From: Octopus sinensis
Taxonomy: Eukaryota
Assembly (NCBI RefSeq): GCF_006345805.1
Contig: NC_043019.1
Span: forward strand, 2,666,001 to 2,730,000
Length of the DNA stretch: 64,000 bases
Reading direction: 5' to 3'
Shown here: positions 1 through 64,000 of the stretch, in pieces
Layout of the letters: each line of letters opens with the position of its first letter
Numbering within the stretch: the first letter of the stretch is position 1
Made by a program: the position numbers and the translations under genes
The notes under the pieces: model-generated
What the model was told of the DNA's origin: nothing
Databases searched by the model: none
The model's input: only the letters and a program-made list of their open reading frames with translations

Positions 1-243
1 AGCTTTGTACTGTGTTAGAGGTCAGTGGGATTTGACATATTTAATAGTTCTGCAAAGAATGGCCAGATTCTGAGATGCATTTTAAAATTGTTGAGAATAT
101 TTGTTTACTAAGAGAGATATTCAGTGACAATAAACACTTGATTTAGAGAAGTTGTGAGTGACCTGACTGCATGCTATGCTAGAAGTTGGGGGAAGTTACA
201 GGTTTGATGATATTTTAACGAAAGAGTAGTAATGAATGGAATG

Positions 244-796
244 GCTCAGCATCAGACATGGTTTGTACAATGTTCGAAAACTGGAGTTTATAATGTGAAA
301 CTCGAGGATGTTAACTTTATTTAAGATTTTCTATCGGATTAGTGTATTGACCCAAGAAATGTGCAAAAAAGTGGAAAGGTTTATTGCTTTGACATAGGTG
401 TAGAACATTAAAAGGATCAATATAGTTTCGGGCATATTACACTTGATGCTATTGACAACATCACCTGTATGTACAGAAGAACAGGTACATGTGAAGGTCT
501 GCACATGGCCAGAACACAAATGCTTATGCTGTGAAATTGTGATATACATAGTGATCCTGATAACATTTTCCTTATAACAGATGGCATTTCCAACATTGAT
601 ACATTGCAAACAATACCAGAAGCCAAGACTCTTCATACAGAAAACATCCATAATTATGCTATTGGTATAGGTCTTTCAGAAAATACAAAACTCAATACAA
701 TTACATTATATTCACCAACAGGTAAAAGTTTCACTGTGGAAGATTTTAATGAATTTGAAGGTTTAAAGCATAAAATATTTAAATCTTACTGTCCTG
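244..796 (+). pseudogene. Degenerate VWA pseudo-exon (older, diverged unit of the array)
   Basis: Collinear with the array VWA exon (DFLSD..IDPRNV..LDAIDNI..GLHMARTQM..IFLITDGISNIDTLQTIPEA..SFTVEDFNEFEGLKHKIFKSYCP). Has in-frame stops (e.g. TAA 322-324, TAG 340-342) and no recognisable acceptor; the donor G|GTACAT after 796 is retained. Confidence 0.9.
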
Positions 797-1788
797 GTAC
801 ATTTATCATGCAAAATTTTAAACCTATTGTCATCAGTGTCGTCATTATCATCATATCTTTTGGTGTCAGTAAACAGCAGGAAATTGCAGCATTATTGGTC
901 ATACACGTTTGCTGTTTTGTATCTCATCTGTCTCCTTAGTCAATTGTCTGTGCAGTTGTGCAAGCTGCAATTCATGTTTACTAGATTGACATTTTTGTAT
1001 TTTCTTTATTGTCCAGTTGAATTCCGTTAGTATTTAATATGAATGGCATGTGTTGCTCTTTGTTGTTTGTACAATTGTTCTGATATTTTCCATGTGCCGT
1101 GAAAAAGAATACCAAACAGTGGGTTATTTTGATTTATTTCATTGAATCTTTAAGAGAAATAATTGACTTTTAAAAGAGGTCCTGATAAAGCATCTGCAAG
1201 AGTATAATGTTACGTGTGCTTATATGTGGTAATAAATGCAAGTAGAAACAATTCTATAGTGATGAAATATTGTTGTCTATTGTTTACATGGTGACACTGA
1301 GTAAAGTTTCCAAATTGAAATGGAAGCTTGAGACATTGTGTGTTGGATATTAATTCACAAAAAAGATGGTAAGAAAAAGAAATACCTATGAATAAATGCT
1401 GCTTTAATGAGCAATCTGCAAATACATGCTACTTGACAAACATTAAATGATAACAATGTTGGTGAAAATTATTGAATTATAATAACTGTGCTGTGTTTTA
1501 ATGGACATTACATTTTGTGATTGGATATTTGAATTTTTTCATGTATTTGAGAAATTCTGCTTCATTATGATATCATAGATTGAGTAAGGAAATATCTGTG
1601 TGGTGTTTTCAATGTTGTCATGGTTGTGTGGGTTTGGTTTTCTATGAGTCTATTTTAGATCATACATGTTATGTTTCTGGAATAATTTTATACTTTCCTT
1701 GAAATTGCATGAGGATAATGATAATTATCAATATGTATGGAATTGACAATGATGTTTGACATTTTTCTTGCCTTTTTCCACTTTACAG

Positions 1789-1827
1789 TAAGGCCCAAAA
1801 TAACGGATTCACATTCGAAGCCACCTG
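1789..1827 (+). CDS. Diverged 39-nt linker micro-exon, (V)RPKITDSHSKPP(G)
   Basis: ccactttacAG acceptor and GTAAGA donor; phase 1-1, no stop; same length and flanks as the array micro-exons. Confidence 0.7.
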
Positions 1828-3568
1828 GTAAGACATTTCGAATGTATTGCTTTTGGTTTTGTTAGTCTAAAATTAGATAGTTTGTGTGTAGGGATGTAAT
1901 AACAATTACTAAAGTAAATAAGTCCTAAATAAGAGAAAGTGTATCAGAATGTAGTTGTTAGTGATCGTTCATTTATGTGGTTATAGTGTTTAGGTTATCT
2001 TCTTGAATGAACACCTATGTTAAATTATTATGTATGTGTCAGTGTTAATTGATGGCTACCTTCCTATTCTTTAGGTCGTTTAGGACCTATTCTTTAGGTC
2101 CTTAGTCAATTGTCTGTGCAGTTGTGCAAGCTGCAATTCATGTTTACCTGGTTGACACTTTTGTATTTTTTTAATTGTCTATTTGAATTTTGTTAGTGTT
2201 TAATATCAATGACATTTGTTGCTCACTGTTGTTTGTACAATTGTTGTGTTATCTGCTGTGTGCAATGAAATGGTATGTCAGCAGTCTGTCATTTTGATGT
2301 TATTCATTGAATCTTAAAGAGAAAGAATTAACATAAACTTTTAAAGAATACTTGGCATCATCATGAGAATAATGTTATGTTTGCGTTTATGTAACAATAA
2401 ATGTAGATAGAAATAATTGCATAATTATGAAATATTCTTGTATGTTGTTCACGTGGGGACACTGAATAGAGTTTGCAAAACGATATAAGAAGGAATAGTA
2501 GCAGTGTGTCAGTTTGATGTTTTTCATTGAATCATAAAGAGAAATCACTGAGAAGAAAGAATAAGATGTATTGAATTTTGTTAGTATTTAATATGAATGA
2601 TATTTGTTGTTCTTCCTTGTTTGTACATTTCTTCTGATATCTACTGTATGCGGTGAAAAGTTGTTGCAGCAGTGTGTCCTTTTGCTGTTGTTCATTGAAT
2701 CTCATAGGGAAATAATCAACTTTAACAAGAAACAACATAGTATGTTGAGGAATACATTGCATCCGAATGAGTATAATGTTATGTGTGCGTATATGTGGCA
2801 ACAAATGCAAGTAGAAACAGTTGTATACTTACGAAATACAGTTGCGTGTTCTTCAGATGGTGACACAATAAATAAAGTTTGCAACACACGGAATAGACAT
2901 TAATTCACAAAAAAGATGGTTAGAGAAAAAAATAATTATGAATAAATGCTGCTTTAATAAGCACTCTGCAAATATCTTCCACTTGACAAACTTCAAAGTA
3001 TAACTATCGAGTTTACAGCTATTGAGTTATAATAATTGTGCTGTGGTTTATCTGTCATTAAATTTTGCCTTTGGATATTTGAAGTTGTTCATGTGTTCAA
3101 AAAATTATGATTCATGACAACGTCATAAATGGGTGACGAAAGTTCTGTGTGGTGATTTCAATGTTGTCATGGTTGGGTAAGTTTGGTTTTCTAACAATTT
3201 GTTCTAGATAGTAGATGTTACTTTGTGGAATGGCTTTATATTGCAGTTTGTTACTTGAAATTGAAATGGTATTTTCTATTAGTGAAAATAGATTATTGTG
3301 TATAGACACTTGATTGTCACTGTAATTTATTTCGAATGTATTGGTTTTAGTTTTGTTATCTACTGTAAATTAAGCTAGGGCCCATGTAAAAATGTAATTG
3401 CAATTACTAAAGGGAATGAGACCTAATTAAAGGAATGTATTTGTTAGTGGTCTTTAGCTTGTGCGATTAATGTTTATAGGTGTATAGGTGTTGATGTTCA
3501 ATGAACCACTATATTGAATTATTATGTATGCGTCAGTGTTAATTGATGGCTGCCTCCTTTTTGTTTAG

Positions 3569-4138
3569 GTCGTTGCAATACTGCTGAATCAGACATTGTG
3601 TTCGTTCTGGATTCTTCAACTAGCGTTACTGATGCAAACTTCAAGAAAATATTAGCTTTCATGAAAGATTTTCTGTCGGATGCTAGTATTGACTCAGGTA
3701 ATGTTCGAGTGGGGGCAGTGATTTATAGCACTGATGTAGAGGTGCAGTTTCATTTGAATCGCTACAGTTCCAAGCGTGATATCCTCGATGCTGTTGACAA
3801 CATTGCCTATGTGTATGGAAGCACAAATACATATGGAGGTCTGCACACAGCCAGAACACAGATGTTCACTGCAGAAAATGGTGACAGAGCCGGTGTTCCT
3901 AACATCATTTTCCTCATAACTGATGGCGTTTCCAACGTCAATGCTTTGCAAACGATACCAGAAGCGGAGGCTATTCGTGCAGAAAACATCCATATTTACG
4001 CTATAGGTATAGGCCTTGCAGAAACTACAGAACTCGACAAAATTGCATCATCTCCAGCAAGCGCTAACAGTTTCACTGTGGAAGATTTTAATGAGCTTCA
4101 AGGCTTAAAACACACGATATTTGAATCTTACTGTCCCG
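3569..4138 (+). CDS. VWA-domain exon, copy 1 (570 nt, phase 1-1); extracellular poly-VWA (collagen VI/matrilin-like) protein
   Basis: ttttgtttAG acceptor, G|GTACGT donor. Encodes RCNTAESDIVFVLDSSTSV (MIDAS DxSxS), GSTNT, LITDG, ending SYCP, with Cys at both domain ends. Confidence 0.92.
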
Positions 4139-5141
4139 GTACGTATATCTCGAAGAATATTACACCTGTCATCGTCCTCGTCGAAGTTGTCGTCGTTCCT
4201 TTGAATGGGGTGAACGTCTTGAGGTTGTAGCGTTTTCAGTTGTAAATGTTTGCTGTTTTGCACCTCATCTGTTTCCTTAGTGATCTTTTACACAGCTGTG
4301 CAAGCTGCGATTCTTGTTTACCTGGTTGATATTTTTGTAAATTCTTTATTGTGTGTTTGAATTTCTCTAGTGTTTAATATCAATGCTCTTTGTTTTCTGT
4401 ACATTTGATTTGATATCTGCTGATGCAGTGAAATGGAGTATGAGTTGTTTTGGTGTTATTCATTGAATCTAACAGAGCGATAATTGACTTTAAACAATAA
4501 TTTTCATCGCCATGATTGTGATGTCACGTGTGTGTATATGCAGCAATGAATGCATGTAGAAACAATTGCGTAGTTCTGAAGTATTCCTGTTTGTCGTTTA
4601 CATGGACACAGTGTGTGAATTGTTTGAAAGGACAGAAAAAGTGTGAAAATATGGTGAGTTAATTCACAAGAAACATGATGAGAAAAAGAAATACTTATGA
4701 ATAAATGCTGGTTTAATGAGCAATCTGATATATGCTCCACGTGAGACAATTTAAATGATAAGTATGTCGGTGAAAGTTATTGAAATTTAAGCATTGGTGC
4801 TGTGATTTTGACAAGCGGCATTACTTTTTGCGCTTGGATATTTAAGTTTTTCGTGTATTTGAAAGATTATGCTTGATTACGACATTGTAAAAGAATAATG
4901 AAAGTTGTTTCTGGTGTTTTCGATATTGTCGATGTTACGTAGGTTTGGTTTTTTATAAATCTGTTGTGTTTTTTTGCTGAAATTTCTATGGAATATTGTT
5001 TTAGTGAAATTAAGTTGTTTTATATAGAAAATTGATTGTCACTATGTATGTATGTATGTATGTAAGAGCAGAATAATAATTATCGGAATGTAGGAACTGA
5101 CGATTAATTTGAAATTCCTCTTGCCATTTTGCACTTTTCAG

Positions 5142-5180
5142 TAAAGTCCACAGAAACGATTGTCGATCGAAAGCCACCCG
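5142..5180 (+). CDS. Linker micro-exon 1, (V)KSTETIVDRKPP(G)
   Basis: gcacttttcAG acceptor, GTAAGA donor; 39 nt, keeps frame between VWA exons. Confidence 0.85.
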
Positions 5181-5427
5181 GTAAGACATTTCGAACGTAT
5201 TGATTTTGGTTTTGTTACCTAGTGTAAAAGAAGGCAGGGCCCGTGTAGAAATGTAATTACAATTACTAAAGGGAATGAGACCTAATTAAAGGAATGTATT
5301 TGTTAGTGGTCTTTAGCTTGTGCGATTAATGTTTATAGGTGTATAGGTGTTGATGTTCAATGAACCACTATATTGAATTATTATGTATGCGTCAGTGTTA
5401 ATTGATGGCTGCCTCCTTTTTGTTTAG

Positions 5428-5997
5428 GTCGTTGCAATACTGCTGAATCAGACATTGTGTTCGTTCTGGATTCTTCAACTAGCGTTACTGATGCAAACTT
5501 CAAGAAAATATTAGCTTTCATGAAAGATTTTCTGTCGGATGCTAGTATTGACTCGGGTAATGTTCGAGTGGGGGCAGTGATTTATAGCACTGATGTAGAG
5601 GTGCAGTTTCATTTGAATCGCTACAGTTCCAAGCGTGATATCCTCGATGCTGTTGACAACATTGCCTATGTGTATGGAAGCACAAATACATATGGAGGTC
5701 TGCACACAGCCAGAACACAGATGTTCACTGCAGAAAATGGTGACAGAGCCGGTGTTCCTAACATCATTTTCCTCATAACTGATGGCGTTTCCAACGTCAA
5801 TGCTTTGCAAACGATACCAGAAGCGGAGGCTATTCGTGCAGAAAACATCCATATTTACGCTATAGGTATAGGCCTTGCAGAAACTACAGAACTCGACAAA
5901 ATTGCATCATCTCCAGCAAGCGCTAACAGTTTCACTGTGGAAGATTTTAATGAGCTTCAAGGCTTAAAACACACGATATTTGAATCTTACTGTCCCG
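5428..5997 (+). CDS. VWA exon copy 2 (570 nt, intact)
   Basis: Same splice sites and translation as copy 1. Confidence 0.92.
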
Positions 5998-6988
5998 GTA
6001 CGTATATCTCGAAGAATATTACACCTGTCATCGTCCTCGTCGAAGTTGTCGTCGTTCCTTTGAATGGGGTGAACGTCTTGAGGTTGTAGCGTTTTCAGTT
6101 GTAAATGTTTGCTGTTTTGCACCTCATCTGTTTCCTTAGTGATCTGTTTACACAGCTGTGCAAGCTGCGATTCTTGTTTACCTGGTTGATATTTTTGTAA
6201 ATTCTTTATTGTGTGTTTGAATTTCTCTAGTGTTTAATATCAATGCTCTTTGTTTTCTGTACATTTGATTTGATATCTGCTGATGCAGTGAAATGGAGTA
6301 TGAGTTGTTTTGGTGTTATTCATTGAATCTAACAGAGCGATAATTGACTTTAAACAATAATTTTCATCGCCATGATTGTGATGTCACGTGTGTGTATATG
6401 CAGCAATGAATGCATGTAGAAACAATTGCGTAGTTCTGAAGTATTCCTGTTTGTCGTTTACATGGACACAGTGTGTGAATTGTCTGAAAGGACAGAAAAA
6501 GTGTGAAAATATGGTGAGTTAATTCACAAGAAACATGATGAGAAAAAGAAATACTTATGAATAAATGCTGGTTTAATGAGCAATCTGATATATGCTCCAC
6601 GTGAGACAATTTAAATGATAAGTATGTCGGTGAAAGTTATTGAAATTTAAGCATTGTGCTGTGTTTTGACAAGCGGCATTACTTTTTGCGCTTGGATATT
6701 TACAGTTTTTCGTGTATTTGAAAGATTATGCTTGATTACGACATTGTAAAAGAATAATGAAAGTTGTTTCTGGTGTTTTCGATATTGTCGATGTTACGTA
6801 GGTTTGGTTTTTTATAAATCTGTTGTGTTTTTTTGCTGAAATTTCTATGGAATATTGTTTTAGTGAAATTAAGTTGTTTTATATAGAAAATTGATTGTCA
6901 CTATGTATGTATGAGCAGAATAATAATTATCGGAATGTAGGAACTGACGATTAATTTGAAATTCCTCTTGCCATTTTGCACTTTTCAG

Positions 6989-7027
6989 TAAAGTCCACAG
7001 AAACGATTGTCGATCGAAAGCCACCCG
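6989..7027 (+). CDS. Linker micro-exon 2
   Basis: Identical 39-nt AG...GT exon. Confidence 0.85.
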
Positions 7028-7274
7028 GTAAGACATTTCGAACGTATTGATTTTGGTTTTGTTACCTAGTGTAAAAGAAGGCAGGGCCCGTGTAGAAATG
7101 TAATTACAATTACTAAAGGGAATGAGACCTAATTAAAGGAATGTATTTGTTAGTGGTCTTTAGCTTGTGCGATTAATGTTTATAGGTGTATAGGTGTTGA
7201 TGTTCAATGAACCACTATATTGAATTATTATGTATGCGTCAGTGTTAATTGATGGCTGCCTCCTTTTTGTTTAG

Positions 7275-7843
7275 GTCGTTGCAATACTGCTGAATCAGAC
7301 ATTGTGTTCGTTCTGGATTCTTCAACTAGCGTTACTGATGCAAACTTCAGAAAATATTAGCTTTCATGAAAGATTTTCTGTCGGATGCTAGTATTGACTC
7401 GGGTAATGTTCGAGTGGGGGCAGTGATTTATAGCACTGATGTAGAGGTGCAGTTTCATTTGAATCGCTACAGTTCCAAGCGTGATATCCTCGATGCTGTT
7501 GACAACATTGCCTATGTGTATGGAAGCACAAATACATATGGAGGTCTGCACACAGCCAGAACACAGATGTTCACTGCAGAAAATGGTGACAGAGCCGGTG
7601 TTCCTAACATCATTTTCCTCATAACTGATGGCGTTTCCAACGTCAATGCTTTGCAAACGATACCAGAAGCGGAGGCTATTCGTGCAGAAAACATCCATAT
7701 TTACGCTATAGGTATAGGCCTTGCAGAAACTACAGAACTCGACAAAATTGCATCATCTCCAGCAAGCGCTAACAGTTTCACTGTGGAAGATTTTAATGAG
7801 CTTCAAGGCTTAAAACACACGATATTTGAATCTTACTGTCCCG
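7275..7843 (+). CDS. VWA exon copy 3 (569 nt; 1-nt deletion near 7349, probable consensus error)
   Basis: cttcagaaaa versus cttcaagaaaa in the other copies; otherwise identical. Confidence 0.75.
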
Positions 7844-8849
7844 GTACGTATATCTCGAAGAATATTACACCTGTCATCGTCCTCGTCGAAGTTGTCGTCG
7901 TTCCTTTGAATGGGGTGAACGTCTTGAGGTTGTAGCGTTTTCAGTTGTAAATGTTTGCTGTTTTGCACCTCATCTGTTCCTTAGTGATCTGTTTACACAG
8001 CTGTGCAAGCTGCGATTCTTGTTTACCTGGTTGATATTTTTGTAAATTCTTTATTGTGTGTTTGAATTTCTCTAGTGTTTAATATCAATGCTCTTTGTTT
8101 TCTGTACATTTGATTTGATATCTGCTGATGCAGTGAAATGGAGTATGAGTTGTTTTGGTGTTATTCATTGAATCTAACAGAGCGATAATTGACTTTAAAC
8201 AATAATTTTCATCGCCATGATTGTGATGTCACGTGTGTGTATATGCAGCAATGAATGCATGTAGAAACAATTGCGTAGTTCTGAAGTATTCCTGTTTGTC
8301 GTTTACATGGACACAGTGTGTGAATTGTCTGAAAGGACAGAAAAAGTGTGAAAATATGGTGAGTTAATTCACAAGAAACATGATGAGAAAAAGAAATACT
8401 TATGAATAAATGCTGGTTTAATGAGCAATCTGATATATGCTCCACGTGAGACAATTTAAATGATAAGTATGTCGGTGAAATGAAGTTATTGAAATTTAAG
8501 CATTGTGCTGTGTTTTGACAAGCGGCATTCCTTTTTGCGCTTGGATATTTACAGTTTTTCGTGTATTTGAAAGATTATGCTTGATTACGACATTGTAAAA
8601 GAATAATGAAAGTTGTTTCTGGTGTTTTCGATATTGTCGATGTTACGTAGGTTTGGTTTTTTATAAATCTGTTGTGTTTTTTTGCTGAAATTTCTATGGA
8701 ATATTGTTTTAGTGAAATTAAGTTGTTTTATATAGAAAATTGATTGTCATTATATATGTATGTATGTATGTAAGAGCAGAATAATAATTATCGGAATGTA
8801 GGAACTGACGATTAATTTGAAATTCCTCTTGCCATTTTGCACTTTTCAG

Positions 8850-8888
8850 TAAAGTCCACAGAAACGATTGTCGATCGAAAGCCACCCG
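8850..8888 (+). CDS. Linker micro-exon 3
   Basis: Identical 39-nt AG...GT exon. Confidence 0.85.
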
Positions 8889-9135
8889 GTAAGACATTTC
8901 GAACGTATTGATTTTGGTTTTGTTACCTAGTGTAAAAGAAGGCAGGGCCCGTGTAGAAATGTAATTACAATTACTAAAGGGAATGAGACCTAATTAAAGG
9001 AATGTATTTGTTAGTGGTCTTTAGCTTGTGCGATTAATGTTTATAGGTGTATAGGTGTTGATGTTCAATGAACCACTATATTGAATTATTATGTATGCGT
9101 CAGTGTTAATTGATGGCTGCCTCCTTTTTGTTTAG

Positions 9136-9705
9136 GTCGTTGCAATACTGCTGAATCAGACATTGTGTTCGTTCTGGATTCTTCAACTAGCGTTACTGAT
9201 GCAAACTTCAAGAAAATATTAGCTTTCATGAAAGATTTTCTGTCGGATGCTAGTATTGACTCGGGTAATGTTCGAGTGGGGGCAGTGATTTATAGCACTG
9301 ATGTAGAGGTGCAGTTTCATTTGAATCGCTACAGTTCCAAGCGTGATATCCTCGATGCTGTTGACAACATTGCCTATGTGTATGGAAGCACAAATACATA
9401 TGGAGGTCTGCACACAGCCAGAACACAGATGTTCACTGCAGAAAATGGTGACAGAGCCGGTGTTCCTAACATCATTTTCCTCATAACTGATGGCGTTTCC
9501 AACGTCAATGCTTTGCAAACGATACCAGAAGCGGAGGCTATTCGTGCAGAAAACATCCATATTTACGCTATAGGTATAGGCCTTGCAGAAACTACAGAAC
9601 TCGACAAAATTGCATCATCTCCAGCAAGCGCTAACAGTTTCACTGTGGAAGATTTTAATGAGCTTCAAGGCTTAAAACACACGATATTTGAATCTTACTG
9701 TCCCG
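9136..9705 (+). CDS. VWA exon copy 4 (570 nt, intact)
   Basis: Same splice sites and translation as copy 1. Confidence 0.92.
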
Positions 9706-10701
9706 GTACGTATATCTCGAAGAATATTACACCTGTCATCGTCCTCGTCGAAGTTGTCGTCGTTCTTTGAATGGGGTGAACGTCTTGAGGTTGTAGCGTT
9801 TTCAGTTGTAAATGTTTGCTGTTTTGCACCTCATCTGTTTCCTTAGTGATCTGTTTACACAGCTGTGCAAGCTGCGATTCTTGTTTACCTGGTTGATATT
9901 TTTGTAAATTCTTTATTGTGTGTTTGAATTTCTCTAGTGTTTAATATCAATGCTCTTTGTTTTCTGTACATTTGATTTGATATCTGCTGATGCAGTGAAA
10001 TGGAGTATGAGTTGTTTTGGTGTTATTCATTGAATCTAACAGAGCGATAATTGACTTTAAACAATAATTTTCATCGCCATGATTGTGATGTCACGTGTGT
10101 GTATATGCAGCAATGAATGCATGTAGAAACAATTGCGTAGTTCTGAAGTATTCCTGTTTGTTTTACATGGACACAGTGTGTGAATTGTCTGAAAGGACAG
10201 AAAAAGTGTGAAAATATGGTGAGTTAATTCACAAGAAACATGATGAGAAAAAGAAATACTTATGAATAAATGCTGGTTTAATGAGCAATCTGATATATGC
10301 TCCACGTGAGACAATTTAAATGATAAGTATGTCGGTGAAAGTTATTGAAATTTAAGCATTGTGCTGTGTTTTGACAAGCGGCATTACTTTTTGCGCTTGG
10401 ATATTTACAGTTTTTCGTGTATTTGAAAGATTATGCTTGATTACGACATTGTAAAAGAATAATGAAAGTTGTTTCTGGTGTTTTCGATATTGTCGATGTT
10501 ACGTAGGTTTGGTTTTTTATAAATCTGTTGTGTTTTTTTGCTGAAATTTCTATGGAATATTGTTTTAGTGAAATTAAGTTGTTTTATATAGAAAATTGAT
10601 TGTCACTATGTATGTATGTATGTAAGAGCAGAATAATAATTATCGGAATGTAGGAACTGACGATTAATTTGAAATTCCTCTTGCCATTTTGCACCTTTCA
10701 G

Positions 10702-10740
10702 TAAAGTCCACAGAAACGATTGTCGATCGAAAGCCACCCG
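10702..10740 (+). CDS. Linker micro-exon 4
   Basis: Identical 39-nt AG...GT exon. Confidence 0.85.
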
Positions 10741-10987
10741 GTAAGACATTTCGAACGTATTGATTTTGGTTTTGTTACCTAGTGTAAAAGAAGGCAGGGC
10801 CCGTGTAGAAATGTAATTACAATTACTAAAGGGAATGAGACCTAATTAAAGGAGTGTATTTGTTAGTGGTCTTTAGCTTGTGCGATTAATGTTTATAGGT
10901 GTATAGGTGTTGATGTTCAATGAACCACTATATTGAATTATTATGTATGCGTCAGTGTTAATTGATGGCTGCCTCCTTTTTGTTTAG

Positions 10988-11558
10988 GTCGTTGCAATAC
11001 TGCTGAATCAGACATTGTGTTCGTTCTGGATTCTTCAACTAGCGTTACTGATGCAAACTTCAAGAAAATATTAGCTTTCATGAAAGATTTTCTGTCGGAT
11101 GCTAGTATTGACTCGGGGTAATGTTCGAGTGGGGGCAGTGATTTATAGCACTGATGTAGAGGTGCAGTTTCATTTGAATCGCTACAGTTCCAAGCGTGAT
11201 ATCCTCGATGCTGTTGACAACATTGCCTATGTGTATGGAAGCACAAATACATATGGAGGTCTGCACACAGCCAGAACACAGATGTTCACTGCAGAAAATG
11301 GTGACAGAGCCGGTGTTCCTAACATCATTTTCCTCATAACTGATGGCGTTTCCAACGTCAATGCTTTGCAAACGATACCAGAAGCGGAGGCTATTCGTGC
11401 AGAAAACATCCATATTTACGCTATAGGTATAGGCCTTGCAGAAACTACAGAACTCGACAAAATTGCATCATCTCCAGCAAGCGCTAACAGTTTCACTGTG
11501 GAAGATTTTAATGAGCTTCAAGGCTTAAAACACACGATATTTGAATCTTACTGTCCCG
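10988..11558 (+). CDS. VWA exon copy 5 (571 nt; extra G in a G-run near 11115, probable consensus error)
   Basis: actcggggta versus actcgggta. Confidence 0.75.
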
Positions 11559-12552
11559 GTACGTATATCTCGAAGAATATTACACCTGTCATCGTCCTCG
11601 TCGAAGTTGTCGTCGTTCCTTTGAATGGGGTGAACGTCTTGAGGTTGTAGCGTTTTCAGTTGTAAATGTTTGCTGTTTTGCACCTCATCTGTTTCCTTAG
11701 TGATCTGTTTACACAGCTGTGCAAGCTGCGATTCTTGTTTACCTGGTTGATATTTTTGTAAATTCTTTATTGTGTGTTTGAATTTCTCTAGTGTTTAATA
11801 TCAATGCTCTTTGTTTTCTGTACATTTGATTTGATATCTGCTGATGCAGTGAAATGGAGTATGAGTTGTTTTGGTGTTATTCATTGAATCTAACAGAGCG
11901 ATAATTGACTTTAAACAATAATTTTCATCGCCATGATTGTGATGTCACGTGTGTGTATATGCAGCAATGAATGCATGTAGAAACAATTGCGTAGTTCTGA
12001 AGTATTCCTGTTTGTCGTTTACATGGACACAGTGTGTGAATTGTCTGAAAGGACAGAAAAAGTGTGAAAATATGGTGAGTTAATTCACAAGAAACATGAT
12101 GAGAAAAAGAAATACTTATGAATAAATGCTGGTTTAATGAGCAATCTGATATATGCTCCACGTGAGACAATTTAAATGATAAGTATGTCGGTGAAAGTTA
12201 TTGAAATTTAAGTATTGTGCTGTGTTTTACAAGCGGCATTACTTTTTGCGCTTGGATATTTACAGTTTTTCGTGTATTTGAAAGATTATGCTTGATTACG
12301 ACATTGTAAAAGAATAATGAAAGTTGTTTCTGGTGTTTTCGATATTGTCGATGTTACGTAGGTTGGTTTTTTATAAATCTGTTGTGTTTTTTTGCTGAAA
12401 TTTCTATGGAATATTTTTTAGTGAAATTAAGTTGTTTTATATAGAAAATTGATTGTCACTATGTGTATGTATGTAAGAGCAGAATAATAATTATCGGAAT
12501 GTAGGAACTGACGATTAATTTGAAATTCCTCTTGCCATTTTGCACTTTTCAG

Positions 12553-12591
12553 TAAAGTCCACAGAAACGATTGTCGATCGAAAGCCACCCG
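12553..12591 (+). CDS. Linker micro-exon 5
   Basis: Identical 39-nt AG...GT exon. Confidence 0.85.
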
Positions 12592-12838
12592 GTAAGACAT
12601 TTCGAACGTATTGATTTTGGTTTTGTTACCTAGTGTAAAAGAAGGCAGGGCCCGTGTAGAAATGTAATTACAATTACTAAAGGGAATGAGACCTAATTAA
12701 AGGAATGTATTTGTTAGTGGTCTTTAGCTTGTGCGATTAATGTTTATAGGTGTATAGGTGTTGATGTTCAATGAACCACTATATTGAATTATTATGTATG
12801 CGTCAGTGTTAATTGATGGCTGCCTCCTTTTTGTTTAG

Positions 12839-13408
12839 GTCGTTGCAATACTGCTGAATCAGACATTGTGTTCGTTCTGGATTCTTCAACTAGCGTTACT
12901 GATGCAAACTTCAAGAAAATATTAGCTTTCATGAAAGATTTTCTGTCGGATGCTAGTATTGACTCGGGTAATGTTCGAGTGGGGGCAGTGATTTATAGCA
13001 CTGATGTAGAGGTGCAGTTTCATTTGAATCGCTACAGTTCCAAGCGTGATATCCTCGATGCTGTTGACAACATTGCCTATGTGTATGGAAGCACAAATAC
13101 ATATGGAGGTCTGCACACAGCCAGAACACAGATGTTCACTGCAGAAAATGGTGACAGAGCCGGTGTTCCTAACATCATTTTCCTCATAACTGATGGCGTT
13201 TCCAACGTCAATGCTTTGCAAACGATACCAGAAGCGGAGGCTATTCGTGCAGAAAACATCCATATTTACGCTATAGGTATAGGCCTTGCAGAAACTACAG
13301 AACTCGACAAAATTGCATCATCTCCAGCAAGCGCTAACAGTTTCACTGTGGAAGATTTTAATGAGCTTCAAGGCTTAAAACACACGATATTTGAATCTTA
13401 CTGTCCCG
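12839..13408 (+). CDS. VWA exon copy 6 (570 nt, intact)
   Basis: Same splice sites and translation as copy 1. Confidence 0.92.
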
Positions 13409-14406
13409 GTACGTATATCTCGAAGAATATTACACCTGTCATCGTCCTCGTCGAAGTTGTCGTCGTTCCTTTGAATGGGGTGAACGTCTTGAGGTTGTAG
13501 CGTTTTCAGTTGTAAATGTTTGCTGTTTTGCACCTCATCTGTTTCCTTAGTGATCTGTTTACACAGCTGTGCAAGCTGCGATTCTTGTTTACCTGGTTGA
13601 TATTTTTGTAAATTCTTTATTGTGTGTTTGAATTTCTCTAGTGTTTAATATCAATGCTCTTTGTTTTCTGTACATTTGATTTGATATCTGCTGATGCAGT
13701 GAAATGGAGTATGAGTTGTTTTTGGTGTTATTCATTGAATCTAACAGAGCGATAATTGACTTTAAACAATAATTTTCATCGCCATGATTGTGATGTCACG
13801 TGTGTGTATATGCAGCAATGAATGCATGTAGAAACAATTGCGTAGTTCTGAAGTATTCCTGTTTGTCGTTTACATGGACACAGTGTGTGAATTGTCTGAA
13901 AGGACAGAAAAAGTGTGAAAAATATGGTGAGTTAATTCACAAGAAACATGATGAGAAAAAGAAATACTTATGAATAAATGCTGGTTTAATGAGCAATCTG
14001 ATATATGCTCCACGTGAGACAATTTAAATGATAAGTATGTCGGTGTGAAAGAAATTATTGAAATTTAAGCATTGTGCTGTGTTTTGACAAGCGGCATTAC
14101 TTTTTGCGCTTGGATATTTACAGTTTTTCGTGTATTTGAAAGATTATGCTTGATTACGACATTGTAAAAGAATAATGAAGGTTGTTTCTGGTGTTTTCGA
14201 TATTGTCGATGTTACGTAGGTTTGGTTTTTTGTAAATCTGTTGTGTTTTTTTGCTGAAATTTCTATGGAATATTGTTTTAGTGAAATTAAGTTGTTTTAT
14301 ATAGAAAATTGATTGTCACTATGTATGTATGAGCAGAATAATAATTATCGGAATGTAGGAACTGACGATTAATTTGAAATTCCTCTTGCCATTTTGCACT
14401 TTTCAG

Positions 14407-14445
14407 TAAAGTCCACAGAAACGATTGTCGATCGAAAGCCACCCG
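14407..14445 (+). CDS. Linker micro-exon 6
   Basis: Identical 39-nt AG...GT exon. Confidence 0.85.
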
Positions 14446-14692
14446 GTAAGACATTTCGAACGTATTGATTTTGGTTTTGTTACCTAGTGTAAAAGAAGGC
14501 AGGGCCCGTGTAGAAATGTAATTACAATTACTAAAGGGAATGAGACCTAATTAAAGGAATGTATTTGTTAGTGGTCTTTAGCTTGTGCGATTAATGTTTA
14601 TAGGTGTATAGGTGTTGATGTTCAATGAACCACTATATTGAATTATTATGTATGCGTCAGTGTTAATTGATGGCTGCCTCCTTTTTGTTTAG

Positions 14693-15262
14693 GTCGTTGC
14701 AATACTGCTGAATCAGACATTGTGTTCGTTCTGGATTCTTCAACTAGCGTTACTGATGCAAACTTCAAGAAAATATTAGCTTTCATGAAAGATTTTCTGT
14801 CGGATGCTAGTATTGACTCGGGTAATGTTCGAGTGGGGGCAGTGATTTATAGCACTGATGTAGAGGTGCAGTTTCATTTGAATCGCTACAGTTCCAAGCG
14901 TGATATCCTCGATGCTGTTGACAACATTGCCTATGTGTATGGAAGCACAAATACATATGGAGGTCTGCACACAGCCAGAACACAGATGTTCACTGCAGAA
15001 AATGGTGACAGAGCCGGTGTTCCTAACATCATTTTCCTCATAACTGATGGCGTTTCCAACGTCAATGCTTTGCAAACGATACCAGAAGCGGAGGCTATTC
15101 GTGCAGAAAACATCCATATTTACGCTATAGGTATAGGCCTTGCAGAAACTACAGAACTCGACAAAATTGCATCATCTCCAGCAAGCGCTAACAGTTTCAC
15201 TGTGGAAGATTTTAATGAGCTTCAAGGCTTAAAACACACGATATTTGAATCTTACTGTCCCG
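14693..15262 (+). CDS. VWA exon copy 7 (570 nt, intact)
   Basis: Same splice sites and translation as copy 1. Confidence 0.92.
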
Positions 15263-16256
15263 GTACGTATATCTCGAAGAATATTACACCTGTCATCGTC
15301 CTCGTCGAAGTTGTCGTCGTTCCTTTGAATGGGGTGAACGTCTTGAGGTTGTAGCGTTTTCAGTTGTAAATGTTTGCTGTTTTGCACCTCATCTGTTTCC
15401 TTAGTGATCTGTTTACACAGCTGTGCAAGCTGCGATTCTTGTTTACCTGGTTGATATTTTTGTAAATTCTTTATTGTGTGTTTGAATTTCTCTAGTGTTT
15501 AATATCAATGCTCTTTGTTTTCTGTACATTTGATTTGATATCTGCTGATGCAGTGAAATGGAGTATGAGTTGTTTTGGTGTTATTCATTGAATCTAACAG
15601 AGCGATAATTGACTTTAAACAATAATTTTCATCGCCATGATTGTGATGTCACGTGTGTGTATATGCAGCAATGAATGCATGTAGAAACAATTGCGTAGTT
15701 CTGAAGTATTCCTGTTTGTCGTTTACATGGACACAGTGTGTGAATTGTCTGAAAGGACAGAAAAAGTGTGAAAATATGGTGAGTTAATTCACAAGAAACA
15801 TGATGAGAAAAAGAAATACTTATGAATAAATGCTGGTTTAATGAGCAATCTGATATATGCTCCACGTGAGACAATTTAAATGATAAGTATGTCGGTGTGA
15901 AAGTTATTGAAATTTAAGCATTGTGCTGTGTTTTGACAAGCGGCATTACTTTTTGCGCTTGGATATTTACAGTTTTTCGTGTATTTGAAAGATTATGCTT
16001 GATTACGACATTGTAAAAGAATAATGAAGGTTGTTTCTGGTGTTTTCGATATGTCGATGTTACGTAGGTTGGTTTTTTTAAATCTATGTGTGTTTTTTGC
16101 TGAAATTTCTATGGAATATTGTTTTAGTGAAATTAAGTTGTTTTATATAGAAAATTGATTGTCACTATGTATGTATGTATGAGCAGAATAATAATTATCG
16201 GAATGTAGGAACTGACGATTAATTTGAAATTCCTCTTGCCATTTTGCACTTTTCAG

Positions 16257-16295
16257 TAAAGTCCACAGAAACGATTGTCGATCGAAAGCCACCCG
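16257..16295 (+). CDS. Linker micro-exon 7
   Basis: Identical 39-nt AG...GT exon. Confidence 0.85.
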
Positions 16296-16534
16296 GTAAG
16301 ACATTTCGAACGTATTGATTTTGGTTTTGTTACCTAGTGTAAAAGAAGGCAGGGCCCGTGTAGAAATGTAATTACAATTACTAAAGGGAATGAGACCTAA
16401 TTAAAGGAATGTATTTGTTAGTGGTCTTTAGCTTGTGCGATTAATGTTTATAGGTGTTGATGTTCAATGAACCACTATATTGAATTATTATGTATGCGTC
16501 AGTGTTAATTGATGGCTGCCTCCTTTTTGTTTAG

Positions 16535-17107
16535 GTCGTTGCAATACTGCTGAATCAGACATTGTGTTCGTTCTGGATTCTTCAACTAGCGTTACTGATG
16601 CAAACTTCAAGAAAATATTAGCTTTCATGAAAGATTTTCTGTCGGATGCTAGTATTGACTCGGGTAATGTTCGAGTGGGGGCAGTGATTTATAGCACTGA
16701 TGTAGAGGTGCAGTTTCATTTGAATCGCTACAGTTCCAAGCGTGATATCCTCGATGCTGTTGACAACATTGCCTATGTGTATGGAAGCACAAATACATAT
16801 GGAGGTCTGCACACAGCCAGAACACAGATGTTCACTGCAGAAAATGGTGACAGAGCCGGTGTTCCTAACATCATTTTCCTCATAACTGATGGCGTTTCCA
16901 ACGTCAATGCTTTGCAAACGATACCAGAAGCGGAGGCTATTCGTGCAGAAAACATCCATATTTACGCTATAGGTATAGGCCTTGCAGAAACTACAGAACT
17001 CGACAAAATTGCATCATCTCCAGCAAGCGCTAACAGTTTCACTGTGGAAGAAAGATTTAATGAGCTTCAAGGCTTAAAACACACGATATTTGAATCTTAC
17101 TGTCCCG
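16535..17107 (+). CDS. VWA exon copy 8 (573 nt; compound indel near 17050, net +3)
   Basis: gtggaagaaagatttaat versus gtggaagattttaat; the frame is preserved. Confidence 0.8.
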
Positions 17108-18092
17108 GTACGTATATCTCGAAGAATATTACACCTGTCATCGTCCTCGTCGAAGTTGTCGTCGTTCTTTGAATGGGGTGAACGTCTGAGGTTGGTGTAG
17201 CGTTTTCAGTTGTAAATGTTTGCTGTTTTGCACCTCATCTGTTTCCTTAGTGATCTGTTTACACAGCTGTGCAAGCTGCGATTCTTGTTTACCTGGTTGA
17301 TATTTTTTGTAAATTCTTTATTGTGTGTTTGAATTTCTAGTGTTTAATATCAATGCTCTTTGTTTTTGTACATTTGATTTGATATCTGCTGATGCAGTGA
17401 AATGGAGTATGAGTTGTTTTGGTGTATTCATTGAATCTAACAGAGCGATAATTGACTTTAAACAATAATTTTCATCGCCATGATTGTGATGTCACGTGTG
17501 TGTATATGCAGCAATGAATGCATGTAGAAACAATTGCGTAGTTCTGAAGTATTCCTGTTTGTCGTTTACATGGACACAGTGTGTGAATTGTCTGAAAGGA
17601 CAGAAAAAGTGTGAAAATATGGTGAGTTAATTCACAAGAAACATGATGAGAAAAAGAAATACTTATGAATAAATGCTGGTTTAATGAGCAATCTGATATA
17701 TGCTCCACGTGAGACAATTTAAATGATAAGTATGTCGGTGAAAGTTATTGAAATTTAAGCATTGTGCTGTGTTTTGACAAGCGGCATTACTTTTTGCGCT
17801 TGGATATTTACAGTTTTTCGTGTATTTGAAAGATTATGCTTGATTACGACATTGTAAAAGAATAATGAAAGTTGTTCTGGTGTTTTCGATATTGTCGATG
17901 TTACGTAGGTTTGGTTTTTGTAAATCTGTTGTGTTTTTTTGCTGAAATTTCTATGGAATATGTTTTAGTGAAATTAAGTTTTTTTATATAGAAAATTGAT
18001 TGTCACTATGTATGTATGAGCAGAATAATAATTATCGGAATGTAGGAACTGACGATTAATTTGAAATTCCTCTTGCCATTTTGCATTTTCAG

Positions 18093-18133
18093 TAAAGTCC
18101 ACAGAGAAACGATTGTCGATCGAAAGCCACCCG
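18093..18133 (+). CDS. Linker micro-exon 8 (41 nt; AG dinucleotide insertion, probable error)
   Basis: acagagaaac versus acagaaac. Confidence 0.65.
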
Positions 18134-18375
18134 GTAAGACATTTCGAACGTATTGATTTTGGTTTTGTTACCTAGTGTAAAAGAAGGCAGGGCCCGTGTA
18201 GAAATGTAATTACAATTACTAAGGGAATGAGACCTAATTAAAGGAATGTATTTGTTAGTGGTCTTTAGCTTGTGCGATTAATGTTATAGGTGTATAGGTG
18301 TTGATGTTCAATGACCACTATATTGAATTATTATGTATGCGTCAGTGTTAATTGATGGCTGCCTCCTTTGTTTAG

Positions 18376-18941
18376 GTCGTTGCAATACTGCTGAATCAGA
18401 CATTGTGTTCGTTCTGGATTCTTCAACTAGCGTTACTGATGCAAACTTCAAGAAAATATTAGCTTTCATGAAAGATTTTCTGTCGGATGCTAGTATTGAC
18501 TCGGGTAATGTTCGAGTGGGGGCAGTGATTTATAGCACTGATGTAGAGGTGCAGTTTCATTTGAATCGCTACAGTTCCAAGCGTGATATCCTCGATGCTG
18601 TTGACAACATTGCCTATGTGTATGGAAGCACAAATACATATGGAGGTCTGCACACAGCCAGACACAGATGTTCACTGCAGAAAATGGTGACAGAGCCGGT
18701 GTTCCTAACATCATTTTCCTCATAACTGATGGCGTTTCCAACGTCAATGCTTGCAGACGATACCAGAAGCGGAGGCTATTCGTGCAGAAAACATCCATAT
18801 TTACGCTATAGGTATAGGCCTTGCAGAAACTACAGAACTCGACAAAATTGCATCATCTCCAGCAAGCGCTAACAGTTTCACTGTGGAAGATTTTAATGAG
18901 CTTCAAGGCTAAAACACACGATATTTGAATCTTACTGTCCG
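18376..18941 (+). CDS. VWA exon copy 9 (566 nt; several 1-nt deletions, low-quality consensus next to the gap)
   Basis: Same splice sites; deletions lie in short runs, and the flanking intron is also indel-rich. Confidence 0.65.
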
Positions 18942-19555
18942 GTACGTATATCTCGAAGAATATTACACCTGTCATCGTCTCGTCGAAGTTGTCGTCGTTC
19001 CTTTGAATGGGGTGAACGTCTTGAGGTTGTAGCGTTTCAGTGTGTAAATGTTTGCTGTTTGCACCTCATCTGTTTCCTTAGTGATCTGTTTACACAGCTG
19101 TGCAAGCTGCGATCTTGTTTACCTGGTTGATATTTTTGTAAATTCTTTATTATTGTGTGTTTGAATTTCTCTAGTGTTTAATATCAATGCTCTTGTTTTC
19201 TGTACATTTGATTTGATATCTGCTGATGCAGTGAAATGGAGTATGAGTTGTTTGGTGGTTATTCATTGAATCTAACAGAGCGATATTGACTTTAAACAAT
19301 AATTTTCATCGCCATGATTGTGATGTCACGTGTGTGTATATGCAGCAATGAATGCATGTAGAAAGAAACAATTGCGTAGTTCTGAAGTATTCCTGTTTGT
19401 CGTTACATGGACACAGTGTTGTGAATGTCTGAAAGGACAGAAAAGTGTGAAAATATGGTGAGTTAATTCACAAGAAAATGATGAGAAAAAGAAATACTTA
19501 TGAATAAATGCTGGTTTATGAGCAATCTGATATATGCTCCACAGGAGAAAATTTA

Positions 19556-19655
19556 NNNNNNNNNNNNNNNNNNNNNNNNNNNNNNNNNNNNNNNNNNNNN
19601 NNNNNNNNNNNNNNNNNNNNNNNNNNNNNNNNNNNNNNNNNNNNNNNNNNNNNNN
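19556..19655. other. Assembly gap (100 N)
   Basis: Exactly 100 Ns, a placeholder-size gap ending the array. Confidence 0.99.
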
Positions 19656-19659
19656 TTTT

Positions 19660-20010
19660 TAGTCAAATGAATCTATTCTATTGCTTTTTCTTTTTTTTTT
19701 TCTTTTTTTGAAGCTTGATATTCATTCTGTCAGTCTCTTGTTGAACTGCTAAGTTATGGGGATGTAAACAAACCAACACCAATTGTCAAGCAATGATGAG
19801 GAACAAACACAAACAATTAGATGCACAGATACATGCATACACACACACACAATGGGCTTCTTTCAGTTTCATTCTACCAAATCTACTCACAATACTTTTT
19901 GTCAGTCCAAGGCTATAGTAAAAGATATTTGCCCAGGGTGCCATGCAGTGGAACTGAAACCAGGATCATGGTGGTTGGGAAGCAAGCTCCTTACCACACA
20001 GCCACACCTT
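19660..20010 (-). mobile_element. tRNA-derived SINE family A (CORE-like), diverged copy
   Basis: Reverse complement of the family A head, core and tail seen at 20754 and 29677. Confidence 0.8.
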
Positions 20011-20348
20011 ACAAAATCTCACAAAACATTTGAACAGGGGTTTGATATCTTAAAAATGACCAATTATGACCATCTGTTGTATACACATTTTCATTGAACT
20101 ATATAATCACAGCTGTTGTACTCCTCCAAAAACTCTGATCACATCTCATGTGTATATATAAATCACACTTGTTTGCACAGTCTAGTTTACTCTAAAGAAA
20201 ACCAATTGGATGTATCAGGCAAAGTGTGCAATTTTACTAGAATTTAGTACTAGGGTATTTATTTAAATACAGTCACTGTGTTCTTTAAAAATACCAGAAA
20301 TTGTAACAAATTAGTGGATGAAAGGAAAAAGAAAATATTTTAACTTAC

Positions 20349-20411
20349 GTAATTGGAAGCAAGTGTTTTTGAAGTATTGTAAGAACTGCTTTATAAAGGT
20401 CACTTGTGTTG
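20349..20411 (-). CDS. Candidate 63-nt exon (NTSDLYKAVLTILQKHLLPIT)
   Basis: atttaccAG acceptor and GTAAGT donor on the minus strand; joins in frame with the 20670-20715 candidate. No homology recognised. Confidence 0.3.
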
Positions 20412-20669
20412 CTGGTAAATATTTTAGTTGTATATCTTCATTTTAAGTGATATTATAAAATTTCAAATTTTCAATCAAATGATTAAAAACAAAATTTTTA
20501 TTTGATACTGTTGTGTGTGGGATGTTATGTATGTATATATAAATATACTTATATAAATAAATGTGGGGACAAGCAGGTTAGACAGGTCATTATATAAAGT
20601 TTTACTATATTAATATATGAAATACAAGAAATGTATTTATGTTTATATATACAAAAAGGTCTGACTTAC

Positions 20670-20715
20670 GCAGAATACAAATGATATGGAGGAATAAATG
20701 GGTTGAAGAAATCCT
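20670..20715 (-). CDS. Candidate 46-nt exon (DFFNPFIPPYHLYSA)
   Basis: CTAAC branch-like motif, then atatAG acceptor and GTAAGT donor on the minus strand; weak pyrimidine tract. Confidence 0.25.
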
Positions 20716-20753
20716 CTATATCATTTGGATTTTGTGTAAGTTAGACCTTTTTT

Positions 20754-21147
20754 GTGTGTGTGGTAAGTAGCTTGTTTACCAACCACATGGTTCCGGGTTC
20801 AGTCCCAGTGCATGGCACCTTGGGCAAGTGTCTTCTGCTATAGCCTCGAGCTGACCAATGCCTTGTAAGTGGATTTGGTAGATGGAAACTGAAAGAAGCC
20901 TGTCGTATATATGTATATATATATATATGTATGTATGTATGTGTATATGTTTGTGTGTCTGTGTTTGTCCCCCTAGCATTGCTTGACAACCGATGCTGGT
21001 GTGTTTGCGTCCCTGTAACTTAGCGGTTCGGCAAAAGAGACCAATAGAATAAGGGCTTACAAAGAATAAGTCCCGGGGTCGATTTGCTCGACTAAAGGCG
21101 GTGCTCCAGCATGGCCGCAGTCAAATGACTGAAACAAGTAAAAGAGT
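20754..21147 (+). mobile_element. tRNA-derived SINE family A (CORE-like)
   Basis: Head with B box GGTTCAGTCCC, CACCTTGGGCAAGT core (similar to the CORE-SINE domain), internal TA/TG microsatellite, GTAAAAGAG tail. Confidence 0.88.
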
Positions 21148-21563
21148 ATATTTTTTGTATTTCATGCATTTATTAATATAGTAAAACTTTATATACTGAC
21201 CCGTCTAACTCGCTTATCCCTACATTTATTTCTATGCCTGTTCAAGTTAAATTCTCTTGAGTGCTAAGTGTATTCTATACGGAGAACATCTGATTCTCAT
21301 CTATGAACTATATATATATCTATATATAAATGTGTGTGAAGATTTATGTATATGCACACGTGTGTGCATCTACATGCACTTATTTTTACAACAGATTCAG
21401 AAGCTTTCTAACTTAACACTATATACTGCTAGCTGTGTCTCCTCTGCTCTTGGCTCTCATCTGTTGCTTCAGCACCCTAACTTCTTGTAACAGTTAAGCC
21501 ATTCTTAAGCTCTAGTTAGTTGCTGTCTCATCTCTTCCTTTTTTCTATCATGTAACGTTTCAG

Positions 21564-21633
21564 GACTATTACCAGACGACTTAGATGATGTGTAAGATGA
21601 CCTAAAGGGGAAAAAGGAAGCATAATGCCAAGC
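21564..21633 (+). other. Candidate small exon (mostly UTR-like; ATG CCA AGC at 21625)
   Basis: tttcAG acceptor and AGC|GTAAGT donor. Confidence 0.3.
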
Positions 21634-21700
21634 GTAAGTGTCAACAGATGGTTTCTTTCTCATATGGCCTCTGTTTTAAACTAATGTGTTTCTACACAAG

Positions 21701-21759
21701 ACTGACCTGTTTCACTCAATTACCAACACCAACATGGCATGCAGGTTCCCGTTTTTGAA
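21701..21759 (+). CDS. Candidate 59-nt exon (TDLFHSITNTNMACRFPFL)
   Basis: CTAAT branch-like motif 21681-85, AG at 21699-700, GTGAGT donor; in frame with the upstream ATG across a 67-nt intron. Confidence 0.35.
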
Positions 21760-22547
21760 GTGAGTATTGTGAAGTAGGACTTTAATTGCTCATTATAGAA
21801 GTGATTATGTTGTTAAATTGATAATGTTGAAAAAATTGATAATGTTGTGAAGGTGCTAATGGCTAAGCACATGTGATGATGATGATGTGACAATATGTGT
21901 CGAACATATCATGAAAAACGGTAACAATGGTTTAATGGTGGTGTTTGCGATGATAATGATATTGCAGTGTTATTGACAGATGGTCTCGATGTTGCTTAGA
22001 AATGCACAACTAGCTATAGGCTTGCTTCTTTTTATATTATATGAATATGGAAAATGTATTTCAGTATTGTTTTTTCTGTGCACCCAACAACTTTTAGATG
22101 TGACAGATATTTTTGTACACTTATACAGTTGCTTGTATGTGTGTACATAGTTGTGTTTATTGCTTTAATGATAGATGCACATTCTTTTATAAATTGCTTT
22201 TTTTGTAATTGTAAGTCCTTATAAGACACTAATATAGAACTGGGTAAAAGTGAAAAGTTCATCCCTAAAATCTTAGAAACCTCTCCTCTTCTTTCATATG
22301 GTTAAAAATGTGCATTTTAGTCTTACTTTTGTGTAAATAGCTTTACTATTATTTCCATGTTTTATTATTGTTCTGACAGTTGACTATTGTGCAAGATATC
22401 AGATTCAGTCCCTACATGTGCTTGAGACTTTCTTTTGCAGATTCTAATTCAAACATTTTAATTATAAAATCCACCCCTCCTGTTTTTTATCGATTTAAAA
22501 AAGAAAAAATAGTTTAAGCTAGATTCTCTTGTGCTGCAATTTAAAAG

Positions 22548-22800
22548 CCATTTAATCATTGAATATCAGAACTTTTACAGCTGTTATTCATCGGATATCA
22601 GAGCTGTTATAACCCTTAATCTTTGGATATCAGAGCTGTTTTAGCCCTTAATCATTGGATATCAAACCTATTATAACCCATAACCATTTGATATCAGATC
22701 TTTACAGCCCTTACTCAATGGATATTAAAAACTTTTACAGCCTTTGTTCATTGGATATTGGACCTATTATAGCCTTAATCATTGGATACCAGGCCTGTTT
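22548..22800. repeat. Degenerate ~32-bp minisatellite, ~8 copies
   Basis: Consensus approx. tagcccttaatcattggatatcagagctgtta, head-to-tail without spacers. Confidence 0.8.
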
Positions 22801-22894
22801 CTTAGTGCGTCTGTTAATGAGAAAATACCATTTCCATTTTTGATTTATAATTTATAAATCTTTCTACATAGCTGTATATAGTTATATCTTATAG

Positions 22895-22918
22895 GTTCTT
22901 TGTTGTAAACAAAATCAG
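22895..22918 (+). CDS. Candidate 24-nt micro-exon (phase 2-2; K-FFVVNKI-R/S)
   Basis: atcttatAG acceptor, CAG|GTAAGC donor; continues the 21701-21759 frame without stops. Confidence 0.3.
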
Positions 22919-23678
22919 GTAAGCTTACAATCAGTTTTTCTAGCTATATGAAGTTATAGCTGTACATGTTTATAATGCTGAAAATACTTAATAATGATAA
23001 TTATTATTATTCTGATTAAGTTTTAGATTGACATCAGGAAAAACATCCAACCATAAAAGCCATGCGAAAGCAGATGGTAGAGTTTGGTACAGTCTTCTGA
23101 CTTGCCAGCTCCTGTAAGACTGTCCAACCCATGCCAGCATGGAAAGTGGATGTTAAATGATGAGGAGGATTTAGAAAGCTGTTCGTTAATTTATTACAAT
23201 AGACATTTTATAGAACTAGTATATTGGAGATTTCCCTATTTTACATAGAGAGTGAATTAATAAATCAATCAAATCAACAAGAAGCCTCGACACTGTAACT
23301 TGATTTGCTAGAAATAGTAGCCCAATCTCTTTCAGATCATACCCTCCTGTCTTAAAACATTTAATACCACTTTGCCTTAGATTGCTGCTTGTTCTATGTT
23401 ACAAAACCTCACGTTTCAATATGTTCATATTTAAATTTAAAAACCATCATAATTTGATATAAGAATCATTTAAGTTTTAAACACCAACTGAATAATAAAT
23501 ATGATTAATTTATTAAATCCATTATAATTCTTGAATATTTTTTAAAGTTGTTTTTAATTAGAAATACAGTAATGAAAATTATTTTATATATAAAAAAAGA
23601 AACATTTAATAATATAGTTCTAAATTCTTTGTCTGCAAAAAATGTAAAATGATGAAAATATACAGGCTTGAATACCTG

Positions 23679-24116
23679 TAACCTTTTAGCATTCAGGTTA
23701 CTCTGCCAAACATAATGCTTATTTATTCCATTGGTTTTGAATTAATTTCGTTTTTGGATTTGGTTTGCAAGATTCTTTATATGAGTTCGTATGTTGAAGC
23801 ATATTCTGTTGTGTCTGGGGAGAGTCATTTTCTTTTTGTGCCTTATAATGTAACACACTCACCGGTAAAATTTCCACTTGTTTCTTATTTTTATTTTGAG
23901 TGTGTTACATTATAAGGCACAAAAACAAAATGACTCTCCCCAGACACAACAGAATTTGAATTAATTATTTTGTGGCTTTAAGATTTCAAAGATGTAATTG
24001 TTTATTTTTAGAACGACATTTTAGGCTAGCTGCAAGAGGTCAGATCTGGGCAGTTTGAACATAAACAAGCAGAATATTTAGGCCAAACATTGGTGGTTTA
24101 CATGCTAAAGGGTTAA
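23679..24116. mobile_element. piggyBac-like MITE carrying a nested repeat and a fold-back
   Basis: Terminal inverted repeats (g)taaCCTTTTAGCAT ... ATGCTAAAGGGttaa; a TTAA target plus CCC-type termini is the piggyBac hallmark. Confidence 0.55.
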
Positions 24117-24639
24117 ATAACTGTCCACATAATAAGTGGTAACCTTGTACTGAATAACAGCAACAACTATTAACGAGTCCATAAATTGATCCATAATAAA
24201 TCTATTTACACTAACATCAAACTGTGTAGCATTAGTCCTAGCCTTTATTACTTCAATTATTTATATTAGCCACTCACCACTCATCAAGCATAATTATTCA
24301 TATTATGTAGGCACCAAATCACAAAGCTCTAAATCTGACACAAAAATGACCAACTGATAGAAATCTTAACAACCATCGCAGTCTGAATCGATGCATTATT
24401 GTAGATTATCCAAGAGTTAGCGTACATGTGGTCTTACTGGTCTATTCCATTAGCATAGTTAAAGTCTTTCATTTTCTAAGTCAGCGAGAAACATGTATCA
24501 CTCACCAGAGTCTGCAATCTTATGGCGTTTTATATGATGAAGATATGAAGGTGTACAAAATTGCTGTTTCCGTATCATTAACTGGAATCATCTTTCTGGA
24601 TCTCTGCAACTAAAGAAACGGTTTTTTACATCTCAAATC

Positions 24640-26420
24640 CTTACTTTCACTCCAATGATCCTTACCTCCCCCTCGTCCATCCTTACATCTACATCTTCAT
24701 TCCTTACCGCCACTCCTTCAGCATTTACTTCCACTATTTTAAACTTTGCCTCCACTCTGTCTATACCTCTCGCCTCCACTCTCTCCATGCCTCTCGCCTC
24801 CACTCTCTCCATGCCTCTCGCCTCCACTCTCTCCATGCATCTCGCCTCCACTCTCTCCATGCATCTCGCCTCCACTCTCTCCATGCCTCTCGCCTCCACT
24901 CTCTCCATGCCTCTCGCCTCCACTCTCTCCATGCCTCTCGCCTCCACTCTCTCCATGCATCTCGCCTCCACTCTCTCCATGCATCTCGCCTCCACTCTCT
25001 CCATGCATCTCGCCTCCACTCTCTCCATGCCTCTCGCCTCCACTCTCTCCATGCCTCTCGCCTCCACTCTCTCCATGCCTCTCGCCTCCACTCTCTCCAT
25101 GCCTCTCGCCTCACTCTCTCCATGCCTCTCGCTCCACTCTCTCCATGCCTCTCGCCTCCACTCTCTCCATGCCTCTCGCCTCCACTCTCTCCATGCCTCT
25201 CGCCTCCACTCTCTCCATGCCTCTCGCCTCCACTCTCTCCATGCCTCTCGCCTCCACTCTCTCCATGCCTCTCGCCTCCACTCTCTCCATGCCTCTCGCC
25301 TCCACTCTCTCCATGCCTCTCGCCTCCACTCTCTCCATGCCTCTCGCCTCCACTCTCTCCATGCCTCTCGCCTCCACTTCTCCATGCCTCTCGCCTCCAT
25401 TCTCTCCATGCCTCTCGCCTCCACTCTCCATGCCTCTCGCCTCCACTCTCTCCATGCCTCTCGCCTCCACTCTCTCCATGCCTCTCGCCTCCACTCTCTC
25501 CATGCCTCTCGCCTCCACTCTCTCCATGCCTCTCGCCTCCACTCTCTCCATGCCTCTCGCCTCCACTCTCTCCATGCCTCTCGCCTCCACTCTCTCCATG
25601 CCTCTCGCCTCCACTCTCTCCATGCCTCTCGCCTCCACTTTCTCCATGCCTCTCGCCTCCATTCTCTCCATGCCTCTCGCCTCCACTCTCCATGCCTCTC
25701 GCCTCCACTCTCTCCATGCCTCTCTCGCCTCCACTCTCTCCATGCCTCTCGCCTCCACTCTCTCCATGCCTCTTGCCTCCACTCTCTCCATGCCTCTCGC
25801 TTCCACTCTCTCCATGCCTCTCGCCTCAACTCTCTCCATGCCTCTCGCCTCCACTCTCTCCATGCCTCTCGCCTCCACTCTCTCCATGCCTCTCGCCTCC
25901 ACTCTCTCCATGCCTCTCGCCTCCACTCTCTCCATGCCTCTCGCCTCCACTCTCTCCATGCCTCTCGCCTCCACTCTCTCCATGCCTCTCGCCTCCACTC
26001 TCCTCATTCTTCTTGCCTCCACTCCTCATTTTTATCACCTCCTTTTCTCATACCCCTCGCCTCCATTCTCCTCATACCCCTCACCTCCACTCTCCTCATA
26101 CCCCTCACCTCCACTCTCCTCATACCCCTCACCTCCACTCTCCTCATACCCCTCACCTCCACTCTCCTCATACCCCTCGCCGCCACTCTCCTCATACCCC
26201 TCGCCTCCACTCTCATCACATCCCTCACCTCCACTCTCCTCATTCTTCTCGCCTCCACTCCTCATTTTTATCACCTCCTTTCCTCATACCCCTCGCTGCC
26301 ACTCTCCTCACACCCCTCACCTCCACTCTCCTCATTCCCCTTGTCTCCTCTCTCCTCATACCCATCATCTCCACTCTCCTCATACCTCCGCTCTCTTCCT
26401 CCATTGCCTCCACTTTAAAC
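24640..26420. repeat. 24-bp pyrimidine-rich minisatellite (CTCGCCTCCACTCTCTCCATGCCT)n with degenerate flanks
   Basis: About 50 near-identical units ~24770-26000; variant unit CTCACCTCCACTCTCCTCATACCC ~26000-26400; 21-bp degenerate units at 24640-24745. Confidence 0.97.
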
Positions 26421-26901
26421 ATGCCCTTCACTACCTTCAGATCAAATCTATGATTTCATTCTTCTGTTGTTGGCCAAGACTCGAATCATATAGGTCACTG
26501 GTGCTTTTGTTTATATTCCATTACAAATACATTAATAAATTATAAGATGCAGATGGAGATATTGCAATGCATTGTGGGAATTACTATCTAATGGCTGGTA
26601 GTTCTGCTAATATCACTAGTAAATACTTTAGTGAGATATCAATGATCTGAATTATCTCTTTTCTCATAATAGCTAGCAGTTTTAGTTCTAGCAACACTGC
26701 CATTATACTCTACAATAGTGCAATATAACTCTCTTTGTTGCTTATTAGGAATTCAACCTAATTGGTTTTATCTTGAAGTTATTATTTTATGGAAATTATT
26801 TCTCCTCTATCTGTTTATTGTTGTTGAAATGGCATTTCACTGCATCTTAATAGGAACGGTATTATTGTTGTTGTTAATATTACTTTCACTGCTGAGGGTT
26901 T

Positions 26902-27345
26902 GCGAGCTGGCAGAATCATTACCGTGCTGGGCAAAGTACTAAGCGGCATTTCGTTTGTTTTTACGTTCTGAGTTCAAATTCTGCCAAAGTCCACTTTTCC
27001 TTTTGTTCTTTCATGGTCAAGAAAATTAGCAGTTAAACACTAGGGTTTATCTAATAGACTTATCCCTCCTCCGAAATTGCTGGTTCTGTGCCAAAATTTG
27101 AAATCTCTATTTTAATGCTGTAAGGCGACAAAGCTGGCAGAATCATTAGCATGCTAGGCAAACTGCTTAGAGGCGTTTCACCAATTTTCATGTTCTGAGT
27201 TCAAATTCCAGTGAGGCTGATTATGCCTTTCATCCTTTCAGGGTCAATAAGATTAGTACCAGTTGAACACTGAGGTTGATGTAATCAGTTTATACCCTCC
27301 TTTATCTTGAAAATTGCTGGTGTTGTACCAAAATCTGAAACCAAT
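26902..27345 (+). mobile_element. Two adjacent copies of tRNA-derived SINE family B
   Basis: GAGCTGGCAGAATC head, GAGTTCAAATTC B box, CTTTCATCCTTTC-GGGGTC core. Confidence 0.8.
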
Positions 27346-27574
27346 ATTAGTTCATTGCTGGAACATTTTTTGGCATTTCCTATTAAAATCTGTGATATTT
27401 GCTGTTGTTAAAGTTGAGTATTTATGGTTTGATATTGCATAAATGGTATATGGTTGTTAGCTGATGTGATTTCAAATAATGTGGTAGTTTTATACATTAC
27501 AATCAGGTAAGGTGTAAAGAAGCAAAATCAAAATAAATCAGAGGTGGACTCTGAAGTAGCGTTATTCTGCTGGG

Positions 27575-27890
27575 TGCACAGCTCAGAGATCAGGGGTTCT
27601 CTTCAACTTGAGCCACTACTTCTCTGCATTGACAGGTAACAGCTCTGGTACTATGGACATGTGATTAGAATGTTGCGGGAAAGAATTGTAAGACAGATTC
27701 TTCAAGCCAAAGGAACAGGTAGGAGGCCTAGCAATAGAGCAAGAAAAGCAGGTTTTGGGACTACTCCTCGTTTCAATAGCTCATACTTAGGAATCCAGCA
27801 GGAAAGGACAACAATGGGTGTTTCGTACAGGTCCCTATGGAAGAGGTGCCCGAGGACTCTACTCCCATTCCTTCCAGGCATAGTGAACAG
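27575..27890 (+). mobile_element. RTE-clade LINE 3' fragment
   Basis: Translates as SSEIRGSLQLEPLLLCIDR*QLWYYGHVIRMLRERIVRQILQAKGTGRRP, matching the RTE C-terminal ..QLRWFGHV.RM..GRRPRGRP motif. Confidence 0.8.
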
Positions 27891-28966
27891 AAAAGGTGAA
27901 GTGATGGAAATTTCATCTGTCATCAGGAGAAGGATTTCCTGGTATTTCAGACCAAATCCTGCTTTGGAGAAATTGGAAAGTCTTTAACTTTAATAGTCAA
28001 ATGATTAAAAAAATACTGTTCTCTTTCTTTAACAAAATGTTCAATTTGAAGCCTCAAGGAATCTTCCCCAACATCATATGAACCTTAAAGAAAATAATGT
28101 TATGCATTAAAAGTAGCTTAATGTGATTTGTCATGAAGGTAATAAATAAATATTCTACATGTTTGCAATATTTAAACAACTGTTCCTGGATCAATTTAGT
28201 TGTACAATATATTTTCTGTGCTGAATGAAGATATATCTGATATCATTGTGCACGGCTGAATTAAAGTGTGGATTAAATATTAGTTCTAATGATTATTAAT
28301 GATTTAATGTATAGGAAAATAGTGCTTTTTTTCTGAAGGAATATATCATGCTTACATTATGAATGTCCATTTAACAAGGATATTTGCATGATTTGTTTCA
28401 TCTTTGAGAGTCCAATGCAGGGATTGAGCAAGTGTTTGACTTTTATAAATTATTGTATGGTTTCCATAGTGATGAAGAATGCTTCCCCTTGTAGTGCACT
28501 CCTCTTTGACTGGTCATTGTTGGGTGAGGCCAATTGAATCATTCAGCTATGAACTCCTTATTAGAAGTTGTCTTTTATATTGCATACACAATTTAGCTTT
28601 ATAATTAGTTGAAGTTTCCACTATAATGGTTACTGGAAAAGGTGTATTTATCTCAGAGGTGTACTTGACGTGCAAGTGACTTGACTTGTAACTGTGTTGA
28701 AACTAAAAGGATAGCAGTATAGAACATACATGTTAGCCATTCAAAAACACAAAGACTGTTAACATTAATTAACCATTATTAATTAGGCGTCAAAGTTTTC
28801 ATTGCATCAACTGCAACCTGGTCACAGACATGCGGTGTCATTTTGATGTCATGTAACAAATAGTAAATGATTATATGAAGTTAACAGTTTTTGAATGGCT
28901 AATACATGTTTGAGCTGAAATACTTAAATACATCAATTGCAACAAGGAAGACAAGATTAGATCATA

Positions 28967-29290
28967 CTAGTGCTAGTGCATGCATATACAGCTGCGTGTG
29001 TGCGCACATACACGCGAGTACTGTCCAAATCTCCAACCAATCACATACAGCTAGCTGGCATTCAATTGGCGTATCAAGTTTCGGGCATTTGGATAGAAAA
29101 TTCACAAAAAGTCACTTCTATTAATTTTTTAATGGCTTTGCAGGGTGACTGGGGAAATGTAAAGATGTGCATGACCACCCTTGGATGATTATGAATGACC
29201 ATAGAAAGTGCGAGCCCTCTAACTGAAAAATTGTGGATTTGTATAAAGGACACACTTGCAGACATTTTGCCGTTTATATATATATAGAGA
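28967..29290 (-). mobile_element. Non-autonomous Helitron-like element, copy 1
   Basis: On the minus strand: A|TC start, CTAG|T end, GC-rich hairpin (tgtgcgcaca core) ~20 nt before the end; homologous to 51179-51507. Confidence 0.65.
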
Positions 29291-29676
29291 TGACTGGCTC
29301 CCTACTAGTTTATTACAGTGGCCTATGCTTCTAAGATATGGTTGGGCTTGTACTACCTCCTCTCATATGCTCCCAAGTCAGTTATGTTTCCTCTTCTACT
29401 CATTCATTGTTACTCTCTGTTAGGTCTTTTATGAAAGAAATACTCTTCATGATGCTTCTTTCCCACTGGAATTCCAGTTTTACGCATGATTTCCTTGAAT
29501 CTGTCCACTTCTGAAACATTAACCACATCGATTTCATTTGTCTTCTTGGACCTGCAAAGGCCATGACAAAGCTGTTTCTTTCAGACAAAATTAAGAGAAA
29601 CTAAAATACCATCTCCATACCATACCTAATTCTTCATAATTTTGACTGACACTGTTAGTTTTTAATTTCATAGATA

Positions 29677-30082
29677 GGCGTAGGAGTGGCTGTGTAGTAA
29701 GTAGCTTGCTTATGAACCACATGGTTCCGGGTTCAGTCCCACTGCGTGGCACCTTGGGTAAGTGTCTTCTACTATAGCCTCGGGCCGACCAAAGCCTTGG
29801 GAGTGGATTTGGTATACGGAAACAGAAAGAAGCCCGTCGTATATATGTATATATATATATATGTGCGTGTTTGTGTGTCTGTGTTTGTCCCTCCAGCATC
29901 ACTTGACAACCGATGCTGGTGCGTTTACGTCCCCGTAACTTAGCGGTTTGGCAAAAAGAGACCGATAAAATAAGTACTAGGCTTACAAAGAATAAGTCCT
30001 GGGGGTCGATTTGATCGACTAAAGGTGGTGCTCCAGCATGGCCAGTGTCACATGACTGAAACAAGTAAAAGAGTAAAAGAAT
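29677..30082 (+). mobile_element. SINE family A, near full length
   Basis: GGCGTAGGAGTGGCTGTGTAGTAAG head (A box), GGTTCAGTCCC B box, core and tail. Confidence 0.9.
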
Positions 30083-30713
30083 AAACAGAATGAAAGCCAC
30101 TGTGATGTAGTACTGGAACTACTAATATGCAATATCAGCAAAAATGTTTCAGTACGTTTATATATGTGAAGAATGTAATTTATATGAAGAGAGATAATAG
30201 TCAATAAACACCACCCACATTCAAAAAGAAAATGTGGGGAAATATTATATATTTTAAGTAACGTAAGATATGCTATCTGGTAGATATTGTAAAATTAACT
30301 TATTTGATGAAACATTTTTATTTGAAATTTCAACTAATTACAGAGATAAGTTGTGGCTGCAATAAAAAGTAGCAAGATAGCATTTTGTTTTGTTTAGTTT
30401 AGAGTCTTTCGCAAAATTGGTTTTTGTATAGTGCAAGGAATAAGGGTGAATGATATTAATGTTTAATATATTGATTTATGGGGTGTTGCTAGTGGCTCTG
30501 AGAGAATGGAAGGAAAAACTGAAGAATTTAAACTGATTTGTTCAAATTACTATAAGCCCGATAAAATATGTACATATAATAAGCTGAGTAGATAATATGG
30601 AGTGTCCTTAGTTTTTTAGTCTTTAACCTAAATAAATCAGTACAGTACTGCTGTTTGACTTGATAAGTTTCCAAGTAATGTATTGTCAGGCAAATATATT
30701 ATTCCATCACTAG

Positions 30714-33048
30714 TGGAGGATTATCTAAGACTGGAAAGTTTTAGCAAGGAAAAAAAAATAGAAGTCACATAAATAATAGTGGAAAAAAGATTCTTCTTCC
30801 GATGTATTTTTAAACTATTTAAGGAAAAATAAATTTTTGTGTTTCGTTTAGGATAACTAAGATATGAAACAAAAGTGACTTCGTTTTGGTTCTTCAGGAA
30901 TAGGCACAAGTGTGGCTGTGTGGTAAGAAATGTTAGCACGCCAGGCGAAATGCGTAGCTGTATTTTGTCTGCCGTTACGTTCTGAGTTCAAATTCCGCCG
31001 AGGTTGACTTTGTCTTTCATCCTTTCGGGGTCAATTAAATAAGTACCAGTTGCGCACTGGGGTCGATATAATCGACTTAATCCGTCTGCCTGTCCTTGTT
31101 TGTCTCCTCTGTATTTAGCCCCTTGTGGGTAGTAAAGAAATAGGTAAGAAGTTTGCTTCCCAACCGCGTAGTTCCTAGTTCAATCCCACTGTGTAGCGCC
31201 TTAGACAAGTGTGTTCTACTATAGCCCCAGGCCAACCAAAGCCTTGTGAGGGGTTTTGGTAGATGGAAACTGAAAGAAGTCCATTTTGTGTGTGTTTGTG
31301 CCTGTGTTTGTCTTCTACCCCTACTTGTCGACCGGTGTCAGTGAATTTATATCCCCATACCCTAGCAGTTTGGCAAAAGAGATCGATAGAATAAGTACCA
31401 GGCTTTAAAAAAGAAATAAGTACTGGAATCGATTCATTCAACTAAAAATTCTTCAAGGTTGTACTCCAGCATGGCCACAGTGTAATGACTGAAGCAAGTA
31501 AAGGATAAAAGATAACAAAAAAAAAAATAGTCCAACAGGATAGTGATGGTTTAACAGATTAATAGGTTCAGACCAGGTGAGGCAGTTAGAACGTTCCTTC
31601 ACTATCAGGATCAATATTCATGACAGATTTTCTTCTATATTAACTCCAGGTTAAGCTATGACTCGGTACCATATAAGTGGAATATTTTACAAGGAAACTA
31701 AGGAGTCAGTCAGCTGTATATACATGTGTGCATGTGTGTGTAAATATGATTGTATGGTTATGTACATATGTATAAATATAGATACGTGTATACATGTGTG
31801 TGTGTGTGTGTTTGTGTGTCTGTTTGTCCCCTAGCATTGCTTGACAACCGATGCTGGTGTGTTTACGTCCCCTTCACTTAGCGGTTCGGCAAAAAGAGAC
31901 CGATAGAATAAGTACTTAAAAGGTGGTACACCAGCATGGCCGCATTCAAATGACTGAAACAAGTAAAAGAGTAGAGTGGAGGATTATCTAAGACTGGAAA
32001 GTTTTAGCAAGGAAAAAAAAAATAGAAGTCACTTAAATAATAGTGGAGAAAAGATTCTTCTTCTGATGTATCTTTAAACTATTTAAGGAAAAATAAATTT
32101 TTGTGTTTCGTTTAGGATAACTAAGATATGAAACAAAAGTGACTTCGTTTTGATTCTTCAGGAATAGGCACAAGTGTGGCTGTGTGGTTAGAAATGTTAG
32201 CATGCCAGGCGAAATGCGTAGCCGTATTTTGTCTGCCGTTACGTTCCGAGTTCAAATTCCGCCGAGGTGGACTTTGTCTTTCATCCTTTCGGGGTCAATT
32301 AGATAAGTACCAGTTGCGTACTGGGCTCGATATAATCGACTTAATCCGTCTGTCTGTCCTTGTTTGTCTCCTCTGTATTTAGCCCCTTGTGGGTAGTAAC
32401 GAAATAAGAAGTTTGCTTCCCAACCGCGTAGTTCCTAGTTCAATCCCACTGTGTAGCACCTTAGACAAGTGTGTTCTACTATAGCCCCGGGCCCACCAAA
32501 GCCTTGTGAGGGGGTTTTGGTAGATGGAAGCTGAAAGAAGTCCATTATGTGTGTGTGTGTGTATGTCAACCGGTGTCAGTGAATTTATATCCCCATACCC
32601 TAGCAGTTTGGCAAAAGAGATCGATAGAATAAGTACCAGGCTTTAAAAAAGAAATAAGTGCTGGAATCGATTCATTCAACTAAAAATTCTTCAAGGTCGT
32701 ACTCCAGCATGGCCACAGTCTAATGACTGAAGCAAGTAAAGGATAAAAAATAACAAAAAAAAAATGTCTAACAGGATATTAATGGTTTAACAGATTAATA
32801 GGTTCAGACCAGGTGAGGCAGTTAGAATATTCCTTCACTATCAGGATCAATATTCATGACAGATTTTCTTCTATATTAACTCCAGGTTAAGCTATGACTC
32901 GGTACCATATAAGTGGAATATTTTACAAGGAAACTAAGGAGCCAGTCAGCTGTATATACATGTGTGCATATATGATTGTATGGTTGTATACGTGTGCATA
33001 TATGTATAAATATAGATATATGTATACATGTGTGTGTGTGTGTGTGTG

Positions 33049-33050
<2 letters not shown>
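30714..33050 (+). repeat. ~1.26-kb direct tandem duplication (30714-31974 / 31975-~33050)
   Basis: Both copies begin agtggaggattatctaagactggaaag and share unique AT-rich DNA plus a nested SINE B-in-A structure. Confidence 0.92.
30903..31513 (+). mobile_element. SINE A with 5'-truncated SINE B nested in its head (duplicated at 32167-32750)
   Basis: GGTAAGAA direct repeat at 30922-30929 and 31143-31150 flanks the B insert. Confidence 0.85.
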
Positions 33051-33100
<50 letters not shown>

Positions 33101-33765
33101 GAATTTTCCTTGTGTTGTATGTCTTGTACTCTGTTTTTTCATTGTTCGAAAAAAGTCTGTTTCCATGGTTTTGTTTTTATGTTTTCGTTTCTCATTGTGT
33201 TTGACGTTTTTTTGGTGTCCTGTACCCATATATGCATGTATATATACATATAGATGCAGATATGTACATATATGTATGTATATATGCATATGTTTTATTT
33301 ATTATTTTGTTATTATATATATATATATGTTGCTATACTCACACTTTTATATTTATGTATGTTTATATGTATATGTATGCATGAATCAAGGACACATGAA
33401 TATATCTACCTATCTATCTATCTATCTATCTATATAAATATGTGTGTATGGGTATGTACATATGCATGTATATGCAGCTGTTTAGTTTTGTCTCTTGATT
33501 TCTAACCAATGGAAAAGGAGAGCCAGTTTCTAACCTAGATCCAGGGCTTCTTCATTGGAGTTTCAACAACATAGACATGTTAGTTGTGCATGTTTGTGTG
33601 CATGTACAAGTATTTGGCATCAGTACATGTGCAGATATCTATGTTTTGTTCAGATATGTATGTGTACTTAAATATGTATGTATAGTTGCAATTTTAAACA
33701 TATCCTTATGAACTTATATGCTAAACTTATGACCAGTTTTACACGTATATATATACTATGTGTCT

Positions 33766-33796
<31 letters not shown>

Positions 33797-35559
33797 CTTC
33801 TAATATAAGGATTAAATTTTTCAATAAAAATTTTCAGTGGCCAGCATATTGTGTTTATAATATATATATATATGTATATATAATCTTATTTGATATTAGA
33901 TGATAAAACGAATGGTTTTATACCTGGTAGCTTACTGGTAAAGCACAGTCACTTTCACAGTCTTCGTTAAGTATCTAGTTAATGAGATATGCTAGATGTG
34001 CTGAAACAATTGTAGTGAATAAATAAATACCTCTCATATCTTCCATCTCTCATCAACCACACACATATATATATAGTAAGTATATATGTACATATAGTAA
34101 AAATTTCAATCAGAAGATGCATGAAAATGTTTTAAAACAGAAGCTGTTAATTGTAACATAGAAACTCAATATTGAAATGATGTCCATTATATAAGATGCC
34201 TTTTATTTTTTTTACTTACTAATCAATCGCTTCACTTGTAAAATATCCGTAGAGGTATACATTTAAAAGAAGTTATTCAAATTATCAGCATACAGATTTC
34301 AATAATGGATTAATTATATGTTCATATAATAAATATGCATCATGTGTGTGTGTGTGTGTGTGTGTGCGTTGGTTTAGTATTGTGATATTAATGACCTGGT
34401 GTGGGGCTCAATATATGTATGCTTCTGAACGAAGCATTTGTTGAGTACAGAGTGGTAGTAAGAAAAAGAACTGACAAAGAAATAAATGATTATCTTATGA
34501 CCTTACAGCTGTTTCCACGATAAGATGTAGTAGACTTATAGTTGAATGCCTGAGTGTGACACTTACAGTTTTATCAGAGCCTGAAACATTACAAGTCTTT
34601 TTCGTCAGAGTGAAATGAACAGACTGTACAATGCTTGTTAGGACAGTAAGGCGTTTTTCAGGCACTTCTTACAGTGAAACAGCTGTAAGCTAATGAAGTT
34701 CATAAGATAATTATTTATTTCTTTGTCATTTCTTTTGTTATATATATGTGTATGTATGTATGTATGTAAAGGGAAAGTTTATGAAAATAAACAAGACGAA
34801 GACAGGTGGTGTACAAAACAAACAGATGTATTAGTATAACGCTCAGGAATAGGAAAAGTCTTTTACATTTCGAGCCTACGTTCTTCTACAGAAAGGGACA
34901 CAGAAAAAAACAAGGAGAGAAAAAAATGTGTGTAGTGGCTAATGATCTATCATGGCATCTGACTCAGACAAATGTATGTATGTATGTGCGTGTGTATGTG
35001 TGCGTGTATGTATGCTTGCATGCAAGTATAAGTATACATGTGTATGTGTGTTGCTGACATCATAAGAATTTATAAACTTTGATAGAATATGAAATAATTC
35101 TAGTTTGAAATGATGGGTGTCATTGTAGCTACAATAGTGTTAAAATATTGGGTTAAAAGTCCCCTTTGATTGGAGAAAAGCCTTTGATTTTTTTTTTTAC
35201 CAATTTTTTTTTTTCTTTAACCCAGTACTTACATACTTATCTATAGCTTTATCTGCTTCGAGATCCACTCTTAAAATCTATTTTTCACATCCTTTGAAAT
35301 TTTTGTAAGAACTGATTGGAAAAAAGTTTAGGGAGCTTCTGCCATTTTTTGGCTACAAGAGTCTTTTTCTTCAGAATGAAATAAACAGATTGTACAATGC
35401 TTGTCTTTGAACCTCAATGTTGCATGGTAGTGAGACATAGGCCTTGAATGCATAGGTTTTGAGAAGACTGGAAACAAAATGAAGCTGGCATGCTCTGCTT
35501 AGATGTGCAATGCAAGTGTGCATGGCTGATAAGCTATAAATGTATTGAAAGAAAAAAAA

Positions 35560-35830
35560 AACCAAGTACAAGAAGAGTCAGGTGTAGTGTGCATGAAAGA
35601 AGACTGTGCTGGTATGGACATGTGATGCATGTGAATGAGGACAGGTGTATAAAGAAGTTCTGCTCACTTAATGTGGATGAAGCTTGCAAAAGAGAGAAAC
35701 TTAGGAAGACAAGGAGTGAAATGGTAAAGATTGATCTCGGAGCCTTGAACCTCATGGTGAACAAAGGACTGGGATATCTGCCAATATGATGTTCTTGAGA
35801 AGACATGCTCATCAGAGAAATTGAGATTCT
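35560..35830 (+). mobile_element. RTE-clade LINE 3' fragment
   Basis: RCSVHERRLCWYGHVMHVNEDRCIKKFCSLNVDEACKREKLRKT resembles the RTE C-terminus. Confidence 0.8.
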
Positions 35831-35838
35831 GGAAACAG

Positions 35839-35877
<39 letters not shown>

Positions 35878-36035
35878 CAATGAGAATCAGTGCTCAATGC
35901 CGCATTGGTGGATAGAATTTCTTTATTTGTGTATTAAGGCTACTATTGGTTTCATATTAAGAAAAATGCCTTAATACTTTAACAATTTTTCAAGCCAATA
36001 ACATGGAGGAATGGTGTTTATCTCCATTTTGAAGA

Positions 36036-36037
<2 letters not shown>

Positions 36038-36092
<55 letters not shown>
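36038..36092. repeat. (TA)n microsatellite (similar tracts at ~33053-33097, 46635-46667, 48581-48628, 53177-53224)
   Basis: Directly visible. Confidence 0.95.
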
Positions 36093-36095
<3 letters not shown>

Positions 36096-37076
36096 GGTAC
36101 TGTAAATTTAGGGTGAATACTTGATAAGTATATGCCAGATTGTGGCAGAGGTGAGAGAGAATATATCAAAGGATATCGCAGTACATGTGTTTCAAGCTTT
36201 ATATCAATAATACACTGATGTAAGAACGGATTGTTTATAAAGCTTGAAACACGTGTACCGCGATATCCTTTGTGTTCTGGTTTTAATTTTATTTGATATC
36301 TATCTATCTATCTATATATATATATATATATATATATGCATAGCTGTTCCCTCACATTCCAGATTTCATCCTCAAGATATTCTCATCACCCATCACCTCT
36401 CTTACTGACTATTCTTTTGTTGTAATTAAATGTGAACAGAAGTGCATATTTCAGCTGTCCTCTCCACTCACAGTTTGCATTGATCTTTCTCCTCTCTGAC
36501 ATTTTTATCTCCCATTTCCTACTTACTATGCCTCTCCCAGTGTCTTACAACCTGCCCAACCCATGTCTTTTCCTTCTTACTTTCACCCATCCTCTCTCTT
36601 TCCTTCCCTTGCCTATTCTATCATCATCATCATAATGAGCTGGCAGAATCTTTAGTTGAACTGCACCCCTTCTGGCTCTTTACATTTTTAGCTTAATTTT
36701 TGCTGGGGTCAACTTTGTCTTTTATCTTTCCAAGGTGGACTATTCCAGTCCCTTCCTTCTCACTTTAATCTGTCACCAATTGGCAGAAAGCCACCTCGTT
36801 GCCAATTGTAGCCCCACTTACTCAAAGTTGATCTTAGTCTTACAAGCTGTATGGTGATCATATTAGTGCTTGTTCAAAAAAATGAAGAACACTGTATACT
36901 CTATAATGCATTTAGTGTTAGGAAGGGAATCAAAGTTTAGAAACTATGGCAAAAGAAACTTCAGAGCATTGCAGTCTTTGGACCAATCTGATGTTAAACT
37001 GTCCAGCCTGTAACAGCATGGAACATAGACTTTAAATGATGATGATGATGATAATGTGTGTGAGTGTGTATATATC

Positions 37077-37250
37077 ATCATCATCGTTTAACGTCCGCCT
37101 TCCATGCTAGCATGGGTTGGACGATTTTGACTGAGGGCTGGCGAACGAGACGGCCGCACCAGGCTCCAATCTTGATCTGGCAGAGTTTCTACAGCTGGAT
37201 GCCCTTCCAAATGCCAACCACTCTGAGAGTGTACATGCCACCAGCACAGG
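37077..37250 (-). mobile_element. SINE/LINE-tail family C with (GAT)n tail (also ~23035-23165 +, 36940-37050 +, 39633-39800 -, 49226-49500 -, 58875-59060 -)
   Basis: Shared gttggc-ttaggaagggcatccagctgtagaaactctgccagatc...catgctagcatggaa...gatgatgat sequence. Confidence 0.8.
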
Positions 37251-37360
37251 GCCAATATATATATATATATATATAAAAATGTATAAGGGTTGATACACAG
37301 AGAGGTGACCCTTGACAGGACGCCTTACATGCTAGAAAGGGCAGCCAAACCCAAACCATG

Positions 37361-37427
37361 ATAAAAAGTAATTCTGAAGAGAATCGAAACAAAAATTATT
37401 GAAAATAGGTTGTCTATTGACTTTTAT
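37361..37427 (+). ncRNA. Putative minimal type-I hammerhead ribozyme
   Basis: CUGAAGA 37374-80, 1-bp helix II, GAAA 37386-89, helix III ACAA/UUGU, GUC cleavage triplet 37412-14, helix I aaaagt-aat / att(g)actttt. Confidence 0.6.
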
Positions 37428-37491
37428 TACGCATGCTAACCACTGGTATGAACATTTTTTTCTAAATTTTCTATCCTTATAATTTTATAAG

Positions 37492-37532
<41 letters not shown>

Positions 37533-38219
37533 ACATGTATGTATGTATAAATGTGTGTGTGTATACATTCATATGTGTATGTATATGATAAGTCTTTAGT
37601 GTAAGTCGCACAGCTATGAGTAAATAAATTGCAGCCAGATTTTGTTTCTGGTCAGCACATTTGTTTTGAAATTACTTTTTGATTGGTGATTTGCTTTCCT
37701 GTAAATAACTGTTTGTTGGCTATGAAAATATCTCAACTGTTCTTTGATTTATATAATCCATCTTGTACTTTGAGAGTACACTCTGACGCTTCTTTTGTAT
37801 CCTTCATCTCATTCCTGCTGGAATAGCTATGTATCTCCTCTGCAGCAAGACACCTATTCCTGTCCTTCGGTTGTACTTTAAACTTCTCAACACCTGGTAC
37901 ACAGCCACTTTCCTTTGTACTGCATCTCTACTCAGTCAAGCAGTTTTTTTCTTGTAAGTTACTTGATGGTGCCACGAAAAATACACCTGGTACTCTCTGT
38001 AAAGTGGTGGGCATTAGGGAGGGCATCCAGTCATACAAACTTTGCCAAAGCAGATATTGGAGTCCAACATAGCCCTTTGAGTTACTGATATATATATATA
38101 TATATATATATTATATTAAATTAGAGATAAAACCACTAATTTAATATAATATAATATTTTACTATAAAATTGGATTCAATCCTAAATCTGATTTTTCCCT
38201 GTAAGTTTGGATTTATTCC

Positions 38220-38256
<37 letters not shown>

Positions 38257-38928
38257 TAGCCCTTTGAGTTGCTGAATATAGATGTTGAATGAGGATGATA
38301 AGATATCATTATCATTAGTTTATTGTTTACTTTTCCAAGTTTGCAGGAGTCAGACAGAATTTGTTGAAGCAGATTTTCTATGGTGAGATGCCTTTCCTAT
38401 TGCCAAATCCCACTTTATTATTGTTCACTGATATTTTTTCCTATCTTGTCTGTAATGGATTTGTGACTATTCAGTGGTACAGAAGTATTTTTTGACTTCT
38501 ATCATGAGCGATATAGGTACTCATGTAGTACCCTTGTGTATATATGTACATATCTAATATTGTATGTATATATTTTATTGATTTGCCTGTACGGCTAATA
38601 ATTCGCTTACCACTTGTGATGGTATTTTAATAATGCCATCCCTATATTTATATATATATATATCATTTACCAATTCTTCCTTAGCATTAAGATTTTCTCT
38701 TACACATGTAATCGCCTCTGGCTTATATACTCATAACGATGCAATACTAATTCCCATTCTCTCTTGTCATTAGTTTCCAATTGTTTTCCTGCAAATTTTT
38801 CCACCATCTTCTCTGCAAAAAAAAGAAAAAATGTCGACATGTGCTTTTCACCTCTGTTTCTTTTAAACTATAACTTTCCTACAAATAGAACATATTCTGT
38901 TTTTCCTTGTATATTTATTTCTAAATTA

Positions 38929-40180
38929 TTTAATAATAATAATAATCCTTTCTGGTAAAGGCACAAGGCCTGAATTTTGCAGGGAGTGGGACAGTCGATC
39001 ACATCGACCCCAGTACTTGTCTGGTACTTAATTTATTAACCCCGAAAGGATGAAAGGCAAAGCTGACTTCAGCAGAATTTGAGCTCAGAACATGAAGATG
39101 GACAAAATAACACTAAGCTTTTTGCCCGGCATGCTAATGCTTCTGCCAGCTCACCACCTTAATAATAATAATAATAATAATAATAATGATAATCAGGTTT
39201 TTCTAATTTTGGTACAAGGTCAGAAATTGAGAGGAGGGGCATCATGTCAATTACGTTGACTCCAGAACTTGATTGGTACTTGTTTTATCAACCCCCAAAA
39301 AGGGTGAAAGTCAAAACTAACCTCGTAGGATTTGAACTCAGTTTTTAATGAGTTGGAAGAAATACCACAAAGCATTTCTTCTGATGTTCCAACAGTTTTG
39401 CCAGCTCACTGCCATAATAATAATAATATAATAATAATAATAATAACTATAATAATCCTTTCAACTATAGGTATGGGGCTTGAAATTTTGTGGGAGGGAG
39501 TTAGTGCTCAGCTGGTTCTTATTTTCATCAACTCCAGCAGTATTTGAACTCAGAATGTACAGACAAATGAAATGTCGCAATGTATTTTGTCAGGGGTGCC
39601 AATGATTCTGCCCGTCCACCATATCATCTTCAATTAATGTCCATATTCCATACTGGCATGGGTTCGACAGTTTGACTGGGCTGCCACGCTGGAAGGCTGT
39701 ACCAGGCTCCAGTCTGATTTGGCATGGTTTTCTATGGCTGGATGCTCTTCCTCATGCCAACCATTCTGAGAGTGTAATGGATAAAAATGTGCCATCAGCA
39801 TGGGTGCCATTTGTGTGACCCCGGTATCTGCCTTGACTGTGATTTTGCTCCGCTTGATGGGTCTTCCTCTCAAGCACAACATAATGCCAAAGGTCTTGGT
39901 CATTAGCTCCCTGAGGCCCAACACTCAAAAGGAACTCGGCCACTTTGCCTCCATGAGCCCCCACTCCTCCTCCTAATAATAATAATAATATTCCTTTTGA
40001 ATATAAGCGCACAGCCTGAAATTTGGAGGCAGGGATAGTTAATTACATCACCCCCAGAACACAGCTGGTACTTATTTTATCAACCTCAAAAGTAAAGTCA
40101 ACCTCAATGGAATTTGAACTCAGAACAGATGAAATATTGCTAAGTATTTTGCCCAACGTGCTAAAGATTCTGCCAGCTGG
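38929..40180 (-). mobile_element. Cluster of four SINE B copies, each with an (ATT)n tail, plus one family C copy
   Basis: (AAT)n runs at ~38930, 39160, 39415 and 39975, each followed by reverse-complement SINE B. Confidence 0.8.
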
Positions 40181-43100
40181 TTGAAATGATGAAGATGTTG
40201 ATTATGAAGGATGGTTTTCATAATGGATATATTGAGATTTTTCTCTTCTATACCTGTTGTAGTGTCGTGGTTGTGAAATCTTACAAAATCTAAATTAACA
40301 AATCACTTATCTTGAAATAGTTATCTTAAATATCATTCGACGTTAATGTTATTGCCTAAGTTTCTTCATCCTTATGAGAAAGTTGATTTAAAACCCATTC
40401 AATGAAAATCAAAGAAAATATTACAGCTTTCAATAAAATATCGAGAATATTTTTTTTAATGGAGTGATAGTTTTACAGAGAACTATTGGATATGTTTAAA
40501 GCCATTCTTTATACACTCAGAAAAGCACTTTATTATTTCTTGAGATTAAGTTTGTATTTTCATTCAACCAGAAATTATCGGAACATATTAAATGTTATGC
40601 TTCAGTGAAGTTTACGTCAAGTCTTTGTTTTTTTGATCAGAGGAAAATTTCTATTCTAAATCTAATAAAATCCAAGAAAGTAAGCCATCGTGTTTTCGTT
40701 ATGAACTAAATGAATAAAAACAACAGCTTTCTGCCAACAAAATATATCATCTCTTCACTATTTTTTGTTTCCTCTGTGTCAAACCAAAATTTGGATTGAT
40801 GGAAACCTGCATAAATTTACTCACTTTCTTTTAGACATTTCTGTATGCATTTTGATATGATTAATAGTTCAGATGACAAAAAAAAATATTGCCGTTGTGA
40901 AATTAACCAATTTTACTGCATAAAGATATAACTGGACTGTTTCTATTAATAAATTGCAGTGGTTTGCATGTTCCCGGCTTCATTCTTGTATATCATGTTT
41001 ACTTCATGTTTACCCCATGTGATTACCTCATGTTTCACCCATTTCTCTGCTTCTCATCATAGAGTGTAGGCAAATAATTCTGGATTGCTTTTGGTCTTGC
41101 TATCAGTTGAAAAAAATGTTGTTCGTTATTGTTTTGGTAATTGAATTGTCTTGGTACAATATTGCTATTTGATATTAATATGCTTTGTGGTTCCATTTCT
41201 GTCAGTTAATAAAGTTGCTATATAATTCTGACTCTTTCTTTTTAGATTAGAAAATAATATATATTGTTCGCAGTTTACATTTTTGCTGAAAGTAATTATG
41301 AAAATTTATCCTGCAAAATGATAACAATATTCAGTATTTAAAAAAAATTTTTTATATTCATCATTTCTGATATCTAATTAAAATAATTGACCTAATTATC
41401 TATTTTTCTGTCATTAATTGGTAGACGTTACACAATGACTCAAGAGCTGAGTGTTTCTTGCATTGGCACTCATTAAATTCTAAACCTAAATATTCATTAT
41501 TATTTACTGCTGAATAGTTTTTTATCTTCAATGTTGAAACATATATGAATGGTATTTTATGAATATTTAACTCAGTTGTATCATCTTCTAGTATATTTCT
41601 TTAAGTATATTGCCATTTACTGGTTTCAACTTGGCTGCTTTACATTGTCATTTTTTGTTTTCTTTTTTTTTTAAACATAATAAATGTGTCTTGTGCTTGA
41701 TTTCAGCTGAATATCTTATATTCTGAAATATTTTTCCCTTGCATGCGGAAAAATGATACTGGCAACACTAGACTGAAACAAAGCCATTCTCAACTTGTAT
41801 TTTCAATAATATTGAACAGGAATATAATGTACAGCAGTAGTAATATAACATATCTGATGATAATATTCACTTTGCAGGAAGACACCACCACCACCACACC
41901 ACAACTAGTATTTAATTTGTTTTTCTTTTTCCTTTATAGGGGGGATATATTTCTATAAATAAAATAAACACAACAGTATCAGACTTACCCTCTGAGCTGT
42001 AAAAGTGCCAATACATAGCTGAAATAGTAAATATTCTTCATAAATTGTTTTGGATTATTTTATCTCTCTATCTATAAAGTTACTGGGCCTGAATCTATTT
42101 ACATTGATTGTACAGAAAGCCAGACAAAGCCGATCATAACCTTTCGTCTCATGGGGTTATGGACATCATATTTATAAATAATAAGGAAAATACTGAGTAA
42201 TTAAGCTGCAATTAAGACTCATAGAAATATATTAGTACTTTTGATTACCATCTTTAGAACATTAGTATTACATTTTGACTATAATCTATGAAGTGTCGTT
42301 TTCCTATATTATTTACATCAACCTTCATTAATTCTGATCACGTCTCGTTACATTTTGAAATTTCTTAATTCAATATTTTAGAAATACTAGAAATCTGTTT
42401 CTAACATCTACTATTTCACCTAAATAAGAAACTTTATTCATATAAACTATCATTGTTTTAGCTTCTGGCATTGTTAGGTTAATAGCTTGCCTAACAAACA
42501 TTTAGCTGTAGATATCGGGTTATCGTATGGCAGAAAATAATGCATAAATTGAACAGGAATTCTGTTTATGTATGTCAAATAAAAATTGAAGATCAAAATA
42601 TGCAATATAAATTATAATAATTTTGAAATAATAAACCAACTTTCAGATTCTATGCATTTAAGTGCTATTACAGAAGAGAAAAAAACCTCCCTTCAAACTA
42701 CATAACTCTGTTAGAACTAAATCGATTCCATTAGCATTTCATTTAATGGACTGAAATTTGTCTATTCCCAAACATTTTGAGCTGTTTTTCAGTATATATA
42801 TATATATATAGCAATAATAAGAACAAAAAGCAAAATAAAACCTACACTATACTGTTAAGGCTTCTGTTGGTGATAGTATCCATACAGATGTATATTTTTT
42901 TTCTGTTATTCATATTTTTGTTACTTCATGATAGAAGCTGTCATAAGCTAACACCATAACTATGAACAAATCTTTTTTTTGCTACTTAGAATTTTATCTT
43001 TGAACATAGCATACACACACACACACACACACACACCACACACACACATTCACAATATATAGAATACAAATCAGTTTCAATTATTAGCATTAGGAACTTA

Positions 43101-43802
43101 CCAGGGTTATAACCAAATTTTGATATTAAGATTTTGAGAATTAAGATGAAGGTTGTAAAATATTAAACAATTATCTGAAATGAGTGTTTCTTTGAAGAGT
43201 TGCTAATCCCGGCTTTCTTCACTCACATAAATTTAGAGTATTTTATTGAACAATTTATAACTAAGTTCTTTAGCAGAATCACATCAAACACATATTTTAG
43301 CTTTGCAGTTGATTCATATAATATCTAAGTATATTTCAAAATATTTTTCACACCAGCATTTCACTGTATATTTTTGATCATATGCCATGCTACAAACAAC
43401 AAATGCACCTTGTTATTATAGTGTGTACATGTATGTATGAACTCTCATACAATGGTTGATATAAGATGAAAGATCTTAGATAAAAGCCAAATGTTCATGT
43501 TTTATTGCTACTGCACAAATTCATTTTAATATGTTGGCTTATTGATTAAGCAAACCTACGATGAAAGGCATTGTTGCCATGACCATCCTGTCTTGTTGTT
43601 TAGGGGTACTATAGTGTTTAATGAGTCCTTCCTTTTGTAAGACATTAGAGTGTCATTCAAGGGAGATTCCGTTTCACTTTCTAGCAGTTTAAGTGACCCA
43701 ATAGAAGCTACTTTGTTAGCATTATATAGCATGCTAATTAGAATGTATAATTACTATACAGTGATTATATTGAAGTAAATAAAGTGGCATTTGTATAACC
43801 AA

Positions 43803-44383
43803 AGGTGTGGCTGTGTGGTAAGAAATTTGCTTCCCAGCCACATAGGTCAGGGTTCACTTCCTTGCATGGCACCTTGGACAAATGTATTCTAATATAGCCT
43901 CAGGCAGACCAAAGCTTTGCGAGTGGATTTGGTAGACAGAAGGGAACTGAAGCTTATCATGTGTGTGTGTAGTAAGAAGCTACAGGCACAGGCATGGCTG
44001 CAGCAGGATAAGAAGCTTGCATCCCAGTCACATGGTTCTGGGTTCACTCCCACTGCCTGGCACCTTGGGACGTGTCTTCTTCTATAACCTCAGGCCAACC
44101 AAAGCCTCGTGATTTGGTAGGCAGAAACTGAAAGAAGCCCATTATGTATATATATATATATATATGCGTGTGTGTGTCTGTGTTTGTCCCCTCCCCCGCC
44201 TCTTGACAGCTGATTTTGGTGTGTCTATATCCCTGTAACCTAGTGTTTCAACAAAAGAGTTCAATAGAATTAGTGCCAGGATTAAAAAATAAGTCTTGGG
44301 GTCAATGAATTCAACTAAAAAATTTTCAAGGTGGTGCCCCACCCGGTATGTCAATATTCAAAGGACTGAAACAAAAGATAAAA
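43803..44383 (+). mobile_element. Two SINE A copies (head-only 43803-43970; fuller 43985-44383)
   Basis: Family A head, core and tail motifs. Confidence 0.8.
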
Positions 44384-44744
44384 TATATATCCTTGCTATT
44401 ATGTTAAACTGTCGTATGTCCAAATTTGGCCAAATATGTTTCTTTTCAGGATTTATTTTTGCTTGCAATAGCCAGTTCTTTTCATCAAACTATTGTATCT
44501 CCAGCTGCTTCAGATGCCCGGCTATTTTTTCGTTTTCTGAAAAAGCAGCATTTTGGACTTATGACACCTTTGCATACTAGCAATGATATGTATTTCGTTT
44601 TTGGATTTGGTTTGCAAGGTTCTTTATATGAGTTTGTGTGTTGAAGCATATTCTGTTGTGTCTGGGGAGAGTCATTTTCTTTTTGTGCCTTATAATATAA
44701 CACACTCACCGGTAAAATTTCCACTTTTTTCTTATTTTTATTCC

Positions 44745-45095
44745 CCTAAAATGAGTAAAGGTGGTTCATCACAGTTTTTTTTTTTATCACAATCCATCTG
44801 CTGCACCAATTCTCCGGTTGTTTGATATGGATTTTCATGAAGAAATTGATTCAATTGCTCTTTATCGAACTCAGTTGGTCAACCAGTGTGTGATCGATCC
44901 TTGAGGTCAAAGTTCCTATTTTTGAAGCACAAAAACCAAGGGCAGACAGTACTTTGAGACATTGCTTATTCTCCATACGCAACACAAATCTCATGAGCAG
45001 CTTCAGCGGCCTTAACACCATGTTTAAATACAAAAAGTAAATAGTGTTGAAAAATGCTGTTTTGTCCACTTGACATTCCATTTTAATGATCTTGA
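44745..45095 (-). mobile_element. Mariner transposase relic (N-terminal HTH region)
   Basis: Minus-strand translation MECQVDK...FKHGVKAAEAAHEICVAYGE*AMSQSTVCPWFLCFKNRNFDLKDRSHTG*PTEFDKEQLNQFLHENP matches mariner AAEAAR.I...YGE...W F..FK.G.FDL.D..RSGRP; stops and frameshifts present. Confidence 0.85.
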
Positions 45096-46045
45096 AAATA
45101 CACAAAAAAATCAATAAAATTAAAAAATCAAAACACTATCTTATAGAGCAAAAAAATTCTCTTTTAAATAACATAAAACATTTTTTCAGTGCATTTTATT
45201 TCTATGTGCATTTTTAAGTTTGAAAAAAAAAAATCCTCATGAATTATTCCTCAACCCAATATACAATATACAAAATATTTTAACAACTTTTAGATACAAT
45301 TCTTAATATTATTTAATTATAAAGGACATAATAGGATTTTTTAAACATGGAGTGGTTATGAGAGTCCACTCAAGTAAAATAGGAATCACAGGGGTCTAGT
45401 GGCAAAAAATGGATACCACTACATTCTCAAAGTTTCACTCACACCACAAGACCCATTTCAATGCACATGGAATATACATCTCCAAACTTTCCATTTGTAA
45501 TGACAAAATATGAACTCCAGTCGGAATTTATATACCACATACAAGAAGCATTTCTACCACATTTACACACCACTTTCCTTGGATAATGGAACTGAAACTA
45601 TAACATCCTACACATATTTTTACTTTTACTTTTATGCTCTTATTTCCTTTTATATTTCTTATTTCCACCCTTTTCCAAATAGCTCCTTATACTGAACTAT
45701 ACTATTTTCCCTCTATTTAACCATCTCACATCATCTCTGATTAAAGGATATCCCTAATATCCCAGAAACAGCTGTAAGGCTAACTTTCTCTTTATAAACG
45801 TCCTGAAAATTTCACCACTATTTAAAGCATAACTTTAGTTCTTAAGTTGACTCTATAGTTGCCAAGTGTTTGATATCCTGTTTTAATTTACTGTGGTCTT
45901 CAGTGAAATACACATAAAGTGCTTTATAATGAAATAGTTTAGAAAAACATGTTTGTTTTTATAATGACTGAAAGGTGCAGTTATCTTCAGGAGACATAAC
46001 TTGAATGCTTTTGATAGAGGATCCTGCTGAAGGTATATTAGGGCC

Positions 46046-46280
46046 AAGGTGGCTAACTAGCAGAAACATTAGCACGCCAGGCAAAATGCTTAGCGGTATT
46101 TCATCTGCCGCTACGTTCTGAATTCAAATTCCGCCGAGGTCGACTTTGCCTTTCATCCTTTCGGGGTCGATGAAATAAGTAACAGATATGCACTGGGGTC
46201 GATATAATCGATTTAATCCATTTGTCTGTCCTTGTTTGTCCCCTCTGTGTTTAGCCTCTTGTGGGTAGTAAAGAAATAGG
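46046..46280 (+). mobile_element. SINE family B, near full length
   Basis: Head, B box, core and GTAAAGAAATAGG tail. Confidence 0.88.
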
Positions 46281-46623
46281 TATCTAAGGGCCAAGTCAAA
46301 CCTGGCAATGGATTAAGTCCAAGAAAAGAAATAACTTTCTCAATAGATTTCCATAAATTCTGTCAACCAAATTTCACTCACAAGGCTTTGGTAAACTTGA
46401 GGCTATGTGTGAAGACAAATGCCCAAGTCAAATGGTAGAACTGAACTTGAAACCATGTAGTAGAATAGTTAACTTCTTATCCGCACAGCCTTACTTACTT
46501 TCACCCAATGCACACATATATACATAAATACAATGTGCTCCGATGACATACAAGACTAATGTCACATATTCCTATCTATATATACAACATACACTTAATA
46601 TTCATTCCACAGCACAACCCCAT

Positions 46624-46669
<46 letters not shown>

Positions 46670-46877
46670 TAAATGGAAGATAAAAGATATGAAAATTTTT
46701 ATTAATCACGACATGTCATGTGTGTATGTGTATACATATATATATATGTGTGAGTGTGTGTGTATGTGTGTGTATATATATATATATATATCAAGGGTTG
46801 AATTGAAAAATTTGATGTAAACAGAATGGAAAATTCACAAAAACAAATGAAAACGTGTATATATACATATCTGTGTA

Positions 46878-46928
<51 letters not shown>

Positions 46929-47680
46929 ACATTGTATAACAATTGACTATATGTCAGAAAATCTACAATGTAATTTATGAGCATTTTTTTATTTTTTGTC
47001 TTCCAATAAAATTCCAAGAAATTAAAACTTAGTTAAAGGCTGTCTGTGTTGATGTTATGTATTAATAGTTACAATCTATTACAACTTGAACAATTTTTAG
47101 TTTCCTTCAGGCTGAGCTTTATTAAAATTCTTTTTTTATATAAATAAACTTTCCTTTGTCTGTCAAAACAATAATTGACTCGTCTGAATATATCAACATG
47201 TCTTATGAATAGGGTTTATTGATTCAGAAAATAGCCATAGTCGGACACTAAATCTGATTCACTCATGTCTGAATACCTCTATTCTTTCTCTATTTAAATT
47301 AAAAACATCAGAAAGTTTTTCACAGCATTAATGTTTTCTCAGTGGAATATTATTAAAATATTTATTCATAGGTTTTTCTTCCTTCGTAAAATTAGTTACA
47401 ATCTGTACACAATGCAATAGATCTTCAACAATTGAATACAGCCAGATTAATATTGTTTTTCTTGCTCTGTGAAAATGTTCTACTTTGCAGCTGGACATTT
47501 TCGTTTATTGGTCTAAAGTTTATAAGTGAATTTATGTACTGCAATAGAACTGCTATTATATAGAATTTCTTACAAATTAACAACTAGTATTTTAACAAAA
47601 TCCGAATTAAATTCCTTTTTCGAAGTGACAATTTGAAATTGAAACAGGGTACACTGACTGGCAGATTGCAGACTTCTGTT

Positions 47681-48262
47681 TGTTTGTTTGTTTGTTGAGT
47701 GAAACGGTCTTCGTCCCAGAGCATGCCTCGGGAGAAGTCTGAAACGTGGTCCTTTGCTATTCGTAAGACCCGCAGAAGAGAAAGCAGGTCAACCCCCGAC
47801 ACCGAGAGCATCGCCGGGGCGAAAGAATACAACAAGTTGGGGCGAAAGAATACAACAGGGGTCACCACCACCCCCTGCCGGATCCTCGTGGCGCTTTGGG
47901 TGTTTTCGCTCAATACATACATACATACAACGCCCGGTCTGGGAATCAAATTCTGTTGCTGTTGAACGAAGCGGTCTCCATCCTCTTGGGAGAAGTCTGA
48001 AACGTGGCCCTTTGCTATTCGTAAGAACCGCAGAAGAGAAAGCAGGTCAACCCCCGACACCGAGAGCATCGACGGATGGATGAATACGCATCCAGGCTCA
48101 GTGGTTGCGTAGGAAGTCGGGGACAAGAAACAGGAAGAAAGAGTGAGAGAAAGTTGGGGCGAAAGAGTACAACAGGGGTTGCCACCACCCCCTGCCGGAG
48201 CCTTGTGGAGCTTTAGGTGTTTTCGCTCAATAAACACACATAATGCCCGGTCTGGGAGCAAA
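47681..48262 (-). mobile_element. Tandem dimer of a GC-rich, young SINE family D with (CAAA)n tail
   Basis: Two copies (~47697-47947, ~47963-48260) sharing gggagaagtctgaaacgtgg...caacccccgacaccgagagcatc; both truncated at the B-box-like attcccagaccgggc / ctcccagaccgggc. Confidence 0.75.
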
Positions 48263-48577
48263 CTTCTGTTTATTGCTTGTCAGGCAGGTGACAATGATAG
48301 TAATTACATTTTAGGCTCATAACGCCTTTTAGTAGCTTGAGAATGAAGATTGAATTTATTAAAAAAATTTTTTTTCATTTAACATTTAACAACTCATCAA
48401 ACTTAATCTCGTGTCCCAAACTGCTAACACATATATTCACACTCATTTTATATTAATAATCAGCAAAAGTTACATAGTAACTCAAAAGTTATGAGTTTCA
48501 GCCATTGGCACTTACTAATAAAGGAATGTCTATATGCTCATGTTTTAGTTCTATTTTCCTGTATATATCACCATGCT

Positions 48578-48633
<56 letters not shown>

Positions 48634-49689
48634 CATTCATACATACATACACATATATATGTATATACATTAATATCAAACAATGAGAATGAGTGCTCAA
48701 CACTACATTGGTGGATAAATATTCTTTATTTGCAGGTTAGTGAGGCTACCAACAGTTTCATGTGAGAGATTCTTTACAGTTGTTGAAGCATATCACATGA
48801 GAATGTTGGTACTAATCTCCAGTTTGGATGAGAATGCATGCGTGCACACACACACATTCACACACATATTTGTTGAGCTTCTCCATATTCATTACTCCTT
48901 TTTGTCATTTTCTTCCGTTTTTTTTTTTTTTGCTGCCAGACATTACTCTCCCATCCCCTTGTCCTTTATTGACATCCACCACTTTTACTGTAAGTCATCT
49001 TTATGGCTTTCCACCACCCATCCAACCTTATTGCTGTCTCATCATATCACACATGCTACTTTCATTATTCAGTCACCTTACCAGTATATATATCTTTCAC
49101 TGTCTACTTTAATATTACTCTCTCCTGTGCCTTCGTCTTACTACTATCACAGTTTTCCTCCTTTACATTTGTATTTCTACTTGCTCTTCCTTCACCCAGC
49201 TGGTCGTCAATCATCTATTCACATTCATCATCATCATCATCATCGTTTAATGTCCACTTTCCATGCTAGCATGGGTTGGACGAATGACTGAGGACTGGCG
49301 AACCAGATGGCTGCACCAGGCTTCAATCTTGATCTGGCAGAGTTTCTACAGCTGGATGCCCTTCCTAACGCCAACCACTCCGAGAGTGTAGTGGGTGCTT
49401 TTACATGCCACCAGCACAGGACCAGTCAGGCGGTACTGGCAACAACCTCGCTTGAATCTTTTACACATGCCACTGGCACAGGTGCCAGTAAGGCAATCAT
49501 ACTTGCCAAGCACAGACACAATGTAGAGAGGACTCTTGCAAAGGTAAAAAGCAACCTCTCTAGTGCTGGTGCCATAATAAAATGCAACCAGAACACTGCA
49601 AATTGGTTGGTAATAGGAAAAGCATCTAACTATAGAAACCATGCCAAAATGTAATGCTTGAGTGAGATGGAGAGGCAGGAGAGTCTTTT

Positions 49690-50225
49690 ATATATAATAT
49701 AATGAAATTATTGTATGCAGTGCTCAGGTGCACCACAACTTGTCAAAAGTGCATATAAAGCATATGCAGTAATGTACAAATGTCTGGAAAGTGAACAGTG
49801 TATGAGTCAGATACATGCTTGTGTGTGTATGGAGGGGAGAAAATCAGGTGTAGTGTTGGCAAATCTCAGGAAGCATGGAAGTTTTGAAAGATGCAGTGCT
49901 CCGACAATTAACAACTGATGCTGGCAGTTTGTTCCATACTTAAGCAACTCTTAGCGTGAAAAAATGTTTCCGAAAGTCATGGGAGCTGTGCTGTTTTCTG
50001 ACTTTGTAAACATGTCCACGGGTGTTAGACAGATGGAGTTTGAAAAGGTGCTCAGAATTATTGTTTGTAAGATGGTTAATAATTTTATGGGTGTCTGCCA
50101 AGTCAGCTGCCAGACGTCGGAGTTTCAATGTATTCATGCCCAGGGAAATAAGGCATTCAGAATATGGCAAATGCCTGATGGAGGGTATTCACTTGGTTAC
50201 ACGTTGCTGAACAGTTTCCAGACGA
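49690..50225 (-). mobile_element. CR1/L2-type LINE 3' fragment
   Basis: YSECLISLGMNTLKLRRLAADL..HKII..TRGHVYKVRKQHSSHDFRKHFFTLRVA*VWNKLP matches the CR1 C-terminal L..RR...DL / TRGH / R..FF..RV...WN.LP pattern. Confidence 0.88.
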
Positions 50226-51178
50226 TTAATATCTGTCTCCAAATAACTGTGTTGATCCTTTTAATGTATTTTATCATTGAAAATGGACATAAGATGATGA
50301 TAATACTTTGTGGCAAAATCAAGTTTTCCGTTTTAGAATGGTAGGACTGAAAATCTGTTTACCTCGGAATTTTGATGGGCTGTTTTATTTTTACAGCTAA
50401 GTGGGATTTTTATGCTAACCAATTAATTATGAAGTAAAACTTGTTCTTATTTAGTCTCAGACACAGTTAGGTCAGGATACTTTTTACTGAATGCTAGGTG
50501 CAAAAAATATGGACAGCCAAGAAAAGTTTTGCGTGAACTACTGATATTTTGGGCAAGAATCTTTAATTCTTCAATAGCTGTGCAATACATCCTCATCTTC
50601 ATTTTACGTCTGCTTTCCATACTAGCATGAGTGGGATGGGTCATCATGATTCAAGTCAGTTCCTATTTGGAGTTGCTGTCCTGTTACAGTTGATAGGGGG
50701 AACCATATTTTGTTGAATTTCTTTTATTCTTATAATTATAGATGAAGCAGTCTTAAACATTCATTCATGAAATATATTTTTGCTATGTGCTATTTTTACC
50801 ATTCCTATTCATTTTCATTATTTCACATAAAATTTCTTTACCATTGGCCAAAATTTTCTTTTCAGTTCATTAATTTTCACACAACTGTTTTCTTTTAGCA
50901 TTTCTAAAGCATTTTCATCAGAAGTTATATGAATTATTGAACTTTCTTTTCTATCAGAAATGCCTGTTAACTCACTTTTCATTTCAAATTTACTTTTGTG
51001 ATTATTAACTAAAAATAACATGTCTACTAAGCAAAGAATATATATATATATATATTATATATATATATATTATATATAATATTTTAGTTAGACCTGGCTA
51101 TTGATGCTACTAGTAAAATGGTTTTTAATGGATTGCTCACTCTGCATGAAAATGCAGCCAAATTACCCTTGAATCACA

Positions 51179-51507
51179 TCTCTATATAAATAAACAGCAA
51201 AGTATGTGTGTGCGTGCACGCGTATCCTTTATACAAATCCACAATTTTTCAGTTAGAGGGCTCGCACTTTCTATAGTCATTCAAAACCGTCCGAGAGTGG
51301 TTGTGCACATTTTTACATTTCCCCCCACAAAGCCATTAAAAATCAATAGAAGTGACTTTTTTGTGAATTTTCTATCCAAAACCCAATCAAAATGCCTGAA
51401 ACCTGATACGCCAATTGAATGCCAGCTAGCTGTATGTGATTGGTCGGATGTTTGGACAGTCCTCACATGTATGTATGCACACACTCAGCGGTATATGCAT
51501 GCACTAG
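51179..51507 (+). mobile_element. Non-autonomous Helitron-like element, copy 2
   Basis: A(51178)|TC ... CTAG(51504-07)|T; inverted homolog of 28967-29290. Confidence 0.65.
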
Positions 51508-51800
51508 TTATACTATATTTAGAAAAGGGAACATGATGTCAAAGGCATACAGTAAAATTGGATGAAAGGGGTGGAGAAAGCCTTTGATCGTAGGTTTGCT
51601 TTTTCCAGGTTAAACAACAACACAATCATTTGAGCTAATGAGAAATAGCAATGAAATCTTCCTCAAATCATATCTTATAAAATGAAAGGCACTGTGGATA
51701 ATGCAGTCTTAGACACACTAAACCTAAATCTAAAATGATGACACAAATTAGGGGTCTGTTGCACAGGGATGATGTGAAACTGTACATATATAGTCACCCT

Positions 51801-52172
51801 TTTATCTTTTACTTGTTTCAGTCATTAGACTGTGCCCATACTGGGGCACCACCTTCAAGATTCTAGTCAAATGAATAGACCACAGAAATTATTTTTAAAA
51901 CCTGGTGCTTATTATGTTAGTCTCTTTTGTCAAACCATTAAGTTATAGGGATGTAAACAAACCAACATTTGTTAAGCATAAACGCTAAGACATATACACA
52001 TACATGGCAGGCTTCTTTCATTTTTCATTTACTTATCAAATCTATTCACCAGGCTTTGGTTGGCCTGGAGCTATAGAAGAAGACATTTGCCCCAAGGTGC
52101 CATGCAGTGGGACTGAACCTGGAACCATGAAGTTAGGTAGCAAACTTCTTACCACACAACCACACCTACACC
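51801..52172 (-). mobile_element. SINE family A
   Basis: Reverse-complement head, core and tail. Confidence 0.82.
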
Positions 52173-52304
52173 TTTTTAAATAACAAGGTCAGCTTTGACT
52201 GGGATATGGCAGTCATGACTATTCCATCCTTCTTTTAGCCATTTCTCATCCAGAATTACTTCGCTCAGTGTGTCCCTTTGCCAGATGGTATATTATAATT
52301 TGAA

Positions 52305-52720
52305 GGCAATGAGCTGGCAGACACGTTAGTGCCCCAGGAGAAATGCTTAATGGTATTTCGCCTGCCGCTACGTTCTGAGTTCAAATTCCGCCGAGGTTGA
52401 CTTTGCCTTTCATCCTTTTGGGGTCGATAAATTAAGTACCAGTTGCACACTGGAGTCGATGTAATCGACTTAATCCATATGCCTGTCCTTGTTTATCCTC
52501 TCTGTGTTTAGCCCCTTGTAGGTAGTAGAGAAATAGCAATTTTGCCTGCCGCTACATTTTGTATTCAAATTCCGCTGGGGTTGACTTTGCCTTTCATCCT
52601 TTCAGGGTCGATTAAATAAGTACCAGTTATGCACTGGGGTCAATGTAATCGACTTAATCTGTGTGTCTGTCCTTGCTTGTCCTCTCTATGTTTAACCCCT
52701 TGTGGGTAATAAAGAAATAG
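52305..52720 (+). mobile_element. SINE family B: full copy followed directly by a 5'-truncated copy
   Basis: Core and tail repeated head-to-tail. Confidence 0.88.
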
Positions 52721-53171
52721 CTATATTATAATTTGAATTAGGGAGCTATTTTTGGCAGGTTTAGTGACCAGCTAGAGGTTGTCTCTTTGTGTACGAGTGA
52801 AAGAGTTCTTAAAATAATTTCATTACCAAAGAGTTATTTCCGACAGAATTTGTTTGTCTTCTATCACAAATACACCTGAGGTTCATAAGCATAACAACAA
52901 CAACAACAACCTTTGTCATTGTTCCTCTTCATACATAAGACATTTCCTCGTAATCTAAGATATTATTCAACTACAATATTCTGCTCTACTTAAAGTAGTC
53001 TAGCATCAGCAGCAACTGGTTCTCTCTGTATTCCACTTTTTAGACATAGCGATGAGAGGCATATCCAAATCTAGTTATATACTTAGATTCATATGAATAT
53101 TTCAAATGATAAAATACTAAATGCTCGGTAAATCTTCCAAGAATTATCTTTGCAATTCTTCAGAAATCAAT

Positions 53172-53228
<57 letters not shown>

Positions 53229-53730
53229 CATGTGTGTGTATCATTTTTGCTTCAAGTCTTTAATTCAGTAGTTCTGTTATAAATTCTTTGATCTTTCACA
53301 ACTCTCTATTATTCTTTACACTTATTGAACATTGAATCTCTTTTAAACACACAAGACATATATCACTCACTGCTAACAAAATAGAAAAATAAAAAAATAA
53401 AATAAAAATAAAAAAGTAATTTTCTTCATTTCATGTACTGTGAATGTTTATTCCTGTTCGTATTTATATAAGTTCAGTATGGCCACGGAAATAAAATTAA
53501 AAGACATTTCTTGTTGGTGCTTGTTTATTATAAAGAATGTTATTTGTGCCGTTTCTAATAGTAGCTGTTTCGATGCAATTACCACTTTAAAAATAAATGT
53601 TCTTTATTAAATCTCTACATTTGATATTACTGTAAAATATATATGCTGTATTCTCAATGGAAGTTTAAGAAATATACCTTATATATAATTAAGAAGAAAA
53701 AAAACCCTGATCGATTTAGTAAAAATAATT

Positions 53731-53766
53731 AATTTCTTCCTTTTTCTGTTCTTCTTTCAGGTAAGT
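53731..53766 (+). promoter_or_regulatory. Candidate recursive (zero-length exon) splice site
   Basis: aatttcttcctttttctgttcttctttcAG|GTAAGT, junction at 53760/53761. Confidence 0.45.
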
Positions 53767-56700
53767 ACAAGATTTGTTAAATATCGTGAGTAATGTTTCC
53801 TATCAGATTCTTGTTTTTCTCATATTACATCAACGACTACAACACGGTCCACGCAACAGACTGCTTCATATTGACTTACTATTAAAATATCAGTTACTAT
53901 CTTCTACTACTATTATTATTATAATTATTATTATTATTATTTTGCTACATAAATCAAGTTTTCTCTCTCTTTTTAGGTTTTTTTTTTATTCTTAACATTA
54001 TTCTTATTTGTTCTCTATCACAATTTCACTTTGATAAATGTCACATGGTTGTAAATCAGAATCCTAAAACCAATTTCCATGTTCTTTTTTGTTTTTTTGC
54101 TGTTGTTTTTGTTGTCTTTTTCTTGTTGTTTTTTCACCTCACCCCCCCCCCACTCCACAAAGTAATTTGCAGCCATTGTATACTATCACTTCTGTCTGGT
54201 GTAGACAGATTAACAGAATAAAAACGGCCTAGCTTCAAAGCCGGCTCATATTTGTTAAACAGCAATATAGATATAATGGTTTAGTTTTATATCAATAATA
54301 GCAACACTTTAAAACTCTTAGAAAGATGGTAAGGGAGAAACGGTAAAGTTTGAACTGTCTGATTAAATCCAATTCAACATATAGAATATATTAGTTTAAA
54401 ACGAAATAAAATCCAACGCAGTTACTTCAATGATAACATAAAACTCTCATTAACACCACTTTTCAATGAATTAGTTTCTGATTTTTAGAACCATAGTAAA
54501 GACTTATTCTTTGGGGGGGGGGGGGCTATTTTTATAGTTATGTTGAGAAATATGTTTATCAAATAATATCTTATTACAAACAAACAAAAAAAAAGAAAAG
54601 AAGAAATGTAATTCAGGCGGGGAAAAAAAAACCCATTAATAAGTGCATTATTGTTTTCATGTTTGAAAATAAAATAATTTTCAGAAAGTTATGATATCAA
54701 TATATTACTGATATTTATTTCTGTGACCCTCGGGGGTTGATGACTAGTAAAGTAAGCCTTCATATCTGTTTGTCTAATTAATAAAATATTACGATCTTAT
54801 AATTGATCTATTGTCACCCGCTTTTGTCTTAGGAGTAAATTATATTACGTTGTAAAAGAGCACAGTGTATAATTATACTGACTAATTTGTTTATAGTGGA
54901 GTTTATTTGTCACCGAGTACCAATTTTAGGTCGTGTTTGTGATTGGCTATGAAAATTAATATTAGCTGTATGCCATTAACCTTTGACTTAATGTCACTCT
55001 TTTCTTTTCTTAGTATTATCTCTTTCACATCCTAACCATAGTAATGAGAATGAAATATTATTAACATCAGCTTCAGTTATCTCGAATTTAGAATTAAACC
55101 TAAAATACTTACTATTGATTTTTACACCGTATTGATGTAATTACCTAAACTGTTTTACTTCATCTAGTCTTGAAGTCTCTGATAACGATGATTTGCTCTC
55201 CAATGTTGATAGAGATGTGTGAAACGTAACAACTCGTTACCTACCAATTATATTTTTTACTTTCTATTAGTTTTGTCCTTATGAGACCTTTCCCACACCA
55301 TCATAACAGGTGTCTTTCATCTGCGTTACTCGATTCAGCTATGTTTGTTTATATTCTCTTTAAACAATTTTTAAAGAATCTACAAAGCACCTATAGAAAA
55401 CAGTAATAAGGTGATAAAGTAACAACTAACCATTGCTGTCATCCTATAACATAATTTAACTGGTTTTGGTCTTAGATCAACACTTAGTTGATACTGAAAT
55501 AACTTAACACTTTCACTTGGCAACTATGGTCTTTCAGTAGAATTCCCACAGTTGCAGTCATTTAGACAAGGTTTGTAGTTTGAAGATGATTCAATGGCTT
55601 AACCCCTTTGATACCAACCCGCCTGAAACCACCTCTGGCTTGTTTCCAAAAGTTTCGAATCAAAATCTTCCACCAAACCTTTGTCATAATTTATGTTCGT
55701 AACACTAGCTTAATGATAACTAAGTTGTTTTTCTAAATTCTTTGTTATATCTAAAAATTAATTGAAAAAAACATAGTGCATCTCAACAGAAATATGGGAA
55801 CAAAAGGGTCAATGGGTTGTTTTTTATTGTTGTTTCTTCCTTTTTATGCCACCAGTCTTGGAGATCATTCAAAGATTAGGGACATTGCCATTATTCTCAT
55901 AACTAAATCTTTTTTTTTTTTAAATGATAAAACAATAATTATCAAAACCATATTCCTTGTTCTATTTTTTAAAAAAATTATCTTTTGTTCATTATAACAG
56001 AGGAATTCATATTTATAATAGATTTTGAGAGATTTTCTTAGTAAGGGAGTCTTTTTATGAACACTACACAAAAAAAATCAGTAAGTGGCAATTGGACAGC
56101 CAGTCTGATAAATCAGTTGATGAAGTAATCAACATCCTGTGGTAAGATTTATTTATTCGTCTATATAAGCAGACTATCAAACTAGACGAGACAAGGGGTC
56201 ATCAATATTTACTGGCAAAAATATACCAAGCATATTTCAGAGTTATCTGCCACTGACAAGTAGCCTGGCATTTTGATTAAGCTTTGTTTACATTGTATCA
56301 TAAAGATCAGATATTTTATTTAATATCGTGTAGGTGATGTTGTATCCTATTAAAAAAACAAGATTCAATTTCTCAACTACAGTTACAACAACTAACAATC
56401 ATTTAATGGCAAATAACATGTTTGTCAAAATGAGCATAATGGAACCCGTGTCTGCTCTTCGATTAAATTGCACACTTTCTAAGAAATTAATTACTTAGTA
56501 AATTCCCAAGTCTAATCATTTGCCTGATTTTTCAAACTTTTGTAATCATATTTTTATATATTTGCCAAATGAAATTGTATAGGCACAGTTTACTTCCCAA
56601 CCACTTGGTTCTGGGTTCAGTCCCACTGCATAGCACCTTGGGCAAGTGTCTTCTACTATAGCCTCAGGCTGACCAAAATTTTGTGAGTGGATTTTGTAAA

Positions 56701-57860
56701 GGGGAAACTAAAAGAAGCCCATCGTATATATTCATGAATATATCGGCTCATCCCATAAATAATGCGGTTTTTTATATTTCTATTATTTTTCAATAATAGA
56801 AGTGGTGGTGGTGGCGGCGTGTGTGTTGCCTAGACTTGACATCACTTGATAGTTGTAATTCTTTTACTGTTTTACTGCGGTCATGCTGGAGCTCTGCCTT
56901 TAAGGGTCTTTGTAAGCCTAGTACTGAGAGACAACAGAGTAATGCCATTGGTATGATGGTGAAGAGGGGGCATCAGAGAGAAACGGGATGCTGTGTTAAG
57001 AGAAGCTAAGTTAGGAGGAATGATGAGGTAGAAAGAAGTGATAATTGGTGAAACCAAAATCTGAGAATGAAAGATGACAGAATTGGAAAATGAAGAAAAC
57101 ATGATGGGGAATATAGAAAAGGGACAAAAAAGATGCAATGAAAATATGATGGGAAGCTGAGGCAGCGTGAAAGGTTTTAATAAACTACATGAACAGTGAA
57201 CAGGCCCTTGGAAATCCTTGCTTGAAAACCCCGGAAAGTTTTACTTCAAATTTTTCAAAAGTTTAAACAAAATTGCTTCAATGAATTCCGTCTAACCCAT
57301 GCAAGCCTGGAAATGTAGGCAATAAATGATGATAAATGATAACGATGAATGTTTTCATTGTTTTTTTTTTTAAGTTAGTCATTCACGAAAGATGATATCA
57401 GCATGGTTCTGTATTTTGTATATACTGATATCATAAATTTTATCTTTCTATCAAATTAGTTATCAGCATTCCTACCACACATTTCTCTAAATTACAGACA
57501 ACTACATTTAATGTTTATTACTTCAAATGGAAGTACTTTTATGCTTTATCTTTGGAAATTTGTGTTGGCACAGATTTAACAGCGATTGTTGAACTTGCAA
57601 ATGAAGAGTGGTTTTATGCAGTCTGAAATGTTTTAATATTTTGGTAGTATTTTTATATATAGGTTATAGTTAGCATAGGTGTAGTTGTGTGGGTAAGAAT
57701 TTTCCTTTCCAACTACGTAGTCTCATGTTCTGTCCCACTGCATGACACCTTGTGCACATGTCCTCTACTATATCCCTGGCAGGTTGAAGCCTTCTGAGGG
57801 GATTTGTCCTCTTTAACTATTATATATATATAAATATATATACAGATATATATGAATTTA

Positions 57861-58245
57861 GGCATAGGAGTGGCTGTATGGTAAGTAGCTTGCTTACGAA
57901 CCACATGGTTCCGGGTTCAGTCCCACTGCGTGGCAGTTTGGGCAAGTGTCTTCTACAATAGCCTTGGGCCGACCAAAGCCTTGTGAGTGGATTTGGTAGA
58001 CAGAAATTGAAAGAAGCCTATCGTATATATGTATACATATATGTATGTGTGTTTGTGTATATGTTTGTGTCTGTATTTGTCCCCCCAACATCGCTTGACA
58101 ACTGACGCTGATGTGTTTACGTCCCCCGTAACTTAGCGGTTTGGCAAAAATGACTGATAGAATAAGTACTAGGCTCACAAAGAATAAGTCCTCGGGTTGA
58201 TTTGCTCGACTAAAGGTAGTGCTCCAGCATGGCCACAGTCATACT
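57861..58245 (+). mobile_element. SINE family A, near full length
   Basis: Head, B box, core and tail. Confidence 0.9.
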
Positions 58246-58278
58246 GGAATCGATTGAACATGTTTAGTGTTGATCACC

Positions 58279-58878
58279 ATCTTCTTCTTCTTCCTTGTGG
58301 AGCATAGGGCCTCAACAGTTGTTTTCCACTTTTTGCGGTCATTGGTGTGTTTCTTGGCTGCTTCCCATGTCAGGCCGGTGGTCCTGAGCCCATCCAAAAT
58401 GCTCCGCTTCCATGTCTGCTTCGGGCGTCCTCGCTTCGTTTTCCCCTGCAGGTTTCAGTCAAGTGCTTGTCATGTCACATTTGAGGCTTCTTTCCGCATT
58501 GTGTGTCCGATCCATCTCCATTTCCTTCGTCTAATCTGAACATGTATGGGCTCCTGGTTGGCCCCTTCCCACAGGTCGGTGTTTGGCACTCTGTCGAACA
58601 ACGTCAGATGGAGGATCTGCCGGAGACATTTGTTGATGAAGGTCTGGATCTTCTTGCAGTTGCTGCAGGTGGATCTCCATGTTTCAGAGCCATACAAATG
58701 CACAGATTTACGTTTGAACTAAATAAGCAGAGTTTAGTTCGAGTTGAGATGGCAGTGGACTTCCATACTGGCCGAAGAATAGTGAAGGCTTGCCAAGACT
58801 TCTTGCTTCTTGCCATGATGTCCTCGTCTGATTCACCTGATTTACTGATCTTGCTACCAAGAAAAGACAAACTCACTA
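58279..58878 (-). mobile_element. RTE-clade LINE 3' fragment with (GAA)n tail
   Basis: LGSKISKSGESDEDIMAR..AFTILRPVWKSTAISTRTKLCLFSSNV / LYGSETW..KIQTFINKCLRQIL..IRRRKWRWIGH. Confidence 0.92.
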
Positions 58879-60180
58879 ACATCCTCCATGCTGGCATAAG
58901 CTGCACTAAACTGATTTGGCATGGTTTCTACATGGCCCTAACAGCAACCACTTTACAGAGTGTGCTGGATGCTTTTACATGTTGCCTCATGTGGCGCTGT
59001 ACTGGTGCTCTTACTTGTCATTGCTTGGGTGCTTTCACATGGCACCACCCATGAGTGCTTTACACAACCAGAAGGATTGGTCTTAACACTTTTGTTGTGG
59101 AGTATTGGTCTTCTTTATTTTATCGAATTTGCCATAAAGGCAGTACACAGTAAGGAAGCTTGCGGGGTGGGCACTGACATTAATGAAATGAACAATAATG
59201 ATACAAGGATGATGAGGATGGGAGAAGACGAAGAGCGCCCACCGACTTTTGCTTCTCTAAGACATTGTTCTTTTAAAGTTTCAAACCAAGGCAATAAACC
59301 TCTTACACAGTTGAAAAAGACACATTAATGAGGCAATAAACCTCATGGGTCTTCTTGACATATGTATGATCTTAAAGCTGAACATTTTTTGCAAGCTCCT
59401 ACTAGCTAACAATGCTTATTACTCACAAAATACCTCATATACCCTAATATAAAACATGCTTCGAACAACAAACATACAGTCTACTTAATTTTGTAATTTA
59501 TGGTTGTATTGTATATAAATATTGTAACAAAATAAATGGAAATATTTGTTTAATATTTTCTCTCATATAACTTCAAACCTCATTTGGTTTTCCATTTCTG
59601 TGAGGAAATAAAGAATTATTTTTTCTTCTTAATCTAATCATTAATAACACGAGTAGCTCAATATTGAATAACAGCATGTACTATTAGAGTTATTGATTAA
59701 AATATTCTCTAATGTGGCAATATTCAATGGGTATTAGCTTTTTATATTGAAGTTATTTTTTAAATAAAACCTACAAGTTTAGTGATATTCAATCCATTAA
59801 ATACATGAATATGTATATGTATGTATTAGTGTGTATATGTATGTATTTATATACATATATGTGTGTGTTATATAAATGTTATGCTAAATGTTTGCATTTA
59901 TTTTAAACCTTATCATTGTGTCTATTAAAGTACTTTAAGACTACAATTTCTCATTTGCCCTTCTCTTGAAGTGAACAACTTATTGATGGTCTTTAATGGA
60001 TAAATCTGACAAGAATTAAAACAAAGATATTCCTTGCAGTTAGATTTTTATTAATGCTTTTCCCTGCATGCTTTCATTATATTTGGCATGTTATTTGAGG
60101 ATTACGTTATGTGTGTTAAGAGATAAACATCTCCAGTAACTCTTATTTGGAATTCCAAATAATAATGGAATGCAAGTAGA

Positions 60181-60590
60181 GGAATGGTGGGTGTGTGGTT
60201 AAAAGGAATGTTTCCAAACTGTATGGTCTTTGGTTCAATCCCACTGTGCAGGACCTTGGGCAAATGTCTTCTACTATAACTCTGGGCCAACCAAAACCTT
60301 GTGAGTGGATTTGGTAGATGAAAACTGAAAGAAGCCTATCGTATATTTTATATATGTGTCTTTGTGTTTGCATTGTATCTGTGTGTCCCCCACACACCCC
60401 AACATTGCTTGATAACCATTGTTGGTTTGTTTACTTAACAGTTTGGCAAAAGCAACCAACAGAAAATGTACAAGACTTGAAAAAAACGAAATAAAAATGA
60501 TGGAGTTGATTTGTTTGAGTAAACTCTACATGGTGGTGCCCCTGCATGACCACAATCAAATGTCTGAAACAAGAAAAAATATAAATAAGA
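60181..60590 (+). mobile_element. SINE family A, diverged
   Basis: Head, core and tail motifs. Confidence 0.78.
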
Positions 60591-60764
60591 TACAAAAAAT
60601 ATATATATATAACAAATCTTTAGAGAAAATTGTCTTCTATAAAAGTAAAAGAGACCAGAATTTTTTGACTGAAATATCTTTGATTATAAGCCTGCTCAAT
60701 CGGCACTGACCTGGGACTAAATAACAACAGCAACAACAATAAACTACAAACAAAGGTTTAATAT

Positions 60765-61160
60765 TCTTTTCTACTCTAGGCACAAGGCCTGAAATTTTTT
60801 GTAAGGGTGGGTAGTCAATCAGATCGACCCCAGTAGGATGAAAGGCAAATTCAACCACTGCGGAATTTGAACTCAGAATGTAAATATAGATGATATACCG
60901 CTAAGCATTTCATCCGGTGTGCTAATGTTCCTTATTTCTTTGCTGCCCATAGAGGGCTAAACATAGAGGGGACAAACAAGGACAGAGAAAGGGATTAAGT
61001 CAATTACATCAACCCCAGTGCATAACTGGTACTTAATTTATTGACCCCGAAAGGATGAAAGACAAAATTGACCTCGGCAGAATTTGAGCTCAGAACATAG
61101 CGGCAGATGAAATACCGGTAAGCATTTCACCTGGTGTGCTAACATTTCTGCCAGCTGACC
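60765..61160 (-). mobile_element. Two SINE B copies
   Basis: Reverse-complement cores with both tail types. Confidence 0.8.
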
Positions 61161-61483
61161 GCATTTGAATAGCAAGTTCCCATGGCTATGAACATATTTG
61201 AAATATCAATGTGATGAAATCAGTAACTTATTAAGCTTACCTGACATATTGACTGTAGCATTAAAGTCCCAATGAAAGATATTCTACCTTTGTCTTCCTT
61301 TCAACAAAAAAGTATTTGTTGAAAAGAAGACAAATATTTTTATTTATTTCAATCATTGGACTGTAGCCATACTGGAGCACCACCTTGAAGGGTTTAGTCA
61401 AACAAACTGACCTAAGTTTTTATCATTATCTCTTACTGAACAACTAAGTTGTGGTGATGTAAACAAGCTGGTTATTAAGCAGT

Positions 61484-61866
61484 CATCATCATCATCATCA
61501 TTGTTTGACCGTGGTCGAGACAATGGAATTTACTATGTTACGCCAGACCTCACCGTCCATCATAGCATTACGGAGGTCCTGTTGCTGGATGCCTGTATCC
61601 CTGGAGATTACATCAGGGTAGGAGAGTGTGTGCTCTCTGGTATTGCGAGCAGATGGCTTCCAGAGGAGAAGAGTAGAAATTACCTCGTTTTCAGCTCTAC
61701 AACAATGTCCAGCAAACTGGACTCTCCTACCTTTCACAAGAGATGATACAGGTGGTAATTTTCCATGTATTTGTACTTTGGTTGGATGACGCTTCCACGA
61801 GAGATTTTGAGCTCTCATAAGGAGGCGAGTGTAAGTTCCATCCAACCGCCTCTCCAGCTTCTCAAG
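61484..61866 (-). mobile_element. RTE/RTE-X-like LINE 3' fragment with (TGA)n tail
   Basis: LERRLDGTYTRLLMRAQNLSWKRHPTK...RRVQFAGHC...LLLWKP...DLRNAMMDGEVWR. Confidence 0.88.
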
Positions 61867-62089
61867 TAGTGGGGTGGGAGAGAGACAAACACAAAGACAC
61901 ACACATTGATGTATGCATTTTATGATGAGTTTCACAAAGTTCCCATCCACTGAACTCACTCACATAGCATTGGTCAGCCCAGGGCTAAAGTAGAAGACAC
62001 TGGACTACCCAAGATGCTGTGCAGTCAGACTGAACCAGAGACCATGTGATTGCAAAGTGAGCTTCTTAACCACAGGATCATGGCTGCCT

Positions 62090-62670
62090 ATATTCTTTTA
62101 TTTTTCTTGTTTTAGTCATCAGACTGTGGCCATGCTGGGGCACTACCTTCGACGATTTTTAGTTGAATGAATTGACCCCCAGTACTTAGTTTTGTTAAGC
62201 CTGGTACTTATTCTATCAGTCTCTTTTGCTAAACCACTAAGTTACAGAGACATAAGCACTCCAACATCAGTTATCAAGCAGTGGTGGGGCAACTCACACA
62301 AACACATACATACAAACAAACACATATACACATACAAACACATATACACATACACACACACATGCACACACACACACGTACAAACACACACACTCACAAA
62401 CACACACAAACACACACACACACACAAACACACACACAAACACACACACAAACACACACCCACAAACATACACACACACACAACCACACACGCACAAACA
62501 CACACAAATACGATGGGCTTCTTTCAGTTTCTGTCTATCAAATCCATTCACAAGGCTTTGGTCGGCCTGCGGCTTTAGTAGAAGACACATACCCAAGGTG
62601 CCATGCAGTGGTACTGAACCTAGAATCTTGTGACTGGGAAGCAAGCGTCCTGCCACACAGTCATACCAGT
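62090..62670 (-). mobile_element. SINE family A with an expanded internal (CA)-rich microsatellite
   Basis: Family A tail and head flank a ~220-bp CACACACACAAA-type expansion. Confidence 0.85.
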
Positions 62671-64000
62671 TATAAATATATAACAAGTTTCATTTCTCTA
62701 ATACAAATATGGCTATGTGATCAAATCTGCAAATTCCTCCAAAAGTCTTTGTTACATGATGTTAAAGGTGGGATAAATCAATGTGTCTAAGACATAAGTT
62801 TAGGAACCTTTGATACTATGTAGTGTGAAGACTTTCCTAAACAGAATTTTATTACAAATGTTTTTCTCAAATATGAAAAATCTTAAAAATTCAGTGATTA
62901 CAAAAAGCCAATATATTTACTTTATTTCTTGAAAGCTTTTAAGATTTATTCAGCACATGAATTATATGTCTATTCATAATTTTAAATAGAACAAAAAAAA
63001 AAAAAAAGAAAATTAATTAATTTTGAGAGCTATTTGAATGAGACCATCTGTTTGTTCTTTAAGAGAACTTTAATTAAATCTGACTTAATCTAAGATCACA
63101 GAATATCAGCTTTTATTTAATTTTGCTCTTTGCTTTTTGAATAATCTAAAAGAAAAATTGAAATAATTGTAGAGTAAATTCTACATGTTTGTCGAAGTTT
63201 CTGTAACTGTTAGAATTTGGAAATTAAAATGGAATCAAATAAATTATTATAATTAGCAGATGTGGGTTCATACAAATATACTTGTGTATTACAAATGAAT
63301 TTTTCCTCTATGAAGCAATAAACAGCGTTTCCAGCTAATCAATATTTAGTAGTTGTTTCTTTGTGAACTAAAAGCAAGTTGACCTTCAGATCAACATTTT
63401 TGATATTTACATTTTGATCTCACATTTACTACAACATATCAACTATTACCAAGTTGTGAATTACTTCTGACATATTGGCTGTTGAATGTCATTTTTATTT
63501 TTTTTTTTTATTTTATTTTTTTTTTTTGCTTGCTTCATTGCATGGATAGTTCTTTATTCATCATCACTTTCTCTTTGGTTTTGATGCCAAGTTGTTTGAG
63601 AAGAACATCTATTAGTTCAGACTTGGTCATTCATTGATATTTCTACTTTTCTAAATACCACTTAATCTACTGCTAATATTGCTTTTTCCACACGTCAATA
63701 GTATAAACATAACCTTTCAAATAGACAAGGAAATATGCTAACTTTATTACAAATATGTTTTAATACTTGTCTGTACATTTATATCATTTTGTTTTAAAGT
63801 TCTAAAACAGAAATATTCTTTTAACCCTATAGCACCTAAATTATCATTATGGTGAATGAAATAATTCATAAATCTTAAAGCATGGCTGTAAAATTTACTG
63901 CAGCTGATAACTGTTATAAAGGCTTACTCTTTTACTTGTTTCAGTCATTTGACTGTGACCATGCTGGAGCACCACCTTTAGTCGACCCCAGGACTTATTC

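Follow-up and report, generated by a model that had tools for sequence, protein, structure and literature searches.

Nine almost identical units of ~1.85 kb, each with a VWA exon, lie head to tail from position 3569 of a 64,000-nt window of Octopus sinensis DNA (contig NC_043019.1, positions 2,666,001 to 2,730,000, the whole stretch analyzed here). The overall reading, which we consider quite probable, is that this array belongs to one long plus-strand gene encoding a secreted, collagen-VI-like poly-VWA protein of mucus or matrix, that its uniformity is maintained through unequal exchange, and that the frameshifts seen in the assembly are errors. Because related molluscs have similarly homogenized arrays, it adds one neat instance to a known kind and is not a new kind of system.

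Layout of the array and its gene

The array has a period of 1841-1861 nt, with units (U1 to U9) starting at 3569, 5428, 7275, 9136, 10988, 12839, 14693, 16535, and 18376 on the plus strand, which also carries the exons and relics described below for the window. By design, each unit comprises a 570-nt VWA exon, a 991-nt intron (intron A), a 39-nt linker micro-exon, and a 247-nt intron (intron B). Both kinds of exon have AG...GT borders and are in phase 1 on both sides, so that any number of units splices in frame. The spliced unit translates to the 203 aa expected for the repeat.

Intact VWA exons of 570 nt are found in U1 (3569-4138, with a single synonymous difference), U2 (5428-5997, identical to the consensus), U4 (9136-9705), U6 (12839-13408), and U7 (14693-15262), while U8 (16535-17107, 573 nt) carries an in-frame addition of 3 nt that changes D to ER. 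U3 (7275-7843, 569 nt) has lost one nucleotide in an A run and U5 (10988-11558, 571 nt) has gained one, and both are frameshifted as assembled. The exon of U9 (18376-18941, 566 nt) is frameshifted by four 1-nt deletions and is followed by 614 nt of intron A, within which the unit is cut off by a scaffold gap of 100 N (19556-19655). Micro-exons 1 to 7 are all 39 nt long (5142-5180, which encodes VKSTETIVDRKPP, 6989-7027, 8850-8888, 10702-10740, 12553-12591, 14407-14445, and 16257-16295); micro-exon 8 (18093-18133) has 41 nt, an excess of 2 nt that shifts the frame as assembled. The original prediction had named nine VWA exons, which were all located, with the last unit incomplete at the gap, and eight 39-nt micro-exons, which were all found but with the eighth departing from that length. 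U1 to U7 differ from the consensus at only 0-10 positions per ~1850 nt, in agreement with the ~99% identity of exons and introns that had been proposed. Because the array runs into the gap, its copy number is only a lower bound (at least nine). No homology to the array unit is seen to the right of the gap, and the absent 3' flank may lie on the unplaced contig C2632.

Older copies precede U1. A decayed VWA pseudo-exon (unit 0, 244-795) is 49% identical to the array unit and contains four stop codons, and the micro-exon of the same unit (1789-1827) is intact, with 39 nt and AG/GT borders, and encodes VRPKITDSHSKPP. This micro-exon probably links a VWA exon just upstream of the window, exon -1, to U1. 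A further relic (2099-3568) retains homology to introns A and B only, its VWA exon and micro-exon having been deleted; its final 240 nt (3329-3568), which provide the acceptor of U1, match intron B at 95% identity.

The array sits inside the annotated plus-strand gene LOC115223639 (A0A7E6FM90), named "collagen alpha-3(VI) chain" by homology. At 98-100% identity, the N-terminus of this protein matches VWA exons that precede the window by 53.6 and 39.6 kb, and the signal peptide with which the gene begins is located more than 53 kb before the window. Four diverged VWA exons that lack DxSxS, followed by one that is 84% identical to the array unit, lie upstream of the window. The gene region holds at least 14 VWA exons on a single strand, in phase 1/1 wherever checked, and positions 3569-19555 are best read as the repetitive middle part of one long gene. 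The prediction of a beads-on-a-string poly-VWA gene, composed of VWA exons with linker micro-exons between them, is supported. The RefSeq model, at 1696 aa, contains four units with the junction peptide described below, whereas the DNA holds at least nine units and five upstream domains.

Frameshifts and the quality of the assembly

As assembled, 4 of the 17 coding pieces (U3, U5, U9, and micro-exon 8) are out of frame, so that the sequence offers no uninterrupted frame of 1800 aa, and the predicted product of at least ~1800 aa cannot be read from it directly. The prediction that every piece is in phase 1 likewise holds for the design and fails for the assembly, where three of the nine VWA exons, along with one micro-exon, have lost the frame.

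The differences between units comprise ~58 indel events and no more than 48 substituted columns, and differences from the consensus number 22-23 in the gap-adjacent U8 and U9 compared with 0-10 in the other units. This dominance of indels, rising towards the gap, looks like long-read consensus error; the genome assembly is described as PacBio plus Hi-C (PMC12564688, citing Li et al. 2020). The RefSeq gene model is flagged "LOW QUALITY PROTEIN," which indicates that its frame was corrected against the genome. The frameshifts in these four pieces most likely stem from consensus error near a contig end of the PacBio-based assembly and are not real lesions.

We find it rather improbable that the lesions are real and the array is partly dead, with several units being pseudo-exons that the mRNA skips or that truncate it, and a protein containing some units only. 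The lesions are present in the assembled sequence, the decay of unit 0 just upstream demonstrates that units can die, the RefSeq model has just four junction-peptide sites, and exon skipping would preserve the frame, given phase 1/1 throughout. Real decay has a different appearance, however: unit 0 is rich in substitutions (71% nucleotide identity), whereas the frameshifted exons are almost free of them and differences in the array are mostly indels clustered at the contig end. A second array (array B, described below) shows a similar pattern of isolated indels, and the RefSeq label also speaks for correction of the frame rather than for dead exons.

That the array is over-expanded or chimeric, with a true locus of one or two units, is very improbable. 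It does adjoin a scaffold gap, and contig C2632 overlaps its end. However, the units carry distinct variants, some of them common to neighboring units (microsatellite length and several substitutions), and assemblers usually collapse repeats of this kind rather than expand them. Moreover, an independent short-read graph of a related octopod contains a 1919-nt unitig with a terminal overlap of k-1 = 30 nt; the unit closes on itself and is therefore circular in the graph, that is, tandem in that species. The neighbor-shared variants and the circular unitig together support the reality of the array. The annotated protein and the mapping of the peptide also place at least four units in the gene model, and in five other molluscs homologues with 3-9 repeats of this kind are present.

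Splicing, domain, and known relatives

The published supplement of a skin-mucus proteome of octopus (PMC11431876) lists the peptide [K].HTIFESYCPVK.[S], and this one peptide is the evidence from mucus used here. According to the same source, the sample was from O. vulgaris and the matched database entry was derived from the present O. sinensis assembly. The peptide occurs in A0A7E6FM90 at residues 1022, 1225, 1428, and 1631, at a spacing of 203 aa, and it must come from a VWA exon joined to a micro-exon, because read-through would give CPGTY. The listed peptide and its spacing show that the protein is produced, that the predicted splicing takes place, and that skin mucus contains the product. 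A junction peptide, which the original prediction had put forward as a check, had therefore already been published, and the tissue role, which it had called unknown, now includes skin mucus. In unit 0, as in two other octopod sequences, about half of the micro-exon residues differ, yet the 39 nt, AG/GT borders, and open frame are preserved.

The unit matches the Pfam VWA profile (PF00092) over positions 1-171 of 174, with an E value of 1.6e-46 and 159 bits against a cutoff of 23.8. Its AlphaFold2 model (pLDDT 91.3, pTM 0.90) has strands alternating with helices in an alpha/beta Rossmann-like fold, and Foldseek aligned it at TM 0.85-0.91 with integrin I domains, including that of integrin alpha1, with domains N2 and N5 of collagen VI alpha3, and with mussel PTMP1. 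The MIDAS residues D15, S17, S19, T88, and D119 are all present and at least 90% conserved among 50 relatives, and Cys3 and Cys189 flank the domain; the intact MIDAS (DxSxS, T, D) and the flanking cysteines had both been predicted. By homology, the domains would be cation-binding and metal-dependent. The product would be a secreted chain of such domains joined by short Pro-rich linkers and, again by homology, would form networks or multivalent cross-links in mucus or extracellular matrix.

In COL6A3, each VWA domain is encoded by one phase-1 exon of ~600 nt, and exon skipping alters the number of domains. The octopus gene likewise has VWA arrays with one domain per phase-1 exon. The N-terminal array of vertebrate collagen VI alpha3 (PDB 9han, 6snk, and 4igi) is also a string of VWA domains and gave the best PDB sequence match of the octopus unit, with a Foldseek TM of ~0.9. 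Collagen VI VWA domains have been suggested to adopt a "beads-on-a-string" geometry (PMC3919171). The VWA domains of vertebrate collagen VI are mutually 25-35% identical, in contrast with ~100% in the octopus array, and the octopus linkers are separate micro-exons, unlike those of collagen VI alpha3. The Gly-X-Y triple helix of collagen VI, which VWA arrays flank in that protein, was not found: no frame of the 144 kb surrounding the array, or of contig C2632, contains a run of at least six triplets, although a distant exon is possible. Kunitz and FN3 parts were not found within the 144 kb either, the search for EGF domains around the array returned only low-complexity EGF-like cysteine patterns, and tblastn with the relatives as queries recovered VWA exons only. 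Matrilin, which combines VWA with EGF and a C-terminal coiled coil, was therefore not matched in its EGF part.

The octopus gene belongs with the expanded molluscan VWA proteins (VWAPs) and the VWA proteins of mucus. The pearl oyster has 164 VWAPs in an expanded molluscan family, whose members lack a triple helix, have VWA domains closest to those of collagens, and are proposed to be matrix cross-linkers (PMC5597905). VWA proteins are contained in snail mucus (PMC10475054) and, according to the proteome cited above, in octopus skin mucus (PMC11431876). We found no description of near-identical tandem domain arrays in the papers examined on VWA proteins of mucus and on molluscan VWAPs. The closest relatives carry the labels "collagen alpha-3/4(VI)-like," "matrilin-like," or "cartilage matrix protein-like." Chitin-binding, EGF, and SRCR domains were not found in the octopus gene, which differs in this from Pif/BMSP, the Haliotis relative (EGF), and the Sinanodonta relative (SRCR). 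Mussel byssus PTMP1 (PDB 4cn8), the second-best PDB sequence match (E = 2e-34), is likewise a secreted molluscan protein with VWA domains and MIDAS, and it binds collagen, but it has two VWA domains only, mutually different and without a repeat array.

Uniform VWA arrays in molluscs and their probable homogenization

In intragenic coding repeats such as human LPA kringle IV-2 and abalone VERL, almost identical units of exon plus intron lie head to tail and keep the frame; LPA varies in copy number, and VERL repeats are homogenized within species and diverge between species. The window resembles both in its head-to-tail, near-identical, multi-exon units with their introns, which preserve the frame by design, and its repeats cluster by species. 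The domain type differs, being VWA in octopus, kringle in LPA, and ZP-N in VERL.

Array B lies 440 kb away and has 8 units of 3.02 kb that are 98-99.6% identical, except for the outliers V4 (92-93%) and V8 (76-82%). VWA repeats of 93-100% identity are also annotated in Biomphalaria (nine domains, 96-100%), Haliotis (seven domains at 100%), Sinanodonta (six domains, 93-99%), Elysia, and a cuttlefish. In a tree of the domains, repeats group by species, and octopus array B is the sister of the cuttlefish repeats. Identical VWA repeats are therefore not exceptional in molluscs, contrary to what had been supposed. The original prediction had asked whether orthologs with the same identical-repeat architecture were already described: relatives of this kind are present in public annotation, but no paper discussing the arrays of these five molluscs was found.

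The VWA exons have dN/dS of 0.13-0.22 against other octopods at a dS of ~0.22, whereas divergence within the array is near zero. This very low divergence within the array points to recent expansion or concerted evolution, as proposed. Unequal crossing-over and gene conversion among units would keep exons and introns alike; such exchange would probably make copy number variable and would act similarly on sister arrays of the genome and on homologous genes of other molluscs. An array, rather than a single unit, would then have been present in the common ancestor, and the pattern may fit concerted evolution as well as independent recent expansions in each lineage.

A single recent burst, in which one ancestral unit was amplified so recently that near-identity reflects youth and not concerted evolution, seems to us unlikely. 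The near-zero divergence extends to the introns, and the flanking copies (exon -1 and unit 0) are old and diverged, which implies that homogenization is not reaching them; both observations speak for a burst. However, the related octopod, at a dS of ~0.22, has its own tandem and internally uniform unit, array B and the cuttlefish repeats are sisters yet uniform inside each species, and uniform repeats also occur in a bivalve and in gastropods. Continuing turnover is a more parsimonious reading than a large number of separate recent bursts. Whether a burst or concerted evolution is assumed, unequal exchange is involved.

With continuing concerted evolution as the preferred reading, we tentatively raise a broader possibility, that a secreted poly-VWA subfamily is conserved across Mollusca, with exon arrays that unequal exchange continually homogenizes and resizes. 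The count of identical, cation-binding VWA beads would then be a heritable, possibly splice-adjustable "valency dial" for gel strength in mucus and further secreted matrices, and the octopus gene would be the cephalopod skin-mucus representative.

This locus illustrates that a repetitive gene can be underrepresented in a long-read draft assembly and in the gene model built on it, and the mucus peptide connects one particular, highly repetitive poly-VWA gene with octopus skin mucus. Uniform arrays of VWA exons are a likely source of copy-number variation, and their recurrence in cephalopods, gastropods, and bivalves points to a general molluscan route to multivalent cross-linkers of gels and matrices.

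The array and its gene

Nine head-to-tail units were located by repeat search and anchored search, starting at positions 3569, 5428, 7275, 9136, 10988, 12839, 14693, 16535, and 18376, with a period of 1841-1861 nt; the last is cut after 1180 nt by a run of 100 Ns at 19556-19655. Each unit is composed, in order, of a 570-nt VWA exon, a 991-nt intron, a 39-nt micro-exon, and a 247-nt intron. The VWA exon is bordered by AG/GT CGT TGC and TGT CCC G/GT and the micro-exon by AG/TA AAG and CCC G/GT, with both ends in phase 1 in each case. Once spliced, the unit encodes 203 residues that match the Pfam VWA profile over its entire length (E=1.6e-46). Over ~1850 nt, introns counted, each of the first seven units (U1-U7) shows 0-10 departures from the consensus. 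The array, its coordinates, its micro-exons, and its near-identity, as originally predicted, are therefore real and far above chance expectation in the repeat and anchored searches and the unit comparison, and the proposed anatomy of exon/micro-exon units, both exons being phase 1 by design, was right. TRF, run with a maximum period of 500, missed the array.

The 1696-aa gene model A0A7E6FM90 anchors the array in a longer gene. As printed, its N-terminus begins like a signal peptide (MGRWLEISCFLLFLFYFSSQDSVYG). Of the residues that follow, 38-227 map at 98% to a VWA exon 53.6 kb upstream of the window and 238-399 at 100% to another, 39.6 kb upstream. These two exons are joined by a 33-nt phase-1 linker micro-exon near window coordinate -40030, so that the pairing of a VWA exon with a linker micro-exon extends throughout the gene.

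Protein evidence for the junction within the unit is found in a published proteome of O. vulgaris skin mucus, in which the high-confidence peptide [K].HTIFESYCPVK.[S] is placed at residues 1022, 1225, 1428, and 1631 (PMC11431876). These sites lie exactly 203 residues apart, that is, one spliced unit. The peptide corresponds to ...GLK/HTIFESYCP joined to VK/S... in the window and crosses the VWA exon/micro-exon junction, where unspliced read-through would encode CPGTY. The splice that had been predicted, and for which junction-peptide proteomics had been proposed, is thus already answered by the mucus data. In the searched part of the proteome supplement, six further tryptic peptides of the unit had no match. 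According to the same source, the protein is present in skin mucus and is lower in senescent animals. The gene identifiers were not found in the main texts of the literature searched. The window array is a well-defined coding macro-repeat within an annotated, expressed gene, although the gene model holds only four junction sites versus nine units in the DNA.

Frameshifts, copy number, and surroundings

The original prediction held all copies to be intact, which is wrong for the assembly. The VWA exon of U3 lacks one base, that of U5 has one extra base, and that of U9 lacks four single bases, each breaking the frame as assembled; micro-exon 8 carries two extra bases, and the VWA exon of U8 carries a 3-nt insertion that stays in frame. 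Single-base indels dominate the differences between units: ~58 indel events were counted versus no more than 48 columns with substitutions, and many of these columns reflect shifts in the alignment. The density of differences climbs to 22-23 per unit in U8 and U9, which adjoin the gap. Isolated indels of the same sort occur in a second array of this genome. Decay of the units would be the other reading, and a truly decayed unit is at hand upstream (unit 0), 71% identical, with many substitutions and four stops. Since the indels dominate, peak beside the gap, and are unlike the substitution-rich unit 0, we infer that the pattern reflects errors in the long-read consensus at the end of a contig rather than decay. 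The assembly (2.72 Gb) is described as built from PacBio, Illumina, and Hi-C data (PMC12564688, citing Li et al. 2020).

The copy number of units at this locus is at least nine. The units bear distinct variants, some common to neighboring units. In a 1949-nt Logan contig of another octopod (L020), the first and last 30 nt (k-1) are the same, so that it closes into a circular 1919-nt unitig, and the cut point of this circle is spanned at 99.8% by a contig from a second run. Such a circle is what a uniform tandem array yields in a de Bruijn graph.

On the plus strand upstream of the array, unit 0 comprises a decayed VWA pseudo-exon (244-795) and a micro-exon (1789-1827) that is still intact, with 39 nt between AG and GT; it is followed by an intron-only relic recovered by homology search (2099-3568). 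Just outside the window, on the same strand, an intact phase-1 VWA exon, exon(-1), spans window coordinates -1230 to -661 and shares 84% identity with the unit. Farther upstream, also on the plus strand, four intact VWA exons of this gene (-53644 to -16293, loci L013-L017) are ~31% identical to the unit and have lost the metal-site motif DxSxS, reading VFLIHTSNQ, VFLVHMSKK, VFAIHISEN, and IFVVGTSLK.

To the right of the gap, the window contains no unit-like sequence, nothing similar to the coding exons of relatives, and no VWA exon or other exon recognizable as coding; what it does contain is dispersed repeats, remnants of retrotransposons, and a minisatellite. Rfam and tRNA scans gave no RNA genes. 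The unplaced contig C2632 (13,447 nt; loci L026 and L029), when reversed, opens with 450 nt of the long intron of the unit (97%) and overlaps the final 235 nt before the gap (19321-19555). Beyond the repeat there are two VWA exons that resemble those of the second array; one is intact, the other frameshifted. From these matches, C2632 may fill the 19556-19655 gap and contain the 3' continuation of the gene.

The minisatellite (24748-26260) consists of ~63 copies of the 24-nt motif GCCTCCACTCTCTCCATGCCTCTC with 94% match and is strongly C-rich on the plus strand. All six of its frames are open, with ORFs of at least 600 aa; a mucin-like exon of the gene was considered here and set aside, there being no Pfam hit and no coding evidence. 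A SINE-like dispersed repeat of ~390 nt (e.g., 20757-21148, 29669-30094, and 57856-58241, plus many others) is present on both strands in at least a dozen copies that share 70-88% identity; further copies lie in C2632 and upstream of the window. A fragment of the tail of a non-LTR retrotransposon ORF2 lies on the minus strand at 58473-58927 (Pfam DUF6451, E=1.5e-11), and reverse-transcriptase-tail-like ORFs without Pfam hits lie at 27640-27984 and 35463-35786. A 184-nt sequence is tandemly duplicated at 52355-52721 (2 copies, 85%), and a (CA)n microsatellite, long but imperfect, occupies 62295-62506.

Uniform VWA arrays across molluscs

Searching the genome assembly (2.72 Gb, 13,516 contigs; the window is G000:C23:2666001-2730000) returned at least 143 VWA-exon matches. 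Among these is the second array, eight 3.02-kb units on the minus strand at G000:C23:3125795-3147705 (loci L023-L025), ~440 kb from the window. Its units are 98-99.6% identical, save V4 (92-93%) and V8 (76-82%). The protein it encodes shares 65% identity with the unit of the window, and isolated frameshifts affect 4/8 of its exons as assembled.

Near-identical VWA repeats had been thought exceptional, which does not hold for molluscs, as the same pattern is present in public proteomes. Within single proteins, the repeats are 96-100% identical in Biomphalaria glabrata "collagen alpha-3(VI)-like" (9 domains), 100% in Haliotis rufescens LOC124110407 (7 domains), and 93-99% in Sinanodonta woodiana COL6A (6 domains). 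Several near-identical repeats are also found in Elysia crispata and in COL6A of the cuttlefish Acanthosepion pharaonis, the latter with an identical linker. Identity to the octopus unit is only 50-60% in all five relatives. In the abalone protein XP_048237149.1, seven 100%-identical VWA repeats are accompanied by dozens of identical ~40-aa EGF-like repeats and a diverged terminal VWA, and the C-terminal end of the S. woodiana protein KAL3854705.1 is made of SRCR domains. The tail joined to the uniform VWA array thus differs between lineages.

In a maximum-likelihood tree the repeats group by species, with the second octopus array sister to the cuttlefish COL6A repeats and exon(-1) paired with its O. 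bimaculoides orthologue. This topology fits continuing homogenization by unequal exchange, the alternative being repeated independent bursts. As a genomic structure, the window array is similar to LPA kringle IV-2, an intragenic multi-exon repeat, and to the homogenized repeats of abalone VERL. Literature searches returned no paper describing this uniform-VWA-repeat pattern or concerted evolution of VWA repeats.

Conservation, fold, and proposed role

Logan contigs of two other octopods, one of them from an octopus metatranscriptome (SRR3401912), carry the unit unspliced, and no spliced junction was seen in the Logan contigs of the nearest relatives. The micro-exon of both octopod contigs, like that of unit 0, retains its 39 nt, its AG and GT borders, and an open frame, and about half of its residues differ (VKSTETIVDRKPP, VRPELTPPPPKPP, VMPEITTPSPKPP, and VRPKITDSHSKPP). 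For the VWA exon, dN/dS against the other octopods is 0.13-0.22 at dS ~0.22, which indicates purifying selection.

Structure prediction gives a VWA domain with high confidence (pLDDT 91.3), and its nearest structures are collagen-binding integrin alpha1 I domains, collagen VI alpha3 N2/N5, and mussel PTMP1. The MIDAS residues of the unit are complete and conserved among relatives. Neither a Gly-X-Y helix nor an EGF domain was found within 144 kb around the array or in C2632, and the name "collagen alpha-3(VI)" appears to mirror VWA similarity alone. The gene falls among the molluscan VWA proteins that lack a triple helix, for which a role as matrix cross-linkers has been proposed (PMC5597905). 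Its product could plausibly serve in mucus or matrix as a multivalent cross-linker that depends on cations. In the sequences compared, the uniform VWA-repeat architecture is a trait of the family.
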